A stretch of DNA of 64,000 nt, taken from NCBI GenBank assembly GCA_947628965.1, contig CANRBV010000002.1, positions 16,247-80,246 on the forward strand, written 5' to 3'. This stretch comes from an uncultured Bacilli bacterium (GTDB taxonomy: Bacteria; Bacillota_I; Bacilli_A; RF39; UBA660). A model generated the notes under the pieces. The model saw nothing but the letters and a program-made list of their open reading frames with translations, was not told the DNA's origin and did not search any database. This document shows, one piece after another, positions 1 to 64,000 of this stretch. Made by a program: the position numbers and the translations under genes. Every line of letters starts with the position of its first letter. The first letter of the stretch is position 1.

Positions 1-617
1 AACCATTAAAAGTTGTTTAAATATTTGAGGGCTTTGAGGTAAGGCATAAAAAGATCCTTTATTTACACGAGAAGGTACGATATAGTCTCTTGCTCCTTCT
101 GGTGTTGATTTACATAGAATTGGTGTTTCAATTTCTAAAAATTCATGATTATTTAAATATTCTCTAGCTGCTGATGTAATTAAATGACGTGTTTTAATTG
201 TTTTTTGTAACTTTTCTCTTCGAAGATCTAGATAACGATATTTAAGTCCAATATTTTCACTAATTTCCCTATCTTCATAAACGTTAAAAGGAAGAGGATC
301 TGCTTCACTTAAAATTTCTAGATTTTCGACCATTAACTCAACCTCTCCAGTAGGAATTTTAGGGTTAATCATATCGTCTGTTCGAGCAATTAACTTACCA
401 CTTACTTTAATACAGTACTCATTTTTAAGGCTTTCTGCTAGAGAAAAGTCATCTTTTAAGAAGCGACGATTAAAAACAACTTGTAAAAAACCAGAACGAT
501 CTCTTAGATCAACGAAGATAACGCCACCCATATCACGTCTTTTATTGACCCAGCCATAGACGGTATATTCTTTATCTATATCCTTTTTTCTAAATTCTCC
601 ATTATTATATAGTTTCA
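1..617 (-). CDS. aspS: aspartate--tRNA ligase, N-terminal ~205 aa; the rest of the gene lies beyond the window start
   Basis: Reverse-strand ORF that runs off the window edge and is absent from the track. Translation MKLYNNGEFRKKDIDKEYTVYGWVNKRRDMGGVIFVDLRDRSGF...GARDYIVPSRV...FYALPQSPQIFKQLLM matches the AspRS anticodon-binding OB fold plus class IIb motif 1. ATG at 615-617 with GGAAAGAAAGG upstream. Confidence 0.8.
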
Positions 618-741
618 TTTTTTTCTTTCCTTTCTTTTTCTATGATTTCATTTATTTTGTTTATTTGTTTATCACTAAATAAACCTTTTAAATAATTTCC
701 CTTTTTAATAAAGTAGTCAGCGATAAATCCATGCGTACTAC

Positions 742-2106
742 CTAGTACTCACAATTTCCTGGTGTTCTTGGATAAGGAATGACATCGCGGATATTTTCAA
801 CACCTGTTAGATAGATTAATAATCGCTCAAATCCCATACCAAAACCAGAATGAACACAAGTACCATATTTTCTTAAATTTAGGTACCAATCTAAACTTTT
901 GGTATCCATTTTTAATTCGTTCATACGAGAAAGTAGTTTTTCGTAATCTTCTTCTCTTTGGCTACCACCCATTAATTCTCCTGCCCCTGGAACCTCTAAA
1001 TCCACAGCGGCAACGGTTTTGCCATCACTATTTTGTTTCATATAGAAAGCTTTAATTTCTTTTGGCCAGTTTTTAATGAAGACTGGACCATTAAAGTATT
1101 CCGTAATGTATTTTTCATGCTCTTTGGCGATATCTCCACCATAAGTTGGTACAAAATCCCATTTAATATCTGCTTTTTGGAGTAATTCTATAACATCTTT
1201 ATAATCAATTCTGGTAAATTTTGCGGTAACGAGTTTATTTAGTTTTTCAAGTAAACCTTCCTCGACAAATTGATTGAAGAAAGCCATTTCTTCTTTGCAA
1301 TGCTCTAAACAATAGGAAACAACATATTTTAACATATCTTCCATAATATCCATGTCGCCTTCTAAATCGCAGAAACACATTTCAGGTTCAATCATCCAAA
1401 ATTCAGCGGCATGAGTTTTAGTGTTTGAGTTTTCTGCACGGAAAGTTGGACCAAAGGTATAGGTCTTTTTATAAGCAGTTGCAAACGTTTCAGCTTCTAG
1501 TTGACCACTTACGGTTAAATTGGTCATTTTGCCAAAGAAATCTTTGGTGTAATCAGGACTTTCTTTTATTTTATCTATTGGAAGAGTCGTGACTTGGAAC
1601 ATTTCTCCTGCTCCTTCGCAATCACTTGCGGTAATTAATGGAGCATGAAAATAAACAAATCCTCTTTCTTGAAAATAGTTGTGTATGGCGTATGCTGCAA
1701 CGCTTCTGATGCGAAAAACAGCTTGAAAAAGATTCGTACGAGGGCGAAGATAAGCCATTTCTCTTAAAAATTCTCTTGTGTGTCTTTTGGGTTGGATTGG
1801 ATAATCTTCAGGACAAGAGCCTAGTACAACAATTTCTATTGCTTTTGCCTCATAGTCTTGTTTTCCATTAGAAGGAACTAATATTCCTTTAATATGAAGG
1901 GCGCTTCCTACTAAAATTTTACTTATTTCATTAAAATTAGCTAAAGTAGTATCATAAACAATTTGTAAATGTTGAAAACAAGTTCCATCACTAAAATCAA
2001 TAAATCCAAAATCTTTTTGACGACGATGATTACGTACCCAACCATCAAGTTCAATTTCTTTATTTTCTAATTCTTTTGCTTTTACAAACAATTCTTTTAA
2101 GTCCAT
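742..2106 (-). CDS. asnS: asparagine--tRNA ligase
   Basis: 454 aa with TFGPTFRAENSNTKTHAAEFWMIEPE, GAGEMFQV and HSGFGMGFERL, all typical AsnRS class IIb signatures. Confidence 0.9.
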   Translation of the reverse strand: MDLKELFVKAKELENKEIELDGWVRNHRRQKDFGFIDFSDGTCFQHLQIVYDTTLANFNEISKILVGSALHIKGILVPSNGKQDYEAKAIEIVVLGSCPEDYPIQPKRHTREFLREMAYLRPRTNLFQAVFRIRSVAAYAIHNYFQERGFVYFHAPLITASDCEGAGEMFQVTTLPIDKIKESPDYTKDFFGKMTNLTVSGQLEAETFATAYKKTYTFGPTFRAENSNTKTHAAEFWMIEPEMCFCDLEGDMDIMEDMLKYVVSYCLEHCKEEMAFFNQFVEEGLLEKLNKLVTAKFTRIDYKDVIELLQKADIKWDFVPTYGGDIAKEHEKYITEYFNGPVFIKNWPKEIKAFYMKQNSDGKTVAAVDLEVPGAGELMGGSQREEDYEKLLSRMNELKMDTKSLDWYLNLRKYGTCVHSGFGMGFERLLIYLTGVENIRDVIPYPRTPGNCEY

Positions 2107-2115
2107 ACTATTCTC

Positions 2116-3369
2116 CTATCTAGATACAATATAATCAATGATTTCATTTTCATCGACTTTCTCTTCTTCTTTTGTTAAATTGTCTTTTACAGTAATTAAA
2201 CCTTTCTTTAAATCTTCACTATTTAAAAGTATTAAAAGTTGCGCGTTGTTGCGGTCTGCTTCTTTAAATTGACTTTTCAAGCTTCTTCCTGTTGTATCAT
2301 AATCAACGCTTATTCCACTTAAACGAAGATCTTGGGCAAGCATTAAAGCTTTCATTTTTTCTTCTTCATTTACATATAAGATGTAGCAATCAAGTGCTCT
2401 TTTTTCTGTTTCTTCGAACTCATCCATCGCAAGCATAACTCTTTCTAGTCCGCATGCAAAACCAATACATGGAGTTGATGGACCACCTAGAGTTTCTACT
2501 AAATCGTTATAACGCCCACCAGCTGCGATGGTACTTGCTCCACCTAAAACATTGGCATCGCTTTCAATTTCAAATACGGTATAATCGTAGTAATCTAGGC
2601 CACGTACTAAATGCGAATCGATTTCATAATCAACATCTAAAAATTCTAAATATTTTAATACTTTATTAAAACGGTTTTTGGATTCTTCCGTCTGATAGTC
2701 TAAAATATTTGGTACATTTTTTAAAATTTCGGAATCACGATCGACTTTACAATCTAAAATCCGTAATGGGTTGGTTTCAAATCTTTTTTTACAATCGCTA
2801 CATAACTCGTTTAAGTGTGGTTTTAAATATTCTTTTAAAGCGATTTTATACTTTTCTCTATCTTCTTTAGAGCCAAGGCTATTGATACGTACATTTAAAT
2901 CTTTAAACCCAAGTTCTAAAAACATGTGATAAGGCATAGAAATAACCTCGGCGTCTATAGCAGGATCATTACTCCCTAATACCTCTACACCAAATTGGGT
3001 AAATTCACGATTCCTTCCATTTCCTGGTCTTTCATAACGATACATCGTGCCATTATAATAAAGTTTTCTTGGCATATTAGAACCATACATTTTATTTTCA
3101 ATAAAGCTTCTAACGACTCCTGCTGTACCTTCTGGTCGTAGTGTTAAATCTCTTTCGCTTCTATCTTTAAAATCATACGTTTCCTTGGTTACGATATCCG
3201 TTTCTTCTCCAACCGTTCTATGAAATAATTCACGTGCTTCAAAGATTGGCGTACGAATATAATCGTAATTATAAAATTCACAAGTATACTCAATTAAGCG
3301 ATTAATCTTTTGTAATTTTAAGGCTTCCTTATCAATTACATCATATGTTCCTTTTGGTTTTGTTATCAT
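2116..3369 (-). CDS. hisS: histidine--tRNA ligase
   Basis: Class IIa HisRS motifs (RPEGTAGVVR, RYERPGNGRNREFTQFG, GGRYD). The track start at 3387 reads through the RBS; ATG at 3367-3369 is preceded by GGAGGAG 5 nt upstream. Confidence 0.9.
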   Translation of the reverse strand: MITKPKGTYDVIDKEALKLQKINRLIEYTCEFYNYDYIRTPIFEARELFHRTVGEETDIVTKETYDFKDRSERDLTLRPEGTAGVVRSFIENKMYGSNMPRKLYYNGTMYRYERPGNGRNREFTQFGVEVLGSNDPAIDAEVISMPYHMFLELGFKDLNVRINSLGSKEDREKYKIALKEYLKPHLNELCSDCKKRFETNPLRILDCKVDRDSEILKNVPNILDYQTEESKNRFNKVLKYLEFLDVDYEIDSHLVRGLDYYDYTVFEIESDANVLGGASTIAAGGRYNDLVETLGGPSTPCIGFACGLERVMLAMDEFEETEKRALDCYILYVNEEEKMKALMLAQDLRLSGISVDYDTTGRSLKSQFKEADRNNAQLLILLNSEDLKKGLITVKDNLTKEEEKVDENEIIDYIVSR

Positions 3370-3394
3370 TTTTCTCCTCCTAAACATAAAAAAA

Positions 3395-3605
3395 CCTAAT
3401 AAACGTAAGGACGAGATCTTCCCGCGGTGCCACCTTACTTTACTAGGTACTCTTCATTTATTTATCACGAAATTTATCGCGTTCTACGTATACTTAAAGT
3501 TGTCTTTTCAAAAAATGTTCTTTAGGCATTTTCAGCAGGTAAGCCCTCTCTTTTAAAGAATTGATTTTTTTACTTTTTCTTTAACGCAGAAATTTAATAT
3601 AGTCT
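3395..3605 (-). promoter_or_regulatory. T-box riboswitch leader upstream of the hisS-asnS-aspS operon
   Basis: Minus-strand AAGGTGGCACCGCGG at 3420-3436 matches the conserved T-box core (GGGTGGNACCGCGG). It is followed by a GTAAGG/CCTTAC stem and a U-run (3388-3398 region) immediately before the hisS RBS. An AGAGAG box lies in the 5' part of the leader. Confidence 0.65.
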
Positions 3606-3606
3606 T

Positions 3607-3635
3607 ATTTTATTACGAATTTAGTGGTAAGTCAA
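3607..3635 (-). promoter_or_regulatory. putative sigma-A promoter driving the T-box leader (TTGACT-17-TAAAAT)
   Basis: Minus-strand hexamers with 17-nt spacing, located about 200 nt upstream of the T-box core. Confidence 0.35.
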
Positions 3636-3677
3636 CTAAATATTTTGTAACAATTTCGTAATGATCTTATACTTTTA

Positions 3678-4526
3678 TTATTTTAAACTTAATTTTCTTA
3701 CATATGGTTTTAATTCAGTCAGTACACTATCTTCATTTTCATATCTTGTATTTGCCATATTCATAATTTTTTTTAATATTTCTGAATCAATAATTTCCGT
3801 ATAAATTTTGCTATAACGAATTTTATCATTACATAATCCTTGTTGAATTGCAAAACTTGCGTTTTTTAATTTAACATTTGATACTTTATTATCTTTTAAT
3901 GTCCTATATTCATTAAAATACATAGGATTTTCATAATAATAACGTCCATCTCCATGTGTTTCACTATGTTGCATAAATGAAATGTCCCCATCCGTTAGTA
4001 ACTCGAAACTTAACAAATCTGTTAAACTTTTACCATGAACTAAAGTATAAGTTTGATTAGGATTCGCACCATAAATATATATTGGATATTTACTTTGTTG
4101 CTCTATCTTTTTTCGTATACTTAATTCTTCTGCCATTTTTCTTATTTTTATTTTTCCATCTTCACTTAAATTTTGTTCATAATAAGATAAATCCATATTT
4201 GGATTATAGCTTAAATTTAATAGCTCGCAACGCATCGAATCCCAAAAAATATTGCCACTAAAAAATTTTTCTTGGTATAATCCGTTATGAATATCAACTT
4301 GACGATCTATACCATCTCTAGTTAAACAAATATCTTGGAATAATTCTTTATAGTTTTGATTTTTATAGTAATAATATAATTTTTGAGTTAATTGTTGCTC
4401 ACTAATTTGATAAATACCATTTTTACAAAGTAATGATAAAAGAACTGCTACAAAGTCATGTTCAGTAAAACTTGGGTTATAAAACATTTCTAAATATTTT
4501 TGTGTATCTTTATTTAATTTTGACAT
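3678..4526 (-). CDS. hypothetical protein (282 aa)
   Basis: Long ORF between the T-box promoter and murE; no family recognised. Confidence 0.5.
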   Translation of the reverse strand: MSKLNKDTQKYLEMFYNPSFTEHDFVAVLLSLLCKNGIYQISEQQLTQKLYYYYKNQNYKELFQDICLTRDGIDRQVDIHNGLYQEKFFSGNIFWDSMRCELLNLSYNPNMDLSYYEQNLSEDGKIKIRKMAEELSIRKKIEQQSKYPIYIYGANPNQTYTLVHGKSLTDLLSFELLTDGDISFMQHSETHGDGRYYYENPMYFNEYRTLKDNKVSNVKLKNASFAIQQGLCNDKIRYSKIYTEIIDSEILKKIMNMANTRYENEDSVLTELKPYVRKLSLK

Positions 4527-4653
4527 ACTATACCTCTCAAATTTTTTAATTTTTTATTTATTATACGATCAATATATAAAAATGACAAGCACTTTTGTTT
4601 TTCCCTTTATTTAATTGTATCTTTATAGTTGATTCATTATCTTAAATAGGAAT

Positions 4654-6030
4654 TCAGCAATCTTTAATGCTTTCTAAAACGATTTCTTTATCACTAAAAT
4701 GTTGCTTTTCTGTACCAATAATTTGGTAATCTTCATGCCCTTTTCCTAAAATCATTAAAATATCATTTTCTTGTAATAAAGAAATTCCCTTTTGGATGGC
4801 TTCTTTTCGATTATAAAGAATTTCATGATTCTCTTTTTTAACGCCACTTAATATGTCTTCCATAATTTGGGTTTCTGCTTCTGTTCTAGGGTTATCATTC
4901 GTAAAAATTACATAGTCGGAATTTTCTTCAGCAATATGTCCCATAATAGGTCTTTTGGTTCGATCACGATCTCCTCCGCAACCGATAATGGTAATAATTC
5001 TTCCTTTTTTATATTCTAAAGCACTTTTTAAAACATTTTCTACAGCATCAGGAGTATGGGCATAATCAATGAAAATGCTATTGGTTTTGTATGTTAGTTT
5101 TTCCATTCTTCCACTTGGTGCTTCTAAAACATTACTTAAACTTAAAATGTTTTCCAAAGAAAATCCCATTTTATGTACTAAAAATACAGCGGTTAAATAG
5201 TTATAGACATTGTATCTTCCGACCATTTTAATTGAGGTTTCATAGTTTTTTTCTTGATAAGTAAACTGAATCTTTGTATCATTATGACTAAATGTTAAGT
5301 CGTTGATTACAATAGAATTGGTTGGATGAATACCTATTAAAAGATTGTTATTTTCTTTTAATAAAAACTCTTTAACATACGGATCATCTCCATTTAAGAT
5401 AGCAACTTTTTGATTTCTTGTTTTTAGAAATAATTTTTTCTTGGCATTACAATAATTTTCCATTGTTTTATGATAATCCAAGTGATCTTGTGTTAAGTTA
5501 GTGAAAGCAACCTCATCAAAGGTAAGTCCATAAATACGATTTTTATCTAAAGCATGGCTACTAACCTCCATTACGATGCTATCACATCCAGCCTCTTTCG
5601 CTTCAAGTAACATTTCATATAATAAATCAACATCAGGTGTGGTGTTATTTAAAACTTTTTTAGTGTCTTTATAATAAAAACCAATTGTTCCTATATAAGC
5701 TGGTGTTTTGCCTAGTTTTTGAAGCATTTGATAAACTAAAAAGCATGTGGTTGTTTTGCCGTTGGTTCCTGTAACACCAATAAACGTCATATCTTCTATT
5801 TTCGGATAATAATGGGTATACAAATACTCATTTAAATATTGTCTTGTGTCTGGTACTAGTTCAGTTTCAACCGAAAAATTACCTTCCTCACAAATAATTT
5901 TAGAGGCTCCATTTTCAATGGCATTTTTTATATAATCGTGACCATCACGTGTTACATTACGTATAGCAATAAAAGTATCCCCAGGTTTTACTTTTCGAGA
6001 ATCTGTTTTTAAATTTATCATATATTTCAC
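4654..6030 (-). CDS. murE: UDP-N-acetylmuramoyl-L-alanyl-D-glutamate--2,6-diaminopimelate (or L-lysine) ligase
   Basis: Mur ligase motifs GVTGTNGKTTT, DSRKVKPGDTFIAI and C-terminal ILGKGHE. Confidence 0.85.
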   Translation of the reverse strand: MKYMINLKTDSRKVKPGDTFIAIRNVTRDGHDYIKNAIENGASKIICEEGNFSVETELVPDTRQYLNEYLYTHYYPKIEDMTFIGVTGTNGKTTTCFLVYQMLQKLGKTPAYIGTIGFYYKDTKKVLNNTTPDVDLLYEMLLEAKEAGCDSIVMEVSSHALDKNRIYGLTFDEVAFTNLTQDHLDYHKTMENYCNAKKKLFLKTRNQKVAILNGDDPYVKEFLLKENNNLLIGIHPTNSIVINDLTFSHNDTKIQFTYQEKNYETSIKMVGRYNVYNYLTAVFLVHKMGFSLENILSLSNVLEAPSGRMEKLTYKTNSIFIDYAHTPDAVENVLKSALEYKKGRIITIIGCGGDRDRTKRPIMGHIAEENSDYVIFTNDNPRTEAETQIMEDILSGVKKENHEILYNRKEAIQKGISLLQENDILMILGKGHEDYQIIGTEKQHFSDKEIVLESIKDC

Positions 6031-6115
6031 CTATTAGTAGTATAGCACAGAAATTAAAAAAGGTGTAAATATTACCTCTTTTAGCCTTTTAATTCATATC
6101 TTCCAAATGTTCTTT

Positions 6116-6952
6116 TTACATTCCATATTTTTTATTAAATTTTTCAATTTGTGAAAGACGCTTTTCTTTTTTTAAAATAGGAGTATCTGTAATTTCTTTT
6201 TTAGCATTTATATCTGTATAACCAATATGTCCATTATGTTGACATGGATATATCGTAATAATTTCATTTGTAGGATTAAGAGCAATTATTCGAAAATAAT
6301 CTAAATTTTCACCTTCTTTACTCTTTCCACAAGCATCATATTTAAAAAAAGCATAATAACAAGAAATAGAACGATAAATAGCATGAGTTGTAGGGAGCAT
6401 TGGTTTTATTTGTTCCAAAACCTCATAAATAGGAAAATCTTCATTAAATTTAGAAATGTAAGGAATAGATGATGTATACAAATGTTTTTGAATATGTTTT
6501 ATAAAACGGTTTTCTTGATAATCTATAATTTGTTGCATCATATAACCATTATGTATAAAATTATTGTATTTTTTATCATGATTCCATTTTAAAATAGACA
6601 CTAAATCTATTTCATCTAGATGTTCTAAATCTATTTTTTCTAATAATTCATACGCCGTTTTAAAATCTTTTTCTATAAATTTTAATTTAATTAAAAGCGT
6701 GTGATAAAAATGGAATCCTACTCGATTAAAATTACTCATATTTTTCATATCTTCAAAAAAACGTTCCGCTTCTTCAAATTTGCCTATTTTTATTAATAAA
6801 TCTACATAATAAATATAAGCTATTGCATCTTCAGGATAATTTTGAAAATATAATTGAAATCCTTTTAATGCTTTTTCGTAATTTTCATTATTTAAATATT
6901 CTTTTATTTTTTCTAAATGTTCTTGACTATAATATTCTTTTCTTTGCTTCAC
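6116..6952 (-). CDS. TPR-like repeat hypothetical protein
   Basis: 278-aa helical-repeat-like ORF with AIAYIYYVDLL and KFEEAERFF motifs; function unknown. Confidence 0.45.
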   Translation of the reverse strand: MKQRKEYYSQEHLEKIKEYLNNENYEKALKGFQLYFQNYPEDAIAYIYYVDLLIKIGKFEEAERFFEDMKNMSNFNRVGFHFYHTLLIKLKFIEKDFKTAYELLEKIDLEHLDEIDLVSILKWNHDKKYNNFIHNGYMMQQIIDYQENRFIKHIQKHLYTSSIPYISKFNEDFPIYEVLEQIKPMLPTTHAIYRSISCYYAFFKYDACGKSKEGENLDYFRIIALNPTNEIITIYPCQHNGHIGYTDINAKKEITDTPILKKEKRLSQIEKFNKKYGM

Positions 6953-6972
6953 AAAAAATCCTTTCTACCCCT

Positions 6973-7416
6973 TTATTTTTCTTTAGAATCAAGCAAAATG
7001 GTTACGGGTCCATCGTTTATTATATTTACTTGCATATCACTGCCAAAAATTCCCGTTTGTACATTTATATACTTACTTAATTCTTCATTAAAAGCATCAT
7101 ATAATTTTATTGCCCTAGCACCATTCATAGCTTTTAAATAACTTGGTCTGTTTCCTTTTTTAGTATCTGCATATAAAGTAAATTGGCTAATGGAAAGAAT
7201 AGATCCCCCAACTTCTAAAATACTTTTATTCATAATACCTTTTTCATCGTTAAATATTCTTAAATTTAAAATTTTGCGAACTAAATATTCTATATCTTTT
7301 AAAGTATCACCTTCTGTAAAACAAACAAAGAGGACAAAGCCAAAGGGAATGGAAGAATAAAGTTTTTCTTGAATAGAGACATGACTCTCTTTGCTTCTTT
7401 GAATTAAAACACGCAT
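6973..7416 (-). CDS. dtd: D-aminoacyl-tRNA deacylase
   Basis: 147 aa with MRVLIQR N-terminus and SQFTLYAD motif; lies immediately downstream of relA as in Bacillus. Confidence 0.85.
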   Translation of the reverse strand: MRVLIQRSKESHVSIQEKLYSSIPFGFVLFVCFTEGDTLKDIEYLVRKILNLRIFNDEKGIMNKSILEVGGSILSISQFTLYADTKKGNRPSYLKAMNGARAIKLYDAFNEELSKYINVQTGIFGSDMQVNIINDGPVTILLDSKEK

Positions 7417-9560
7417 TATCTCTTACCTGCTTTCTTTACAAAAGATAAAGAATATAAGCTATCTATAAAATCCTTTAATTCATTACTATTTTTTACTTTA
7501 ATTGTTAAATTGTATATAGTATTTTCATTCGTATCATTTGTCGTGAAAGACACAACATTTATATTTTTAATAGAAGCTTTATTAATAATATCTGTGACAT
7601 AATTTTTATCATTCATTGTTTCAATATAAATATCTGTATAATATTCATTTTCTGAATTATCACTCCAAGAAACAGGGATTAAACGTTCCTTTTTATCCAA
7701 AATATTTGGACAATCAACATTATGAACAGATATCCCTGATCCCTTTGTGATGTAGCCGATAATCTTATCGCCTTTAACAGGTTTACAACATTTGGCAAGA
7801 GTAACTAGTATATCATTGTATTCTCCAACAATAATATCATTTTTATTGCTTGTTCTAGGAATACGATTCTTATTGCTAACTTTTTCAATTAAGGCATCGG
7901 TAACAGTATGCTTTTCTTCTGTAGATAATTTTATAATATAGCCAGCTGTATAGCGAAAAGAACCAATAGCTAAATAAATATCATCCATTTCTTGCATTTT
8001 CAAATCTTTTAAAATTTTAGTAATTTTTTCTTCGCTAAAAATTTCATTAAACGATAATTTTTGTTTTCGAAGTTCTCTTTCTAAAATATTTTTACCATTT
8101 TCAATATAATCAATTCGATCTTGCTTGCTAAAATAAGATTTTATTTTACTTTTAGCAGCGGTCGTTTTTACAAAATCTAACCATTCTTTACTAGGAGTAG
8201 AATTTTTATTCGTGTTAATTTTAATAACATCATTATCTTTTAATTCATAAGATAATGGAACAATTTCATCATTTACAATAGCACCTACTGTGGTATCTCC
8301 AACACGAGAATGGATGCGATAAGCAAAATCTACTGGAGTTGAGCCTTTTGGAAGCTCTACAACATCTCCTTTTGGAGTAAATACATAAATTAGATCCCCT
8401 AAAATATCGGTATTAACATTCGTTGCAAAATCAAGATCGCTCGTAGTTTCTTTATAGGTATCAATCATATTGCGAAACATTTCTAATTTTTGTTCCATCA
8501 TCGTTTGAATTTTTTTGGTTCCTTGTTCTTTATAAGACCAATGAGAAGCAATTCCTTTTTCTGCAATTTCATCCATTTCATGTGTTCTTACTTGAATTTC
8601 AAAAATTTTACCATCAATTCCGAAAACACCTGTATGTAAACTTTGATACATATTTTCTTTTGGCATGGCTATATAGTCCTTAAATCTTTTGGGAAGCGGA
8701 TGAAATTTAGAATGAATTAAACCAATAGTTAAATAGCAATCACTTTCTTTTTCTACTATAATTCTTAAAGCTAAAATATCATAAATTTCGCTCCATTTTT
8801 TGCCTTTACTTAATTTTTTATAAATACTATAAACACTTTTTACCCGACTTTTAATTTTAAATTTAATACCATGTTCCATCAAAATTTCAGAAATACTTTC
8901 TTGCATAGCATCTAAAACTTCTTTTAATTCATCAATAGAAGCATCAAGTTGCTTTAAAATATCTTGATAGACATCGTTTTTTAAGTATTTTAGACATAAA
9001 TCCTCTAATTCGCTTTTCATAGAATAAATTCCTAAGCGATGGGCAATTGGAATTAAAACATTCATTGTTTCATTGGCTTTTTTCTTTTGTTTTTCTGGAT
9101 TTACAGCCCAAATGGTACGCATATTATGCAAACGATCGGCAAGTTTAATAAATAGTACACGCACATCTTCCGCAAGTCCGACAAGTACTTTTCTTAAATA
9201 AATAGCACTTGATTCTTTATCATCGGGTAATTCTAAACGATTAATTGTACTAATACTTTTAACAATTTTTGTTATCTCATGGCCAAAATTTTCTTCTAAT
9301 TCTTCTTCGGTTGTTTCAGCATTATTAATAACTTCATGTAATAAAGCAGCCATAATAGTTATTTTATCTACATTTAAATCACTTAAAATTAGTGCTACAT
9401 TTAATGGATGCGTAATATAAGGATCTTTTGTTAGACGGTACATACCTTTGTGTTTTTCATTTGCAAAATCATAAGCTCTTTTAATTTCATTTAAATCATT
9501 CTTTGAAAAATCATTCTTTAATTTTTCAAGCAAATCCTCAATTTTTGGTTCTATATTCAT
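7416..9560 (-). CDS. relA: bifunctional (p)ppGpp synthetase/hydrolase
   Basis: 714 aa with an HD hydrolase domain, a synthetase motif (HTGVFGIDGKIFEIQVRTHEMD) and TGS/ACT regions. Confidence 0.9.
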   Translation of the reverse strand: MNIEPKIEDLLEKLKNDFSKNDLNEIKRAYDFANEKHKGMYRLTKDPYITHPLNVALILSDLNVDKITIMAALLHEVINNAETTEEELEENFGHEITKIVKSISTINRLELPDDKESSAIYLRKVLVGLAEDVRVLFIKLADRLHNMRTIWAVNPEKQKKKANETMNVLIPIAHRLGIYSMKSELEDLCLKYLKNDVYQDILKQLDASIDELKEVLDAMQESISEILMEHGIKFKIKSRVKSVYSIYKKLSKGKKWSEIYDILALRIIVEKESDCYLTIGLIHSKFHPLPKRFKDYIAMPKENMYQSLHTGVFGIDGKIFEIQVRTHEMDEIAEKGIASHWSYKEQGTKKIQTMMEQKLEMFRNMIDTYKETTSDLDFATNVNTDILGDLIYVFTPKGDVVELPKGSTPVDFAYRIHSRVGDTTVGAIVNDEIVPLSYELKDNDVIKINTNKNSTPSKEWLDFVKTTAAKSKIKSYFSKQDRIDYIENGKNILERELRKQKLSFNEIFSEEKITKILKDLKMQEMDDIYLAIGSFRYTAGYIIKLSTEEKHTVTDALIEKVSNKNRIPRTSNKNDIIVGEYNDILVTLAKCCKPVKGDKIIGYITKGSGISVHNVDCPNILDKKERLIPVSWSDNSENEYYTDIYIETMNDKNYVTDIINKASIKNINVVSFTTNDTNENTIYNLTIKVKNSNELKDFIDSLYSLSFVKKAGKR

Positions 9561-9868
9561 AAAATTGTATCCTCTTCATTTATTTGTATTTTCATATCCT
9601 CATCTTCTAAAATATTTGTTTCTAGACGATTTATAGGTGCTAAATAACTTATTAATTCTTTTTCTTCTATATAAAATATATCATTTACAATATCATATAA
9701 AGTTAAATCCAATTCATTACACCATTTCGTATTTTTTAAATAATTCCATAAATCTTTTTCTGTTATAAAAGAATACCCTTTTCCCTTTAATTCTTTTACT
9801 TTTGATTTAAGAGCTGGTGCAATTCTTAAATATAATTCTTTTAGATTCTTAAAATTTTCAGATACCAT
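9557..9868 (-). CDS. ComN-like post-transcriptional regulator (small cytosolic protein)
   Basis: 103-aa ORF; the stretch LKELYLRIAPALKSKVKELKGKGYSF...LWNYLKNTKW resembles Bacillus ComN/YrzD. It is adjacent to a SpoVB-like flippase, as in B. subtilis. Confidence 0.35.
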   Translation of the reverse strand: MVSENFKNLKELYLRIAPALKSKVKELKGKGYSFITEKDLWNYLKNTKWCNELDLTLYDIVNDIFYIEEKELISYLAPINRLETNILEDEDMKIQINEEDTIL

Positions 9869-9932
9869 AATTTACCTCCTAAATCATATATTTATTATAA
9901 AGCATTTTATATTATTTTTAAAGGGGCATATT

Positions 9933-11231
9933 ATGAAAAATAAATTTTTATCTTCAACAATCATTTTAATTTTAGGAGGATTTATTACAAGAATTTTAGG
10001 TTTTGTTATTAAAATTGTTTATACACGAATGATTTTAGAAGAAGGTGTCAGTTTGCATTCTTTGGTTATGCCAACTTACTCTCTTTTGGTTACCATATCC
10101 TCTCTTGCCTTACCGCTAGCCATTTCAAAATTAGTTGCTGAAGAAAAAACAAGAAGTATTAAAATTATTTCTTCTAGTGTAGTCATTATAATATTTGTCA
10201 ATATAATCCTTTTGGTTACTATGTTTTTAGGCAGTAAATTTATTGCCTTTCATTTGTTAAAAAACCCCAATGTATACATATTATTGCTTGCTTGCACTTT
10301 AACACTTCCCTTTATAAGTATTTCAAGCATTGTAAAGGGTTACTTTTTCGGAAAACAAAGAATGTTTCCTTATACTTTATCGAATGCCATCGAACAAATT
10401 GTAAGACTTATTTTAATTTTATTTTGTCTTCCTTATTTTGTAAAAAAAAGTGTTTTATGGGGAGTTTGTGCACTTATTTTATTTAATATTGCCTCTGAAA
10501 TCTCTTCTGTTCTTGTATTTCTATTTTTCATTCCTAGAAATGCCGTTATTACTAAACAAGATTTAAAACCAAATAAATATACCATTAAAGATGTTTTAGA
10601 TGTCAGTCTTCCGACTGTATCTTCTAGATTTATTGGCAATATTGGATTTTTCTTTGAACCTATTATTCTTACCAATATTTTATTATATGTTGGATATTCT
10701 AATGAATTTATTATGTTGGAATATGGTGCCTATAACGCCTATTCAATAGCTCTTCTTACCATGCCCAGTTTTTTTGTTGGAGCAATATCCAGTGCTTTAA
10801 TACCAGAAATAAGTAAATTCCATGAACAAAAAAATAGTATTATGGTAAAAAGAAGATTTTATCAAGCTTTAAAAATTTCCTTTCTTTTAGGTTTATTTTT
10901 TAGTTTATTTATACTTCTTTTTAAAGATAAACTTTTATGGATTTTGTATCATACAAAAAGTGGCTCTAACTATATTAAAGTGCTTGCGCCAATATTTGTA
11001 TTATTTTACTTAGAAAGTCCACTTATTAGTACGTTGCAAGGTTTAGGGCTTGCCAAATTTACTATGAAAATTACTTTAATTGGGGTAGTTCTTAAAAATA
11101 TAGTTCTTGCCTTTTTTTCGTTTTTTCATATAGGAATATATGGTTTAATTATTTCTGAAATTGTCAATATTATTTTTGTAGTTGGGACAAATTTTTATAA
11201 AATTCAAAAAGTTTTTAAAAAACAACTATAA
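9933..11231 (+). CDS. MOP-superfamily polysaccharide/lipid-II flippase-like membrane protein (SpoVB/MurJ/Wzx-like)
   Basis: 432-aa polytopic membrane protein with about 12-14 hydrophobic segments; genomic context matches B. subtilis spoVB-yrzD-yrbG. Confidence 0.65.
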   Translation: MKNKFLSSTIILILGGFITRILGFVIKIVYTRMILEEGVSLHSLVMPTYSLLVTISSLALPLAISKLVAEEKTRSIKIISSSVVIIIFVNIILLVTMFLGSKFIAFHLLKNPNVYILLLACTLTLPFISISSIVKGYFFGKQRMFPYTLSNAIEQIVRLILILFCLPYFVKKSVLWGVCALILFNIASEISSVLVFLFFIPRNAVITKQDLKPNKYTIKDVLDVSLPTVSSRFIGNIGFFFEPIILTNILLYVGYSNEFIMLEYGAYNAYSIALLTMPSFFVGAISSALIPEISKFHEQKNSIMVKRRFYQALKISFLLGLFFSLFILLFKDKLLWILYHTKSGSNYIKVLAPIFVLFYLESPLISTLQGLGLAKFTMKITLIGVVLKNIVLAFFSFFHIGIYGLIISEIVNIIFVVGTNFYKIQKVFKKQL

Positions 11232-11903
11232 ATTATCTTTTTTAATTAAGAAAATTTTATTTTTCTTTTGAAAAGCGTAAAAGACATCTTCAATTTTTAA
11301 TCCTTTTTCTGCTAAAACTTGTTCTAACCATTTCTTATCTTTTTTAATAAAATTTAAGGCTTTTTCTTGCAAACTGCCATCGACAATAATTGGCATAGGA
11401 TAATTACTTTTAGTCTTAAATAGATTGTATTTAAAGATAGAAAGTTTACCATTAGGCTCTAAAAAAGCATATTCAATTTCATCAATACTTTTAATGCCAC
11501 TTTGACGCAAACTTAAAAGCAAATCGTCCATACTATATCTTTGACGAACCATTTCTTTATAATTTACATTTCCATTGGCAATAATTAAAGAAGGTTTACC
11601 GCCAAAAAGGGTTCTAAAAATTCTTGATTTTATACTTATAAAAGCAAGTCCTAGTTCTAAAAGAACCAATAAAGCTATCGGAATAATTGTAAAAAAAATA
11701 GTATCTTCCCTATTTTCAATACTAATCGCTACTAATTCTGCAATTAAAATGGATACAATTAAATCAATGATGCCTAGTTGTCCAATTTCTCTTTTGCCCA
11801 TAATTCGATAAGCAAGAACAATAAAAAAGTAAAAAAATGTTGTTCGAAAAACGATAGTTAAAAGTTCCATACCATCACCTACTTTTATTATGAACAGCTT
11901 CAT
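11226..11903 (-). CDS. DUF421 (YetF/YrbG family) membrane protein
   Basis: RIMGKREIGQLGIIDLIVSILIAELVAISIE matches the YetF-family N-terminus. Confidence 0.65.
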   Translation of the reverse strand: MKLFIIKVGDGMELLTIVFRTTFFYFFIVLAYRIMGKREIGQLGIIDLIVSILIAELVAISIENREDTIFFTIIPIALLVLLELGLAFISIKSRIFRTLFGGKPSLIIANGNVNYKEMVRQRYSMDDLLLSLRQSGIKSIDEIEYAFLEPNGKLSIFKYNLFKTKSNYPMPIIVDGSLQEKALNFIKKDKKWLEQVLAEKGLKIEDVFYAFQKKNKIFLIKKDNL

Positions 11904-11935
11904 AAGTTTTTAAACAAAATCATATACATTAATAG

Positions 11936-12307
11936 GTGATTTTAATGAAATATGTAAAAGAATATGGATTTTCTTTACTTAAATTTTTAGGATTTTTACT
12001 AGGTGGAAGTCTTATCATGAGTCTTTTTTATTACTTCTTACTTCCAACAAAAATAACCAATATTGTAGCTTTTCTTTATATGGTTTTGGTTTTCTTTTTC
12101 TTTGGGCTATCTTTTGGTAAAAGGTGCGAAAATAAAGGTTTTATAGCTGGACTAAAAATAGGAATTTTACTTCTACTTCTTTTAATTTTCTTTAATGTAA
12201 TCTTCTATCAAAGTAGTTTTAAATTTATAAGAGTTATCTATTATTTGGTTCTTCTATTTTCAAGTGTTATTGGCTCTTCTATTGGTATTAATATAAAAAA
12301 AGAATAA
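11936..12307 (+). CDS. small polytopic membrane protein
   Basis: 123 aa with 4 hydrophobic segments. Confidence 0.5.
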   Translation: MILMKYVKEYGFSLLKFLGFLLGGSLIMSLFYYFLLPTKITNIVAFLYMVLVFFFFGLSFGKRCENKGFIAGLKIGILLLLLLIFFNVIFYQSSFKFIRVIYYLVLLFSSVIGSSIGINIKKE

Positions 12308-12328
12308 AGGATATGCCTTTATTTTTTA
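12306..12328 (+). terminator. rho-independent terminator
   Basis: AAAGG-atatg-CCTTT stem followed by a T-run. Confidence 0.4.
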
Positions 12329-12346
12329 ATTTTGGTTTAAAAATTC

Positions 12347-13793
<1,447 letters not shown>

Positions 13794-14819
13794 CTACTTA
13801 AGAAACATTGCATCTCCAAAAGAGAAAAAACGATATTTTTCTTTAATGGCTTCTTCATAGGCATGTAAAATATATTCCTTTTTAGAAAAAGCACTTACAA
13901 GCATAATAAGTGTACTTTTTGGTAAATGAAAATTCGTAATTAATCCATCGATGGCCTTAAATTCAAATCCTGGATAAATAAAGATATCCGTATTCCCACT
14001 ACACTCCTTAAAAGTACCATATTTACTCATAATCGTTTCTAAAGTTCTCGTAGTAGTTGTTCCAACCGCTATAATTCTTCTATTCTTTTTTTTGGCTTCA
14101 TTTAAAATAGAAGCTACTTCTTTACTCATTTCATAGTATTCACTATGCATTTTATGCTTGGTTACATCACTAACCTCAACGGGTCGAAAAGTTCCCAATC
14201 CAACATGTAAAGTAATTTCTACAATTGTGATTCCTTTCTTTTTTATATTGTTTAGTAAATCCGTAGTAAAATGTAGTCCTGCCGTAGGAGCAGCGGCACT
14301 CCCTATATTTTTGGCATAAATGGTTTGATAACGGTCTTTTTCTTTTAATTTTTCATGAATATAAGGCGGAAGTGGCATTTCCCCAAGTTTATCTAAAATT
14401 TCCAAAAAAATTCCTTGATAAGAAAAACGAACAATTACCATTCCCTCTTCTTTTTTTTCTAAAACTTCTGCTTGCAATAAATCATTACCAAATGAGATTT
14501 TTGTTCCTACATGTAAACGTTTAAAAGGACGAGATAAACATTCCCAAGTATCATTTTCTATATTTTTTAAAAGAAGCAGTTCTATAGTTGCAAAAGTGTC
14601 TGTTTTAGAACCGATTAAACGAGCAGGAATCACCTTCGTATTATTTAAAACAAGAACATCTTCTTCGTTTAATTCCTCTAAAATATCTGTAAAATGTTTA
14701 TGTTCTATTTCTCCTGTTTTTCGGTCCATTACTAAAAGACGAGAAGAAGCCCTATCTTTTAGAGGAGTTTGAGCGATTAATTCTTCTGGTAATTCATAGT
14801 CAAATTCTTCGGTACTCAC
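13794..14819 (-). CDS. queA: S-adenosylmethionine:tRNA ribosyltransferase-isomerase
   Basis: N-terminus [18 protein letters not shown] and APTAGLHFT motif; queA-tgt gene order. Confidence 0.9.
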
Positions 14820-15588
14820 TTAAATCATCTTCCTTTTTTACAAATTTATAGGTCCAATCTATTACTTCCTCCTTATATTTTGAATAGTCAAATAAAGAAA
14901 GAGAAAAAAATTTTTGTCCATTTTGCATTTCTTTTATAAAATTAGATTGTTCACGTGATAATAAACGACAATCATAAACAATCATAGTTTCCCTATTTTT
15001 TTCATCATAATCAAATCGTAATAATGGATAGTAACGCATCAAAACTTCTGCCATATCCGTATTTTCTTGATCAATAGAAAGTATTTTTTGGCATAAATCT
15101 TTATCTTGAATTAAACCTAAATTTAAAATCGTTCGTGCAAGTTCTCTATGCCCTCCGCTTTTTGGTACAATTTGCTTTAAATCTTTCGTTATAAAACAAG
15201 GTACATAATCCTTATCTATTTCGAAAGGTTTGATACTTAAATCTCTGTCACTTACAAATGTTATAATTTCTTTTCCAAATTTATAAGGAACATAATCTTC
15301 TAATCCTTTAGAATACCTTTTTAATTTATAACACCTATTTTCTAAATTACCAATTAATAAAAAATTTTTTCGTAAGCTAATATTAAAGAGTTGATAACCC
15401 AAATAGCCAAAAACAAAATCAAAATAAGGGGCAAAATAGGTATAATCTTTACTAAAGGTTTCAAATTCTTCTAAATTTTCTTCACTTATAGAACAATACT
15501 CTTCACAAATTTCTTTACATTTTTCTTCTATTTCATAATAGAGGCAATTTATTTTACTACCATTAGGAGCAAGTATTTCTGCAACCAT
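14800..15588 (-). CDS. hypothetical protein with Cys-rich N-terminus
   Basis: 262 aa containing [18 protein letters not shown]; no family recognised. Confidence 0.45.
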
Positions 15589-15602
15589 ATTCTAATCTCC
15601 TT

Positions 15603-16187
15603 TTACTTTTTTTTACTTCTTGATGCACCAATTGAAAATAAGTCTTGAATATTTTGATAAGCTTCATCAAAGTTATCCATTGCTAATTTTAAAACATGAA
15701 TAGAGGTATTTTCTAATTCTTTACATAAGTCAAAATAAATTTTTTGTTGATTTGCACTATTTTCAATGCTAAAAGCTTGATAATTATGATGTGCTTCTCT
15801 TGCTAATCTTTTTCGATACAATTCAATATTTTTTAAATATAAAACAATAAAATAGATTTCATAGTCTAAATTTTGTAATTGTTGAGTTAAAGACTCATAA
15901 ACATCCGTAAAAGAATATTCTTTATATCCTAAACGAGCATAGACTTCTTCTGTAAAAAATGTTCTATCAAAAATCATATTCATAGGAATACTTTGCATCA
16001 CTTTTAAATACTCTATTAAAGCATTATACATTTTTGTACTATACTCTTTACCCGTTTTTGTTTTATCACTTTGACCTGATAAGCGATATAAATTAGAAGA
16101 GGAAATATTTTCACGTAAATAATTCGTTAAAGTTGTCTTTCCTGTTCCTTGTGGTCCTTCTACAATAATTAATTTCTTTTTTTCCAT
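15603..16187 (-). CDS. P-loop NTPase, deoxynucleoside/nucleotide kinase-like
   Basis: IIVEGPQGTGKTTL Walker A motif; 194 aa. Confidence 0.5.
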   Translation of the reverse strand: MEKKKLIIVEGPQGTGKTTLTNYLRENISSSNLYRLSGQSDKTKTGKEYSTKMYNALIEYLKVMQSIPMNMIFDRTFFTEEVYARLGYKEYSFTDVYESLTQQLQNLDYEIYFIVLYLKNIELYRKRLAREAHHNYQAFSIENSANQQKIYFDLCKELENTSIHVLKLAMDNFDEAYQNIQDLFSIGASRSKKK

Positions 16188-16209
16188 ATTTTATTCCCCC
16201 ATTCTAGAT

Positions 16210-17214
16210 TTAAAATAAAGATTCGTTATGACTGATTTGTAAATGATTATAGGCTTTATCCGTTGCCATACGTCCACGTGGTGTTCTTTTAATAAAACCT
16301 TCTTGTAGTAAAAATGGTTCGACTACATCTTCAATAGTTGATACCTCTTCTCCAATGGATGTTGCAATTGTCTCTACTCCAACAGGACCACCATTAAATT
16401 TAGTAATTAAACTCGTTAAATACTCAATATCAATAGAATCTAACCCAAATTGGTCCACTTTTAAACGATCTAAAGATTTCAAAGTCAATTCTTTATTTAT
16501 GGTACTATCCCCTTCAACAAGGGCAAAATCCCTTACTCTTTTAAATAAGCGATTGGCAATACGAGGAGTCTTACGGCATCTCTTACTTAATTCTTCTGCA
16601 GCATCATCTGAAATAGGCATATCAAGTACGCGGCTGGTTCTTTTAATAATGCGTTGCAATTCTTCCGATTTATAATACTCTAACTTTGAAATAATTCCAA
16701 AACGATCTCTTAAAGGGGCAGAGATATCTCCCGCACGAGTTGTTGCACCTACTAAAGTAAAGGGAGGCAAATCAATTTTAATGTTTTTGCTTTTTCCTTC
16801 TGTTCCAATTACTAAGTCGATTTCAAAATCCTCCATCGCTGGATATAACACCTCTTCTATAAATTTAGGCATTCTATGGATTTCATCAATAAATAAGACA
16901 TCTCCTGGTTCAAGAGTTGATAAAATAGCCGCTAAATCTCCTGTTTTTTCAATAGAAGGGCCACTTGCTGTTTTAATATTGCTTCCAAGTTCATTGGCAA
17001 TAATATGGGCAAGAGTCGTTTTACCAAGACCAGGAGGACCATATAGTAAAACGTGGTCGAGTGGTTCTTCGCGCATGATCGCAGCTTTAATAAACACACG
17101 CAAATTTTCTTTAATTTCATTTTGTCCTACATATTCGTCTAAGCTTTGAGGACGAATATTTTTTTCAAAAACATCTTCTTCTTTTTCAAATGCATCGATT
17201 ATTCTATCTTCCAT
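16210..17214 (-). CDS. ruvB: Holliday junction branch migration helicase RuvB
   Basis: [14 protein letters not shown] and the AAA+ motif set. Confidence 0.9.
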
Positions 17215-17226
17215 ACAAATTCCTTT

Positions 17227-17778
17227 CTATTTTAGTAACAATTTTAATGCTTCTTTAATTTGCTCTTCAATTTTTAATTGATTATTAATTTTAGGAAGTA
17301 CTTTTTTAATATCTACAGATTTATATCCTAAACTTTCTAAAGCTTCAACAACTTCCTCAGTGCCTTTAACAATGGTTTCTTCCCCTTTTACTAATTTTCC
17401 TTTTAAATCTAATATAATTTGACGCGCTACTTTTTCTCCAACTTTAGGAAATTTTGTTAAATAAAGAATATTTTCGCGATCAATGGCATCCATTATTCCA
17501 GAAACACTTCCTAAAGCAAACATCGGTAAAGCAAGTTTAGGCCCTACGCCCTTGACACTAATCAATTTTAAAAATAATTCTCTTTCTTCTAAAGAGTTAA
17601 AGCCATATAAAGAGAATTCATCTTCTTTTATATATGTATAGATAAATATTTGTTTTTCCTCTCCTATTGAATAACTATAGGGATTGGCTACAAAAACTTT
17701 AAATCCTATACCTGAATTTTCAATAGTAATGTAATTTTTTTCTGTTTCTTGAATAATCCCCTTAATAAAACTAAACAT
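17227..17778 (-). CDS. ruvA: Holliday junction DNA helicase RuvA
   Basis: N-terminus MFSFIKG...GIGFKV and HhH motifs. Confidence 0.85.
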   Translation of the reverse strand: MFSFIKGIIQETEKNYITIENSGIGFKVFVANPYSYSIGEEKQIFIYTYIKEDEFSLYGFNSLEERELFLKLISVKGVGPKLALPMFALGSVSGIMDAIDRENILYLTKFPKVGEKVARQIILDLKGKLVKGEETIVKGTEEVVEALESLGYKSVDIKKVLPKINNQLKIEEQIKEALKLLLK

Positions 17779-17871
17779 CTAAATCACCTAAATTTATTTT
17801 AGCATACAATTGTACTTACATACAAGAAAAATGCCTACAAAAATATAGACAAGTTTCATTTTTATTCTAGC

Positions 17872-19470
17872 TCATTTTTTTAAAGTAAGAGTATATGTTT
17901 CTTCTAAATTTTTAGCACTCTTTTCTAATAATTTAATTGCACGATAATATTGATAATATTTTAGAGAAGATTCCGTTTTATCCGATTTGAATTGATTTAA
18001 TTCCATTAGATAAGGGCCATGTCTAAATCGAATAACTTCTTGAAAGTTAATAGGAAGTTGTTCAATTAATTTAAGCCAATCATAATAATTTAAAGAAGGA
18101 TATTTCTTTTGCAATTCCAATAATTTCCCTTTCATACCATATTCTTCTTTATCATTGGATTCATCATCTAAAATATAGTACTTTAACTTTTTCGCATAAG
18201 ATGAATTTCTTAATTTGTGTAAAGAGGCTTCTTCTATTTGACGAATACGTTCTGCTGTAACATGGAATTTTTTTCCCACTTCTTCCAATTTATAACATTT
18301 TCCATCTACTAAACCAAAGCGTAAACCAATCACTTCTTTTTCTCTTGCTGTTAATACAGTTAATAAAGCATTTACATCGTTTTTTAAAAATTTAGCAATT
18401 ACAACATCTTCTGGGGAAGCAATTTTATCATCAACAATATAGTCTTCTAAAGTAGAATTTTGCTCTTCGCCAATGAATGTATTTAAGGAAATTGGTTCTG
18501 TATCTAATCTTAATAATGTATGTATTTCTTTTGGATTCATGTTCATTAATCTAGCTAATTCCTCGATGGATGGTTCATAACCATATTTTAAAGTAAATAA
18601 TTTTTTTTCTTGATTTATTTTGAAGATTTTTCTTTCAATACTATCGGGTAGATGAATTGTTTTTACTTTATTTTTTAGAGCATTAATGATATTTTTTCGA
18701 ATGCACTTATTTGCAAATGTAGAGAATCGAACGCCTCTTTTATAATCAAAGTAATCCACTGCTTTTAATAAGCCTTCGTTTCCTTCCTGTATTAAATCAG
18801 AAATAGGCAAACCTTTTCCTATAAAATCTTTGGCAATACTTATAACCAAACGCAAATTATGTTCTATTAATTTTTTTCTAGCTTCTTGATCTCCCCTATC
18901 TTTTTTCTTAGCAAGTTCTATTTCTTCTTCTTTGCTTAATATGGGAATTTTTTTGGTTTCCCGTAAGTATATTTTAATTGAATTATTAAAATCGATTTCA
19001 CTTAAATATTCTTCTTTTTCATATTCAAAAGATTCTTCAACTTCCTTAGTCTGTCTATCTAAATAGCTATTATACAAATTCTTAAAGTTTAAATCATTTA
19101 AATCTAAAAATAGAGAATCAGGATTTTGTAATAAAGAAGAAAAAAATTGGTCAAAAATAGATAACTCTAATAAATTTATTATGTCTTCATTCGTTAGAGT
19201 ATAGTTCGTATCATTTAAAAATTGTAAAAAATAAGTCATTTTTTCAATAGAAAAATTTTCATTAATTTCGAGTAATTCTAAATAATTTTGCATTATCTCA
19301 AAATTCATATTCTTTTCTAAATAATTCATTATAAATTCATGTAACGCTTCGTCAAAATTTAAACTTTTCTTAGCTTTTTCAAATAATTTACTAAAAACGG
19401 ATTCTGAAATAGTACTATATTTATATTTTTGGTAATATTCTATTTGTTCTTCATCTAACATTATACTCAA
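17872..19470 (-). CDS. sigma-70 family RNA polymerase sigma factor, SigA-like but divergent in region 2.4 and carrying N- and C-terminal extensions
   Basis: Region 2 DLIQEGNEGLLKAVDYFDYKRGVRFSTFANKCIRKNI and region 4.2 LTAREKEVIGLRFGL...LEEVGKKFHVTAERIRQIE. The conserved ATWWIRQAI is replaced by ANKCIRKNI. About 95 aa follow region 4.2. Confidence 0.8.
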   Translation of the reverse strand: MSIMLDEEQIEYYQKYKYSTISESVFSKLFEKAKKSLNFDEALHEFIMNYLEKNMNFEIMQNYLELLEINENFSIEKMTYFLQFLNDTNYTLTNEDIINLLELSIFDQFFSSLLQNPDSLFLDLNDLNFKNLYNSYLDRQTKEVEESFEYEKEEYLSEIDFNNSIKIYLRETKKIPILSKEEEIELAKKKDRGDQEARKKLIEHNLRLVISIAKDFIGKGLPISDLIQEGNEGLLKAVDYFDYKRGVRFSTFANKCIRKNIINALKNKVKTIHLPDSIERKIFKINQEKKLFTLKYGYEPSIEELARLMNMNPKEIHTLLRLDTEPISLNTFIGEEQNSTLEDYIVDDKIASPEDVVIAKFLKNDVNALLTVLTAREKEVIGLRFGLVDGKCYKLEEVGKKFHVTAERIRQIEEASLHKLRNSSYAKKLKYYILDDESNDKEEYGMKGKLLELQKKYPSLNYYDWLKLIEQLPINFQEVIRFRHGPYLMELNQFKSDKTESSLKYYQYYRAIKLLEKSAKNLEETYTLTLKK

Positions 19471-19538
19471 AAACCTTTCTAATTAATGTATTCTATTATA
19501 TAACTATTCTAAAAGATTGCAAGAAAAAAGCCCAGCTT

Positions 19539-20240
19539 TTAAGACAGAAAAAAATCAATTAAAACTGGTGCTAAAATAATAAGCAACATCATTGGAACAA
19601 AAAATAATACGGAAAGAACACTAATTTTTGTAGGAAGCTTGGAAATTTCCGCTTTGGTTTCTAGAATTTTCTTTTCTCTTAAATATTCTAATTGATTATT
19701 AATACTTGTAGCAACATTATTTCCATAAATACTTGATTCTGTTAAATTTAAAAGAATCGTATTAATAGCTTCGCTAGGAATTCTTTCTTTCATTAAAGCT
19801 AAACTTTCTGAAAAACTTTTTCCCATTTTTACATCAGAAAGCGTTTTTTTAAATTCATCGGATAATTCACTATCAATATTCTTCGTTGTAAGTTCTAATG
19901 CTCCTTTTAAGTAGGGATTGGTTTCGAGAGTTAAACTTAAAATTTCAAAGAAAAATAAAGCTTCATTTTCTAATTTCTTACAGCGCTTTTTAATTTTACT
20001 ATCGAATACTATTTGTTCACTAAAAAAGGAAAAAAGTACGACACTTACTGGGGCAAGAATAGCACCATGTTTTGTAAAAAATAGAAAGAATAGAAATAAA
20101 AGTATAGAACCAAAGAAACGAAAATTTAAAAAAGTAAATTCATCCATATTTTTATCTAGTCCTAAATAATTAGCTTTTTTATGAATCCTTTCTATCGTTT
20201 TTCTAGGATAAATATGATATGCAAAATAACTTCTTTTCAT
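19539..20240 (-). CDS. tadC: TadC-like pilus assembly platform protein (T2SSF domain)
   Basis: TM segments flank a cytoplasmic T2SSF-like domain. Last gene of the tad cluster. Confidence 0.55.
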   Translation of the reverse strand: MKRSYFAYHIYPRKTIERIHKKANYLGLDKNMDEFTFLNFRFFGSILLFLFFLFFTKHGAILAPVSVVLFSFFSEQIVFDSKIKKRCKKLENEALFFFEILSLTLETNPYLKGALELTTKNIDSELSDEFKKTLSDVKMGKSFSESLALMKERIPSEAINTILLNLTESSIYGNNVATSINNQLEYLREKKILETKAEISKLPTKISVLSVLFFVPMMLLIILAPVLIDFFLS

Positions 20241-21244
20241 TATATTTTCACCTCTAAAATCTTTTTAATGACCCATATATAAGATATATATAAAAGTAAA
20301 ATTAGTCCAAAAAGGATCCATCCAATTGGTGTTGAAAACAGAGGGTGAAAATAATTTGGATTTAAAAGAAGGATAAAAGAAACAAGAACTAAAGGTAAAA
20401 AAACTAAGATACGATATACAAATAGGCTTGAAGCAGTCAAGCTTTTTAATTCATCTCGCATTTTTTTCTTATTATAAAAAGATTTTTCAATAGTTTCAAA
20501 AACATTGGTAATATTTCCCCCAGTCTTATTTAATAAAGTTAGGGAAGAAGCAATATATTTTGCATCTTCTAGTTTTATTCTTTCATAAAATCGATTAAAA
20601 ACAACTTCTAAACTAAGCCCATAAGTCATATCTAAATAAATTTTTTTAAATTCATCTGAAATCGGTCCACTCAATTCATTTTTTACTGTTACAATGGCTT
20701 GCATAATATTTTTTCCAGATCTAAAGCTATTATTTAAAACCATTATGGCTTTCATTAAATCCTGCTCGATACTTTTCTTTTTTTTAGCAAATTGAATTTT
20801 TAAAAAAATATCAGGTAAGAAAAAACCTAAGATAAAAATAAATACTGTATAAAGAAATAGAATATGTTTTGTTTTAATAAGTGAAGTTACAATACTTAAA
20901 ATTGCACATAAGAAACCTACAAAAAATTTAATGGCTATATAATAAATAGGTTCTTTCTCATTTTTTTCCTGAAAAGAAATATATTTTTCATAGGAAAAAG
21001 CATACTTAGACAAAACCGTTGATTTTTTTAAAACTTTGCTAAATTTTTTTAAAAATATCTCTAGATGAAAAATAATTCTATCAAAGAAAGAAATGATTTG
21101 GTCTTCGTTTGTATGTAAACTAAACGCTTGAAAGCGCTTATTTAACTTAGCGTCTTGTAACCCATTATAAATGCCAAAAATAAGAAGAAAAATACCAATA
21201 AAACTTGCAAACAAAAGCAATAAAATAGGTATAGATATGCGCAT
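20240..21244 (-). CDS. tadB: TadB-like pilus assembly platform protein (T2SSF domain)
   Basis: 334-aa polytopic protein with a T2SSF-like C-terminal part; its ATG overlaps the tadC stop. Confidence 0.55.
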   Translation of the reverse strand: MRISIPILLLLFASFIGIFLLIFGIYNGLQDAKLNKRFQAFSLHTNEDQIISFFDRIIFHLEIFLKKFSKVLKKSTVLSKYAFSYEKYISFQEKNEKEPIYYIAIKFFVGFLCAILSIVTSLIKTKHILFLYTVFIFILGFFLPDIFLKIQFAKKKKSIEQDLMKAIMVLNNSFRSGKNIMQAIVTVKNELSGPISDEFKKIYLDMTYGLSLEVVFNRFYERIKLEDAKYIASSLTLLNKTGGNITNVFETIEKSFYNKKKMRDELKSLTASSLFVYRILVFLPLVLVSFILLLNPNYFHPLFSTPIGWILFGLILLLYISYIWVIKKILEVKI

Positions 21245-21268
21245 AAAATCACTCCTTTCCTTTTATTT

Positions 21269-22615
21269 TTATTCTTCATTTTTTTTAAATATATCTTCTA
21301 AATCGTAAATACCGCGCGAAAGTATTTTTTTATATACTTTTGGAATATAATCATTTAATATAAATTCCCCATCTACTTCACCACTTTCAGTTACCCCTAT
21401 TTGTTTAAAACTAAATATTTCTTTTAATTTAATTCTTTCTTCTTCAAAGCCTACAATTTCTGAAATGGAAGTAATTTTTCTTTTTCCATCGTTCATTCTT
21501 TCAATGTTTACAACAATATCAATGGCACTTGTTATATATTCTCGAATTGCTTTAATAGGAATATCTAAGCCACTCATTAAAACCATTGTTTCTAAACGAT
21601 TTAGGGCATCATGAACACCATTGGCATGCAAAGTAGTTAACGATCCATCGTGACCAGTATTCATTGCTTGTAACATGTCAAATGCTTCTTTACCACGAAC
21701 TTCTCCAACAATTATACGATCAGGTCGCATACGAAGCGAATTTTTAACTAAATCGCGTATAGTAATTTCTCCATCCTTATCATAATTTGTTACTCTTGTT
21801 TCCAAAGAAATAACATTTTTTTGATGTAAACGTAATTCAGCAGCATCCTCTATTGTTATAATTCTTTCTTGTGAGTTAATAAAACCGCTTAAAATATTAA
21901 GTAGAGTTGTTTTCCCACTCCCTGTTCCTCCACAAACAATAATATTCAGTTTCCCTTTTACTGCAGCTTCTAAAAATCTTGCCATATAGGGAGTAAGGGT
22001 ACCTATGCGAATTAAATCTTCAATACTAACCATCGTTTCTTTAAATTTACGAATTGTAATTACAGGTCCTTTCGTAGAAAGTGGTGGAATAACAGCATTT
22101 ATTCTAGAACCATCTAAAAGCCTAGAATCTACCATAGGATTTGCTGCATCGATAGTTCTACCAAGAGGTTCAATTAAACGCTCTATCGTTCTAATTATAT
22201 GTTCATCATTTATAAATGAAACGCTTTCATCTTTAATCAAACGACCATCAATTTCAATATAAATCTCATTTGGACTATTCACCATAATTTCCGTAATATT
22301 TTTATCTTCTAATAATTCTGTAAGAGGTCCATAGCCATTGATTTCATTATCAATTAAATTAAATAAGTGACTTCTTTCTAAGTTAGTTAAATCTTGTCCT
22401 TCAATAGCGGACTCAATTTCTTCATTAATAAATTCATTTAATATTTTTCCTTCAGGAATTTCTTTATCAATTAAATTTTCAACAATCCTTGTTCTTAAAT
22501 CATCTAACAATTTCTTATCAGGAAAGATTTCATAATCGGTAATGCTTTCTATTTTAGGGGTTTTTCTTTCTATATTAAAAGCATCAATTAGGCTTGTTTT
22601 ACTCATGAACATCAC
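21269..22615 (-). CDS. tadA: CpaF/TadA family secretion ATPase
   Basis: Walker [17 protein letters not shown] and the conserved [12 protein letters not shown] motif. Confidence 0.85.
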
Positions 22616-23384
22616 CTACTTTTTCTTTTTTTTCATCCAACAAATCTAAAGCCATATTCATTAGAGTTTCATAATCTTTATTAAAAGTAATGGCCATTTT
22701 ATTTTGTAAAGTAATTATTTCACCATTCATAACATAATCGTCAATGTTTTTTATATAAAAATTACTGGATAGAGTATAATCAATATTAGATTTTATAATA
22801 TTTTTAATATCAAATATAGAAAAATAATCTTTATAGGGATCACGACTATTATTAAGAAGAATTTTATAGTTCGTAATATTCGAATCTTTAAAAATGCTCA
22901 TTAATGATTTCATATTTTTTAAATCGAGTGGATCATTGGATAAAATAAAGAGTATTGTATCTACTTTATCTAGTGTGGTTACATTCATTTCATTTAAAAT
23001 ATGATTCGTATCAATTAAAACAACATCATAGTTGGATTCAGCCTTATCAATTAAAATATCCATATATTTTGAATCTATTTTATTACATTGCCTAGGATCT
23101 TTTGGACAAGGCAATATGTCAATATAATCATCATATTTTGTAACATAATTTTTAAATTCTTCATAGCGATTGTTATTATAATCGTCCACAAAATTAAAAA
23201 TTGTTTTTTCAAAAGGGCGGTTGAGGGCCATACTAATTCCTCCACTAGATAAATCCAAATCAAGTATCAAAATTTTCTTTTCTAAATGTTCAAAAATTCC
23301 CGCTAAATTGGTTGTAATTATTGTTTTTCCAACTCCACCTTTGGATGAAAAAACGCACATTGATTTTCCTTTTGATTTTGACAT
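22599..23384 (-). CDS. tadZ: TadZ/CpaE-like ParA/MinD-family ATPase
   Basis: Deviant Walker A SSKGGVGKT; overlaps tadA by 17 nt. Confidence 0.65.
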   Translation of the reverse strand: MSKSKGKSMCVFSSKGGVGKTIITTNLAGIFEHLEKKILILDLDLSSGGISMALNRPFEKTIFNFVDDYNNNRYEEFKNYVTKYDDYIDILPCPKDPRQCNKIDSKYMDILIDKAESNYDVVLIDTNHILNEMNVTTLDKVDTILFILSNDPLDLKNMKSLMSIFKDSNITNYKILLNNSRDPYKDYFSIFDIKNIIKSNIDYTLSSNFYIKNIDDYVMNGEIITLQNKMAITFNKDYETLMNMALDLLDEKKEKVGDVHE

Positions 23385-23393
23385 AGTATCCCT

Positions 23394-23771
23394 CTATTCT
23401 TTTTCTATTTTTAGTTCATTATTGATATAGAATACACTTTTTATTGCATAAGATTTTATTCCTATTATGTTTCCAAATATACTCTCTTTTTCATATTGTA
23501 CCTTAATTCTTACAAAATCTTTTTTATTCTCGATTTGCAAATTGTATGTAGGTATTTCATTTTCTTCTAATAAAGAAATGATTTTATCATCAAAAGATGC
23601 ATTTTCTTTTTCTTTATACGTTGTTCTTAAAATTGTTCTTAAAGTACTATTTAATCGTGTTTTTTCATTTAAAATAGTCCCAGTATCTACTACAAAAGCT
23701 AGTAATAAAAGAAGAAGTGGCAATAATAGAATAAAGACAATCAATGTTTGTCCATGCCTATTCATTGTCAA
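23394..23771 (-). CDS. TadE/TadF-like pseudopilin
   Basis: N-terminus GQTLIVFILLLPLLLLLLAFVVDTG is a TadE-like hydrophobic segment. Confidence 0.5.
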   Translation of the reverse strand: MTMNRHGQTLIVFILLLPLLLLLLAFVVDTGTILNEKTRLNSTLRTILRTTYKEKENASFDDKIISLLEENEIPTYNLQIENKKDFVRIKVQYEKESIFGNIIGIKSYAIKSVFYINNELKIEKE

Positions 23772-24111
23772 TCACTCTTTTTGCTGTTGCAACATATGGA
23801 TTTTTTAAAATCATATTTAATCCAGGTGTTATTACAGCAATTTCTTTTTTTAAAAATAAAGTTTCGTTTGTTTCATCTTTTGTTATTTCAAGGAATATAT
23901 GATCATGAGTAAGATCTAATTTCTTATCAATTTCCTCTAATGTATTCTCATTTTTGTATTCTGTAATGACATCATCCATTTTACTTTCTAAATTGTTCTT
24001 CACATATAATATTTTTCCAAAATCTAACATACTAAACAACATAAAAATAAAGACGGGTAAAAGAATGACAAACTCAACTAATGCTTGTCCATTACGTTTT
24101 GCTAACAACAT
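23758..24111 (-). CDS. TadE-like pseudopilin
   Basis: Internal ATG at 24109-24111 with GAAGGGG RBS gives MLLAKRNGQALVEFVILLPVFIFMLF, a TadE N-terminal motif. The track ORF extends upstream through the RBS. Confidence 0.5.
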   Translation of the reverse strand: MLLAKRNGQALVEFVILLPVFIFMLFSMLDFGKILYVKNNLESKMDDVITEYKNENTLEEIDKKLDLTHDHIFLEITKDETNETLFLKKEIAVITPGLNMILKNPYVATAKRVIDNE

Positions 24112-24172
24112 ATCACTACCCCTTCTATTATCGTTTTTTATTATAACATAAAAAAAACGCAAAGAAAAGTCT

Positions 24173-24376
24173 TTACGTATTTTTTTCTTGGCAAGTTCCT
24201 TCACCTGGTTTATTACCAGAAACATATTCTTGATCGACTAAAGAGCAGGAAGTTTTTGTTATAGAATCTTTTAAATAACCTCCAAAATAGCTAACTAAAG
24301 AAACGATTATGACACTAATAAGTGCAATAATTAGAACGTATTCAACTAACGTTTGTCCCTTATTATTTTTTAGCAT
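24173..24376 (-). CDS. flp: Flp-family type IVb prepilin
   Basis: ATG at 24374-24376 with AGGTGG RBS gives MLKNNKGQTLVEYVLIIALISVIIVSL... The class III leader G/QTLVEY fits the Flp prepilin motif; 67 aa. Confidence 0.7.
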   Translation of the reverse strand: MLKNNKGQTLVEYVLIIALISVIIVSLVSYFGGYLKDSITKTSCSLVDQEYVSGNKPGEGTCQEKNT

Positions 24377-24398
24377 TTTACCACCTACTCTTACCATA

Positions 24399-24427
24399 AA
24401 TATATAAGAAAAAAGAGGTAAAGTCAA
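24399..24427 (-). promoter_or_regulatory. putative promoter for flp (TTGACT-17-TATATT)
   Basis: Minus-strand hexamers with a 17-nt spacer, 25 nt upstream of the flp RBS. Confidence 0.35.
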
Positions 24428-24437
24428 ATCTTTTATA

Positions 24438-26057
24438 TTATTTTAAAATTCTTTTTCTCACCATTGAATCAGTATCTTCTACAAATAATTTAGAGTATTC
24501 ATCTCTATTTTCAATAATGTTTTCATATTTTTGGGCTTGTAATAATGTAATTAAATAATTCAAAGTATCCCTTTCTGTATTTCTTTCTTCTTTCTTTGCG
24601 CGTAAATATTGAATTGCTTGCTTTAATTTTTCTCTATTTGCACCTTCAATATTTTCAGCAAATTTATATAAATATTCAGCATTTTTGGTTTGAATAATAG
24701 CATCCTCTAATTTTTCTATATTTGCTCTTTTAATATCTTTGGCAAAATAATAAATATATTCAGCATTTTTGGTTTGAATAAGTGCATCTTCCAATTTTTC
24801 TATATTTGCTCTTTTAATATCTTTGGCAAAAGAATAAATATATTCAGCATTTTTGGTTTGAATGATAGCATTCTCTAATTTTTCAATATTTGCTCCTTTG
24901 ATATATCTAGCAAATTTATAAATATATTCAGCATTTTGAGTTTGAATAAGTGCATTTTCTAATTTTTCAATGTTTGCTCTTTTAATATCATTGGCAAAAT
25001 AATAAATATATTCAGCATTTTGAGTTTGAATAAGTGCATCTTCTAATTTTTCAATGTTTGCTCTTTTAATATCATTGGCAAAATAATAAATATATTCAGC
25101 ATTTTGAGTTTGAATAAGTGCATCTTCTAATTTTTTAATATTTGCTCTTTTAATATCTTTGACAAAATAATAAATATAATAAGCATCTTTAATTTGAATA
25201 AGTGCATCTTCTAATTTTTTTCTATTTGCTCTTTTAATATCTTTGGCAAATAAATAAATATAATTAGCCTTTTTGGTTTGAATAAGTGCATTTTCTAATT
25301 TATTTATATTTGCTCCTTTGACATTGCTAGCAAATTTATAAATATATTCAGCATTTTGAGTTTGAATAAGTGCACCTTCAATATTTTCAGTAAATTTATT
25401 CATATATTCAACATTTTGAGTTTGAATGAGCGCATTCTCTAATTTTTCAATATTCGCTCCTTTATTATCTCTAGCAAATTTATAAATATAATAAGCATCA
25501 TGAATTTGAATTATGGCGTCTTCTAATTTTTCTATATTTGCTTCTTTGACATTGCTAGCAAAAGAATAAATATATTCAGCATCATGAATTTGAATTATGG
25601 CGTCTTCTAATTTTTCTATATTTGCTCTTTTAATATCTTTGGCAAATAAATAAATATAATTAGCCTTTTTGGTTTGAATAAGTGCATCTTCCAATTTTTC
25701 AATGTTTGCTTCTTTGACATCGCTAGCAAAAGAATAAATATATTCAGCATTTTTGGTTTGAATAAGTGCATTTTCTAATTTATTTATATTTGCCTCTTTG
25801 ACATCTCTAGCAAAATAATAAATATATTTGGCATTTTCAGTTTGAATTATAGCATCTTCTAATTTTTTTACATTCGCGCCTTCAATATTTTTAGCAAATT
25901 TATAAATATATTCAGCATTCTTAATATCAATAACAGTATTACAACCTAATTCTTTGTCAATAATTCCTAGATTTACTAATTTTATAAAATAACGAAAGTC
26001 CTTTGCCATTATCATTTGTACATTTGAATTCATACTAAAACCTCCTATAATAATCAT
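24438..26057 (-). CDS. tandem-repeat protein: about 16 copies of a 28-aa repeat NAEYIYxFAxDIKxANIEKLEDALIQTx
   Basis: 539-aa ORF with no signal peptide. The repeats are near-identical at DNA level (84-bp period), with a unique N-terminal 45 aa and C-terminal about 60 aa. Confidence 0.7.
   Translation of the reverse strand: MIIIGGFSMNSNVQMIMAKDFRYFIKLVNLGIIDKELGCNTVIDIKNAEYIYKFAKNIEGANVKKLEDAIIQTENAKYIYYFARDVKEANINKLENALIQTKNAEYIYSFASDVKEANIEKLEDALIQTKKANYIYLFAKDIKRANIEKLEDAIIQIHDAEYIYSFASNVKEANIEKLEDAIIQIHDAYYIYKFARDNKGANIEKLENALIQTQNVEYMNKFTENIEGALIQTQNAEYIYKFASNVKGANINKLENALIQTKKANYIYLFAKDIKRANRKKLEDALIQIKDAYYIYYFVKDIKRANIKKLEDALIQTQNAEYIYYFANDIKRANIEKLEDALIQTQNAEYIYYFANDIKRANIEKLENALIQTQNAEYIYKFARYIKGANIEKLENAIIQTKNAEYIYSFAKDIKRANIEKLEDALIQTKNAEYIYYFAKDIKRANIEKLEDAIIQTKNAEYLYKFAENIEGANREKLKQAIQYLRAKKEERNTERDTLNYLITLLQAQKYENIIENRDEYSKLFVEDTDSMVRKRILK
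24590..25920. repeat. 84-bp in-frame tandem DNA repeats (about 16 units, several adjacent units at least 98% identical)
   Basis: For example, 24962-25045 and 25046-25129 differ by 1 nt. The period equals 28 codons. Confidence 0.8.
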
Positions 26058-26108
26058 TTGTCCTAGTTTTTCTAGTTTTTTATAAATTTTTCTTTTTGAT
26101 TGATAGTT

Positions 26109-26137
26109 ATTGTAGCATACTTTTAAAAGTTTAACAA
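26109..26137 (-). promoter_or_regulatory. putative promoter for the repeat-protein gene (TTGTTA-17-TACAAT)
   Basis: Minus-strand hexamers with a 17-nt spacer, upstream of the 26057 start. Confidence 0.3.
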
Positions 26138-26156
26138 CGAAAAAAAATTAGTTGTA

Positions 26157-27278
26157 CTAATCCTTATAAACACTATCAATACCAAAATATTCTTCTAGAG
26201 TTAACCAATCTCCATTGTTATAAAGTTTTGTTGCCAATTCTTCCCCAACATAACGAAAATGCCATGCTTCATATTTAAAACCCGTAACGTCTTGTTTTCC
26301 TTTTGGATATCTTAAAATAAAACCATACTTATAGCAATTCTCACTTAACCAATTGGCTTCTGGTGTTCCAATAAATTTATCACTAACTTCGTTTACATCG
26401 AAGGTTAAACCAGATTGATGTTCTGAGTAGCCTGGCCTTGCAGAATAGGTATCCGCCGCTTCTTTACCATCTCTTTTCACATAGTTATCATACAAAGTTA
26501 CTTGTCGATCGTAAGATCTAAATCCACTTGCAATATAAATATTTAAGCCATCTAATAAAGCAGCAGATTGCATTTTTTTAAATGCTGTATTTGTATCATT
26601 AGTAAGACCATTTCCAAAGTTAGAAGGTAGTCCATAACTTTTATTTACAATTAATGTTCCATCAATATAGGTAGCACCATCTCTTACGACACCTTGAAAT
26701 CCTTTAGAAGTCGTAAAATAAGTTTCATTACTAGAAGAACCTAATACTTTTAATGTAAATTCTTCTTTTTTTTCATTTCCACTACTATCTTTAGCAACAT
26801 AATAAAGTCTATATTCTCCTATTTCATTGAAATTATATTCACCTTCTACATAAACTGTTATATTCTCTCTAGAATTATCAGTAGCTAAAACATTTTTTAA
26901 TAAATCTATTTCTTTTCCTTTTTCTGTTGTAAGTGTATTTTGATAGGTAATCACAGGAGATTCTTTATCTACAACTTTGAAAGTAACGTTATAAGTCTTT
27001 TGTAGACCAAAAAAAGTTTTAAAAATTACTACAACTTTCTTTTTACCTACGGTAGAAGTATCTAACATCTCGTCTTTATTTAAAATTTCTCCATTATGTA
27101 CTTGTTTAACAATCTCTTCAATCGTTTTTTCTTCATTTAAAGAAAGAAAAATCTCTTTATTTATAAATAATTTAGAACTATTCCATATTACGAAAACTAC
27201 TATTACAAATAAAAATAAAAATAATAAAATTTTAACTCCCTTTTTTATTCTTCTTTTTTTGTGTTTCATCTTAAACAT
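26157..27278 (-). CDS. VanY-family D-alanyl-D-alanine carboxypeptidase (M15B), membrane-anchored
   Basis: N-terminal TM; catalytic motifs SGFRSYDRQ, SEHQSGLTFDV and EAWHFRYVG. Confidence 0.8.
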   Translation of the reverse strand: MFKMKHKKRRIKKGVKILLFLFLFVIVVFVIWNSSKLFINKEIFLSLNEEKTIEEIVKQVHNGEILNKDEMLDTSTVGKKKVVVIFKTFFGLQKTYNVTFKVVDKESPVITYQNTLTTEKGKEIDLLKNVLATDNSRENITVYVEGEYNFNEIGEYRLYYVAKDSSGNEKKEEFTLKVLGSSSNETYFTTSKGFQGVVRDGATYIDGTLIVNKSYGLPSNFGNGLTNDTNTAFKKMQSAALLDGLNIYIASGFRSYDRQVTLYDNYVKRDGKEAADTYSARPGYSEHQSGLTFDVNEVSDKFIGTPEANWLSENCYKYGFILRYPKGKQDVTGFKYEAWHFRYVGEELATKLYNNGDWLTLEEYFGIDSVYKD

Positions 27279-27368
27279 TACCTCAACTTAATTTCATTAT
27301 AATGCACATTTTTTAAAAATTCTATCTCTTTAGAACAAATTTGACAGTTTTGTGATATGATGTATTAG

Positions 27369-27701
27369 GTGATACTTTTGAAATTACAATTAGAAGAAAA
27401 TACGTTTGAAATTAAAATAGCCACAAACTTTTCGGATCGTTTGATGGGATTTATGGGAAAAACAAATATAAATTATGGTATTTTATTTCCAAAATGCAAT
27501 AGTGTCCATACCTTTTTTATGAAAGAAGAAATTGATATTATCGGTTTAAATGAAAAAAACGAAATTTTATTTATTGAACGCAATTGTTCTAAAAATAAAA
27601 TTATTAAAATTAACTCTCCTATTAAAAAAACAAGTATTTTAGAATTACCTAAAAATACCAGTTTTTCTTTAAATATTGGAAATACCATTCATTTTATTTA
27701 A
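27369..27701 (+). CDS. DUF192-family protein
   Basis: GTG start; motifs RLMGFMG and SVHTFFM resemble DUF192/COG1430. Confidence 0.45.
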   Translation: MILLKLQLEENTFEIKIATNFSDRLMGFMGKTNINYGILFPKCNSVHTFFMKEEIDIIGLNEKNEILFIERNCSKNKIIKINSPIKKTSILELPKNTSFSLNIGNTIHFI

Positions 27702-27982
27702 CCATAAACTCTTTTTAAATAATATTCTTGATTCTCAATAACAAGTAAAAGAAATTCTTTTTCATTTAATCGTAGGAAGGCTTCTTTATTTAAATTTGGC
27801 ATAATTTCAAAATAAAGTGGAACTTGTGACATTAAAATTTCTTCTTTTATATACAAACAATCTCCTACATTAGGTTTATTTTTAAGACCATAAAAATCCA
27901 TATTTAAAGCATGCATTTCATTATCAATATCGCGAAGGGTATAGTTGTAATCTTCTATCTTTTCTATCACACATTTTATCAT
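27698..27982 (-). CDS. hypothetical protein (94 aa)
   Basis: ORF coupled (4-nt overlap) to the upstream LRR gene. Confidence 0.4.
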   Translation of the reverse strand: MIKCVIEKIEDYNYTLRDIDNEMHALNMDFYGLKNKPNVGDCLYIKEEILMSQVPLYFEIMPNLNKEAFLRLNEKEFLLLVIENQEYYLKRVYG

Positions 27983-29163
27983 CTTTTTCTTTCCTCCGAT
28001 TCCACCATTTCTATTTTTCCTAAATATTCAGGATGTTGTTGAATAAGCATTTCATAAACTTGTTCATTATTTGGTATACGAATTTTTAATAGACTATGAT
28101 TATTTGCCATAAAATCATATCCAAATAGTTTCAGATTTTCTAAATTCAAATCTATTACTGAATTATTCCAAAATAAAAAATAATCTCCTATTACTTGAAC
28201 ATTTGGTAAATTTACTTTTGATAATACATTGTTTACAAACAATAAATAATTTCCTATCTTTTGAACATTTGGTAAATTAAGAGAAGTTAATGAATTATTT
28301 CTTCCTAAAAAACTATCTCCTATTTTTTGCACATTTGGCAAATTAAGAGAAGTTAAAGAAGTATTTCCTTCTAAAAAATTATCTCCTATTTTTTGCACAT
28401 TTGGCAAATTAAGAGAAGTTAAAGAAGTATTAAAACGTAAAAAACTATCTCCTATTACTTGAACATTTGGTAAATATAACTCTAGTAATTTAGAATTATC
28501 ATATAAAAAAGCATTTCTTATTTTTTGCACATTTGGCAAATTAAGAGAAGTTAAAGAAGTATTAAAAAGTAAAAAATTATCTCCTATTACTTGAACATTT
28601 GGTAAATATAACTCTAGTAATTTAGAATTATCATATAAAAAAGCATTTCCTATTTTTTGAACATTTGGTAAATTTAGTGTTGATAATATAATGTTGTCAC
28701 ATAAAAAATTATCTCCTATTTCTTCTACATAAGGATTATCAAGACCAATTATCCTATTTTCATTATCTACTTCTAATGTTACTAAGCCTTTCATTGTTTC
28801 AAATTTAATAATTTTGCTGTTTGTTTTCACTTCTACACTAATTTTTTTGATAGGATTGTCTTGAAACATTTTCGTAAAACTATCCTCATTATTTGTACAA
28901 TTAAAAATTGTTTTTTCCTTCATATCAATGATAAAATAATCTGCTAGAATATAATGATCTTTTGGTAATTTGCTTGGCTCATGTTGTTTTAAGACTATAT
29001 TATTTGGACAATAATAGGTATTATCTATTTCATAATTGTATTTATAGTATTTACCATTACTATCTTGTACATAGTGTGGTATTTCAAATTGATTTATAAA
29101 ACTTTGTTCTAAACCATAATGTTCGGCAAAACTTTCTGTTAAGCCTTCTATAATATTATCCAA
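27979..29163 (-). CDS. leucine-rich repeat protein (BspA-like 22-aa LRR units LPNVQKIGDNFLxxNTSLTSLN)
   Basis: At least 8 consecutive 22-aa LRR repeats; TTG start; no signal peptide in this ORF. The upstream frame stays open, as described in the findings. Confidence 0.65.
   Translation of the reverse strand: MDNIIEGLTESFAEHYGLEQSFINQFEIPHYVQDSNGKYYKYNYEIDNTYYCPNNIVLKQHEPSKLPKDHYILADYFIIDMKEKTIFNCTNNEDSFTKMFQDNPIKKISVEVKTNSKIIKFETMKGLVTLEVDNENRIIGLDNPYVEEIGDNFLCDNIILSTLNLPNVQKIGNAFLYDNSKLLELYLPNVQVIGDNFLLFNTSLTSLNLPNVQKIRNAFLYDNSKLLELYLPNVQVIGDSFLRFNTSLTSLNLPNVQKIGDNFLEGNTSLTSLNLPNVQKIGDSFLGRNNSLTSLNLPNVQKIGNYLLFVNNVLSKVNLPNVQVIGDYFLFWNNSVIDLNLENLKLFGYDFMANNHSLLKIRIPNNEQVYEMLIQQHPEYLGKIEMVESEERKR
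28173..28713. repeat. 66-bp in-frame tandem repeats encoding the LRR units
   Basis: Repeated LPNVQ(K/V)IG blocks are visible at DNA level. Confidence 0.7.
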
Positions 29164-29336
29164 GTTATTGGAAAAAGTAGCATCGCATTGATCAACCGTA
29201 TGATTATATCGATTTTTAATGGATAAAATATGATAGGGATTACGATCGAATTGAATACTAATAACACTTGTTCCATATAAATCTTGTCTTTCTGGATTTT
29301 TAAAATCTTCTCGTTTAATAGCCTCTACATTTTTCT

Positions 29337-29771
29337 TTACTGCAAAGAAAACATGACATTTTTTAAACGTCCACCTCTAAATGTACAAAGTTCTTCTCTT
29401 GGAGCATAATATTTTTTAAAACTTTGAATCTCTTCTTCACTTTTACATTCATATAAATTGTAACCAGCTTCACTTAACAATTCTTGTGGTGTTTTTATAT
29501 TAGAATTTGTTTGTTCCTCGCTTCTTTTATCAAATTGTTTATAGATAAAATCTTTAAAAGCCATTTCCAAATCCTCTTTTTGCAAATCTTTATATAAAAA
29601 TTTAGAAGGTTCAAACCACTTTAATAACAAATTGGTTAAAACACCCTCTTGTTCTAAAATTGTTGAAAAAGCATCACGACAAAAGTGAGCCATTTCTTCC
29701 CCGTACTTTTTCTTGATAATTTTTAAATCAGAATTCATAGCTTCACCTCGTTTTTTACTCTTTAAATTCAA
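29337..29771 (-). CDS. hypothetical protein; possibly the 5' part of a frameshifted gene continuing into the LRR ORF
   Basis: 144-aa ORF. The +1 frame is open from 29376 down to the LRR TTG start. A T6/A6 tract at 29361-29366 is a candidate slip site. Confidence 0.4.
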   Translation of the reverse strand: MNLKSKKRGEAMNSDLKIIKKKYGEEMAHFCRDAFSTILEQEGVLTNLLLKWFEPSKFLYKDLQKEDLEMAFKDFIYKQFDKRSEEQTNSNIKTPQELLSEAGYNLYECKSEEEIQSFKKYYAPREELCTFRGGRLKNVMFSLQ

Positions 29772-31029
29772 AGATATAATCTAGAATTTGGACTTCGTCT
29801 CCACGTTTTGCACCCATTCGTTCTAGTTCCTCTTCAACGCCCATTCCTTTTAACTTACGAGCAAATCTTAATACAGCTTCTTCTTCCGTAAATCTTGTCA
29901 TACGAAATAAATCTTCAATTTTCTTTCCTTCTAAAACCCATATACCATTTTCATTACGAATTGTATAGGGTTTTTCATTTTGAAATTTATAAACAACGTA
30001 ACTTTCATATTCGTTTTCATTATAAAGATTGTCTTCTTCTATAGTATCTAATAAATCGGCGATATAGGTTAAACAGGCATCTAATCCTTCATTTTTTATA
30101 GCACTTACTTCAAAGATTGGTACATTTGAAATTGCTTTTTTAAATTTTTTTAAATTTTCTTTGGCATGATCTAAGTCCATTTTATTGGCAATGATAATTT
30201 CTTTTTTTATTTTTAGTTTTTCACTATAGGCCTCTATTTCTTTACGAATAATTTTATAGTCATCGATTGGATTTCTACCTTCTATAGATCCCATATCAAT
30301 AACATGAGCAAGTATTTTTGTACGCATAGCATGGCGTAAAAATTGATGCCCTAAACCAATTCCTTCACTCGCACCTTCAATTAATCCTGGTAAATCTGCC
30401 ATAACAAATTTACGTCCATCTTTTAAAGAAACCATTCCTAGATTTGGTGATAAAGTTGTAAAATGATAACTAGCAATTTTGGGTTTAGCGGCACTAATTA
30501 AACTAAGAATGGTACTTTTTCCCACACTTGGCATTCCAATTAAACCAACATCTGCCATAACTTTTAATTCACATTTAATTATTTTATCTTCTCCCATTTC
30601 ACCTAATTCACTAAATTTAGGAGCAGGTTCGTTATGCGTTGCAAAGGCTTTATTACCTCTTCCACCACGGCCACCTTTACAAACAACTACTCTTTGTTTA
30701 TCATTTTTTAAATCCGCAAGTACTAAGTTTGTATCTGCATCATAAACAGTTGTACCTTCTGGAACTTTTAAAATAATATCTTGGGCATTTGCACCATTAC
30801 ACGAAGAACCTTTTCCATTTATTCCTTTTTCCGCTTTAATTATTTTTTTGTATCGTAAATCAATTAAAGTTTTCAAACTTTTATCAACTTCGATAATAAT
30901 GTCTCCACCTTTTCCACCATTCCCACCATCTGGGCCTCCCATAGGAACATATTTTTCACGACGAAAAGAGGTACAGCCATCTCCACCTTTTCCAGCAATT
31001 GCATGAATGATAACTTCATCTACAAACAT
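29755..31029 (-). CDS. obg: GTPase Obg
   Basis: Gly-rich Obg fold N-terminus GKGGDGCTSFRREKYVPMGGPDGGNGGKGG followed by a G domain. Confidence 0.9.
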   Translation of the reverse strand: MFVDEVIIHAIAGKGGDGCTSFRREKYVPMGGPDGGNGGKGGDIIIEVDKSLKTLIDLRYKKIIKAEKGINGKGSSCNGANAQDIILKVPEGTTVYDADTNLVLADLKNDKQRVVVCKGGRGGRGNKAFATHNEPAPKFSELGEMGEDKIIKCELKVMADVGLIGMPSVGKSTILSLISAAKPKIASYHFTTLSPNLGMVSLKDGRKFVMADLPGLIEGASEGIGLGHQFLRHAMRTKILAHVIDMGSIEGRNPIDDYKIIRKEIEAYSEKLKIKKEIIIANKMDLDHAKENLKKFKKAISNVPIFEVSAIKNEGLDACLTYIADLLDTIEEDNLYNENEYESYVVYKFQNEKPYTIRNENGIWVLEGKKIEDLFRMTRFTEEEAVLRFARKLKGMGVEEELERMGAKRGDEVQILDYIFEFKE

Positions 31030-31136
31030 AAAAACACCTCTTTCTCATTACTATTAGTATACCATAAAAAGAAAAAGAACTAAATTAAAGTTCTCTTTTC
31101 TTCGAGTGACAACTTTTTCTATAAAGAAAATAAGTG

Positions 31137-31160
31137 TTAAAAAAACGAGTTTCCTCGTTT
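31137..31160 (-). terminator. rho-independent terminator downstream of the 31162-31737 gene
   Basis: AACGAG-tttc-CTCGTT hairpin plus T-run on the minus strand. Confidence 0.5.
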
Positions 31161-31161
31161 T

Positions 31162-31737
31162 TTATAAACTTTTTGTATCGGTTTGCTCTTGATTTCTAGA
31201 ACCAAAAAGAAATTCTTGTGCTTCTCGATATTTTGGTAAAAGTTTCTTTTGTTGTTCTATCGCTTTTTGAAATTTTTCTTGCATTTCTTTAGAAATAACA
31301 ATAGGATTTTCTCTAATATCTTTTTTTGTAGCATTGGTTTGTCTAACAATTGCTTTGGAATAATATTCGGCTTGTTTTATAATATTATCGTATTCTTGAA
31401 AAATCGTTAGTACGCGAATAGAAGCTTTAAGTTTTTTATAGTCAAAGTTTTCTTCTAAATGCAAATCCATTTCTTTAATAACAGCTATCATATTATTTAT
31501 AAAAGGAGTATTGTCTTGCTTTCCATATTCGGGATGAATATTGGGTAAACAAGATTTTAGTTCTTGATATTTTTGATTCAATTTCAAATAGGTTTCTCTA
31601 AATTTTTGCCAATCTTGAAAATTTTCTAAAGGATATTGATTTTTGATTACTTGAAATTTCAAGATGGTTATTTGATTATCACATTCTATAAAAGATTTTA
31701 ATATCTTATCTTGTGAATCCATTTTATTCGCCTTCAA
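31162..31737 (-). CDS. hypothetical coiled-coil protein (191 aa)
   Basis: ORF between trmB and obg; no family recognised. Confidence 0.5.
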   Translation of the reverse strand: MKANKMDSQDKILKSFIECDNQITILKFQVIKNQYPLENFQDWQKFRETYLKLNQKYQELKSCLPNIHPEYGKQDNTPFINNMIAVIKEMDLHLEENFDYKKLKASIRVLTIFQEYDNIIKQAEYYSKAIVRQTNATKKDIRENPIVISKEMQEKFQKAIEQQKKLLPKYREAQEFLFGSRNQEQTDTKSL

Positions 31738-32372
31738 TCTTTATATTGAGCATCCACATAATATATGGGACGGTGCTCTTTTTCATATTGGACTTCAAAA
31801 TCAGTCATTACATTGGGAATTTTTCTTTCATCATGATGTAGATCTAGACTGACTCTATGAAAAGTGTACCAAAATTCACTTAAATTTTCAAGAGAACTAG
31901 CAAAAAGAATTTTATTGTCTGTTTTTAAAATAATATGTTTATTTTTTTTGAAAATTCGATCGTATATTTTTAAATAATTAGGAGAAGTAAATCTCTTTTT
32001 TTCATCTTGTTTTTTTGGCCATGGTTCTGAAAATGTTAAGTAAATCGTATCAATTTCTTTTCCAAAATAATTTATTAAATTGTTTGCATCATTACAAATT
32101 ATTTTTAAATTATTTAGTTTTTTTGTGCCAATATTTTGAATAGCGTTTGCTGTTTGTGAAGCATCAATTTCGATTCCAATAAAATTTTTATCAGGATTTG
32201 ATTTGGCCATTTCAATTAAAAAAATACCTCTACCCATTCCGAGTTCCAAACAAATGGGATTCTTATTTTGAAAAATGTTCGACCAATTATTTTTATAATT
32301 TTCAGGATGTTCAATAATATACGGACTGTCCGATAAAATTTTTTTGGCTCCCTTTACAACGTTATATCTCAT
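31734..32372 (-). CDS. trmB: tRNA (guanine46-N7)-methyltransferase
   Basis: SAM-binding ELGMGRG..IGIEI and C-terminal TrmB motifs. Start chosen at ATG 32370-32372 (AAGGTG RBS) to avoid overlap with rplS. Confidence 0.8.
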   Translation of the reverse strand: MRYNVVKGAKKILSDSPYIIEHPENYKNNWSNIFQNKNPICLELGMGRGIFLIEMAKSNPDKNFIGIEIDASQTANAIQNIGTKKLNNLKIICNDANNLINYFGKEIDTIYLTFSEPWPKKQDEKKRFTSPNYLKIYDRIFKKNKHIILKTDNKILFASSLENLSEFWYTFHRVSLDLHHDERKIPNVMTDFEVQYEKEHRPIYYVDAQYKD

Positions 32373-32451
32373 TTTATAACACCTTCTTAATTTTATTTTA
32401 ACAAATGCCGTGATAAAAGTCCATTCTAAGAAATAATAAAAAAAAGAAGCT

Positions 32452-32814
32452 TTACTTTGCTTCTTTGACACTGCTATTTCTTTCTTTAACTTTATATTCT
32501 TTACGCATATTTTTTATAAAGTTAAGTTTAGCACGACGTACCAATCCTTTTTTCACAACAGTAATTTTATCAATTGTTGGTGCATTTATTGGAAATACTC
32601 TTACAACTCCTACACTTCCTGATTTTTTACGTACAGAAAATGTTTCAGATACACCACTACCTTTTTTGGCAATTACAATTCCTTCAAAAGCTTGGATTCT
32701 TTCTTTTTTACCTTCTTTTACCCAAACATCAACTCTTACAGTATCTCCTACACGAAATTCAGGAACGTTTGGTTTCATATGCTTTTCATTAATTCGATCG
32801 ACTAAATTTGCCAT
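32452..32814 (-). CDS. rplS: 50S ribosomal protein L19
   Basis: FRVGDTVRVDVWVKEG...RIQAFEGIVIAKKG matches the L19 family. Confidence 0.9.
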   Translation of the reverse strand: MANLVDRINEKHMKPNVPEFRVGDTVRVDVWVKEGKKERIQAFEGIVIAKKGSGVSETFSVRKKSGSVGVVRVFPINAPTIDKITVVKKGLVRRAKLNFIKNMRKEYKVKERNSSVKEAK

Positions 32815-32901
32815 CTTTTATCATCCTTTCTATTTAAAAATTTCTCTTCTGCAATCATAATATATTCTTATCAGCGGATTACATGCTTAAAAAGCGTATT
32901 C

Positions 32902-32930
32902 ATTATACCAAAAAGAAAAGAAATATGCAA
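32902..32930 (-). promoter_or_regulatory. putative sigma-A promoter for rplS (TTGCAT-17-TATAAT) with an ~85-nt leader
   Basis: Hexamers read on the minus strand; the leader may be the L19 autoregulatory leader. Confidence 0.4.
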
Positions 32931-32957
32931 ATTTTTTTTAAATTATGCTTATTTTTA

Positions 32958-33416
32958 TTATCTACTATGTCCTTTTTCCATTTCTTCAGAATAGATTTGT
33001 CTTTCATGTAAATTTAAAATAATGATTTTTTCTTTTAATTCGGCTTCTAAAATTTCTATTCGTTTTAAATATTTTTCTCGTTCTTCTTTTTTTATATATT
33101 CTTTATACTTGCGTTGTAGCACATTTTTTTCTTTTGTAAGCTCACTTAGAGCTATCATGGCATCTCCCGTTGTCGTATCTTCACTTTTTAAAATTTTTAA
33201 AATCATCGCAGCAATGCTACGAAAAGTTTTATCACACTTTTTTATTAAAATGGAGTTCGTTATTTCGGGATTTAAAATTGTTAAGCTACTAATTTCAATT
33301 AAATCGTTATTTTTAATATTTGGTTTAAAAACATAACCTTCATTTTCAAAATTAAATTTCCCTAATTTTTTATTTTTATTTTTCTTTTTTATTACATAAT
33401 ACTTCATCATACTCAC
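32958..33416 (-). CDS. hypothetical protein (152 aa, Lys/Glu-rich C-terminus)
   Basis: ORF between trmD and rplS. Confidence 0.45.
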   Translation of the reverse strand: MSMMKYYVIKKKNKNKKLGKFNFENEGYVFKPNIKNNDLIEISSLTILNPEITNSILIKKCDKTFRSIAAMILKILKSEDTTTGDAMIALSELTKEKNVLQRKYKEYIKKEEREKYLKRIEILEAELKEKIIILNLHERQIYSEEMEKGHSR

Positions 33417-33418
33417 CC

Positions 33419-34081
33419 TTATTGTAACAAATCTTTTCTTTTTTCCTCTGTTTTTTTAAGTTGCTCCTCTTTTCGCCATTTTTTAATTTCTTCGTGATTG
33501 CCATTTAATAAAACATCTGGTACTTTTAATCCTCGAAATTCCCGTGGTCTAGTATAAGTTGGATAATCAAGTAAGTTAGTCGTAAAGGAATCTTCCATAT
33601 AAGAATCCTTTTTAATAACGCCATCTAATAATCTTATAATACTATCGGAAATTACCATAGCTGGCAATTCTCCACCTGTTAAGATATAATCACCAATACT
33701 CATTACTTCATCCACAAAATTATGAATGCGTTCATCAAATCCTTCATAATGTCCGCAGACTAAAATAATATGTTTTTCTTTTTTTAACGAATATGCATAG
33801 CTCTGCTTATAGGTCTTTCCTTCTGGAGAAAGTAAAATAACTTTTGAATCTTTTGTTTTATAATGTTCAATAGCATCGACAAGAGGTTCGAGCATTAAAA
33901 CCATGCCACTTCCTCCTCCATAGGGAGTATCATCGACCTGAGCATTATTGAATTTAGAAAAATCGCGAAAATTTATAATATTTATTTCTACTTGTTTTTT
34001 TTCGATTGCTCTTTTAATAATAGATTCACTTAAAAAACCATCAAACATTTTTGGAAAAAGGGTTAAAATATCAATTCTCAT
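33419..34081 (-). CDS. trmD: tRNA (guanine37-N1)-methyltransferase
   Basis: N-terminus MRIDILTLFPKMF, SPEG and GHYEG motifs. Confidence 0.9.
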   Translation of the reverse strand: MRIDILTLFPKMFDGFLSESIIKRAIEKKQVEINIINFRDFSKFNNAQVDDTPYGGGSGMVLMLEPLVDAIEHYKTKDSKVILLSPEGKTYKQSYAYSLKKEKHIILVCGHYEGFDERIHNFVDEVMSIGDYILTGGELPAMVISDSIIRLLDGVIKKDSYMEDSFTTNLLDYPTYTRPREFRGLKVPDVLLNGNHEEIKKWRKEEQLKKTEEKRKDLLQ

Positions 34082-34572
34082 AGCATTAAATCACGACCTC
34101 CAACGACCTCAACAATCCCGTTTTTTAAGTCAACTTGTTTGATAAATGCATCTTTTAGTGGAATATAAAATTTTTTATTTCCTTCCACCAATAACAGGAT
34201 ATTGGCTTTATTATACACGATTTCTTTAATTTTACCTAATGTTTTTTTATTTTCTTCAACATTTAATCCAATTAAATCTTCGTATAGGTAATCTTTTTCC
34301 CCTAAATGCAGATCATTTCTTTTTACATAAACTGGTTTATTTTTATATTTTAAAACTTCATTAATATTTGTGTAATTCTTTAGTGTAACCATATCAAATT
34401 CTTTATGCACTCGATAAGTATTTATCATTTCTTCTTTTTTTTCAATACCAATATAAAGTTTAAAATTGGGTTTAAAAACAGATGTTTTTCTTTCAAATTG
34501 TGATAAAATTCGCATTTCTCCTTTAATACCATGTGTGTTTACAATTCTTCCTACATAAACATAATCATTCAT
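34078..34572 (-). CDS. rimM: ribosome maturation factor RimM
   Basis: VGRIVNTHGIKGEMRI motif and PRC barrel. Confidence 0.85.
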   Translation of the reverse strand: MNDYVYVGRIVNTHGIKGEMRILSQFERKTSVFKPNFKLYIGIEKKEEMINTYRVHKEFDMVTLKNYTNINEVLKYKNKPVYVKRNDLHLGEKDYLYEDLIGLNVEENKKTLGKIKEIVYNKANILLLVEGNKKFYIPLKDAFIKQVDLKNGIVEVVGGRDLML

Positions 34573-35284
34573 TTACATCACTCATTTCATACATCAAAAT
34601 ACTAGCTGCAACTCCCGCATTTAAAGATTCACAATCCAAATGCATTGGTATTTTTATAAAATTAGAGGCTTGTTTTTTTAACTCCTCTTTTATACCTTGA
34701 CCTTCATTGCCAATTAATAAAGCTATATTTTCTTTTTTAGCTATTTGTCTTATATTTTCTCCTTTTTTTACATCTGTAACTAAAATTTGATAATTATGTT
34801 TAATGCTTGTTAAAAAAGTATTTAAATCTTTTTTAACAATATTTATTCCAAATAATAGACCTTCGGATGCACGAATTGTTTTTTCATTATAAACATCTAC
34901 TGTATCCAAACTTAAAATAATATCTGTAAATCCAAAAGCAACAGCACTACGAATCATAGTTCCTAAATTTCCTGGATCTTGAATACCATCTAAAAGAAGC
35001 AGTTTATTTTGTATATTTTTTTCTTTTAGTTTATGACAAACTGCTATTCGTTTTGGAATACTCACTTGAGAAGATATTTTTTTCATAATTGTTTCCGTTA
35101 CGTAATAGTTCGCTTCCATTTGCTCATCCATGGATATAATTTCTTGAATAACATTCTTTTTTTTAGCTTCTATGATTAAATGTTCTCCTTCAATTAAGAA
35201 AAGATTTTTTTGATCACGAAACTTTTTTTCTTTTAATTTACACCATTCTTTAACATGAGGATTATTAATTGATTCTATTTTCAT
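34565..35284 (-). CDS. TrmH/SpoU-family RNA 2'-O-methyltransferase
   Basis: DGIQDPGNLGTMIRSAVAFG, LLIGNEGQG and SLNAGVAASILMYE SPOUT motifs. Confidence 0.75.
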   Translation of the reverse strand: MKIESINNPHVKEWCKLKEKKFRDQKNLFLIEGEHLIIEAKKKNVIQEIISMDEQMEANYYVTETIMKKISSQVSIPKRIAVCHKLKEKNIQNKLLLLDGIQDPGNLGTMIRSAVAFGFTDIILSLDTVDVYNEKTIRASEGLLFGINIVKKDLNTFLTSIKHNYQILVTDVKKGENIRQIAKKENIALLIGNEGQGIKEELKKQASNFIKIPMHLDCESLNAGVAASILMYEMSDVNE

Positions 35285-35288
35285 ATGC

Positions 35289-35930
35289 TTAGCTCCTTAA
35301 TCTTTTTCTTGCTTCTTTGTATTTAGGATAATACTTTTCTACATGTGTCCAAAACATTGCACTATGATTGGGTTCATAAAAATGACATAATTCGTGAATA
35401 ATGACATAATCGAGTAAATCTATGTCTTTCTTTAAAAGTTCAGTATTTAAAGTAATGGTATTATTTCCTCTATTATTAACCCCCCATCTTGTTTTCATAT
35501 TGCGAAATTTTAAGGTAAACTTTGGTATATTATCAAAATAAGGAAGTATACGATTGACTTCACTTGTAAAAATTCTTTCTACTTCTTTTTTGTAAAATTT
35601 ATCTAAATTCTTTTTATTTTTTATAAAAAGTAGTTCTCCATCAAATGTAGGTTCTTTTATATTTTCATTATAGACGACTGTATATTTTTTCCCTAAATAT
35701 TGAAAAAAAAGTTCTTCATTTTGTGTTTTTTTCACTCTTTGATACATTTTTGTAATCTTTTCTTGATTTTCATTAATCAAATTTAAAATATCTTTTTCTT
35801 TCACTAAGCGATTGCAGGTTGCAAGTAATGTTCCTTCATCATTAAAACGAAGATATATATTTTTATTTTTTTTATATAAAATTTTAACTGTGACAATATC
35901 TCCATCTAATATGACTTGCATACGAACCAC
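35289..35930 (-). CDS. YgjP-like (DUF45/M48-family) metal-dependent hydrolase
   Basis: HExxH in VIIHELCHFYEPNHS; 213 aa. Confidence 0.65.
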   Translation of the reverse strand: MVRMQVILDGDIVTVKILYKKNKNIYLRFNDEGTLLATCNRLVKEKDILNLINENQEKITKMYQRVKKTQNEELFFQYLGKKYTVVYNENIKEPTFDGELLFIKNKKNLDKFYKKEVERIFTSEVNRILPYFDNIPKFTLKFRNMKTRWGVNNRGNNTITLNTELLKKDIDLLDYVIIHELCHFYEPNHSAMFWTHVEKYYPKYKEARKRLRS

Positions 35931-36380
35931 CTTGCCTTTATTTTACCACGGATATTATAGATTAGTAAATGAAAGAAAAAATTATTGTATTTAAAAAAAG
36001 GAATTTTATGATAAATATTCCTTTTATTGGTAAAGATTTTATTACCCAAGATAATTTAGACTATTTATATTCATTAATAAATTATGTTCCTAGTGATTAT
36101 GATAAATGTGATTTAAAAAGTTTATTTATTGACTATAGTAATAACAATAAAATGTTTAGAAAGTGTTTTGCATATTAAAGAAAGAACAAATGCCGACTTG
36201 TTAATTGAAGATGAAGAAGCAAAAACAATTATGTCAATGTTTGAAAAATAAACATTAAAAATCTATAACAATTTTTTAACTAAAATAGGGTGTTTAACTA
36301 CACTCTTTTAAATTCATTTAAAATAACTTAAAAAAATAGAAAAAATAGCCAAAACCAATGTAGCTATTTTTTAATTTCTA

Positions 36381-37190
36381 TTAATATTTTAAGGATTCTA
36401 ATAAATTTCTAACTTCCTGTTCAGCTTCATCTAATGTTCTTTGATAAAAATATAAATTAAAATCATATCTTATATTATCATAATCTAATATAATTTGATA
36501 CCTTCTTAACTCATTATGATCTTGATAAGGCTTTATAATATAAGCCGTTGTATTTAAATTGTCTATAAAATATTCTTCTTCTCTGTATGCTCCTGAAATT
36601 TGATATCTTAACTTTTCTTTTTCTTCATCGGAAGCATTTTTAGTTATTAAAGTAAAACTCATTTGTAATTGTTTATCATGAACATCCGATTTTGTAAAAT
36701 TTTCAATACCAAACATAGCATAGGAAATTTTATTATTTATTTTATTTGTTACATATTGATATAAAACATCATTTTTATAATATTCACTTTTTAAAATTCT
36801 TATACCTAATAATTGTTCTAATTTACTAAAAGAATATAGTCTATCTTCAAAATCATCATTTTTTTCATTATAATTTTTAAATTCTTTTTCAGGAATATCA
36901 TTGTCCCCATTTAAGTTCACTACTGCATTTGTCTCTATTGTTGTAGAATATTTTTCTTCATGATGAGTTATTATGAACTCATTTATTATGTTTTTTATTT
37001 CTCCTGCATAAGTAACTCCTAAACTACAAATTATTATAAACAATATAAGTGTACAACATAGTGCATATTTAAAAAATATTTTATTCTTTTTTTTATTTAA
37101 AATAATATTTTGATAAACCTCATCGCTTCTTTCTTTAGAAAGACTAATTTTATTAAATGCTTCTTTATATTTTTTATTTAAATTTATCAT
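36381..37190 (-). CDS. putative anti-sigma factor, single-pass membrane protein
   Basis: ATGA overlap with the upstream ECF sigma gene; about 35-aa cytoplasmic N-terminus, one TM segment, extracytoplasmic domain. Confidence 0.4.
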   Translation of the reverse strand: MINLNKKYKEAFNKISLSKERSDEVYQNIILNKKKNKIFFKYALCCTLILFIIICSLGVTYAGEIKNIINEFIITHHEEKYSTTIETNAVVNLNGDNDIPEKEFKNYNEKNDDFEDRLYSFSKLEQLLGIRILKSEYYKNDVLYQYVTNKINNKISYAMFGIENFTKSDVHDKQLQMSFTLITKNASDEEKEKLRYQISGAYREEEYFIDNLNTTAYIIKPYQDHNELRRYQIILDYDNIRYDFNLYFYQRTLDEAEQEVRNLLESLKY

Positions 37191-37657
37191 TGATCATTCC
37201 CCATTTCTTTTTTTAATTTTTCTTTACCACGCTTTAATCTTAATTTAATAGCAGATTCAGACACTTTTAATAATTTAGATATTTCTTTAATTGAATATCC
37301 CTCGTAATAATATAAATAAAGAGAAATGCGATATTTTTTGGGTACATGAGAAATAAAATCAAATAAATCATCTCCCTTTGAATATTCTCCAAAGATATTG
37401 ATATCTTCTGGAACAAAACTATTCTTTTTCCAAAAAGAATTTAAATAATTTTTAGAATTATTTATTGCCACTCGAAATATCCACTTTTTTACCTCGATAT
37501 TAGTTTTATTAAATTTATTTATATTCTTATATAATTTTATAAATGTTTGTTGCAAAATATCTTCAGCATCGCTAAAATTTAAAGTATAACTATAAATTAA
37601 TCTAAAAACATCATCTTTATATTTTAAATAAATGTCATCAAATAATTTAGGCATCAC
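37187..37657 (-). CDS. ECF-type sigma-70 family sigma factor
   Basis: Region 2 (DAEDILQQTFIKLY) and region 4 HTH (YSIKEISKLLKVSESAIKLRLKRG); 156 aa. Confidence 0.75.
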   Translation of the reverse strand: MMPKLFDDIYLKYKDDVFRLIYSYTLNFSDAEDILQQTFIKLYKNINKFNKTNIEVKKWIFRVAINNSKNYLNSFWKKNSFVPEDINIFGEYSKGDDLFDFISHVPKKYRISLYLYYYEGYSIKEISKLLKVSESAIKLRLKRGKEKLKKEMGNDQ

Positions 37658-37710
37658 TCATTTATCTCCTCTCACTATATTAACAAATCAAATAGAGAAA
37701 AAGTTACAAT

Positions 37711-37757
37711 AAATAAAAAAACTGTTTGATAAATTTAAATTTTTCAAACAGTTTTAT
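37711..37757 (-). terminator. terminator after the secreted-paralog gene
   Basis: 10-bp stem AACTGTTTGA/TCAAACAGTT with a T-run on the minus strand. Confidence 0.45.
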
Positions 37758-37764
37758 TTATTTA

Positions 37765-38673
37765 TTATAAACTGACTTTTAAACCTGTCATATTATCAAA
37801 ATAAGAACCATACCCATTACTATAAACTAAAACTCCACCTAAACCAGAACTGCCAAAAGTATAGGATTGTGATGTTGCTAATGATATATTACTAACAGCA
37901 TGTTGATATGTTCCAACAATATAGCTACCTAATGAATCATGAGATGTAACATCATAAGTTAGCCAAAAATCAGTACCATCATCATGTAAATTCATTGAGA
38001 CTCCTATACCGTTACCTCCAAATTTTGTATTTGATCCGTTTAAATCATAATCAGTGAATCCAGCACTAGAATTTTGATGAGTTGTATAATATGTAATGGC
38101 ACTTTTCGAAATGCTGTTTTCAAAACGAAAGGCTAAAACATCGTAAGATTTCACTTTTGGTACGGTATGCCAAGTAACATCAAAATAAGCACTATATCTA
38201 TATGTATTTGAATTACTATATGCTATAAATATCGTTTTACTCTCTGTACTATATTCATCATCTTCAATATATCCTATAGTGACTGGCATATTAGAAACGT
38301 CTTGTAATTTACCGTTAATAACATGTAAATTTTTATTATATTTTACTGCTTCTGCTTCTTGTTCAGTAGCTTCTATTGTACTTACATTTTTAAGTAAACC
38401 ATACTTACTATATGTATAAGTTGTAATATATGATTGTTTTTTAGATGAAGTTTTTGCATTATTATCACCATATTTATTTACTTGAAGTTGCTCTAAATGA
38501 TTAATTGTATTTTCATTAAAATGCAATAAAAGTGTATTATATTGCTCTTGAGTAATGATTGCTCCATTATCATTTGTATAGCTTCCATCCTTATTAAGAA
38601 CCATAGCATTGACTGAATTTGTACATAATAAAATTGCAATTAAACCTGTTAATAAATAATAAATTTTTTTCAT
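37765..38673 (-). CDS. secreted protein, paralog A (signal peptide; Ser/Thr/Tyr-rich beta-type domain)
   Basis: Sec signal MKKIYYLLTGLIAILLCTNSVNA; shares the PxVKSYDV...YQHAxxxISL core with the 42255-42983 product. Confidence 0.55.
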   Translation of the reverse strand: MKKIYYLLTGLIAILLCTNSVNAMVLNKDGSYTNDNGAIITQEQYNTLLLHFNENTINHLEQLQVNKYGDNNAKTSSKKQSYITTYTYSKYGLLKNVSTIEATEQEAEAVKYNKNLHVINGKLQDVSNMPVTIGYIEDDEYSTESKTIFIAYSNSNTYRYSAYFDVTWHTVPKVKSYDVLAFRFENSISKSAITYYTTHQNSSAGFTDYDLNGSNTKFGGNGIGVSMNLHDDGTDFWLTYDVTSHDSLGSYIVGTYQHAVSNISLATSQSYTFGSSGLGGVLVYSNGYGSYFDNMTGLKVSL

Positions 38674-38908
38674 TTTTTCCTCTTTTCTATTTTTTTTATT
38701 TTTTATTTAAAAATAATTATTTGTAATAAATACAATGTTATATTTATTACAGAATAAGCAAATTTTTATATTAAAATTCTATTAGCTCATTAATATTAAA
38801 AAAATATTTATACTATTTGTCATAATATGACATTTTTTGATTTTGTATTATTATATCTTTAATTAAATAAATTTTCAGTGTCTAATGTAATGCATATGAC
38901 TTTTAATT

Positions 38909-39520
38909 TTAGTTAGAATCAACAACTTCACAATTATAATTTTCTAAAGAGCATTTAAAGTCAAAGCTTGTAGGTATGCTTGCGTCATATTTATAGGTCA
39001 AGCCACTAAAATAAAGAAAATTATCTTCTATTTTAACAATTTGTTCGATATAGAAACGATCATATGTCACATCATTTGGTATAGTGAAATGAAGACTTTT
39101 CTTTTCTATTTTTTCTTTATCTAGTACATATTCTGTAATCATTAAGAATTCAGGAGTTTCAACTTTATAAAATTTATTGTTATAAAAATAATTATAATTA
39201 CTTAAATTATTGTTATCATTAAAATCTGTACGAGCAGGATAAAACTCTGCTAGTAAAATATAATCTTGTTCATCTACTTGATAAAACAACCCCGATCTTG
39301 TTTCTGCTATATTTCGATCATTATCCATTGATATATCTGCTAAATAATAATTTTGAGTTTTCCCATTTTCATCCATATAGGCATAATGTACTTTATCATT
39401 CTCTTGTAAATTATAATGTTTATAACTAGAATAGTCTGTTTTTCTATTGTTACATCCACACATAAATAAGATTAACATTATTAATACTCCAAATTTTATT
39501 TTCCACATTTTAAATTTCAT
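38909..39520 (-). CDS. putative lipoprotein
   Basis: Signal peptide with LFMCGC lipobox-like site; 203 aa. Confidence 0.45.
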   Translation of the reverse strand: MKFKMWKIKFGVLIMLILFMCGCNNRKTDYSSYKHYNLQENDKVHYAYMDENGKTQNYYLADISMDNDRNIAETRSGLFYQVDEQDYILLAEFYPARTDFNDNNNLSNYNYFYNNKFYKVETPEFLMITEYVLDKEKIEKKSLHFTIPNDVTYDRFYIEQIVKIEDNFLYFSGLTYKYDASIPTSFDFKCSLENYNCEVVDSN

Positions 39521-39550
39521 TCCTTTATACGATTATAACATAAGTTTAAT

Positions 39551-41854
39551 TTAATACCAAGCCCTTTCTTTTCCAGCACTTGCATACTCTAGACCAACAC
39601 TTACAAAACAATTAAATTCTTCATAATCTTCTGAACTTCCTAATCTTCTTACTTCATCTACGAACATATTCCAAGGTCTTGATGCTCCTGGATTTACTTG
39701 ATTATTTCCATTTATTTTTATCTTATCACCAGGATATAACATTCCTTGATAATTAATACCATTAAAATATGGTACAGGTTTATTTATTGTAAAAATCATT
39801 GGGTCATATCCAGAACTAGTAATAGGATGAAAAATATAAGTATTATTACTAGGGTCGTAGTTTACTCTAGAAAAAAGTTCTTGATATTTAGGAATTTGAG
39901 CATAATTTTCTTCATATACATTTGAACTCAAAATTCCAGGGCCACCTTCAATATAACCTACTTTAACATCTAAACCATCATTATACATTACTTTATGTAT
40001 ATGATCACTTATACCAGGATTGGCTAAACCAAAAAATATATAAAAATCATTTTCTTTAATTTCACCAATTATATTACCATCAACTATATATCGTAATCCT
40101 GCACTCGTATCAGTTGCTTTTTTACTATCATAAACTGGAATAGATGAACCAGCTCGATTAATTATTATAAATGAATTTTGATTAGTATTTAAATTCTCAT
40201 ATGGTAAATCAGAATACTCTTGTGAAATTCCTTGATACCTTCCTGAAAAGCCATCTTTATCTATTTCAATAGATTCATTATTTGCAGATATAGTAGTTGT
40301 AGCAAATTGATCAAAAGCCCAATTTTCTGGAATAATAAAGCCCAAATTACCACTAAACCCAGTAGACATATCACTAACAAAACTGCTACAAGCATACCCA
40401 GCATCACAAACTTTAGTACAAACATTTCTTGTGCCATAAACACCTACGCGGTATTTTCCGCCACTTCTAGTTATAAATGTGCTATATAATGATTTAAAAT
40501 ATGGTAAAATATAATCAGTAATTTGTTGATCTGTTGCATCAAAATCAATTGCAAAATATACAATAACACCAAATTGTAAATACAATTTTTCTGTATATTC
40601 AACACCGTATTCACCATCTAAAGCACCATTATTTGTAGTAAAATACTCGATATTATTAGCTGCCCTTTGATGTATTGGAAATAATCTAATATTATTTTTA
40701 AATATAATTTTAATTTCTTCCAAAGTCATTGCTTTATCTAGACCTCCTGGAACATTAGATAAATATCTTCCAATGTATTTATAACCATTTTTAGTTAGGG
40801 CTGTCACATTTTCTGAATTAATATGAGTTATACAGTCACATGCTATTGCTGGTCTATTTACATTTCCACAACTAATTAAAAGCGATAACCAAGTATTAAA
40901 ATCTATAATTCCCGTTTCGGGAATAGCATATTGCTTTTGAAATTCAGTAATTACTTCGCTTTTTAAATCTACTTCTATTTCACCAGAACCAAATCCATTA
41001 AAATATAATGCTATATTAGCTAAATTTCTAAATCTAATTATATTTTCACTAGAATATTGTTCTCCATTATAATTTAAACCATAAGTTTGCCCATTCATTT
41101 GATAAGAACCATTATATGGAATATTCGGTAAACTTTTTTGTGTTGCAGGACCGCAATTTCCATTTGCAACACTTATAGGCATTTCTTCTTCTGCTTGTAT
41201 TGCATAAATTAATGCTTGATTCGTTCTTCTACCATATACTCCATCGCATGGTCTTAATCCAATATAATCTTCATAATATCTGTTCAAATATCTTTGCATA
41301 TTTATAATATTTTTAGTTCTTTCTGAAGTATTATAAGAAGTAAAATAATCCATAGATAATAAAGCTTTCATAATATTTAATGTAACAACAGATGTTGTAT
41401 CTGATATTCCAGCATCTAATTTTAACTTTTTAATGGCATTCCCAACTCCAGACAAAAATCTACAAGTAATCTGTCCCCCTGCACCATAATCATATCCTTT
41501 ACAACTTAAACTTCCTTGAATAATTCCATATATATTATACATAGTTTCAGTTGATAATTGATTGTCAAATCCATGTTGCGGAACTGTATCAGGATCTAAT
41601 TGTTCTTCAATTCCATTAGGAAAATTTTTACGAAATGCTGCTTCGGTACTAGGTCCGAAATTATCTGCAGGATTTTCTATTCCTAAACAAATTTGGAATG
41701 CTCTAATAAATCCATATATTGTTGCCCATCCAGTTTTTCCATTTTCAGGAACTTCTTCATAACCCTTCATTCCCCTAAATGTATTATTTAACCACTCTTG
41801 TGCATTATAAACATATGGATCTCCATCTCTAGTATTCGCTTTTGCCATTTTCAT
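39551..41854 (-). CDS. large cell-wall-targeting protein: three PG_binding_1-like repeats plus a DUF1906 (Rv2525c-like glycoside-hydrolase-fold) domain plus an unknown C-terminal domain; no signal peptide
   Basis: DNFGPSTEAAFRKNF, DGVYGRRTNQALIYAIQ and GNCGPATQKSL PG-binding repeats; GYKYIGRYLS...LTLEEIKIIFKNNIRLFPIHQ is DUF1906-like. Confidence 0.55.
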   Translation of the reverse strand: MKMAKANTRDGDPYVYNAQEWLNNTFRGMKGYEEVPENGKTGWATIYGFIRAFQICLGIENPADNFGPSTEAAFRKNFPNGIEEQLDPDTVPQHGFDNQLSTETMYNIYGIIQGSLSCKGYDYGAGGQITCRFLSGVGNAIKKLKLDAGISDTTSVVTLNIMKALLSMDYFTSYNTSERTKNIINMQRYLNRYYEDYIGLRPCDGVYGRRTNQALIYAIQAEEEMPISVANGNCGPATQKSLPNIPYNGSYQMNGQTYGLNYNGEQYSSENIIRFRNLANIALYFNGFGSGEIEVDLKSEVITEFQKQYAIPETGIIDFNTWLSLLISCGNVNRPAIACDCITHINSENVTALTKNGYKYIGRYLSNVPGGLDKAMTLEEIKIIFKNNIRLFPIHQRAANNIEYFTTNNGALDGEYGVEYTEKLYLQFGVIVYFAIDFDATDQQITDYILPYFKSLYSTFITRSGGKYRVGVYGTRNVCTKVCDAGYACSSFVSDMSTGFSGNLGFIIPENWAFDQFATTTISANNESIEIDKDGFSGRYQGISQEYSDLPYENLNTNQNSFIIINRAGSSIPVYDSKKATDTSAGLRYIVDGNIIGEIKENDFYIFFGLANPGISDHIHKVMYNDGLDVKVGYIEGGPGILSSNVYEENYAQIPKYQELFSRVNYDPSNNTYIFHPITSSGYDPMIFTINKPVPYFNGINYQGMLYPGDKIKINGNNQVNPGASRPWNMFVDEVRRLGSSEDYEEFNCFVSVGLEYASAGKERAWY

Positions 41855-42220
41855 ATTACCTCCATTTTGGCATTTAATTAATTTGATATAATTTTATACA
41901 AGGATGGTCATCACTTTCATATTAAATTTATATATGTTAATAACTACACTAGAATTGTTAGACTATTACCCATCCTTGTTGTAGCTATTTATAAATATTA
42001 ATATGAGAACATTAAATTCTAAAAATCATTTGTAAATTTTTTTGCTACCTCCTTTCAATTATTAAACTTACTAACTAGATTTAACAAATGCTTACAATAT
42101 ATTGTCTCTAAAAAAAATACAAAATATTATAAGATTTTCAAATATGTCATAATTTCCTCTTGTCAACCAAAATTTATCATTATTTTTGTGAATAATAAAG
42201 GACTTGTTAAGCTACATTTA

Positions 42221-42248
42221 AAAAGAAAAAAATGAGCTTATTAAGCTC
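42221..42248 (-). terminator. terminator (GAGCTTAATAAGCTC hairpin plus T-run)
   Basis: Near-identical hairpin to the one at 43035-43049. Confidence 0.45.
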
Positions 42249-42254
42249 AAAAAA

Positions 42255-42983
42255 TTAAATAGCAATATCTACACCACCCATTTGATCATAGTAACTTTTT
42301 ACTGAACTATCAAATAAAAATACATTACCATAGCCTGTCAAATCAATAGAATATTTTTTACTATTATTTAAAGAAATGCTTTTTTTAGCGTGTTGGTAAC
42401 TTGCATAAACTCTTCCACTACCTGAAACTTTAAATGTTTGAGTAATAGATAAATTTGATCCTGCCGATGGAATTTTTACAGAAACTCCAAAACCATTATT
42501 ATCATATTGTGCTTCAACATAACTAGTAGTAGTTTCGGATGTAATGACTTTGGTGTTGGGTATATTATCTAGTGTAACGTTGCTTAAAAAAGCACCCATA
42601 ACATCGTAGCTTTTTACAGTAGGTTCTCCAAACCAATTTGCGACAACTCCAACTAAAACATAAGATGAAAAAACAGATTTAGTAATTTTTAAAGATTTTG
42701 CAGATGTAGTATGTTCAGTTCCAGTAAGTTGATATCCATTAGGTTGGTAATTTCTAAAATATTTAGTTTCAATTTGATTACTTATACCATCTTTAAGAAT
42801 ATCATTATAATCCTCGGCTGTCATACTTTTTTGATATCCATCAAAAAACATTTTAGTAACAAAATCATATTCTTGTTTAGTAAATTGCACACCATTATCA
42901 TTAGTATAATATATTTCCGATGCATTTACATTAACGCTAATAAATGATAATAATAATATCAATATAAAAAATATTTTTTTCAT
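42255..42983 (-). CDS. secreted protein, paralog B
   Basis: Signal peptide MKKIFFILILLLSFISVNVNA; shares conserved core blocks with the 37765-38673 product. Confidence 0.55.
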   Translation of the reverse strand: MKKIFFILILLLSFISVNVNASEIYYTNDNGVQFTKQEYDFVTKMFFDGYQKSMTAEDYNDILKDGISNQIETKYFRNYQPNGYQLTGTEHTTSAKSLKITKSVFSSYVLVGVVANWFGEPTVKSYDVMGAFLSNVTLDNIPNTKVITSETTTSYVEAQYDNNGFGVSVKIPSAGSNLSITQTFKVSGSGRVYASYQHAKKSISLNNSKKYSIDLTGYGNVFLFDSSVKSYYDQMGGVDIAI

Positions 42984-43025
42984 TGGTACCTCCTTTCTGT
43001 TTTACATTAAACAATAATTTTAGTG

Positions 43026-43049
43026 AAATAAAAAGAGCCTATTAAGCTC
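43026..43049 (-). terminator. terminator (GAGCTTAATAGGCTC hairpin plus T-run) overlapping the stop codon
   Basis: Differs by 1 nt from the hairpin at 42234-42248. Confidence 0.4.
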
Positions 43050-44163
43050 ATTTTATTAATAATTCGTATGTATTGTGCCAAAAATCATCAATTTTTTCTT
43101 TTTCATTTTGACAAGATCCAAAAGTACATTTAATACTATTAAGATAAGTAAAAGAAAATATAGCTTCATTATCATTATTATATTGAGTATAAGTTAATTC
43201 CTTATTTGAAAGATTTAAACTCCATTCTTCAATAATTCTTAAGTTTATTCTTGTTAAATAAAGATTATTTAATAGCTGCATATAACTATATGTTAATACA
43301 CTGTTTTTATCTTTATATTCAAATATATAATTATCATTTTGTAAAGTAAATTTTTCTTTAATCTTTTCAACCAAAATACTTGAATCAGTATTTTTTACTT
43401 CATTTACATCAAAATTATTATTTACTACTTCTTTATAATTAATTTTAAATAAATTATCATTAATATAATCTTCCGTTAACCATAATTTTATATTATCAGT
43501 ATTACCATTATTATAATTTGCTTCAAGATATAAATTTGCAATTATATAATTAATTTTAGTGAAATCAAAATATGAATCATATCCATAATAATCAATAAAA
43601 TTAATATAGTTATTATCACTAGAATATATAACAACTTTACCATTATTTTCATCTTGGTAGTATAAAGTTAAATGTTCTATGGAATCATCACTGACAGTAT
43701 CATCAATTCTAAAATAAATTTTATTTTTAGTTTCGACGAAAATACCATCAAAATATTTAATTGAATCTTTTATTCCAGTTATAGTATAAACTTTAATAGA
43801 TTTGTATGACATTATAAAGTAATATATTAAAAAAAGTATTAATATTGCAAAAATTGTCAATAATAATATCGATATTATTTTCTTACGTTTATTATTGCTA
43901 TCATATAATTTCAAAGTAATTTTATTAACTATTGAATTCTCCTCTTTTTTAGACAATCTAGAGCCAACTAATATCTCATTTATAGTTACATCAAATATGT
44001 CACTTAATCTTAACAAAGTTGAAGAGTCAGGAATAGTTACTCCTCGTTCCCATTTACTTACAGCACCTCTACCAATTGGTATTAAATCTGCTAGTTGTTC
44101 TTGTGTTAATTCTTTTTCTTTTCTAAGTTCGTGAATAAATTTTCCAATATGTTCAGTATTCAT
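43048..44163 (-). CDS. membrane-anchored XRE-family transcriptional regulator with a large extracytoplasmic domain
   Basis: N-terminal HTH (LTQEQLADLIPIGRGAVSKWERG), a TM segment around residues 96-118, and a ~250-aa C-terminal domain. Confidence 0.65.
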   Translation of the reverse strand: MNTEHIGKFIHELRKEKELTQEQLADLIPIGRGAVSKWERGVTIPDSSTLLRLSDIFDVTINEILVGSRLSKKEENSIVNKITLKLYDSNNKRKKIISILLLTIFAILILFLIYYFIMSYKSIKVYTITGIKDSIKYFDGIFVETKNKIYFRIDDTVSDDSIEHLTLYYQDENNGKVVIYSSDNNYINFIDYYGYDSYFDFTKINYIIANLYLEANYNNGNTDNIKLWLTEDYINDNLFKINYKEVVNNNFDVNEVKNTDSSILVEKIKEKFTLQNDNYIFEYKDKNSVLTYSYMQLLNNLYLTRINLRIIEEWSLNLSNKELTYTQYNNDNEAIFSFTYLNSIKCTFGSCQNEKEKIDDFWHNTYELLIK

Positions 44164-44306
44164 AATATTACCTCAATAATAGTAAATATTTTAAAAAAAT
44201 TATAACATTTAAAATATTATCTCAATATGCAATAATTTTACCTAAAAAATATTTATAAAATTCTAATTAAATCCGATATTAAATTTCAAATATATTTTTG
44301 ATATTT

Positions 44307-44639
44307 TTAAACCTTTAATTTTTCTTTCTGTAAAAGCATTTCATTTTTTTTCCAATCTTCAAAATAAAAATTTGCATCTTGTCCATATACCATTATAGCC
44401 ATAATTAATACTTTAGATGAAAATTCATCTCTATCATTTTTAGCTTCTATTCTTCTCAAAGATTGTGGTTGTAAATCTAATAATTGTGCAGCGTGGTCTA
44501 ATTCCATATTGGCTAGTTTTCTTGCAATACGAATATTTTGACATATATTATGCTTTAATTTAAAAAGTGTATAATTATATTTATTTTTATCATAAACTTC
44601 CATTGAATTTAATAAATAATTAAAATCCTCTTTATCCAT
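44307..44639 (-). CDS. XRE-like HTH protein
   Basis: Start ATG 44637-44639 with GGTGA RBS; HTH-like NIRIARKLANMELDHAAQLLDLQPQSLRRIE. Confidence 0.45.
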   Translation of the reverse strand: MDKEDFNYLLNSMEVYDKNKYNYTLFKLKHNICQNIRIARKLANMELDHAAQLLDLQPQSLRRIEAKNDRDEFSSKVLIMAIMVYGQDANFYFEDWKKNEMLLQKEKLKV

Positions 44640-44883
44640 TATTTCACCAACTTTGCTACAAAACAATTTTATATTAATTATGATTTTTATTTGTAGCATT
44701 TACTGGCAATTTTTTATATAGTAACCTATAACTACTTAAATATACAACAATGTTACTTTTAATTAAATTTTTGATGTCTTCTAATTTAGGTTCACATCAT
44801 ATTTGCTACATTAGTTTTTTATTATTAAATGTTAAAAAAAGGAATTACTTACATAAAACTTAATTCAAATTTTTATGATTTCA

Positions 44884-44930
44884 TTAAAAAAAACACTATA
44901 TCAAAAAATAGAATTCATATGATATAGTGT
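44884..44930 (-). terminator. rho-independent terminator of the lemA-DUF2207 operon
   Basis: 12-bp perfect inverted repeat AACACTATATCA/TGATATAGTGTT plus T-run. Confidence 0.55.
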
Positions 44931-44961
44931 TAAAAATTAATAGATATAACTAAATTATACT

Positions 44962-46842
44962 TTAAAAGCCATGGCCTCCTCCGCCGCCTCCGCCGAAGCC
45001 TCCACCGCTAGAGAATCCACCTCCGCCTCCACTTCCGCTAGAGTAAGAAGATGATGCACGACTTTCGGTAATTGCAGTAGTATTACTTTGTACAGCACTG
45101 TGAACAATATGATTAAAAGAATTAAAGAAATGATAATCACTAAATGTATTCGAAACCTCTATATCTATGTCAGAACTTGCTAATTCTTTTATTTTAACAT
45201 TCATAGCTTTAGATACTTTATCAGCAAGTCCAAAAACAGTAGCATATACCATATAGCGTTCCCACAAAGCAATTTCTGGTAATTCTTTAGTATCAAATGT
45301 TCCAAAATCATTTAAGAAATTCTTAAATGCTTTCCACTTGGCATAATCTTCATTTCCTTTCTTAGTTCTTTTAAAAAAGGATAAAGTATATATAAAGAAA
45401 ATAACCGAAACAATTACATTAATTTTTGTAAAGGGTAATATAACGTTTAATCGATTTTTTAAAACTGTTAATAGAACACTAAAAAATAAAAAGAGTATTC
45501 CCGTTACTTTTGCAGGTACATTATTTTCAAAAAAATTTTGTTTCTTTGCATCGTTTAAAACACTTTTTTTCCAAGCTGTATAATTAGCTGAAAATTCTTC
45601 ACATGTATAACTTTGTTCTGCATAGGCTCTTAATTCAATTGTTGAAAAACGATTTTCTTTGCCTATTTTATTAAATAAAAAATCAATCAATTGTTTTTCC
45701 GTTGCATTTAGGTTTTCTTCATTTTGTAAAACAAAATCGTATTCCATTTTACCTGATTTAGTAGGCATTTTTTCAGCTTTAATATTTTTTTTGTAAATTA
45801 AATTCAATATAGAAGCTGATAATGCATTAGGAGTAATATTTTTATGCATCAAATAATCAACAACCTCTACATTATATTCATCGATAAATTCACGGTTATA
45901 TTTTAAATTAAAGGAAGATTTATATTCCTTATCAAATTTATGATAAATGAATATCCATGCTATTAGTAAACTTAATAAATGAACAATTGAAGAAATAAGT
46001 ATACTATAATAAAATAATTTCATTCTAAATCTATCTTTATTTGCTACATCTGCTCTTTTTGTTTCGACCATAACAATTTTATCAAGAGCCTCTTCATTTG
46101 TTTTTTTACTAACTTTATTCTCGTCAACAAGATTTTTAGAAAAAGTAGCACGAATATCTACAGGACTATAAGCATTTAATTTTTTTACAGTTGCAAGTAA
46201 GTATTGATTATCATAAGGTTGAATTTCTCCTGCCATATCTCCATGAGCCCAAACTTTAAATAAACCACTAGTATCTTTAGATGGCAAATTTAACTTTATT
46301 TGTAAATCATTAATAGCATCACTGTATTCTTCACCAATGAAAGTAAAATATAATTCTCCAACATCTTGATGCAATACAACTACATCTTTAACTATGTATT
46401 TTATTCGAAAAGCGACTTGTTCTTTTTCGGATTTAAAATACATTTTGTAACTAAAACCATTAGCAATATCACTTACTAAATAACCTAAATTGGCTGCTTT
46501 TCCTTCTTTTAAAGTGACAAAATCCGTATCTTTTAAAGTATCAAAAGTAACATTATCTACTTTTTTAGCAGCAATATTTTCTATTTCAATTCCAGTAGCA
46601 TTATAAATGGCATTACTTTCATATCCACTTGTTCCAAGTTTAGGATTTTTGTAAACAATCTCTCTAATATACCCATTAAAGCTTCCTTTTAAAACAATTA
46701 ATTCTGTTACTTCTAAATTACCATTTTCTAAAATATCAGCATTGATATAATAATTTTTAATTTTATAATTTACTGTATCTGCATTCGTATAAATTGGCAT
46801 TAAAAATATAAACGCAATTATATACCAAATCCATTTTTTCAT
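44962..46842 (-). CDS. DUF2207-family membrane protein with Gly-rich C-terminal tail
   Basis: Start at ATG 46840-46842 (GGGAGG RBS) gives signal peptide MKKWIWYIIAFIFLMPIYTNA. It has an internal TM pair and the C-terminal tail SGGGGGFSSGGGFGGGGGGGHGF. It is paired with lemA. Confidence 0.7.
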   Translation of the reverse strand: MKKWIWYIIAFIFLMPIYTNADTVNYKIKNYYINADILENGNLEVTELIVLKGSFNGYIREIVYKNPKLGTSGYESNAIYNATGIEIENIAAKKVDNVTFDTLKDTDFVTLKEGKAANLGYLVSDIANGFSYKMYFKSEKEQVAFRIKYIVKDVVVLHQDVGELYFTFIGEEYSDAINDLQIKLNLPSKDTSGLFKVWAHGDMAGEIQPYDNQYLLATVKKLNAYSPVDIRATFSKNLVDENKVSKKTNEEALDKIVMVETKRADVANKDRFRMKLFYYSILISSIVHLLSLLIAWIFIYHKFDKEYKSSFNLKYNREFIDEYNVEVVDYLMHKNITPNALSASILNLIYKKNIKAEKMPTKSGKMEYDFVLQNEENLNATEKQLIDFLFNKIGKENRFSTIELRAYAEQSYTCEEFSANYTAWKKSVLNDAKKQNFFENNVPAKVTGILFLFFSVLLTVLKNRLNVILPFTKINVIVSVIFFIYTLSFFKRTKKGNEDYAKWKAFKNFLNDFGTFDTKELPEIALWERYMVYATVFGLADKVSKAMNVKIKELASSDIDIEVSNTFSDYHFFNSFNHIVHSAVQSNTTAITESRASSSYSSGSGGGGGFSSGGGFGGGGGGGHGF

Positions 46843-46876
46843 GATAGCCTCCCAAAAAGAAAATTTTAAGCATTGC

Positions 46877-47425
46877 TTAAAATTTAACTTGTACATTTGC
46901 TCTTTCAGTTTCATTTGCTTCAAAAAACATTTCTGTTTTAAATTTGAAAATAGAAGCAACAAAATTACTTGGTATTGTTTGTACTTGATTATTATAAGTT
47001 AAAACTGTATCATTATAGAATTGACGTGCACTTGCAATTTTATCTTCAGTTTCTTGTAATTCTGTTTGCAATGCCACAAAATTTTCATTCGCTTTTAAAT
47101 CTGGATAACTTTCTGCTAAAGCAAACAATTTGGAAATAGCTTTTGTAAGTTCTCCATCCGCTTTCATTTCTTCTTCTGGAGTATTTGCACTTAGAAAAGT
47201 ATTTCTCGCTTTAACAACGTTTTCTAATGTTTCACTTTCATGTTTTGTATATCCTTTTACAGTTTCCACTAAATTAGGTATTAAATCAAATCTTCTTTTT
47301 AATTGTACATCTATTTGTGCCCATTGATCCTTTACTCTATTTCTTAAAGTAACCAATTTGTTATAAGTTGATATAACAAACAAAATAATGAAAATAACTA
47401 TAGCCAGTACTATCCATTTAAACAT
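46877..47425 (-). CDS. lemA: LemA family protein
   Basis: N-terminal TM followed by [39 protein letters not shown]. Confidence 0.8.
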
Positions 47426-47492
47426 TTTATCTTCCTCCTATATTTATATTTTATCATATGTTCTTTCTTTAAGCAATACAACATAAAATGTA

Positions 47493-48305
47493 TTGGTGAA
47501 ATTTATGATTTTATTTACTGGATTTCTAATTGGTGTGGTAAGTCTAATCCCAGGTATAAGTGGAGGCACCATTTTAATGCTAACAAAACAATATGAAAAT
47601 ATCGCTTATGCTATTACACATTTTAAAGAAAAGAATAATTTTTTAACTCTATTTATTTTGATAATTGGAGTTATTCTAGGGGCTATTACATTTGCTAGAA
47701 TTATAGAATTATTTTTTTACTTTGCCCCAAATGCAACAATAACGTTATTCAGCGGTTTTGTTTTATTTTCAATTCCCGATCTCATAAAAAGTGAAAAAAT
47801 AAAACCAAATCTTGTTTGGTTTTTTCTAGGAACTCTACTTATTTATTTTTTATCTTGTATTCGCATTCCAACAACCCCTGTCATTATCAATTACCCAAAA
47901 ATTACAATTCTTTTTTTAATTATTTTCACTTTTTTTGGGATTTTAGATGGTTTTTTTACCATTTTACCAGGTATATCTGGCTCTATGATAATGATGATAC
48001 TGGGGCCTTATTTTTTATATAAATCTTACCTAGCCAACTTAAATATCCATAACCTTACTTTTCTTTTTCCACTATTTTTTTATTTTATTGGAGACATTTT
48101 AGGATTTTTTATTGGCAGTAAAGTTTCATTGTATTTTCTAACAAAGCATCGTAAAAAATTTTTAAGTTTACTGTTAGGAATGGTAGTCATGAGTGCATTA
48201 ATACTCTTACCAATTCATAATATTTACCCAAATAATATATTATTATACGTTGCTGTTTTTTTAGTAAGTTTTATTCTATGTCAAGCCTTAAAATTAATTA
48301 AATAA
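47493..48305 (+). CDS. DUF368-family membrane protein
   Basis: Duplicated (I/L)PGISG(G/S) motifs in a polytopic membrane protein. Confidence 0.55.
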   Translation: MVKFMILFTGFLIGVVSLIPGISGGTILMLTKQYENIAYAITHFKEKNNFLTLFILIIGVILGAITFARIIELFFYFAPNATITLFSGFVLFSIPDLIKSEKIKPNLVWFFLGTLLIYFLSCIRIPTTPVIINYPKITILFLIIFTFFGILDGFFTILPGISGSMIMMILGPYFLYKSYLANLNIHNLTFLFPLFFYFIGDILGFFIGSKVSLYFLTKHRKKFLSLLLGMVVMSALILLPIHNIYPNNILLYVAVFLVSFILCQALKLIK

Positions 48306-48312
48306 TTTCTAT

Positions 48313-49890
48313 TTAACTGGCTGATTCAGAACTAGCATTTTTTTCTACAGACAAAACGATACGAAAACCAATCGTATTATCTTGGGAACCATCTTTATTT
48401 GAAAAGCCAAAAATACCAGCATTTGTTGGAGAAGTCATATTAAATCCCCGTATAAAATAGTAGTTAGTATTAAATACGAATTCAGCTTTGTCATTCCAAA
48501 ATGAACTTTGGTTACTTTTAAAAGGACCAACTTCTCCTGTTGCATCTCCCAAAATTCTTGTACTATAGTTATCATTTTTTGTATTATAATTATAAATATC
48601 ATAATATTTATTCTCTTTTGGAAAGTTTTCTTCTGTAAAATTTGACTTTGTACCATATTGCAGTGTCGTACTGTCATTTCCATACATTATTGCCATAACT
48701 TCTTCTCTTGCACCACCACTCATATCATAAATTCCTGTATAATTTCCAGTTGTACTTGCTTTTACACTATTAATGTCATTATAGTTATAAGAGTTGCTAT
48801 TACTTTTACCTGCACTTACTGCACCAGCAGTTTTATTAGCCGTTGCTCCACTAAATCCTGTAATATAATTACTATTATTATTTATATATACTTCTTCACA
48901 AGATATTACGCCATCTTCTGCTTTTGTACACTTACCATAAATGCTTTTTGCTAGATATGCAACAGCTCCCCACTCTGTATTCTTCATTAAATGACTTTGT
49001 AAATCCGATTTATAATTAAATGAAGTTCTAAAAGCATTTCCGATACTTATCTTTCTCCAACTATAAACATTTGGTCTTATTATAATGTTTGCAGCCTCTG
49101 TATCGTTATTATGATTTTGTGCAGTTGTTTTATTTGTTATATTACTATTACTGGTCTCAAACTTCCCTACCCAAAATCCGTTAGTGTTTTCGAAAGCTAA
49201 GAATGCAGGATGGGTCATCCACATACCTTCTTTACAACTTCCTTCATCTCCAGATTTTTCAGGAGTTTTACATTCTTTATAATCTGAATCTGTTTCTTCA
49301 TCATCTTTGGTATTTTCTAGTCCAAACTCAATTTCTATTGCTTGATTTTGTTTTTCCGTATTTAATGTTCCATTATCATTTTCATAATTTCCTAATTGTT
49401 CATCAAATAGTTTATATTTATACTTAGGTATCCAGACAAAATAACTTTCGATATCACTCTCGGGTATTTGGTCTCCATTTTTATAATCATCCGCTGATTT
49501 TCCATCTACTAAGATTACGGCATTTGCCCAATTCTTTTTTTCATAACTATACCAATTATGGGTTATATCAGTTTTATATACATTTCCACTACTAGCTCCT
49601 ATACTAACAGGTATCATTCCATCTCCAAGCACTGGATCTGCTCCATTTAAAAAATCTTCTTTATAAATTTCACTTGGTTTATCGATATCAGGAGATTCTA
49701 AATCTGGATTTCGTAGAAGTTCAAAACCAGGAAGATCGTTTAAATACTCTTGGATATTTTGTTTTTCATGATTTAATAATACTCTATTTTTAGCATAACT
49801 AGCTGAAATCATTAAAAGAGTTACTAAAAAAACTAAAAAGAAGGAATAGATTAAAGAAATCGCTATAAACCCCTTATTGTTATTCTTCAT
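48313..49890 (-). CDS. membrane-anchored protein with pilin-like N-terminus and an FGE-sulfatase (SUMF1/EgtB/PvdO-like) domain
   Basis: N-terminus MKNNNKGFIAISLIYSFFLVF resembles the ComGC-like pilin at 57508 but lacks Glu5. The C-terminal half has NTEWGAVAYLA, GIYDMSGGAREEV and GFRIVL, which resemble FGE-sulfatase motifs. Confidence 0.45.
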   Translation of the reverse strand: MKNNNKGFIAISLIYSFFLVFLVTLLMISASYAKNRVLLNHEKQNIQEYLNDLPGFELLRNPDLESPDIDKPSEIYKEDFLNGADPVLGDGMIPVSIGASSGNVYKTDITHNWYSYEKKNWANAVILVDGKSADDYKNGDQIPESDIESYFVWIPKYKYKLFDEQLGNYENDNGTLNTEKQNQAIEIEFGLENTKDDEETDSDYKECKTPEKSGDEGSCKEGMWMTHPAFLAFENTNGFWVGKFETSNSNITNKTTAQNHNNDTEAANIIIRPNVYSWRKISIGNAFRTSFNYKSDLQSHLMKNTEWGAVAYLAKSIYGKCTKAEDGVISCEEVYINNNSNYITGFSGATANKTAGAVSAGKSNSNSYNYNDINSVKASTTGNYTGIYDMSGGAREEVMAIMYGNDSTTLQYGTKSNFTEENFPKENKYYDIYNYNTKNDNYSTRILGDATGEVGPFKSNQSSFWNDKAEFVFNTNYYFIRGFNMTSPTNAGIFGFSNKDGSQDNTIGFRIVLSVEKNASSESAS

Positions 49891-49936
49891 ATCTATTCCT
49901 CCTTATTTTTTTTAATTATAAACTATTTTAAGTATT

Positions 49937-50092
49937 CTAGCAATAATTTTTATTATAAATTCTTCGTATAGAAGAACCGACTGTACGACCCAATTCCAGT
50001 ACGGTAGTAATTAATCTAGCGACAGAATTTAATAAATTTGAAGTAATGGCTCCTCCTTTTAATTCATATAATTCAATTTCTTTTAATTTCAT
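49937..50092 (-). CDS. double-glycine-leader peptide (51 aa), candidate two-peptide bacteriocin component
   Basis: Absent from the track because it is under 60 aa. Translation MKLKEIELYELKGG/AITSNLLNSVARLITTVLELGRTVGSSIRRIYNKNYC; RBS AAAGGAA 8 nt upstream. Confidence 0.55.
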   Translation of the reverse strand: MKLKEIELYELKGGAITSNLLNSVARLITTVLELGRTVGSSIRRIYNKNYC

Positions 50093-50103
50093 ATTATTCC
50101 TTT

Positions 50104-50241
50104 CTAATTACATTTTAAAGGGCGTAGAATTCCATCAACTACTCCTGCTACAAAAACACCAACAGCTGTTAAAATACCAAGAAGTGTATAGCTAATTCCC
50201 CCTCCTACAATTTGATTTAATTCTTGCTCTTTTAAATACAT
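50104..50241 (-). CDS. double-glycine-leader peptide (45 aa) with GxxxG-rich hydrophobic core, candidate two-peptide bacteriocin component
   Basis: Absent from the track. Translation MYLKEQELNQIVGG/GISYTLLGILTAVGVFVAGVVDGILRPLKCN; RBS AAAGGTGAG. Confidence 0.6.
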   Translation of the reverse strand: MYLKEQELNQIVGGGISYTLLGILTAVGVFVAGVVDGILRPLKCN

Positions 50242-50248
50242 ATCCTAC

Positions 50249-50674
50249 TCACCTTTCTATTATTGATTTTGCTATTTTTTTAAGCAATCTTTCTTTGTTT
50301 TTATAAATTTGCATTGTAACAAATTCATTTTGATTCCCCTGAAATTTTTTTACTTTTAAAGAAATATTTTGTAAGGCATTATTATTACTATCCAAAACAG
50401 GATCTGAAAATGAAACGGTTTCTATTTCATAAGTTTTATGATTAATTTTAATAAATTCATAAATAAAATCTGTAGTGGGATAAAAAAAGTTAATAGTGCA
50501 TTCTTCTTGGCAAAAAATTTGTCCTTTTACTTCTAAAACATCATAAGCTTCTTTTTTGTAAGCATAAAATAAAAGTATTAGAAAAAGGCAAAAAGGAATT
50601 AACCAAAAAAAGCTATATTTATTTTTATCCTTATTTAAATAACTTGGTAAATTGTATTTTAAATATTCTGACAT
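50249..50674 (-). CDS. single-TM protein, candidate bacteriocin immunity or short accessory protein
   Basis: 141 aa with one TM segment; overlaps the ABC transporter stop by 16 nt. Confidence 0.35.
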   Translation of the reverse strand: MSEYLKYNLPSYLNKDKNKYSFFWLIPFCLFLILLFYAYKKEAYDVLEVKGQIFCQEECTINFFYPTTDFIYEFIKINHKTYEIETVSFSDPVLDSNNNALQNISLKVKKFQGNQNEFVTMQIYKNKERLLKKIAKSIIER

Positions 50675-52725
50675 AAAAGCTTGCTAAAATCATAAACTTC
50701 ATCAAAATATTGTTCCTGTTTTTTATGGCTTACATAAATAATCGTTTTATCTTTAAAATATTCCTTTAATTTTTTTATAATACTTATTTCTAATTCATCA
50801 TTTACTTCACTTAATGCTTCATCTAAAATAAGAATTTGAAAGTTGTTAAGTAAAGCCCTTGCTAAGATAATTCGTTGTCTTTCACCACCAGAAATATTAG
50901 TAGAATCTTTCATAAGAAACGTTTCATAACGTAATGGTTTTTTAGAAACAATACTCTCTATTTCACATATTTGTAAAATATCTAAATATTTACTTTCTAT
51001 TATCTCACGATTTAACAAAATATTGTTTTTAATGGTATCTTGAAATAAATTTTCTTTTTGACTTACATAAGTAATATTTTTGCGAATAGTTTCTAAGCTA
51101 TAGTCGTTAAGACTCACTTCTCCAATCTTAATATTATTATTTTTTACTTCAATTAAACGACTTAAAATTTGACATAAGGTACTTTTTCCACATCCGCTTG
51201 CTCCCTTAAATAAGACACAACTTTTTTCTTTAATTTCCAAAGAAAAATCTTGAAATAATTTAGAAAAATCATTATAAGAAAAATTTAAATGTTCTATTTT
51301 AACATTACCATTTTTAAAATCTTGTAGACCGATTTTGTCTTGCTCTTCTTCAATAGTATAAAAATCATTTAATTTTTGAATATTTACTTTTACATAATTG
51401 TAGCTTGGAATTAAATTAATAATTGATTTAAATGGGGTGAAGAAGAAGGAAATTAAACTTTCAAATGTTATTAAATTAATTAAACTACAACGATTGTTTA
51501 ACATTTCATATAAACCTATTGAAATAAGACAAAAATCAAGTAATTGCTCTAAAAAAGTTGCTAAGCTACTTGTTTGCATGACTTTCTTGTTTAAATCATA
51601 AGATTGATTTAAAAATTGAACTAAATGCATTTCAATTTTTTGAAAAAACAATTGCAAAATATTTAGATTTTTAAGAGAAATAATTGATTCTACATTTTCT
51701 AAGACGGTCGATTGAAACTGCACTTCACTATCATTTACTTGCAAAGCTTTCTTATACATTATTTTGCCAGAAATCATTCCAAAAACAATATAACAAAAAA
51801 CAAAAAAACAAAGAATAAAAAATAGTTTTTTATGAATGTGCCATAGAATGATGCCTACACTAAATGATAAAATAGAATCTAAACCTATCGTGACAATAAT
51901 TTCGGAAAATACTTCTTTCATATTTTCTAATTCTTTTATACGAACCATAATTTCACCAGTTGTTCTATCTTTCATAAAATAATGAGGAAGTAAAAATAAA
52001 TGATGCAAAAAATTGTAATACAATTGTCCATCTAAATTTTTATTTAAATAAGTTTTAAAATGATTGCGAAAAAACATAAACAAATACTTTAGAACATGTA
52101 AAGCTAAAAAAATAAGCATTACACACAAAAGAACTTTTTTATCTTCGCTATCTTGAACAAAATTTAAGCCAACTTTAAAATAAAAGCCAGTTAAGATTGT
52201 TATAAAAGTCAAAAACCCTGTTAAGAAAAAAAGTTTTAATAAGTTTTTCTTTTCATTTTTAAAGAACTCTATGATCATTTCCAACAAATGATTTTGATTC
52301 ACTACTTTTGGAAGAGGATTTTTAGGATACAAGCACAAGATATTACCAGTCCAAATAGCTTCAAAATCATTTTTAGTCATTTTTATATTCCCTTTAGCTG
52401 GATCCATTATTTCTATGTCTAAAGAATTTATTTTATAGATTACTAGGAAATGTGTGTAATGATTGATTTCGACATGTGCAATAATGGGTAATAAAGTTCC
52501 TTCTAGATCTTTTAAACTTTCTAATTTCATTCCATAGGCATCAAATCCATAATTTCTAGCTGTTTTAATAAGATGATAAGCCGTTGTCCCCTCTATAGAC
52601 GTTTGCGTATCTATCCGTAATATTTCAAGTGGTACATATCCGCCATAATATTTTATAATAGAAAGTAAAGAACAGATTCCACAATCTTTTAAATCCTGTT
52701 GTCTAACTACAATATTTTTTTTCAT
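50659..52725 (-). CDS. peptidase-C39-domain bacteriocin/peptide ABC exporter (ComA/LagD type)
   Basis: N-terminal C39 Cys motif QQDLKDCGICSL, 6 TM segments, Walker A GASGCGKST, signature ISGGERQRI. Start ATG 52723-52725 with AGGAGGTG RBS; the track's GTG start reads through the RBS. Confidence 0.85.
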   Translation of the reverse strand: MKKNIVVRQQDLKDCGICSLLSIIKYYGGYVPLEILRIDTQTSIEGTTAYHLIKTARNYGFDAYGMKLESLKDLEGTLLPIIAHVEINHYTHFLVIYKINSLDIEIMDPAKGNIKMTKNDFEAIWTGNILCLYPKNPLPKVVNQNHLLEMIIEFFKNEKKNLLKLFFLTGFLTFITILTGFYFKVGLNFVQDSEDKKVLLCVMLIFLALHVLKYLFMFFRNHFKTYLNKNLDGQLYYNFLHHLFLLPHYFMKDRTTGEIMVRIKELENMKEVFSEIIVTIGLDSILSFSVGIILWHIHKKLFFILCFFVFCYIVFGMISGKIMYKKALQVNDSEVQFQSTVLENVESIISLKNLNILQLFFQKIEMHLVQFLNQSYDLNKKVMQTSSLATFLEQLLDFCLISIGLYEMLNNRCSLINLITFESLISFFFTPFKSIINLIPSYNYVKVNIQKLNDFYTIEEEQDKIGLQDFKNGNVKIEHLNFSYNDFSKLFQDFSLEIKEKSCVLFKGASGCGKSTLCQILSRLIEVKNNNIKIGEVSLNDYSLETIRKNITYVSQKENLFQDTIKNNILLNREIIESKYLDILQICEIESIVSKKPLRYETFLMKDSTNISGGERQRIILARALLNNFQILILDEALSEVNDELEISIIKKLKEYFKDKTIIYVSHKKQEQYFDEVYDFSKLLCQNI

Positions 52726-52730
52726 TTTTT

Positions 52731-52780
52731 TCACCTCCTACTTATATATATACACTCTAAATTTGCAATTTCCTTTTTTT
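52731..52780 (-). promoter_or_regulatory. conserved 50-bp promoter/operator-like element, copy A (contains dyad AAATT-TGC-AATTT, TATATATA and RBS)
   Basis: 46/50 identical (ungapped) to 61364-61413, which lies upstream of comEA. Confidence 0.4.
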
Positions 52781-52815
52781 GGAGGCAAAAAGTTTATCAT
52801 TTCTATTAAGTTTTT

Positions 52816-53016
52816 TTATTTTTCATAAAAAATCGTATCGGGAGTACAACCCAGTATATTAGCAATATCTATGGCAATTTCATAATAAAGTTTTCTTTCT
52901 TTATGTTCCAATTGCCAATAAAAAGATTTGCTAATTTTTAACATAGTGGCCATATCTTGATAACTTAAGTTTTTTTGCATTCTTAATTTTTTTAATTTTT
53001 TATAACACTTTTTCAT
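52816..53016 (-). CDS. small XRE-family HTH regulator (about 66 aa)
   Basis: HTH LSYQDMATMLKISKSFYWQLE; ATG 53014-53016 has GAGGGA RBS. Confidence 0.55.
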   Translation of the reverse strand: MKKCYKKLKKLRMQKNLSYQDMATMLKISKSFYWQLEHKERKLYYEIAIDIANILGCTPDTIFYEK

Positions 53017-53118
53017 TTTATCCCTCATTTTTTAAATTATAGCACATTTTTATTACAATAACCCACCAATTTACGAATTTAAACTATTTTTTAGAGAAAA
53101 TTAGTATTAGGTGATTGT

Positions 53119-53565
53119 ATGTTAGATAAATTAAAGGAATTAAGAGAATACGAAGGTCTAACACAAAGAGAAGTTGCAGAAAAATTACATGTTAAAAGAA
53201 GTACATATGCTGGATGGGAAAATGGTAAAGATATTATTCCTTTAGAAAGATTAAATGCGCTTGCCAATCTTTATCACACTAGCTTGGATTATTTAATCGG
53301 CAATTCGCCAACCAAAGAGCAAGTTTTAGAGATTCAAAAGATTAATCAACAAGAATTTTCCCAAAATTTAAAAAAATTTCGAAAAGAAAAACATCTTACT
53401 CAAGAAAAATTAGCTGAAAAATTAAAAACAAGCCAATCTAATATTCATAAATATGAGAATAATAAGAGTTTAATTACAACCACATATGCCTTAGAATTCA
53501 CAAAACAGTACCATTATTCTTTAGATAAACTATTAGGAAGAAAAAAAACAACTAGCACAAAATAG
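53119..53565 (+). CDS. tandem-HTH XRE-family regulator
   Basis: Two HTH_3-like modules: LTQREVAEKLHVKRSTYAGWE and LTQEKLAEKLKTSQSNIHKYE. Confidence 0.65.
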   Translation: MLDKLKELREYEGLTQREVAEKLHVKRSTYAGWENGKDIIPLERLNALANLYHTSLDYLIGNSPTKEQVLEIQKINQQEFSQNLKKFRKEKHLTQEKLAEKLKTSQSNIHKYENNKSLITTTYALEFTKQYHYSLDKLLGRKKTTSTK

Positions 53566-53573
53566 TTGTTTTT

Positions 53574-53816
53574 TTAAAACATTTTATCAATATTTTTTGG
53601 AACTTTGTCATTAACAATTGTATTAATAATTTTATCTTCTTGTTCTTTCGTAACATTTTTACCTGTCATTAGACTTAATGTTGATATAACTTCTCTTAAC
53701 GTATTTTCATCTTTCATATTTCCTTGTTGAAGTTTTTTAGCTAAATTAACAATTGTATTTTTATCAACTTTAGTCTTTTTTTCGACTTTTTTAAAAAAGT
53801 CGTCTTTTAATTCCAC
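53574..53816 (-). CDS. small helical hypothetical protein (80 aa)
   Basis: ORF between XRE modules; no family recognised. Confidence 0.35.
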   Translation of the reverse strand: MELKDDFFKKVEKKTKVDKNTIVNLAKKLQQGNMKDENTLREVISTLSLMTGKNVTKEQEDKIINTIVNDKVPKNIDKMF

Positions 53817-53862
53817 TTTATCACCTACTAAGTATTATATGACAAAATTCTAATGGGTTTCT

Positions 53863-54075
53863 CTAATTTTTAAACTCTTCATAAAAAATATCATCAGGTT
53901 TTAAATGAAAAATAGAAGCAATTTCTTTAGCCATATCATAAGAAAGACGCCTATTTTTATGTTCAATTTGCCAATAATAAGCTTTGCTAATATTTAAAGA
54001 TTTTGCCATATCTTCACAACTTAAATTTCTTTTTTCACGTAAATTTTTTAATTTCTTTATATAGGTTGACTTCAT
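53863..54075 (-). CDS. small XRE-family HTH regulator (paralog of the 52816-53016 product)
   Basis: LSCEDMAKSLNISKAYYWQIEHKNRRL. Confidence 0.55.
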   Translation of the reverse strand: MKSTYIKKLKNLREKRNLSCEDMAKSLNISKAYYWQIEHKNRRLSYDMAKEIASIFHLKPDDIFYEEFKN

Positions 54076-54195
54076 AACTCCTCCGAATGATATTAATCAT
54101 ACCCTATATTTTAATAATTGTCAATTTTTGTGCAGTTCTAGTGTAGTAGACTTGTAAAATATAAAAATCTATTATTTATATTAAGGATGTGAAGT

Positions 54196-54453
54196 ATGAA
54201 AATAGAAACAATTATCGGAAATAATTTAAAATATTTTCGATATCAATCTAAATTATCTCAAGAAAAGTTTTATGGACAATTTGGAATGAATTATCGCTAT
54301 TTAGCAAGCATCGAACGTGGAAAAATTAACATGTCTGTAGAATTTTTAGACAACTTAGCTAAAGTATTAAAAGTGGATATTCGTGATTTTTTCAATCCCG
54401 ATAAAACCAGATGGGTATTTAAAAAACGTATTGATGGAAAAGAGAATAAATAA
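54196..54453 (+). CDS. XRE-family HTH regulator
   Basis: LSQEKFYGQFGMNYRYLASIERGK. Confidence 0.55.
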   Translation: MKIETIIGNNLKYFRYQSKLSQEKFYGQFGMNYRYLASIERGKINMSVEFLDNLAKVLKVDIRDFFNPDKTRWVFKKRIDGKENK

Positions 54454-54507
54454 ATTTTTTATTCCCTTTTTCTTTATTTTCAATATAATTATTATAAGGA
54501 GGTATCA

Positions 54508-55731
54508 ATGAAAAAAATTTTAAAAAATTATAGGGAAACTTTACTATTATTAGTTTCTATTTTACTTGGAACGCTACTTGGTATTCTTTTTGGTGAAAAA
54601 ATATTAGTTTTAAAACCTTTTGGAGATATTTTCATCAATTTATTATTTGTCATTATTGTCCCACTGGTTTTCTTTACGATTACAGATGCTATTATCCAAA
54701 TGAAAAGTCCTAAAAGATTAGGAAAAATTATAGTTCGCATTACCATTACATTTTTAATTATGGCTTTTATAGCGGCGTTTATTGGAATTATTGTAACACA
54801 TTTTATTCCTTTAGTTGAGATTCAAAACAATGCAAATATTTTAGAACTAATGGATGACAGCGTAAATGTTTCTTCTGACTTATCCCTATTAAAAAGAACG
54901 GCAAATTTACTAACAGTTAGCGATTTTTCTTTGCTATTTAGTAAAGAAAATATCATAGCACTTCTTGTATTTTCTATTCTCTTTGGTCTAGCTATTCGAA
55001 AAAGTAAAGAAAAGGAAAATGTAATTAAAATAATTCATAGTTTAAATGAAGTCGTTTTAAATATGGTGAATCTTATAATGTATTATGCTCCTATTGGATT
55101 GGGATGCTACTTTGCAACACTAATCGGTACATATGGTAAAACGATTGCACTAGGCTTTTTGAAAACATTTTTAATCTACACTGGAACTGCCCTTTTTATA
55201 TACTTTGTAGTTTATTCTCTTTATGCTTTTTTAAGCGGAGGCAAAAAAGGATTTATTACTTACTGGAAACATATTCTGCCCACTACTTTAACATCACTTG
55301 CTACTTGTTCTTCAGCAGCGTGTATCCCTATTAATATTCAATCTACCAAAAAGATGGGTATTGCAAGTGATATAGTTGAAACTACAATACCTATGGGAAC
55401 AAGTTTCCATAAAGATGGTTCCGTTGTTGGAAGCGTATTTAAAGTCATGTTTTTAGTTTACCTATTTTCATCAAAGGCAAGTATAGGTACAATTCTAATT
55501 GTTTCATTACTTGCAACACTACTTGTTTCAGCGATTCCAATTGGTGGTGGCACCATATCAGAAATGTTTATCTTAACCTTTATGGGATTTCCAGTATCTT
55601 CGCTACCTATTCTTACTATTATTGCAACCATTATTGATGCACCTGCAACTGTACTAAATGTCGTTGGAGATAGTGCATCTTCTATGATTGTTGGACGAAT
55701 GGTCGATGGAAAAAATTTTTTAAAAAAATAA
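54508..55731 (+). CDS. dicarboxylate/amino acid:cation symporter (DAACS/GltP family)
   Basis: LKPFGDIFINLLFVIIVPLVF N-terminal motif and NVVGDSASSMIVG C-terminal motif. Confidence 0.8.
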   Translation: MKKILKNYRETLLLLVSILLGTLLGILFGEKILVLKPFGDIFINLLFVIIVPLVFFTITDAIIQMKSPKRLGKIIVRITITFLIMAFIAAFIGIIVTHFIPLVEIQNNANILELMDDSVNVSSDLSLLKRTANLLTVSDFSLLFSKENIIALLVFSILFGLAIRKSKEKENVIKIIHSLNEVVLNMVNLIMYYAPIGLGCYFATLIGTYGKTIALGFLKTFLIYTGTALFIYFVVYSLYAFLSGGKKGFITYWKHILPTTLTSLATCSSAACIPINIQSTKKMGIASDIVETTIPMGTSFHKDGSVVGSVFKVMFLVYLFSSKASIGTILIVSLLATLLVSAIPIGGGTISEMFILTFMGFPVSSLPILTIIATIIDAPATVLNVVGDSASSMIVGRMVDGKNFLKK

Positions 55732-55733
55732 AA

Positions 55734-55756
55734 AAAGAGTTCAATCCTCTTTTTTA
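55734..55756. terminator. bidirectional terminator between the symporter gene and der
   Basis: AAAGAG-ttcaatc-CTCTTT flanked by A- and T-runs. Confidence 0.5.
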
Positions 55757-57051
55757 TTTTTAAATTGTATCAGAATAGGTGTACCCATCAAATCAAAGTT
55801 TTCTCTTATTTTATTTTCTAAATATCGCTCATAACTAAAATGAACTAAACTTTTATTGTTAACTCTTAAAGTGATTTTTGGTGGCTTTGTATCTGTTTGA
55901 TTTGCAAAATAAATTTTTAATCTTTTCCCTTTATAAGATGGAGGTTCATGCATTACAACAGCATCAAAAATAACATTATTTAAATCACTGGTCTTTATTT
56001 CTTTACGATTATTTTCATATGCTCCAAAAATAGCGGGCATTAAAGTATGTATTCTTTTTTTGGTTTTAGCAGATAAAAATACCACAAAAGCATACGATGC
56101 AAACATAAAATGTGACTCAATATTTTTCTTCCATAATTTTAATTCTTCATCAGGATTTTCGATTGTATCCCATTTATTGACCGCTATGACAATTCCTTTT
56201 CCAGCATCAATGGCATAAGATAAAATATGCTTATCTTGTTCAATAATTCCTTCTTTTGCATCGATTACTAGGACGCACACATCACTTCGATCAATAGCTT
56301 TTAAACTACGAACGATACTATATTTTTCTACTTCTTCATAAATACGACCTTTTTTTCGTATTCCTGCTGTATCAATGGCAACAACTTCTTCTCCTTGATA
56401 TAAAAAAGGAGTATCCGTAGCATCCCGAGTTGTTCCTGCTATGTCACTTACAAGCACTCTTTCTTCATTCAATAAGGCATTTATTAAACTACTTTTACCA
56501 ACATTTGGTCTGCCAATAAAACAAAATTTAACTCGATTATCTTCAATTTCCTCATTTTCTTTAAAATCACGACATATTTCTTCTAGTAAAGTATCTATTC
56601 CTAAGTTATGAGTTGCACTTATTGGAAAAACAAGAGGAAAACCCAATTCATAATAATTATAAACATTATTGCTTCTTTTTTCATTATCCAGTTTATTCAC
56701 TGCAACAATAACTTTTTTATTTGTTTTTACTAAAATATCTCTTATTTTTAAATCACTACTGCTAATTTCTTCTTTACCATCTACGACAAAAACTATTATG
56801 TCTGCTTCTTCAATAGCCAAGGTTGCTTGCATTAAAATATCTTTATTCCAATTATCGTTTCCTTCTTCTATTCCTCCTGTATCAATTAGTAAAAACGTCT
56901 TATTTTGATAATGGACATCTCCATAAATACGATCTCTAGTTACCCCAGGTGTATCCAAAACAATCGATTTATTTTCTTTAATCAATCGATTAAAAATAGT
57001 GGATTTTCCAACATTGGGTTTTCCTATTAAACAAACCGTTTGTTTCATCAA
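55741..57051 (-). CDS. der: ribosome-associated GTPase Der/EngA
   Basis: Two tandem G domains (GKPNVGKST and GRPNVGKSS) plus a KH-like C-terminus. Confidence 0.9.
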   Translation of the reverse strand: MMKQTVCLIGKPNVGKSTIFNRLIKENKSIVLDTPGVTRDRIYGDVHYQNKTFLLIDTGGIEEGNDNWNKDILMQATLAIEEADIIVFVVDGKEEISSSDLKIRDILVKTNKKVIVAVNKLDNEKRSNNVYNYYELGFPLVFPISATHNLGIDTLLEEICRDFKENEEIEDNRVKFCFIGRPNVGKSSLINALLNEERVLVSDIAGTTRDATDTPFLYQGEEVVAIDTAGIRKKGRIYEEVEKYSIVRSLKAIDRSDVCVLVIDAKEGIIEQDKHILSYAIDAGKGIVIAVNKWDTIENPDEELKLWKKNIESHFMFASYAFVVFLSAKTKKRIHTLMPAIFGAYENNRKEIKTSDLNNVIFDAVVMHEPPSYKGKRLKIYFANQTDTKPPKITLRVNNKSLVHFSYERYLENKIRENFDLMGTPILIQFKNKKED

Positions 57052-57097
57052 AAAGCACCCCTTTCTTAAAGATTAGATTAGGTTATTTTATCATACT

Positions 57098-57508
57098 TTA
57101 AGTTCGATCACAAGTTGAATTTATTTTTTCATCATTAAAATGAACATAAAAACGATTATATTTGATATATACAATTAATTCCATATCATCCATTCCTGAA
57201 TTATCACGAGGGTCTAAAATGTAAGGAGCAATATTATTATCCTTTTTCAAATCTCCACTATTAATTAAATCCATAACTGTAATTTTTTTGCTGGAATTAC
57301 CATCATAATTTTCAGTAAAACTTTCTTTACGATCTTCTCCATATAATCTAGCTGCTGTTTCAATTGAATCTATTTTTTTACAATACATATTCGTTTTTAA
57401 TTTATTTGAAATCGAAATGGTACTTGGCACTGCAACGGCAATTAATATTGCTAAAATCACAATAACAGCAAGTAATTCTACCAATGTAAATCCTTTGTTA
57501 TTTTTCAT
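57098..57508 (-). CDS. type IV pilin-like / ComGC-like pseudopilin
   Basis: Start ATG 57506-57508 (GGGTGAG RBS) gives MKNNKGFTLVELLAVIVILAILIAV, a prepilin class III leader with Phe+1 and Glu+5. Confidence 0.7.
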   Translation of the reverse strand: MKNNKGFTLVELLAVIVILAILIAVAVPSTISISNKLKTNMYCKKIDSIETAARLYGEDRKESFTENYDGNSSKKITVMDLINSGDLKKDNNIAPYILDPRDNSGMDDMELIVYIKYNRFYVHFNDEKINSTCDRT

Positions 57509-57582
57509 ATATCTCACCCAATTTTAGTATACCACGATTCCATAAAATCTTAGTATAAGTTTTTTAATAAGTGTCAAATACT

Positions 57583-58518
57583 CTATTCCCAAATTTTTAA
57601 TAAAAGTGTTTTCAATTCTAAAAAACGATCTTTTTGTCCGCTTTTAATGTGATAATCAATATTGCTGAGTTCTTTTAAAATGTTTTTTAAATCTTCTTCA
57701 TAATAATAGTTTGCGTTCGTGATTGCTTTATTGATTTGCCAATCTTGCAAACCCAGTTTTTTCCCTATATCTGCTTTTCGATACCCATTTCTTAATAAAA
57801 ACTCTACGCTGTACATAAGACGATATTCCCTTGCTAGTAACATAAGTAAACTAATTGGTTCTACTTTTAAAATATACAAATCCTCTAATATTTTTAATGC
57901 CAATTGACTATCTTTTTTTACTACGGCATCCAAAAACTTAAAATTATTATCCATGAGGGTTTTAGAAATTATTTCATAAACGTCGGCTTTTTCTATTTTT
58001 TTAGGGGTTTCATAATACAAAAAAATTTTTTGTAATTCATTAAATATTAAATCAAAATTATTTTGACAGGTAGTCAAAATATACTCAATTGTTTCTGTCT
58101 CTATTTTGAATTTATTTTGAAAAACCATATCTCTAACTTTATTTATTAAATCAAACTTATTAACAAGATCCGTAGCTTTTACTGGGTATTTTTGAGAAAA
58201 TTCTTTATACACTTTTTTTCGAGCATCAACTTTTGAAGAACATGTAAAAATAATTGTAGTTAAAGGTATAGGATTTTTTATGTACTTTAAAAATAGTTCT
58301 ATATCTTCTTCTTTTGATTTATTGCTTGTAAAAAAATTAGCATTGCGAACAATAATATATTTTTGTTCTTGAAACATCGAAACATAAGTTGCTTCTTCTA
58401 TTACATCTTGTAATGTTGAAACACTTAAATCCATCGTTAAAACATTGTTATTCCCTTTAATAATTTTTTCTATTTCTTCTTCGATTAAACGAAAACTTTC
58501 ACCATAAAACAAATACAT
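57583..58518 (-). CDS. holA: DNA polymerase III delta subunit
   Basis: 311 aa; N-terminus YLFYGE; position after comEC is typical of Firmicutes. Confidence 0.75.
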   Translation of the reverse strand: MYLFYGESFRLIEEEIEKIIKGNNNVLTMDLSVSTLQDVIEEATYVSMFQEQKYIIVRNANFFTSNKSKEEDIELFLKYIKNPIPLTTIIFTCSSKVDARKKVYKEFSQKYPVKATDLVNKFDLINKVRDMVFQNKFKIETETIEYILTTCQNNFDLIFNELQKIFLYYETPKKIEKADVYEIISKTLMDNNFKFLDAVVKKDSQLALKILEDLYILKVEPISLLMLLAREYRLMYSVEFLLRNGYRKADIGKKLGLQDWQINKAITNANYYYEEDLKNILKELSNIDYHIKSGQKDRFLELKTLLLKIWE

Positions 58519-58661
58519 TAAAAATCCTCCTTATAAAACTATCATACCATATTATTTAAAGGATATAAAAAGAAAAAAGAAGAAAATTTTCCTCTTTATC
58601 TATATAAACACTATCATAGTGTACTTTATTTTATGCTAAATTTTATCATAAGTGAAATTTT

Positions 58662-60719
58662 TTAGGGATTATGCGTAATGATCTTATAATAGTTTTGCGA
58701 TAATTTAATTTCGATCGTTCCTTTTTGATCAGTTCTTAAAATAGTCGAATTTGCTAACGTATTTAAAACGCTTGCTTTGGGATGTCCATAGCGATTTTTT
58801 TGCCCAACGGATATAATACTGTATTTTGGAAGCATTGTATTTATAAACTCAGTACTTGAAGAAGTATCTGAACCGTGATGTCCAACCTTTAAAAAATCAA
58901 CTTTAAAATGATAATTTTTTAAAAAATCTTTTTCCACATTTTTAGAGGCGTCCCCCATCAATAAAAATGTTTGATTATAAATGTTTATTCTAGTTAGAAT
59001 ACTATTCTCATTTTCATTATCATACTCTCTTAAAAAATAAGTTTTAAAATCAAAGCATTTAGAAGAATATTTGGTTACTTGCCGATAGGTTTCAATTAAC
59101 TCTGCTTCTTTTTCCGTTAACGATCCATGGTTAATCATGACATTTTTAAAAAATATTTCTTTCCCAATTGCACTTGCATAACCAATATGATCCATATCTC
59201 CATGGGTAATCAATAATAAATCTATTTTTCTTATTCGAAGACTTTTCAAAAAAAGAATTATATTGTCACTTAATTTAAATTCTTTATTTTGAACTTGATA
59301 ATCTTTTTTAGGATATGAAGTATTTCCCCCTGTATCAATTAGAATTACTTCTTTATTTTTTGGAGCTACAAATAATGTAGCATCCCCTTGCCCAACATCT
59401 AAAAAATAGACAGAATAACTTCTTTCTAATAAATTTTTATTATATAAAAAAATAAAAAAAAGAATGAAAAAAACAAATAAGCGTTTTAAATGAAATTTAA
59501 AACCTAATACTAAAAAAACATAGAGTAGTAAAACTTCCCATAATTGTATTTTTCCGATTATAATAGGACAAGCAAATGTTTGAAAAAAAGTGTTTAAATA
59601 TCCTAAAATCCCAATACTTATTTGAAATAATGGTAAAAAAATAGGTATAAAAAAGGATAAAAAAGCAAGTGGAAAAACAATAGCGCTAATAAAAGGAACT
59701 AAAAGAATATTAGCCAAGATAGAAAATAAATTTACTTCATAACTTATATATATGGTAATAGGCATACTAAATAAAAAAGTAATTAGACTTATTAAAATAA
59801 TTTTTTTAAATTTATTTTGTTTTTTTAATAAATCGCTGGTATAGATAAGAGAAAACGTAATGGTAAAGGTATACCAAAATCCAATATTATAGATATAAAA
59901 AGGATTATAAAGTAAAAGAAAAAAGGCTGTTAAAAATAAAATTTTTATTGGTGATAAATTAAATTGTCCTCTTTTGTTTATCTTTGTGAAACCCAAAAAT
60001 AAAATAGCTCGTATAAATGAAATAGAAAATCCCGTCACAAATAAGTAAAAAAATAGAAACAAAAAAATAATGATTGTTTTATATTTTAATTTTTTTAATA
60101 TTTTATTTAAAAAAAGATAAATAAAAGATAAATGCATTCCTGATAATGCAAATAAATGACCAACACCATTATTCATAATTTGATCATATTCTTTAGAATC
60201 AATAAAAGTCTTATCTCCAAGGATGAAAGCTCTTAAATAGGCATTATTGCCCAGTTTTTTTAATCGTTCATCTATTTTATTTTTTATTTGGTTTGCAAAA
60301 GAAATTGGAATATTTTGAATTTTTATTTTTGAAGCGGAAAAGCAATAATAAATTCTTTCATGATACAAATATTTTTTATAATCAAAAGTATTAGGAATGG
60401 TTGGATTCTTAATTTCTTGTTTTTCTCCGTACAATGTAATGGTAAGACCAATTTTTAAATTTTTTTCTAAATCTATTTTTTCCTCTTCACTTTTTAAATA
60501 ATAAGTAGCTCTAATTTTTTCTTTATTTTTAACAAGCAACCGAACTTTATCTCCATCAATAGAATAAGATAAAATTTTAGCAGTGATCTTTTGGGTTTCA
60601 TCGGGAATATGTGTTTTATAAGTAATAATTTGGGTAAAAAATAAAACATAGAAAAAAACAAAAGAAAAAAAACAGAAATAAAAGCTATTCGACTGTAATA
60701 GAATCTTTAATTTTTTCAT
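58662..60719 (-). CDS. comEC: DNA internalization competence protein ComEC/Rec2
   Basis: Polytopic competence domain plus C-terminal metallo-beta-lactamase motif (YFLDVGQGDATLF...ITHGDMDHIG). The start is uncertain. ATG 60717-60719 overlaps the comEA 3' end by 35 nt. Confidence 0.8.
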   Translation of the reverse strand: MKKLKILLQSNSFYFCFFSFVFFYVLFFTQIITYKTHIPDETQKITAKILSYSIDGDKVRLLVKNKEKIRATYYLKSEEEKIDLEKNLKIGLTITLYGEKQEIKNPTIPNTFDYKKYLYHERIYYCFSASKIKIQNIPISFANQIKNKIDERLKKLGNNAYLRAFILGDKTFIDSKEYDQIMNNGVGHLFALSGMHLSFIYLFLNKILKKLKYKTIIIFLFLFFYLFVTGFSISFIRAILFLGFTKINKRGQFNLSPIKILFLTAFFLLLYNPFYIYNIGFWYTFTITFSLIYTSDLLKKQNKFKKIILISLITFLFSMPITIYISYEVNLFSILANILLVPFISAIVFPLAFLSFFIPIFLPLFQISIGILGYLNTFFQTFACPIIIGKIQLWEVLLLYVFLVLGFKFHLKRLFVFFILFFIFLYNKNLLERSYSVYFLDVGQGDATLFVAPKNKEVILIDTGGNTSYPKKDYQVQNKEFKLSDNIILFLKSLRIRKIDLLLITHGDMDHIGYASAIGKEIFFKNVMINHGSLTEKEAELIETYRQVTKYSSKCFDFKTYFLREYDNENENSILTRINIYNQTFLLMGDASKNVEKDFLKNYHFKVDFLKVGHHGSDTSSSTEFINTMLPKYSIISVGQKNRYGHPKASVLNTLANSTILRTDQKGTIEIKLSQNYYKIITHNP

Positions 60720-61356
60720 AGATAGCTTCTCCAATTCCTGACACATTTTTAATTTCAGATATGTCTTTAAATGGTGTTTTAGTTCGATACTCAATTATAT
60801 TGAGTGCTTTTGCTTCTCCAATTCCCGACAATGTCATTAATTCTTCCTTTGTAGCGGTATTTAAAGAAATTTTTTTATTCGTTACTATAGAAGATGGATT
60901 GCTATTTAAGGATGTAGTTTTATTTGCAGAAGTACTGGTTTTATTAGATACGGTTGTCTTTGTAGAGGAAGCAATTGTACTATTTAACTTTTTTACTTCA
61001 CTTTTAGATAAAATAACAATCATATCTTCATCATTAAGTTTTTTACTTAAGTTAATATTATCTGTTGTGCCCTCGCTTTTAAGACCACCTGCTAATTTTA
61101 TTAAATCGTTAATAATTGTGCCCTCTTCTACTTCATAAACTCCTGGATTCTTTACATAGCCTTTAAGATCTACTTTTATTTTAGGGGATTCTGTATTATC
61201 TTCCGTAGTAGATGCTTCTAAACAAGGTTCACAAGGTATTATTGGTTCTTTTTCATTAAAAAGAAAATACAAAGTAAAAAGATTGGTTATAAAAAGAAAA
61301 ACAATTACAACAAAATAGACTAATTTTCCTTGTAGACACTTTTCTAAAAAAAACAT
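60685..61356 (-). CDS. comEA: competence protein ComEA (DNA receptor; SLBB plus tandem HhH)
   Basis: N-terminal TM, then VDLKGYVKNPGVYEV and LSGIGEAKALNIIEYR...VSGIGEAIYEKIK. Confidence 0.8.
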   Translation of the reverse strand: MFFLEKCLQGKLVYFVVIVFLFITNLFTLYFLFNEKEPIIPCEPCLEASTTEDNTESPKIKVDLKGYVKNPGVYEVEEGTIINDLIKLAGGLKSEGTTDNINLSKKLNDEDMIVILSKSEVKKLNSTIASSTKTTVSNKTSTSANKTTSLNSNPSSIVTNKKISLNTATKEELMTLSGIGEAKALNIIEYRTKTPFKDISEIKNVSGIGEAIYEKIKDSITVE

Positions 61357-61363
61357 AAAATTA

Positions 61364-61413
61364 TCACCTCCTACTTTTATATATACACCATAAATTTGTA
61401 ATTTCCTTTTTTT
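61364..61413 (-). promoter_or_regulatory. conserved 50-bp promoter/operator-like element, copy B, upstream of comEA
   Basis: 46/50 identical to 52731-52780; ends 7 nt before the comEA ATG and includes AGGAGGTGA. Confidence 0.4.
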
Positions 61414-61473
61414 ATATTTAATTAATGCAAAAAAAAAGATAATTTTTATAATAAAATTATCTTCTTTTCGTTT

Positions 61474-62634
61474 TTATAACTGAGCCATTTCTCTTTTAAT
61501 TAAGTTTTCTTTATTTTCGATTGCAACTTCTTCTACAACAAAAAGCATCAATATCAGATTTAAAGTATAACTACCTCCATACGTTAAGAATGGAATAGGA
61601 ACTCCCGTTAAAGGTATAAGTGCAAGTACACCCATTAAATTTATAATTAAATGTAATAAAATATAGGAAAAAGTCCCATAACATAAAACCATATTTCTAA
61701 TATTCCCCCGTGCATTTTTGCCTATTTTTAAAATACGATATAAAAGGATAATATATCCTATTAATACAACAATACCTACAATTGCTCCTAACTCTTCTAC
61801 TAATATTGGAAAAATAAAATCAGTATGAGCTTCGGGTAAATACAAATATTTTTGAGTAGAATTTCCCAGTCCTACCCCAAACAATCCACCATTATGAATG
61901 GCAATAAAACCATTGCACACCTGATATCCTGTATCTTCAGAATATCTTGAACAAGGATTTTTATACTGTAAACGAGAAAGTTGTTTTTCATTTAAAATAC
62001 CTGTTCCAAATATCATTAAAGCTATACTAGCAAGAACAACTAATACTCCCATCGTTATAAATAATTTTAACTGATTTTTTTTATCAAAGGGAATCGTCAT
62101 AAAAGTTAAAAAAGCTATACCCGCAATAATAATTGCACCACCTAAATCGGGTTGCATCGCAACAAGAACAAACATAATTCCTGCTAAAGCTAGTGGAATT
62201 AAATTATAATATAAATTCGTATTCTTCTTTTTCATACTATGGTCATAAAAAACAGCCATAAAGAAGATTAAAATCGTTTTGGCAAATTCCGATGGTTGAA
62301 GATTAAAAAATTTTAAATCATACCAACTTTGAGCATGATTTGTAATAATGCCTTTAAAAAATAAACCAACCAATGCTCCAATGATCCCTACAACCATAAA
62401 GGGAGTAAAAAACTCATACATCTTTGTTTTATGCCGTAGAATAAAAAATAATCCAATTATAAAAGCACCGACAACAACGATTAATTGACGAATAAAAAAA
62501 TGATAAGTAGAAAATTTATAACGCAAAACAGCTGAAACAGAAGAGGCACTCAAAATCATAATAAGCCCAAGAATAGTAAAAATTATCATTAAAACAAACA
62601 AAGGAATGTCAATTTTAGCAAAGCGTTTTCTCAT
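61474..62634 (-). CDS. FtsW/RodA/SpoVE-family peptidoglycan glycosyltransferase
   Basis: 386-aa polytopic SEDS-family protein. Confidence 0.8.
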   Translation of the reverse strand: MRKRFAKIDIPLFVLMIIFTILGLIMILSASSVSAVLRYKFSTYHFFIRQLIVVVGAFIIGLFFILRHKTKMYEFFTPFMVVGIIGALVGLFFKGIITNHAQSWYDLKFFNLQPSEFAKTILIFFMAVFYDHSMKKKNTNLYYNLIPLALAGIMFVLVAMQPDLGGAIIIAGIAFLTFMTIPFDKKNQLKLFITMGVLVVLASIALMIFGTGILNEKQLSRLQYKNPCSRYSEDTGYQVCNGFIAIHNGGLFGVGLGNSTQKYLYLPEAHTDFIFPILVEELGAIVGIVVLIGYIILLYRILKIGKNARGNIRNMVLCYGTFSYILLHLIINLMGVLALIPLTGVPIPFLTYGGSYTLNLILMLFVVEEVAIENKENLIKREMAQL

Positions 62635-62780
62635 TTCTGTTCGTCACCTATTATTATAATATCATATTTTTTCTTATTTTTTAGAAAAATATAAAAAACT
62701 AGACACATCTAGGTATTTTTAAGTAGCAAAATTTAGAAAATAAAATAAACTATATTAGATACATAAAGGAGGTATAATGT

Positions 62781-62978
62781 ATGTATTATTACGGAAATAA
62801 CGGCTACTATAATGCTGGTTATGGTAGCGGATATGGTGCTCCTTGTTGTTCTAATACTGGCTATGCTGGATATACTTCTGGTTACGGTATCGGAGGCGCT
62901 ATATGGATTGTCCTATTTATTCTTCTTATCATCATTATTGGTGCTGGATGGAATTGGGGCAACAATTATAACAACTAG
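62781..62978 (+). CDS. YjcZ-like small Gly/Tyr-rich protein with C-terminal hydrophobic segment
   Basis: AAGGAGG RBS 8 nt upstream; MYYYGNNGYYNAGYGSGYGAPCCSN...WIVLFILLIIIIGAGW resembles the Bacillus YjcZ family. Confidence 0.45.
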   Translation: MYYYGNNGYYNAGYGSGYGAPCCSNTGYAGYTSGYGIGGAIWIVLFILLIIIIGAGWNWGNNYNN

Positions 62979-63042
62979 GAAGTTTTATCTTCCTTTTTTT
63001 GTGATTTCTTGATACAATAAGGTTCGAAAGAAAGGGATTAAT

Positions 63043-63594
63043 ATGAAGTTGCCCGAAATAAAAATATTAGATGAAAAAGATAAAAGACTTCATGAACCAA
63101 GTCAAGAAATTTCTTTTCCTTTAAAAAAAGAAGATAAAAAAAATATAAAAGACATGCTTTTATATTTAAAAATGAGTCAAATAGATGAATATCGTGAGCA
63201 ATATAATTTACGCGCTGGAATGGGACTTTCTTATATCCAAATTGGTATACCTAAAAGAATATTTGTTGTAGTTGATGAAGTGGAAGAAAATGTATTTGAA
63301 GACTATGTACTAATTAATCCCAAAATAATCAGCAATAGCGAAGAACTAATATATGTTGGTGAGGGAGAAGGATGTTTAAGTATAAATCGCGAAGTGGAAG
63401 GAATTGTACCAAGATACGCAAGAATTACCGTAGAAGCTTACGATGTAGAGGGAAATTTATTTACAATACGAGTTCGTGAAGAACTAGCTGTTGCTTTTCA
63501 ACATGAAATAGATCATCTAAATGGCATTTTATTTGTAGATAAAATTGATTCTCAAAATCCATATAAAAATGCCGATAAAATGAGAGAAATTTAA
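63043..63594 (+). CDS. def: peptide deformylase
   Basis: GxGxAAxQ-like GMGLSYIQIG, EGCLS and QHEIDHLNG motifs. Confidence 0.9.
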   Translation: MKLPEIKILDEKDKRLHEPSQEISFPLKKEDKKNIKDMLLYLKMSQIDEYREQYNLRAGMGLSYIQIGIPKRIFVVVDEVEENVFEDYVLINPKIISNSEELIYVGEGEGCLSINREVEGIVPRYARITVEAYDVEGNLFTIRVREELAVAFQHEIDHLNGILFVDKIDSQNPYKNADKMREI

Positions 63595-63595
63595 A

Positions 63596-63620
63596 AAATC
63601 CCAAAAGGATTTTTTATTTT
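63596..63620. terminator. bidirectional terminator between def and smc
   Basis: AAATCC-caaaa-GGATTT stem with flanking T/A-runs. Confidence 0.5.
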
Positions 63621-64000
63621 TTAAGATACATTTTCTAATTTTACACTTACTATTTTTGACACTCCTGATTCTTGCATCGTTATTCCATATAAATTATCTG
63701 CATATTCCATTGTTCTTTTTTTATGAGTAATCAAAATAAATTGACTATTTTCTTTGTATTCTTGTAAATATTTTCCAAAAGCATCGACATTGGCCTCATC
63801 TAAAGCAGCTTCCACTTCATCCAATACACAAAAAGGAATCGTTTTTACATTTAAAACCGCAAATAATAAGGAAATGGCTGTTAAAGTTTTTTCTCCTCCA
63901 CTTAAAAGACCAATTGAATTTAATTTTTTTCCAGGAGGTTCAGCAATAATATCAACTCCAGTTTCTAAAATATTTTCAGGATCCGTTAGTTTTAATAATC
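63621..64000 (-). CDS. smc: chromosome segregation protein SMC, C-terminal ABC signature region; the 5' part lies beyond the window
   Basis: LSGGEKTLTAISLLFAV...VLDEVEAALDEANV...ILITH, the SMC C-terminal head motifs. The frame is open to the window end. Confidence 0.8.
   Translation of the reverse strand, partial: LLKLTDPENILETGVDIIAEPPGKKLNSIGLLSGGEKTLTAISLLFAVLNVKTIPFCVLDEVEAALDEANVDAFGKYLQEYKENSQFILITHKKRTMEYADNLYGITMQESGVSKIVSVKLENVS

What the first reader, a model, noticed from the sequence alone, without database searches (positions are those of the whole stretch)
52731..52780. Near-identical 50-bp promoter/operator element shared by the C39-ABC/peptide operon and comEA-comEC
The 50 nt immediately upstream of the ABC exporter start (52731-52780) and of the comEA start (61364-61413) are 46/50 identical without gaps. 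In gene orientation the element reads AAAAAAAGGAAATT(G/A)CAAATTTA(GA/TG)GTGTATATATA(T/A)AAGTAGGAGGTGA. It contains a 5-3-5 dyad AAATT-TG(C/T)-AATTT, a TG plus TATATATA -10-like block, and the RBS. Identity at this level across two functionally different operons implies a common regulator, such as a competence-specific sigma factor or a dimeric HTH protein. In Streptococcus pneumoniae the late competence regulon co-expresses the DNA-uptake genes and the two-peptide bacteriocin CibAB used for fratricide. This locus looks like an analogous wiring in a different lineage.
Basis: seen in the sequence. Interest (0 to 1): 0.75.

Follow-up and report, generated by a model that had tools for sequence, protein, structure and literature searches.

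The report
Shared sigma-H-like competence promoter cassette
A DNA-uptake operon and a peptide-bacteriocin export operon in an uncultured gut bacterium carry the same ~50-base promoter, which looks like a sigma-H/ComX-type alternative sigma factor promoter. The same promoter recurs before DNA-uptake, bacteriocin and nuclease genes in related genomes, which points to a competence-like regulon in a lineage that has never been grown.

Summary
Window 52731-52780(-) and 61364-61413(-) are 46/50 identical with sharp borders, and they are the only two copies in 64 kb.

The element is best read as a promoter plus a very short leader:
- an A-tract;
- a -35 box AAAGGAAAT;
- an 11-nt T-rich spacer;
- a -10 box (A/G)GTGTAT;
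- ATATA(A/T)AA, then GTAGGAGGTGA, which holds the predicted +1 and the Shine-Dalgarno sequence.

The -35 box and the spacing match sigma-H promoters of Listeria com genes and C. difficile. The -10 box is a GTAT variant, and sister lineages carry the canonical GAAT.

The motif is kept upstream of comEA in 13 related loci and upstream of the C39-ABC/two-peptide operon in 9 related loci. In related uncultured "Bacilli" gut MAGs it occurs several times per genome. There it sits before Rpn- and YhcG-type nucleases, a UvrD helicase, adhesins and dnaG-sigA. These gene classes overlap strikingly with the pneumococcal ComX regulon.

The cognate sigma factor was not found. No comG, comF, dprA or ssb site was seen.

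Verdict: a new member of a known kind (a sigma-H/ComX-type regulon), with unusually long, genome-specific promoter conservation.

The parts
52731..52780 (-). Element copy 1 (promoter plus leader of the C39-ABC/peptide operon): AAAAAAAGGAAATTGCAAATTTAGAGTGTATATATATAAGTAGGAGGTGA
52768..52776 (-). Copy 1, -35 box AAAGGAAAT (sigma-H type, RMAGGRWWW)
   Evidence: Sequence; consensus from PMC4754846 and PMC7438776.
52750..52756 (-). Copy 1, -10 box AGTGTAT (GTAT variant of RRMGAAW), 11 nt after the -35 box
52734..52741 (-). Copy 1, conserved GTAGGAGG: predicted +1 (G at about 52741, inferred) and the Shine-Dalgarno GGAGG (52734-52738). ATG is at 52725.
   Evidence: Column conservation. The TSS position is inferred from the spacing in ComX and SigH promoters with mapped TSS.
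61364..61413 (-). Element copy 2 (promoter plus leader of comEA-comEC): AAAAAAAGGAAATTACAAATTTATGGTGTATATATAAAAGTAGGAGGTGA
61401..61409 (-). Copy 2, -35 box AAAGGAAAT
61383..61389 (-). Copy 2, -10 box GGTGTAT. The same heptamer is the -10 of the C. difficile SigH promoter of CD2650.
61367..61374 (-). Copy 2, GTAGGAGG: predicted +1 (about 61374, inferred) and the Shine-Dalgarno sequence. ATG is at 61356.
61430..61469 (-). Terminator-like hairpin with a U-run that ends the upstream ftsW gene. It leaves only the element as room for a comEA promoter.
   Evidence: dG -13.8 kcal/mol, z -2.9, 1 of 200 shuffles folds as well.
60685..61356 (-). comEA (SLBB + HHH_3 domains)
58662..60794 (-). comEC (DUF4131 + Competence + Lactamase_B domains); holA follows at 57583-58518
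50659..52725 (-). ABC exporter with an N-terminal C39 peptidase domain
50249..50674 (-). 141-aa single-pass membrane protein with no family hit. It is conserved in the same operon position in relatives, so it may be an accessory or immunity protein.
50104..50241 (-). 45-aa peptide with a double-glycine leader (MYLKEQELNQIVGG|G...)
   Evidence: (weak ComC hit). Orthologues in L051 (78% identity), L043 and L178.
49937..50092 (-). 51-aa peptide with a double-glycine leader (MKLKEIELYELKGG|A...)
48313..49890 (-). 525-aa N-terminally anchored protein of unknown family, probably the last gene of the operon. Paralogues in relatives carry their own copy of the motif (L111).

Best explanation
Each 50-mer is a complete promoter-plus-leader unit for an alternative sigma factor of the sigma-H/ComX family.

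**Proposed mechanism**
- RNA polymerase carrying that sigma factor contacts the A-tract and AAAGGAAAT at -35. Eleven bases downstream it contacts (A/G)GTGTAT at -10.
- Transcription starts about 8-9 nt later, at the G of the conserved GTAGGAGG. The mRNA therefore begins almost directly with its Shine-Dalgarno sequence.
- When the sigma factor becomes active, comEA-comEC (DNA uptake) and the C39-ABC exporter with its two double-glycine peptides are switched on together. The peptides look like a two-peptide bacteriocin or pheromone.
- Elsewhere in the genome the same switch would turn on Rpn- and YhcG-type PD-(D/E)XK nucleases and other genes.

**Shown**
- The two copies and their borders.
- Conservation at orthologous promoters.
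- Several sites per related genome, oriented towards genes.
- The match to published sigma-H -35 box and spacing.

**Inferred**
- The identity of the sigma factor.
- The transcription start site.
- Co-expression of the operons.
- A physiological link to competence or fratricide.

The unusually long conservation, and the genome-specific spacer, suggest one of two things. Either the sigma factor reads an extended site, as reported for pneumococcal ComX, or the promoters are homogenised or copied within each genome.
For: **1.
- 46/50 identity and only two copies in the window.

**2. Match to published sigma-H promoters**
- The Listeria sigma-H promoters of comEA, comGA and coiA read AAAGGA(A/T)TT-N11-GGCGAAT, with consensus RMAGGRWWW-N11-12-RRMGAAW (PMC4754846). 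The window has AAAGGAAAT-N11-GGTGTAT and AAAGGAAAT-N11-AGTGTAT.
- C. difficile SigH promoters include ftsZ AAAGGAAAATTTACGTTTTTGTGGAAT and cwp27 AAAGGAAAATATTCTTTTATGTAGAAT. GTAT variants also occur there: CD2650 GGTGTAT and CD1900 GTTGTAT (PMC7438776).

**3. Orthologous comEA promoters keep the motif**
- It is kept at 53-65% ComEA identity in L005, L007, L009, L235 and L237, and also in L031, L073, L112, L137, L182, L214 and L216.
- L007 has the canonical ATAGAAT at -10.

**4. ABC/two-peptide operons in other genomes carry it**
- L043, L051, L083, L168, L178, L201 and L232, several of them with TGAATAT at -10.

**5. Database scans**
- The genome and metagenome pattern scans found several sites per MAG in uncultured 'Bacilli/Tenericutes' gut MAGs.
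- 66 of 85 sites have an SD-preceded ORF within 130 nt downstream. In the divergent direction the figure is 13 of 85.

**6. The same pattern hits classical sigma-H targets in Clostridia**
- ftsA-ftsZ-spoIIGA-sigE in Clostridium (L064, L052) and HD-dnaG-sigA in gut Clostridia-like contigs.
- ftsZ and sigA2 are SigH-dependent in C. difficile. ftsZ is in the B. subtilis sigma-H regulon.

**7. Parallel with the pneumococcal ComX regulon**
- The regulon content (comEA-EC, a two-peptide bacteriocin, multi-copy Rpn-like nuclease genes, dnaG-sigA) mirrors the pneumococcal competence response. There cibABC, comEA-comEC and several Rpn-like (pseudo)genes are ComX-regulated, rpoD is also induced but no ComX site was found for it, and the ComX site extends over 20-30 bp with a T-rich stretch (PMC6560143).

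**8. Local context**
- A terminator hairpin lies directly upstream of the comEA element.
- The element is not among the 60 listed sigma-70-type matches (49 weaker ones were not shown).
- There is no Rfam family.
Against: - No sigma-H or ComX-like gene was found in the window or in about 1.5 Mb of fetched DNA. The query was B. subtilis SigH recalled from memory. The window holds only an ECF sigma factor and a 532-aa RpoD-like sigma factor.
- A PWM built from 34 C. difficile SigH promoters scores the comEA element at 15.3 bits (rank 8 of about 128,000 positions), but shuffled windows reach 15-21 bits. That independent test is not significant.
- The -10 box has T where the consensus has A (GTAT against GAAT), and T at the 'M' position.
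- comG, comF, dprA, ssb and coiA were not seen behind the motif.
- Conservation of the spacer and of the +1 region is greater than sigma factor contacts normally require.
Confidence: 0.6

Rival explanations
1. The element is a sigma-A (housekeeping) promoter with a TG-type extended -10 box (TGTATATAT) and no -35 hexamer. A DNA-binding regulator (activator or repressor, possibly a dimeric HTH such as one of the nearby XRE proteins) would control it by binding AAAGGAAAT and the AAATT-N3-AATTT dyad.
For: - The dyad exists in both copies.
- An ATTT block mirroring the AAAT of the -35 box is kept in about 80% of 106 related sites, although the search pattern did not require it.
- Four XRE-type genes lie just upstream of the ABC operon.
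- TG plus an A/T-rich hexamer is present.
Against: - The TG is 0 or 2 nt from any TATAAT-like hexamer rather than 1 nt, and the GAATAT variants weaken the hexamer.
- The inner dyad pair does not covary (42/106 complementary against 37 expected, p about 0.17). The outer G-G/T-T pair is not complementary (4/106).
- comEA has no XRE neighbour, and the XRE cluster is not conserved next to ABC operons in relatives.
- The -35 box and its spacing match sigma-H promoters exactly.
Confidence: 0.15
2. The near-identity mainly reflects copying rather than selection. On this reading a portable promoter-leader cassette has been duplicated or homogenised by gene conversion within each genome ('mobile promoter'), riding largely on the multi-copy Rpn gene family. 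The comEA/ABC identity then says little about a dedicated competence circuit.
For: - Spacer identity is 0.81 within a genome against 0.53 between genomes. Paralogous promoters in one genome are more alike than orthologous comEA promoters.
- Genome-specific signatures extend into the +1 region.
- The commonest downstream gene is a multi-copy Rpn family with 41 proteins.
- Many contigs break right after the motif, as expected for repeats.
Against: - The motif is retained at orthologous comEA and ABC promoters across species with 53-65% protein identity, so it is old and under selection at these loci.
- Orientation and distance to the gene are fixed.
- Similarity does not extend upstream of the A-tract or into the coding regions.
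- Copying and shared regulation are not mutually exclusive. A copied promoter still confers the same control.
Confidence: 0.12
3. The motif is read by a different alternative sigma factor of the lineage. One candidate is the 216-aa SigF/SigB/SigG-like sigma factor that sits with a STAS-domain protein (anti-anti-sigma type). Another is the 156-aa ECF or the 532-aa RpoD-like sigma factor of the window.
For: - In L102 the operon is motif -> Rpn -> STAS -> sigma(216 aa). Its homologue in L065 lies directly upstream of a motif.
- Autoregulated alternative sigma factor operons are common.
Against: - Known SigF/G/B and ECF promoters have quite different -35 boxes (established knowledge).
- The STAS-sigma operon of L065 has its own sigma-A-like TTGACA promoter and no motif.
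- The ECF gene in the window has a GTAAC-type upstream sequence, and neither sigma factor gene in the window carries the motif.
- In B. subtilis and C. difficile the spoIIAA-sigF operon is itself a sigma-H target, which would explain the L102 arrangement.
Confidence: 0.1
4. The conserved block is a transcribed cis-regulatory RNA (a 5' UTR element), with the real promoter further upstream.
For: In many relatives the conserved GTAGAAGG forms the 5' arm of a stem-loop placed before the real SD.
Against: - The two window leaders have no stable fold (dG -0.4 and -3.2 kcal/mol, z > 0).
- There is no Rfam match.
- Upstream of the comEA copy there is only a terminator.
- The most conserved columns are the -35 and -10 boxes, not paired positions.
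Confidence: 0.03

Closest known systems
Sigma-H-dependent promoters of competence operons in non-sporulating Firmicutes: Listeria monocytogenes comEA, comGA and coiA; S. aureus and Latilactobacillus sakei SigH
   Same: - The -35 box AAAGGA(A/T)(A/T)T.
- An 11-nt gap to a 7-nt -10 box ending in G(A)AT.
- Location in front of comEA-comEC.
- An alternative sigma factor acts as the master switch of the DNA-uptake genes (PMC4754846; PMC9300618).
   Different: - The -10 box is GTAT in this genome; sister lineages have GAAT.
- Conservation is much longer: the A-tract, a T-rich spacer, and +1 GTAGGAGG.
- No comG or coiA site was seen.
- The regulon includes a bacteriocin-type exporter and many nuclease genes.
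- The sigma factor gene has not been found.
Streptococcus pneumoniae ComX (sigma-X) late competence regulon and its cin-box
   Same: - The regulon content matches: comEA-comEC, the two-peptide bacteriocin cibABC, and several Rpn-like 'recombination-promoting nuclease/transposase' (pseudo)genes are ComX-regulated; rpoD is induced during competence, but no ComX site was found for it.
- The recognition site extends over 20-30 bp, with a T-rich stretch before a GAATA core and an A-rich stretch before the TSS (PMC6560143).
   Different: - The cin-box core TMCGAATA is absent; here it is TG(T/A)ATATA.
- A strong sigma-H-type -35 box is present here, which ComX promoters lack.
- Here the exporter itself is behind the motif. 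In pneumococcus comAB belongs to the early ComE regulon (established knowledge).
- No CSP/ComDE or ComRS module was seen.
Sigma-H (Spo0H) transition-state regulon of B. subtilis and C. difficile
   Same: - The promoter architecture is the same.
- The same search pattern lands on ftsAZ and dnaG-sigA promoters in Clostridia. Both are sigma-H targets in the model organisms.
- In B. subtilis, sigma-H also drives exported signalling peptides, the phr genes (established knowledge).
   Different: - No sporulation genes were seen in the window or related loci, so this lineage looks non-sporulating.
- Its regulon is dominated by DNA-uptake, nuclease and peptide-export genes.
'Putative mobile promoters' (homologous promoter sequences upstream of non-homologous genes; Matus-Garcia, Nijveen and van Passel 2012, recalled from memory)
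   Same: A near-identical promoter-plus-leader segment lies in front of unrelated genes within one genome, and similarity is higher within genomes than between them.
   Different: There are no terminal repeats and no variable placement. The element keeps a fixed distance and orientation to the start codon and is retained at orthologous loci across species.

Membership tests
Sigma-H-type promoter | -35 box RMAGGRWWW | tested here: met
   AAAGGAAAT in both copies. The consensus comes from PMC4754846. C. difficile examples are AAAGGAAAA and AAAGGAATT.
Sigma-H-type promoter | 11-12 nt between the 9-nt -35 box and the 7-nt -10 box | tested here: met
   Exactly 11 nt in both copies and in all related sites. 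In the C. difficile training set the gap is 11 nt in 14 promoters and 12 nt in 17.
Sigma-H-type promoter | -10 box RRMGAAW | tested here: inconclusive
   GGTGTAT and AGTGTAT match at R, R, G, A and W, but have T in place of M and T in place of the first A. The same GTAT heptamers occur in the lower-scoring C. difficile SigH promoters CD2650 and CD1900. Relatives have TGAATAT or AGAATAT.
Sigma-H-type promoter | Scores above chance with a matrix built from experimentally defined sigma-H promoters | tested here: inconclusive
   The comEA copy scores 15.3 bits, rank 8 in the window. Shuffled windows have maxima of 15-21 bits.
Sigma-H-type promoter | A sigH/comX-family gene is present in the genome | not testable with these tools
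   Only 64 kb of the genome is held. No such gene is in the window or the fetched loci.
Sigma-H-type promoter | TSS 7-9 nt downstream of the -10 box, and dependence on the sigma factor | not testable with these tools
   Requires 5'-end mapping or genetics.
Streptococcal ComX cin-box | Core TMCGAATA at -10 | tested here: not met
   The window has GTGTATATA. The closest relatives have TTGAATATA. CGAATA is absent.
Streptococcal ComX cin-box | T-rich stretch upstream and A-rich stretch downstream of the core; regulon containing comEA-EC and bacteriocin genes | tested here: met
   Spacer columns are T-rich and ATATA(A)A follows the core. Regulon content is, compared with PMC6560143.
ComK box (Bacillus) | Two AT-boxes AAAA-N5-TTTT separated by 8, 18 or 31 bp (definition from memory) | tested here: not met
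   At most one imperfect AAAT-N5-ATTT unit is present, with no second box.
Palindromic operator of a dimeric HTH regulator | Inverted repeat maintained across sites | tested here: inconclusive
   The AAAT/ATTT arms are kept in about 80% of sites. The inner pair is not significantly complementary (p about 0.17), and the pair outside is complementary in 4/106 sites.
Class II (double-glycine) peptide export system | ABC transporter with an N-terminal C39 peptidase domain | tested here: met
   Peptidase_C39 E=8e-33, plus ABC_membrane and ABC_tran.
Class II (double-glycine) peptide export system | Adjacent small peptides with a GG leader | tested here: met
   The 45-aa peptide has ...QIVGG|G and the 51-aa peptide has ...ELKGG|A. 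There is a weak ComC leader hit, E=0.0024, below the family cut-off.
Class II (double-glycine) peptide export system | Antimicrobial or pheromone activity; an immunity gene | not testable with these tools
   The 141-aa membrane protein is conserved in the operon but has no family hit.
Miniature mobile repeat (MITE/RUP/BOX-like) | Terminal inverted repeats and variable position and orientation relative to genes | tested here: not met
   The element has a fixed orientation and distance to start codons. 66/85 sites have an ORF downstream, against 13/85 in the divergent direction. Similarity ends at the A-tract.

The most novel reading that the evidence does not exclude
An uncultured, small-genome gut 'Bacilli/Tenericutes' lineage (found in rabbit, human Hadza, mouse and ruminant samples) runs a competence-and-fratricide-like programme from a roughly 52-bp promoter-leader cassette read by a sigma-H/ComX-type sigma factor. 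The cassette wires together the ComEA/ComEC DNA channel, a two-peptide bacteriocin with its exporter, and a large set of Rpn and YhcG PD-(D/E)XK nucleases. It evolves in concert within each genome, either by co-evolution with the sigma factor or by promoter conversion. This would be a second, independent case, besides streptococci, in which Rpn-type nucleases and bacteriocins are hard-wired to DNA uptake. It would imply that these nucleases have a conserved role in transformation.
Probability: 0.3. Interest if true: 0.65.

Novelty: new member of a known kind. Interest (0 to 1): 0.5.

Why it matters
If the reading is right, it yields a testable regulon and a predicted competence state for a widespread gut lineage that has no cultured member and no genetics.

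It also links Rpn- and YhcG-type nucleases and a two-peptide bacteriocin to DNA uptake in a second lineage besides streptococci. That hints that these accessory functions are conserved parts of Gram-positive competence rather than pneumococcal oddities.

The very long, genome-specific promoter conservation is a clean natural case for asking a further question. It could show whether alternative sigma factor promoters co-evolve with their sigma factor or spread by copying.

Practically, the motif can be used to find regulon members and induction conditions in metatranscriptomes.

Tried and rejected
- **C. difficile SigH matrix.** A PWM from 34 published C. difficile SigH promoters, scanned over the window, put the comEA copy in the top ten. 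Shuffled windows score as high, so it gives no independent significance.
- **Dyad covariation.** Not significant.
- **Search for the sigma factor.**
  - The 148-aa 'divergent sigma' is a tandem XRE HTH protein.
  - The window's sigma factors are an ECF type (156 aa, with a probable anti-sigma factor) and a 532-aa RpoD-like protein.
  - phmmer with B. subtilis SigH (recalled from memory) over all ORFs of all fetched loci found only SigA-like, sporulation and SigF/B-like sigma factors.
  - Unannotated 140-280-aa ORFs of the window do not look like sigma factors.
- **XRE cluster as local regulator.** It is not conserved next to ABC operons in relatives. There is only one homologue of the tandem-HTH protein, in L043.
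- **Known RNA families.** None found.
- **Sigma-70 consensus scan.** The element is not among the 60 listed matches (49 weaker ones not shown), and the scan as a whole is at chance level.
- **ComK box and cin-box.** Neither is met.
- **Viral contig scan.** Used only to learn the output format; 13 scattered hits, not followed up.
- **PDB sequence search of the 525-aa protein.** No hit.
- **First look-up of ComEA.** It failed because I added one codon; repeated correctly.
- **Britton et al. 2002 (PMC135291).** The paper is not held.
Full report
**1. The observation**

Read in gene orientation (minus strand), the 50 nt before the ABC exporter are:

AAAAAAAGGAAATTGCAAATTTAGAGTGTATATATATAAGTAGGAGGTGA

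The 50 nt before comEA are:

AAAAAAAGGAAATTACAAATTTATGGTGTATATATAAAAGTAGGAGGTGA

These are identical at 46 of 50 positions without gaps.
- In an alignment of 250 nt around each copy, the similarity begins exactly at the A-tract and ends at GGAGGTGA. The flanks and the coding starts are unrelated.
- A 31-nt core with up to three mismatches matches only these two places in 64 kb, and never in 100 shuffles.
- A much looser -35/-10 pattern also finds only these two.
- GGAGGTGA itself occurs only twice in the window, against 51 GGAGG.

So this is not a generic ribosome-binding context. The window is 27% G+C.

**2. The genes**
- *Copy 1 operon.* Downstream lie an ABC transporter with a C39 peptidase domain, a 141-aa membrane protein without family, and two small peptides with double-glycine leaders. 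The peptides are 45 aa (...QIVGG|G...) and 51 aa (...ELKGG|A...). A 525-aa N-terminally anchored protein without family comes last.
- *Copy 2 operon.* Downstream lie comEA and comEC, then holA, a pilin-like gene and der.
Its sigma-region-4 hit is only the HTH. Three more small XRE genes flank it.
- *Upstream of the comEA copy.* The ftsW gene ends in a 17-bp hairpin followed by a U-run (dG -13.8 kcal/mol, z -2.9). The element is therefore the only room left for a comEA promoter.

**3. Source and relatives**

The exact ComEA protein occurs only on metagenome contigs. Homologues at 53-65% identity come from uncultured organisms. In public records they are labelled 'uncultured Bacilli', 'Tenericutes' or 'Firmicutes', from rabbit, human, mouse and ruminant gut samples.

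Their comEA genes sit in the same def-ftsW-comEA-comEC-holA context. They keep the element, as these examples show:
- L005: AAAGGAAAT-N13-TGTATATATAAAAGTAGGAGGTGA
- L009: ...TGTACATATATAGTGGAGGTGA
- L007: AAAGGAAATCTCTATTTTATATAGAATATATATAGTGGAGGTGA
- L235 and L237 are further variants.

The promoter is therefore old and maintained at this locus.

**4. What kind of signal it is**
- *Listeria.* Published sigma-H promoters of comEA, comGA and coiA read AAAGGA(A/T)TT, 11 nt, GGCGAAT. The consensus used there is RMAGGRWWW-N11-12-RRMGAAW (PMC4754846).
- *C. difficile.* SigH promoters supported by TSS mapping and sigH-mutant transcriptomes include ftsZ (AAAGGAAAATTTACGTTTTTGTGGAAT) and cwp27 (AAAGGAAAATATTCTTTTATGTAGAAT). 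Two carry GTAT instead of GAAT: CD2650 (...GGTGTAT) and CD1900 (...GTTGTAT) (PMC7438776).
- *The window.* The two elements read AAAGGAAAT, 11 nt, GGTGTAT or AGTGTAT. The -35 box and the spacing fit exactly. The -10 box is a GTAT variant.
- *Sister lineages.* They carry the canonical GAAT at the same position, both before comEA (L007) and before the ABC operon (L043, L083, L168).
- *Other signals.* The streptococcal cin-box (TTNCGAATAA or TMCGAATA) is not present, although the GAATA core and the T-rich stretch before it are similar. No sigma-70-type match covers the elements among the 60 listed matches. No Rfam family matches.

**5. An honest negative**

I built a two-block matrix from 34 C. 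difficile SigH promoters and scanned the window with it. The comEA copy ranks 8th of about 128,000 positions (15.3 bits). Shuffled windows reach 15-21 bits, however, because AAAGGA-type strings are also ribosome-binding sites in this A+T-rich DNA. The sigma-H assignment therefore rests on the consensus match plus comparative evidence, not on a significant independent score.

**6. The regulon**

*The two scans.*
- A scan of 185,579 species genomes used AAAGGAAAT-N13-WGWAYATATA.
- A stricter scan of metagenome contigs returned 92 loci.

*Hits outside the lineage.* In Clostridium species the pattern lies before ftsA-ftsZ-spoIIGA-sigE (L064, L052). In gut Clostridia-like contigs it lies before HD-dnaG-sigA (26 loci). 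ftsZ and sigA2 are SigH-dependent in C. difficile, and ftsZ is in the B. subtilis sigma-H regulon. A pattern derived from this window therefore lands on bona fide sigma-H promoters elsewhere.

*Hits inside the lineage.* In the uncultured Bacilli group there are several sites per MAG:
- CANRJW: four (three from the scan plus the comEA site in L005)
- CANPXO: four
- CAKOHH: four
- CAZIDI: four
- CANOWY and CAJLEF: three each

Of 85 sites with enough flanking DNA, 66 have an SD-preceded ORF starting within 130 nt downstream. In the opposite direction the figure is 13.

*Genes behind the motif*:
- the Rpn/PDDEXK_2 'recombination-promoting nuclease' family (41 proteins, by far the commonest);
- the C39-ABC/accessory/two-peptide operon (9 loci);
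- comEA-comEC (14 loci, counting the window and the protein look-ups);
- YhcG/DUF1016 nucleases;
- a UvrD-type helicase;
- SpaA/thioester adhesins with a sortase-like neighbour;
- paralogues of the 525-aa protein;
- a 45-aa peptide gene;
- dnaG-sigA.

I did not see comG, comF, dprA, ssb or coiA. The patterns were strict and the genome scan was truncated, so this absence is weak evidence.

**7. The pneumococcal parallel**

The RNA-seq study of the pneumococcal competence regulon (PMC6560143) reports four relevant things:
- The ComX site extends over 20-30 bp (TTTTTNHNNNYTHTTMCGAATADWNWRRD-[TSS]).
- The ComX regulon contains comEA-comEC and the two-peptide bacteriocin cibABC.
- rpoD is induced during competence, although no ComX site was found for it.

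These are the same four gene classes found behind the motif here. It is also the main reason I rate the competence-type reading above a general stationary-phase reading.

**8. Anatomy beyond the two boxes**

In 106 distinct related sites, several positions that the search patterns did not force are conserved:
- four to five extra A before AAAGGAAAT;
- an ATTT block in the middle of the spacer (about 80% of sites);
- T before the G of the -10 box;
- AGTAG(G/A)(G/A)GG after the A/T-rich stretch.

By the spacing seen in ComX and SigH promoters with mapped TSS, the G of GTAGGAGG is the likely +1. This is an inference.

The role of that block differs between loci:
- In the window, and at many other sites, it is the Shine-Dalgarno sequence, with the ATG 6-9 nt later.
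- At many Rpn genes it is instead the 5' arm of a stem-loop (dG -8 to -14 kcal/mol), followed by TTAGAAAGGAG and the ATG.
- The two window leaders do not fold.

**9. The dyad**

The inner pair is complementary in 42/106 sites against 37 expected (p about 0.17). The next outer pair is complementary in 4/106. An operator for a dimeric protein is therefore neither supported nor excluded.

**10. Concerted evolution**

Spacer identity is 0.81 for promoter pairs within one genome and 0.53 between genomes. Each genome has its own bases just upstream of the -10 G:
- CCTTG in CANRJW
- CGGTG in CAZIDI, CANOWY and CANRCV
- TTTTG in CANPXO and CAKOHH

Each genome also has its own +1 region. The window's own two copies differ at 3 of 13 spacer positions. 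The orthologous comEA promoters of the window and L005 differ at 6.

There are two possible causes. Either the sigma factor reads an extended site and co-evolves with it, or promoters are copied or converted within genomes. Many metagenome contigs end right after the motif, as expected if the downstream Rpn genes are assembly-breaking repeats.

**11. The missing sigma factor**
- The window encodes an ECF sigma factor (156 aa, 37187-37657) with a probable anti-sigma factor. It also encodes a 532-aa RpoD-like sigma factor next to a Tad pilus locus. Neither gene carries the motif. The ECF gene has a GTAAC-type upstream sequence.
- In L102 a 216-aa SigF/B/G-like sigma factor with a STAS partner lies downstream of a motif-driven Rpn gene. 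Its homologue in L065 lies just upstream of a motif, but has its own TTGACA-type promoter. The spoIIAA-sigF operon is a sigma-H target in the model species, so this arrangement fits either reading.
- No SigH-like protein was found in the DNA I hold.

**12. Verdict**

The finding is real and biologically meaningful. It is a shared alternative sigma factor promoter (most likely sigma-H/ComX family, confidence about 0.6). It couples DNA uptake with peptide-bacteriocin export, as part of a lineage-wide regulon rich in PD-(D/E)XK nucleases.

It is a new member of a known kind of system rather than a new kind. Two features stand out:
- the length and genome-specific homogeneity of the cassette;
- the recurrence of the pneumococcal gene set in an unrelated, uncultured lineage.

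Noticed in passing
window 19539-24225 (-) and 17872-19470 (-): A Tad/Flp-type pilus locus: two T2SSF proteins, a T2SSE ATPase, a ParA-like protein and TadE-like pseudopilins. It is followed by a 532-aa RpoD-like sigma factor with long N- and C-terminal extensions. This is not the dnaG-linked sigA, which is 369-435 aa in relatives. In L237 the Tad genes lie directly next to def-ftsW-comEA. No comG operon was seen, so the Tad pilus might serve DNA uptake.
   Followed up: partly
window 36381-37657 (-): An ECF-type sigma factor (156 aa) overlaps a 269-aa membrane protein without family, probably its anti-sigma factor. The upstream sequence has a GTAAC-type -35 box and is unrelated to the element.
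   Followed up: partly
window 48313-49890 (-); L111, L120, L031, L054: The 525-aa protein has an N-terminal anchor and a large extracellular part, with no Pfam, NCBIfam or PDB sequence hit. It belongs to a family that carries its own copy of the motif in relatives: L111 holds three motif copies within 3.5 kb. Its C-terminal YDMSGGA...GFRIVLS resembles the motifs of FGE-sulfatase-type domains (from memory, not tested).
   Followed up: partly
L024, L048, L077, L082, L143, L164, L177, L184, L194, L200, L202, L204, L206 (contig ends): Many contigs stop within about 40-100 nt after the motif. This suggests that the leader plus the Rpn gene behind it is a multi-copy repeat that breaks assemblies.
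   Followed up: no
L097 (about 5739, minus strand), L100, L220: Several motif-driven Rpn genes have ATA or ATC where close paralogues have ATG (L097 ...GGAGGTGTTTATTATAGAACTT against L049 ...GGAGGTGTTTAAGATGGAACTT). These are either decaying copies or genes with non-canonical start codons.
   Followed up: no
L237/L238 6157-7566: comEC is truncated (509 aa, no beta-lactamase domain). It is followed by a large serine recombinase and a CI-like repressor on the opposite strand, so a prophage-like element appears to have inserted into comEC. This recalls the excisable elements in com genes of Listeria and Bacillus.
   Followed up: no
L235 6675-7571 (GCA_900089725.1): A YhcG/DUF1016 PD-(D/E)XK nuclease gene sits inside the comEA-comEC-...-holA row. 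In other genomes the same family has its own copy of the motif (L027, L071, L173, L185).
   Followed up: partly
L025, L054, L074, L111, L112, L114 and others, leader regions: In many relatives the conserved GTAGAAGG after the -10 box is the 5' arm of a stem-loop (dG -8 to -14 kcal/mol), followed by TTAGAAAGGAG and the start codon. This gives a 5'-terminal hairpin variant of the same cassette.
   Followed up: partly
window 52816-54453: A cluster of four small XRE-family genes lies just upstream of the ABC operon. Two are 70-aa paralogues on the minus strand, one is a 148-aa tandem-HTH protein and one is an 85-aa protein. Only the tandem-HTH protein has a homologue near an ABC operon elsewhere (L043).
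   Followed up: partly
window 43048-44163 (-): A 371-aa protein with an N-terminal XRE HTH domain, one transmembrane segment and a large extracellular domain without family. It looks like a membrane-bound transcription regulator.
   Followed up: no
window 57098-57517 (-): A 139-aa type IV pilin-like protein (N_methyl motif) lies right after holA. It has its own TTGACA-type upstream sequence and no copy of the motif.
   Followed up: partly
L102 6247-7240; L065 1080-2110: A STAS-domain protein and a 216-aa SigF/B/G-like sigma factor occur as a pair, without an intervening anti-sigma kinase gene, in two MAGs of the lineage. In both they lie next to motif-bearing Rpn genes.
   Followed up: partly

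Follow-up and report, generated by a model that had tools for sequence, protein, structure and literature searches.

A candidate cassette of small XRE-family regulators, apparently clade-specific, at the der-spoVIF-spoIVA locus of uncultured gut Bacilli

Introduction

A block of four small XRE-family regulator genes, contained in a 64,000-nucleotide stretch of DNA from an uncultured Bacilli bacterium (hereafter the window), is interpreted here as a vertically inherited, clade-specific regulatory cassette that would have been incorporated into a spore-coat morphogenesis locus, der-spoVIF-spoIVA-hbs. A probability of about 0.5 is attached to this interpretation, as a joint figure covering the origin of the cassette, its local regulation, and transcriptional read-through into spoVIF. 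The interpretation starts from the observed gene content, synteny, selection, conserved cis-motifs, and promoter-like sites of the locus. Most likely, the regulators act locally, by auto- and cross-regulation at two intergenic regions, with spoVIF as the read-through output; genomic position alone is no proof of a role in sporulation.

For the uncultured Bacilli orders related to the Mycoplasmatales (RF39, RFN20, and ML615J-28), sporulation is predicted to rely on a smaller set of genes under different regulation (PMC10868615). A conserved and selected four-regulator cassette amid two coat-morphogenesis genes is a testable candidate for lineage-specific sporulation control, and would exemplify a regulatory block layered on an ancient gene pair, with a downstream site that gathers cargo. 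Annotation of the block as a "bacteriocin switch" or a "prophage immunity region" is tempting but unsupported, and is corrected here.

Gene Content of the Regulator Block

A previous sequence-only reading had described five XRE proteins arranged in two divergent pairs at 52816-54453. All of the ORFs that it listed are present and the divergent pairs stand, but the block contains four XRE genes encoding five HTH domains, here named xreA to xreD (Table 1). The four proteins score 34.2, 101.7, 36.2, and 31.4 bits against a Pfam gathering cutoff of 23 and thus belong to the XRE/HTH_3 superfamily. The remaining ORF, an 80-aa helical protein lying between the pairs, was placed correctly but is not anonymous, as it had been taken to be; it belongs to the SpoVIF family (PF14069).

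Table 1. Features of the regulator block and its surroundings, in window coordinates.
Feature	Coordinates	Strand	Description
50-bp element, two copies	52728-52780; 61361-61413		91% identity
xreA	52816-53016	-	66 aa, single-domain XRE/HTH; Pfam HTH_19 E=3e-11, HTH_3 E=3e-8
IG2 (between xreA and xreB)	53017-53118		three conserved elements
IG2 extended -10 TGTGCTATAAT, putatively for xreA	53036-53046	-	TGnTATAAT-type
IG2 conserved GTGGGTTATTGTAAT	53052-53066	-	contains near-dyad TTATTGTAATAA
IG2 conserved TTTTTTAGAGAAAATTA	53087-53103	+	just upstream of xreB ribosome-binding site
xreB	53119-53565	+	148 aa, two HTH_3 domains in one chain; Pfam HTH_3 E=2e-29, two stretches
spoVIF (SpoVIF-family)	53574-53816	-	80 aa; PF14069 E=2e-21, 75.8 bits
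xreC-spoVIF spacer	53817-53862	-	conserved TCATATAATA and upstream AAACCC
TCATATAATA	53832-53842	-	about 7 nt upstream of spoVIF ribosome-binding site
xreC	53863-54075	-	70 aa, single-domain XRE/HTH; Pfam HTH_19 E=4e-10, HTH_3 E=6e-9
IG1 (between xreC and xreD)	54076-54195		back-to-back sigma-A-type promoters
Putative PxreC, TTGACA-17-TATGAT	54124..54096	-	promoter scan, 11/12 matches
IG1 tandem repeat ACTACAC-N4-ACTGCAC	54130-54147	-	conserved, 11-bp register, between the two -35 boxes
Putative PxreD, TAGACT-17-TATTAT	54147-54175	+	promoter scan, 9/12 matches
xreD	54196-54453	+	85 aa XRE/HTH; Pfam HTH_3 E=2e-7
Flanking genes			der, SDF symporter, C39-ABC operon, LemA, DUF2207; spoIVA-hbs in relatives

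The two minus-strand regulators are paralogs, as had been proposed, with XreA and XreC 56-57% identical as proteins and their genes 72% identical over 191 nt of DNA; a tree of the two gave no clear branching order. An alternative, 70-aa form of XreA would start at 53028, but the 66-aa start is favored by a GAGGG ribosome-binding site (53014-53026), by the ortholog alignment, and by the choice of the gene callers. XreC belongs to a small subfamily (39 representatives at E<=1e-10 among 1.84 billion) and has an almost invariant recognition helix, ISK[AS]YYWQ[IL]E, in an alignment of 17 orthologs. XreD is characterized by a conserved basic C-terminal tail, KKRIDxK, in its ortholog alignment.

The tandem HTH attributed to XreB is borne out both by the two Pfam stretches and by an AF2 model (pLDDT 89.3, pTM 0.81) with two five-helix HTH domains, whose helices span residues 2-59 and 77-138; Foldseek returned single-domain matches only, with TMq <=0.44. 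Homologs of XreB amount to only 130 cluster representatives at E<=1e-5, nearly all of them 54-92% identical to the query, and the family appears to be confined to one clade.

Conservation of the Block and Its Synteny with spoIVA

At least 14 species-level genomes of uncultured gut Bacilli share the block, located beside der with gene order and orientation unchanged: xreD and xreC are divergent, spoVIF follows xreC, and xreB converges on spoVIF and diverges from xreA. Full blocks are present in the window (WIN) and in loci L009-L014, L016-L018, L030, and L092-L094, and partial blocks in L015 (where the contig ends), L023/L024, L025/L077, and L080. This arrangement is evidently not due to chance. 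The five block genes all appear to be under purifying selection, with median dN/dS values, calculated on saturated dS, of 0.21 for xreA, 0.19 for xreB, 0.08 for spoVIF, 0.22 for xreC, and 0.11 for xreD. Every XRE-bearing locus falls within one clade of a Der tree, a single-gene NJ tree. A simple stepwise accretion of the XRE genes is not supported; the same tree groups L030, which has four XRE genes, with L025, L077, and L080, which have three.

In most block-bearing genomes, the genes downstream of xreA are spoIVA (families PF09547/PF20438/PF20439) and hbs, and the proposed canonical layout would run from der through the block to spoIVA-hbs. spoIVA follows xreA after 45-80 nt in L016 and L030 and directly in L092-L094; between one and three variable genes intervene in L010, L012, L014, L017, and L018. 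In L080 it is xreB that is divergent from spoIVA itself, and an inversion of the spoIVA-hbs segment in L025 and L077 leaves xreB still divergent from spoIVA. This context, namely spoVIF within the block and spoIVA in relatives, was missed by the sequence-only reading.

Relatives that lack the XRE genes are informative in regard to the history of the locus. About 17 outgroup loci have spoVIF beside der and lack any HTH ORF within 2.5 kb; spoVIF is older at the locus than the XRE genes. In outgroup loci L042, L046, L051, L052, L060, L061, and L067, spoIVA follows spoVIF co-directionally at a distance of 37-87 nt, likewise with no HTH ORF within 2.5 kb. Since spoVIF and spoIVA are adjacent beside der in these XRE-less relatives, the cassette would have been built into a pre-existing spore-coat morphogenesis locus.

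The block-bearing clade appears to be sporogenous; L092 and L094 encode CotE close to the block, and L079 carries spoIIGA and an adjoining sigma-factor gene beside der. Co-loss of the cassette with sporulation genes was considered and rejected, as clade members in which the der-adjacent block is absent are rearranged and not clearly asporogenous (e.g., L079). Adjacency of spoIVA to the cassette has been lost in the window genome and in the two island-bearing relatives nearest to it. The gene was not found within the 64-kb window or just past its right edge, but only in the MAG of the nearest relative, the source of L009, and in another rabbit MAG.

Divergent Intergenic Control Regions

Each divergent pair has a common intergenic region of 90-130 nt that would combine sigma-A-type promoters with probable operators. 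The conserved blocks of IG2, whose motif set includes GTGGGTTATTGTAAT and TAATTTTCTCTAAAAAA, are nearly invariant among 11 aligned orthologous regions despite a dS of about 1-1.5. The elements GTGGGGG...TACAAT recur, in homologous layout, between xreB and spoIVA in L080, L077, and L025, all of which are without xreA. For IG1, 17 orthologous regions give the consensus AAGTCyACyA.AC.ATAACT.CAC-AAAATTGAC...GTATGAT, and the repeat, expressed as the pattern AAGTCyACyAyAC-N4-ACTrCAC, occurs as a single copy in the 64-kb window, where 0.02 chance matches are expected. No Rfam RNA family was detected in the window.

The conserved extra motifs of IG1 and IG2 are probably operators, and the layout is as expected for auto- and cross-regulating repressor pairs. 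The description of the block as CI/Cro-like in layout holds for both pairs, each of which has promoters and putative operators within a short shared intergenic region. We infer DNA binding by the XRE proteins at the IG1 and IG2 motifs and auto- and cross-regulation of their own promoters, and likewise the partners in repression, any bistability, and a link to the timing of sporulation. The motifs occur once each per locus, in the window and related loci alike, with no further copy detected ahead of spoIVA or at any other position in the loci examined, so that no target beyond the cassette can be deduced from them. The promoter of xreA would face spoIVA in most genomes, where spoIVA appears to retain its own hairpin and promoter. 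In the window genome, a bacteriocin-export island seems to have been inserted downstream of xreA; read-through from xreA into the island is possible, and the island would also have its own promoter.

spoVIF and Its Expression

The window protein belongs to the SpoVIF Pfam family, with 75.8 bits against a cutoff of 27 and a match that extends over residues 8-79 of its 80 and over the whole profile (positions 1-72). The score of 73.8 bits for the B. subtilis-type equivalog (NCBIfam NF052662) falls below the cutoff of 130, and the protein is best regarded as a family member whose functional equivalence to B. subtilis SpoVIF is not demonstrated. spoVIF is the best conserved gene of the block, with SpoVIF 71-86% identical across loci whose Der proteins are 65-91% identical. 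The AF2 model of SpoVIF is poor (pLDDT 60), no homologous solved structure was found, and a homolog search gave close relatives only among the 120 matches listed.

spoVIF is co-directional with xreC, which lies 25-46 nt upstream of it in all block loci (46 nt in the window), and no terminator is predicted in the window's spacer. Transcription from the xreC promoter could consequently continue into spoVIF across this gap, providing an XRE-gated route to SpoVIF in addition to spoVIF's own mother-cell-type promoter. On the opposite side, the stop codons of xreB and spoVIF are separated by 8 nt in the window and by 7-30 nt across loci; as xreB converges on spoVIF, its transcription would be antisense to spoVIF, with a hairpin ahead of it at 53783-53802.

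The conserved TCATATAATA of the spacer is preceded at about 15 nt by AAACCC, and the two together resemble a mother-cell-type (sigma-E/K-like) promoter for spoVIF, the sigma factor being assigned by the B. subtilis consensus. CATAnnnTA occurs no more than 60 nt upstream of spoVIF in 32/34 loci compared with 36/938 control ORFs, and the extended form AC-N14-17-CATAnnnTA in 27/34 loci compared with 17/938 controls. Mother-cell-type -10 motifs are likewise found upstream of spoIVA in 19/19 loci versus 11% of control ORFs, and the conserved promoter motifs of spoIVA are kept even where the gene has moved away from the cassette (L095). As both genes retain promoter motifs of their own, neither would be dependent on the XRE promoters. 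This type of -10 sequence is common to sigma-E and sigma-K promoters (PMC517825).

A precedent for the pairing of a SpoVIF protein with an HTH protein exists in B. subtilis, where, according to the account given in PMC13553755, SpoVIF is functionally tied to the small HTH regulator GerE (Kuwana 2004, via PMC13553755), and a SpoVIF-family protein is associated with a small (~70-aa) HTH factor in coat assembly (Kuwana 2003, 2004, via PMC13553755). NCBIfam describes SpoVIF as a "sporulation-specific transcription regulator." The two cases differ in that GerE is a LuxR-type HTH protein whereas the block proteins are XRE, and in that B. subtilis gerE is not beside spoVIF, whereas here the pairing is genomic only, through the position of xreC. 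An extension of the cassette interpretation that is doubtful at present would cast XreC, and through duplication also XreA, as the protein that partners SpoVIF in DNA binding, forming with XreD and XreB a lineage-specific module that gates spoVIF and spoIVA. In this unlikely extension, the module would be analogous to SpoVIF-GerE of B. subtilis but built from XRE parts, its hosts would be uncultured gut spore-formers with reduced genomes from which many of the classical sporulation regulators are gone, and XreB, a single-chain double-HTH protein, would read an asymmetric operator.

Alternative Explanations

The block could instead be a domesticated phage or ICE immunity remnant, or a general-purpose XRE set, whose position between spoVIF and spoIVA is accidental and whose regulon lies elsewhere, unrelated to sporulation. 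This is possible, if less probable than not: immunity regions of mobile elements typically contain divergent XRE pairs, the PHROG matches fall in phage repressor families, phage repressors (9iaq and 9sf2) and ImmR provide the closest solved structures, phage tandem-HTH regulators are about 30-33% identical to XreB, cargo genes such as bacteriocin operons and surface proteins accumulate downstream of xreA, and a copy of the operators upstream of spoIVA is missing. The genomic surroundings point the other way, as no integrase, phage, transposase, or tRNA gene adjoins the block, GC content is flat over the region, and a scan of viral contigs found no close relative of the block proteins. In addition, the position is fixed, with purifying selection on all four regulator genes across a deep clade, the pairing of xreB with spoIVA survives inversion (L025 and L077 versus L080), and the xreC-spoVIF spacing is constantly held to the range given above. 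An outright prophage or ICE remnant was rejected, tblastn against phages yielding no more than 33% identity for XreB and only partial matches for XreC; a CI/Cro or prophage immunity region is not supported for a chromosomal site that is fixed in at least 14 genomes. It is highly improbable that the block represents toxin-antitoxin or defense-control modules, with the XRE proteins as antitoxins or R-M-type controllers. Known-family toxin genes, like restriction and methylase genes, are absent next to the block, SpoVIF matches no PADLOC or PHROG family, and the profile matches that would suggest this role, to the HipB, HigA, MqsA, and PezA antitoxins and to an R-M "control protein" (the top PADLOC match of XreD, E=5.5e-12), are weak, limited to the generic HTH domain, and far under family cutoffs.

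The remaining explanation, that the pairs are two CI/Cro-like bistable switches acting mainly, by way of a 50-bp element, on the adjacent C39-ABC/two-peptide bacteriocin operon and possibly also on comE, originates with the sequence-only reading and now seems improbable. The element itself was confirmed in both of its copies; it has the form A-tract-GGAAA-N14-GTGTATATAT, is common to the ABC operon and comEA, and accompanies the operon as its own conserved promoter element wherever the operon is located. The candidate XRE operators are absent from it, from the upstream region of comEA, and from the rest of the 64 kb. Small XRE repressors beside bacteriocin or cytolysin operons are known, CylR2 is among the structural matches, and in the window and L011 the ABC operon directly follows xreA, transcribed in the same direction and not separated from it by a strong terminator; the window and L011 are, however, the only loci in which the operon adjoins xreA. 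In at least nine block-bearing genomes (L010, L012, L016-L018, L030, and L092-L094), the 5-8 kb covered downstream of xreA contain no C39-ABC operon, L014 has the operon on the opposite side of der, and in L009 a 531-aa DUF285 gene separates xreA from the operon, which is 2 kb away. The conserved linkage that would be expected of a dedicated, CylR2-like regulator is thus lacking, and spoIVA is the gene downstream of xreA in most genomes. Comparison of these loci suggests that the operon is cargo, acquired by a few species at the site that follows xreA. RNPP-type quorum regulation of the peptide operon by Xre371 was also considered and rejected; Xre371 is a membrane-anchored XRE protein.

Comparison with Known Regulatory Systems

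The comparison of structures and HMMs with CI/Cro, ImmR, and SinR that had been proposed for the block supports the XRE fold but not the accompanying domains. Phage CI/Cro (434 and P22 c2/Cro) and ImmR of ICEBs1 likewise have divergent XRE genes with a common operator-bearing intergenic region, match the XRE fold, and are approached in size by the 66-70-aa block proteins, which are Cro-sized. Unlike these systems, the block is inherited vertically at a fixed chromosomal site and has no mobile-element context. A CI-type C-terminal oligomerization or S24 domain is missing: three of the proteins are single-domain (66, 70, and 85 aa), none of the block proteins matches Peptidase_S24, and the 148-aa XreB has a second HTH domain instead. 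No gene for an ImmA/IrrE-type metalloprotease, such as the ImmA partner of ImmR, was found at 50-57 kb.

SinR/SinI of B. subtilis and SinR/SinR' of C. difficile are likewise small XRE regulators encoded by adjacent, related genes in spore-formers. They are tied to developmental decisions, and the N-terminal domain of SinR is a structural match. In contrast to SinR, no SinI-type domain, which would serve C-terminal multimerization or mark a SinI-type antagonist, was detected in the five block proteins at E<=0.1, the only non-HTH partner being the SpoVIF-family protein. Moreover, sinIR is a co-directional operon whereas the block consists of divergent pairs, includes a tandem double-HTH member, and sits between spoVIF and spoIVA; compared with SinR, its connection with sporulation is through genomic position only.

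The R-M controller proteins C.AhdI, C.BclI, and C.Esp1396I are XRE proteins of ~80 aa that autoregulate via paired sites beside their own promoter, and they too are structural matches. They differ from the block in their restriction and methylase neighbors, and the likeness is confined to the generic HTH fold. CylR1/CylR2 resembles the arrangement in the window genome, where a 66-aa XRE protein is likewise encoded beside a peptide-toxin export operon; in the block, unlike in CylR1/CylR2, this linkage is not conserved, there is no CylR1-like membrane partner, and the operon has a promoter element that it shares with comEA.

Composition of the XRE block

The four small XRE/HTH genes of the window, xreA to xreD, can with high confidence be regarded as a sporulation-locus-associated chromosomal module that is neither a bacteriocin switch nor a phage relic. 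Every ORF listed in the sequence-only reading exists in the window, and the products of all four xre genes exceed the HTH_3/HTH_19 thresholds of Pfam, with two HTH domains in XreB. The longest ORF of xreA begins at 53028; the ATG at 53016 has GAGGG upstream, fits the orthologs, and is the start chosen by gene callers. XreA and XreC are paralogs, as claimed, and share 56–57% identity as proteins and 72% as DNA across 191 nt. The ORF between the two pairs also stands, but not as the anonymous helical protein it was taken for: it matches PF14069 (SpoVIF) from end to end (E=2e-21), scores under the NCBIfam equivalog cutoff, and is referred to here as spoVIF.

The AlphaFold2 model of XreB, a confident one (pLDDT 89, pTM 0.81), consists of two five-helix HTH domains and a linker. 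The structural neighbors of these domains are generic XRE repressors (an arbitrium-phage repressor, C proteins, the N-terminal domains of SinR and ImmR, P22 c2, and CylR2), and the structure search returned no match spanning both. XreB homologs are scarce, with 130 cluster representatives in a database of 5.8 billion proteins, nearly all 54–92% identical to the query, and the XreC type forms a narrow subfamily (39 representatives at E≤1e-10 among 1.84 billion). Median pairwise dN/dS values, for which dS is saturated at about 1–1.5, are 0.11 for xreD, 0.22 for xreC, 0.08 for spoVIF, 0.19 for xreB, and 0.21 for xreA. A metagenome contig of the same species (L006/L100; ERZ27248994 NODE_12469) carries a TTA-to-TAA nonsense change in xreC (L27*, equivalent to window ~53996), upstream of the recognition helix, which may be an error, coverage being only 2.2x, or a natural knockout variant.

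Positions of features in the window and in related loci from other genomes (L-numbers)
Feature	Locus	Position	Strand	Size
xreA	window	52816-53016	-	66 aa
IG2, xreA<>xreB intergenic region	window	53017-53118		
xreB	window	53119-53565	+	148 aa
SpoVIF-family gene	window	53574-53816	-	80 aa
Terminator-like hairpin	window	53783-53802	+	
xreC	window	53863-54075	-	70 aa
IG1, xreC<>xreD intergenic region	window	54076-54195		
xreD	window	54196-54453	+	85 aa
Repeated element, bacteriocin operon copy	window	52728-52780		53 nt
Repeated element, comEA copy	window	61361-61413		53 nt
Element core upstream of ABC operon	L009	~15025-15075		
Element core upstream of ABC operon	L011	~5120-5170		
Element core upstream of ABC operon	L014	~1395-1440		
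Double-glycine-leader peptides	window	49937-50241	-	51 and 45 aa
Pilin-like protein	window	48313-49890	-	525 aa
Pilin-like protein paralogs	L080	3724-9108		
Pilin-like protein paralogs	L009	8241-9479		
Junction cargo downstream of xreA	window	47000-52800		
Junction cargo downstream of xreA	L009	13306-14901		
Junction cargo downstream of xreA	L010	5114-6220		
Junction cargo downstream of xreA	L012	13042-15348		
Junction cargo downstream of xreA	L014	13510-14064		
Junction cargo downstream of xreA	L017	5628-9353		
Junction cargo downstream of xreA	L018	13059-14533		
Rearranged region next to der	L079	11451-15370		
Region with relocated spoIVA-hbs	L095 (CANRJW010000025.1)	98-4108		
spoIVA	L105	6001-7479		
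Membrane-anchored XRE protein	window	43048-44163	-	371 aa
ruvA to aspS region	window	9500-19500		
Sigma-70 protein	window	17872-19470		532 aa
Tad-type pilus locus	window	19539-24225	-	

Conservation and Sporulation Context

The window derives from an uncultured gut bacterium of the class Bacilli, most closely related to MAGs from rabbits, mice, and ruminants that bear the titles "uncultured Bacilli/Tenericutes bacterium" and Candidatus Ventrenecus. The core gene der, a neighbor of the block, was used as an anchor to retrieve 80 related loci, onto which the window proteins were mapped. The arrangement xreD<>xreC-spoVIF<xreB>xreA beside der is kept in order and orientation in L009–L014, L016–L018, and L030, whose Der proteins are between 91% and 65% identical to that of the window, and the same block is present in L092–L094, found via distant XreB homologs (55–58% identity). 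Partial blocks comprise xreD, xreC, and spoVIF in L023 and L024, with xreB in addition in L080, L025, and L077. All XRE-carrying loci fall within one clade of a neighbor-joining tree of Der.

In most genomes, xreA is followed downstream by a gene for a 492-aa SpoIVA and then by hbs, cdsA, and rseP; this SpoIVA matches PF09547, PF20438, and PF20439 and is annotated at source as stage IV sporulation protein A. The spoIVA gene lies immediately next to xreA in L016 (80-nt gap), L030 (45 nt), and L092–L094, and one to three variable genes separate the two in L010, L012, L014, L017, and L018. Where xreA is missing, as in L080, xreB is divergent from spoIVA itself, an orientation found also in L025 and L077 with an inverted spoIVA-hbs segment. 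Outside the XRE clade, spoVIF adjoins der, these spoVIF-der loci hold no HTH ORF within 2.5 kb, and in L042, L046, L051, L052, L060, L061, and L067 spoVIF lies 37–87 nt upstream of spoIVA on the same strand. Since spoVIF and spoIVA are thus adjacent next to der in XRE-less relatives, the ancestral order is der-spoVIF-spoIVA-hbs, the der...spoIVA-hbs part of which also resembles the B. subtilis order, and the XRE genes were inserted at two junctions, der/spoVIF and spoVIF/spoIVA.

The clade carrying the cassette is sporogenous: CotE is encoded near the block in L092 and L094, L079 has spoIIGA with a neighboring sigma-factor gene next to der, and published genome surveys predict that these uncultured orders sporulate with a smaller set of regulators (PMC10868615). 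L079, of the same clade, has der followed by ftsA-ftsZ-spoIIGA and the sigma-factor gene in place of the XRE/spoVIF block, suggesting that the clade possesses the machinery for processing pro-sigma-E and that the der-adjacent region is prone to rearrangement.

Intergenic Elements and Transcript Layout

A promoter scan of IG1 placed a sigma-A promoter close to the consensus ahead of xreC (TTGACA-17-TATGAT) and a weaker sigma-A promoter ahead of xreD (TAGACT-17-TATTAT). Their -35 boxes stand back to back with about 22 bp between them, and this space holds a tandem repeat with an 11-bp register, ACTACAC-N4-ACTGCAC. The IG1 core AAGTCyACyA.AC.ATAACT.CAC-AAAATTGAC is kept in the alignment of 17 genomes. 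In IG2, xreA has the extended -10 TGTGCTATAAT, and its -35 and spacer positions are spanned by a block, GTGGGTTATTGTAAT, that is conserved in the 10 closest of 11 genomes and contains the near-dyad TTATTGTAATAA; TTTTTTAGAGAAAATTA, immediately upstream of the xreB ribosome-binding site, is similarly conserved. Genomes without xreA have a homologous layout between xreB and spoIVA, and IG2 is therefore older than xreA. The motifs of IG1 and IG2 are each single-copy in the window and in each related locus, and their conservation marks functional cis-elements because synonymous sites are saturated; most simply, they are read as candidate operators of the adjacent regulators.

spoVIF carries a conserved motif of its own: yCATATAwTA precedes its ribosome-binding site by about 7 nt in 32 of 34 loci, compared with 4% of control ORFs, and AC generally stands 14–17 nt ahead of the motif. 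spoIVA is preceded by CATAnnnT (for example, CATAGGGTTAAATAG and CATATAGTT) in 19/19 loci, compared with 11% of controls, and in the crown clade by a hairpin and T-run ahead of this motif. Both motifs resemble the -10 of B. subtilis mother-cell sigma-E/sigma-K promoters. These two promoter classes have the same -10 (PMC517825). CATAGGGT is incompatible with a sigma-A -10. In the MAG of L009, spoIVA-hbs lies on another contig (L095), now divergent from cdsA-rseP, and still has the hairpin and the CATAGGGTTAAATAG motif ahead of it; in L105, from another rabbit MAG, the surroundings of spoIVA differ again and hbs is missing from them.

The xreC-spoVIF gap measures 25–46 nt in all genomes, with no terminator predicted in it. 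Just 7–30 nt separate the spoVIF stop codon from that of xreB, so that the transcripts of the two genes must overlap or end within each other's coding sequence. The 5' coding region of spoVIF contains a terminator-like hairpin, CGACTTTTTTAAAAAAGTCG, with a T-run after it, which could terminate xreB transcripts after antisense passage through most of that gene.

Bacteriocin Cargo and the Prophage Question

The block had been likened to duplicated CI/Cro-like bistable switches positioned to control the adjacent bacteriocin operon, which comprises a C39-ABC transporter, a 141-aa protein, and two double-glycine peptides. The operon does lie directly downstream of xreA in the window and L011, and read-through from the xreA promoter into it is possible in the window genome. 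These are the only two such cases: a DUF285 surface-protein gene intervenes in L009, the operon is 6–8.5 kb upstream of der, on the opposite side from the cassette, in L014, and it is absent from the retrieved DNA of at least nine cassette-bearing genomes. Wherever located, it is preceded by A7-8-GGAAAt-N14-GTGTATATAT and then a ribosome-binding site. Control of the peptide operon as the purpose of the XRE stack thus finds no comparative support, because the operon varies in position and brings its own element. The xreA-spoIVA junction behaves as a hot spot for cargo insertion, holding species-specific accessory genes (the bacteriocin island, DUF285 surface protein, serine hydrolase, SpaA/TED adhesin, and unknown ORFs), and the operon is one such cargo. 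A prophage remnant, the other origin considered, fares no better, with no integrase, phage, transposase, or tRNA gene near the cassette, flat base composition across the region, and phage proteins that are distant relatives only, although parts of the cassette may have an ancient mobile-element origin.

In the window, the element upstream of the operon is the 50-bp element of the sequence-only reading; it has a second copy upstream of comEA, 91% identical and the only other one in 64 kb, and its core recurs ahead of the ABC operon in three further species. It resembles promoters of sigma-H/ComX type and looks like a promoter of an alternative, competence-type sigma factor; if so, genes for DNA uptake would be tied to bacteriocin export. 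Against the lactococcin G-beta/enterocin 1071B family (cutoff 37), the 45-aa peptide reaches 34.7 bits, suggesting that the 51- and 45-aa peptides may form a class IIb two-peptide bacteriocin. The 525-aa protein after them begins with a hydrophobic, pilin-like stretch and matches no Pfam family; paralogs in relatives, three in tandem in L080, lie upstream of an N_methyl pseudopilin-der pair.

Proposed Role of the Cassette

Systems built on divergent XRE pairs are well known. The clade-specific cassette would be auto- and cross-regulated at IG1 and IG2, with spoVIF expressed by direct read-through from the xreC promoter, antisense transcription of xreB opposing this read-through, and the xreA promoter directed at spoIVA or at cargo inserted there. 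Confidence in this specific regulatory logic is moderate to low. In B. subtilis, SpoVIF is functionally linked to the small HTH regulator GerE (Kuwana, 2004, as cited in PMC13553755), a precedent that makes an XreC-SpoVIF partnership attractive but unproven. A full-text literature search returned no prior description of a selected cassette of this kind, in which four genes with five HTH domains, one of them for a clade-restricted single-chain double-HTH protein, alternate with spoVIF and spoIVA.

Other Features of the Window

The 371-aa XRE protein has an N-terminal HTH, one transmembrane helix (about residues 97–119), and a large domain that matches no known family; it is a membrane-anchored regulator rather than one of RNPP or Rgg type. 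The order ruvA-ruvB-queA-tgt-...-DUF3792-DUF421(YetF)-SpoVB-like flippase-ComN-like-relA-dtd-...-hisS-aspS mirrors the B. subtilis ruvAB...spoVB...relA region. The sigma-70 protein has a long N-terminal extension, and the Tad-type pilus locus encodes two T2SSF proteins, a T2SSE ATPase, a ParA/CpaE-like ATPase, and TadE-like pseudopilins.
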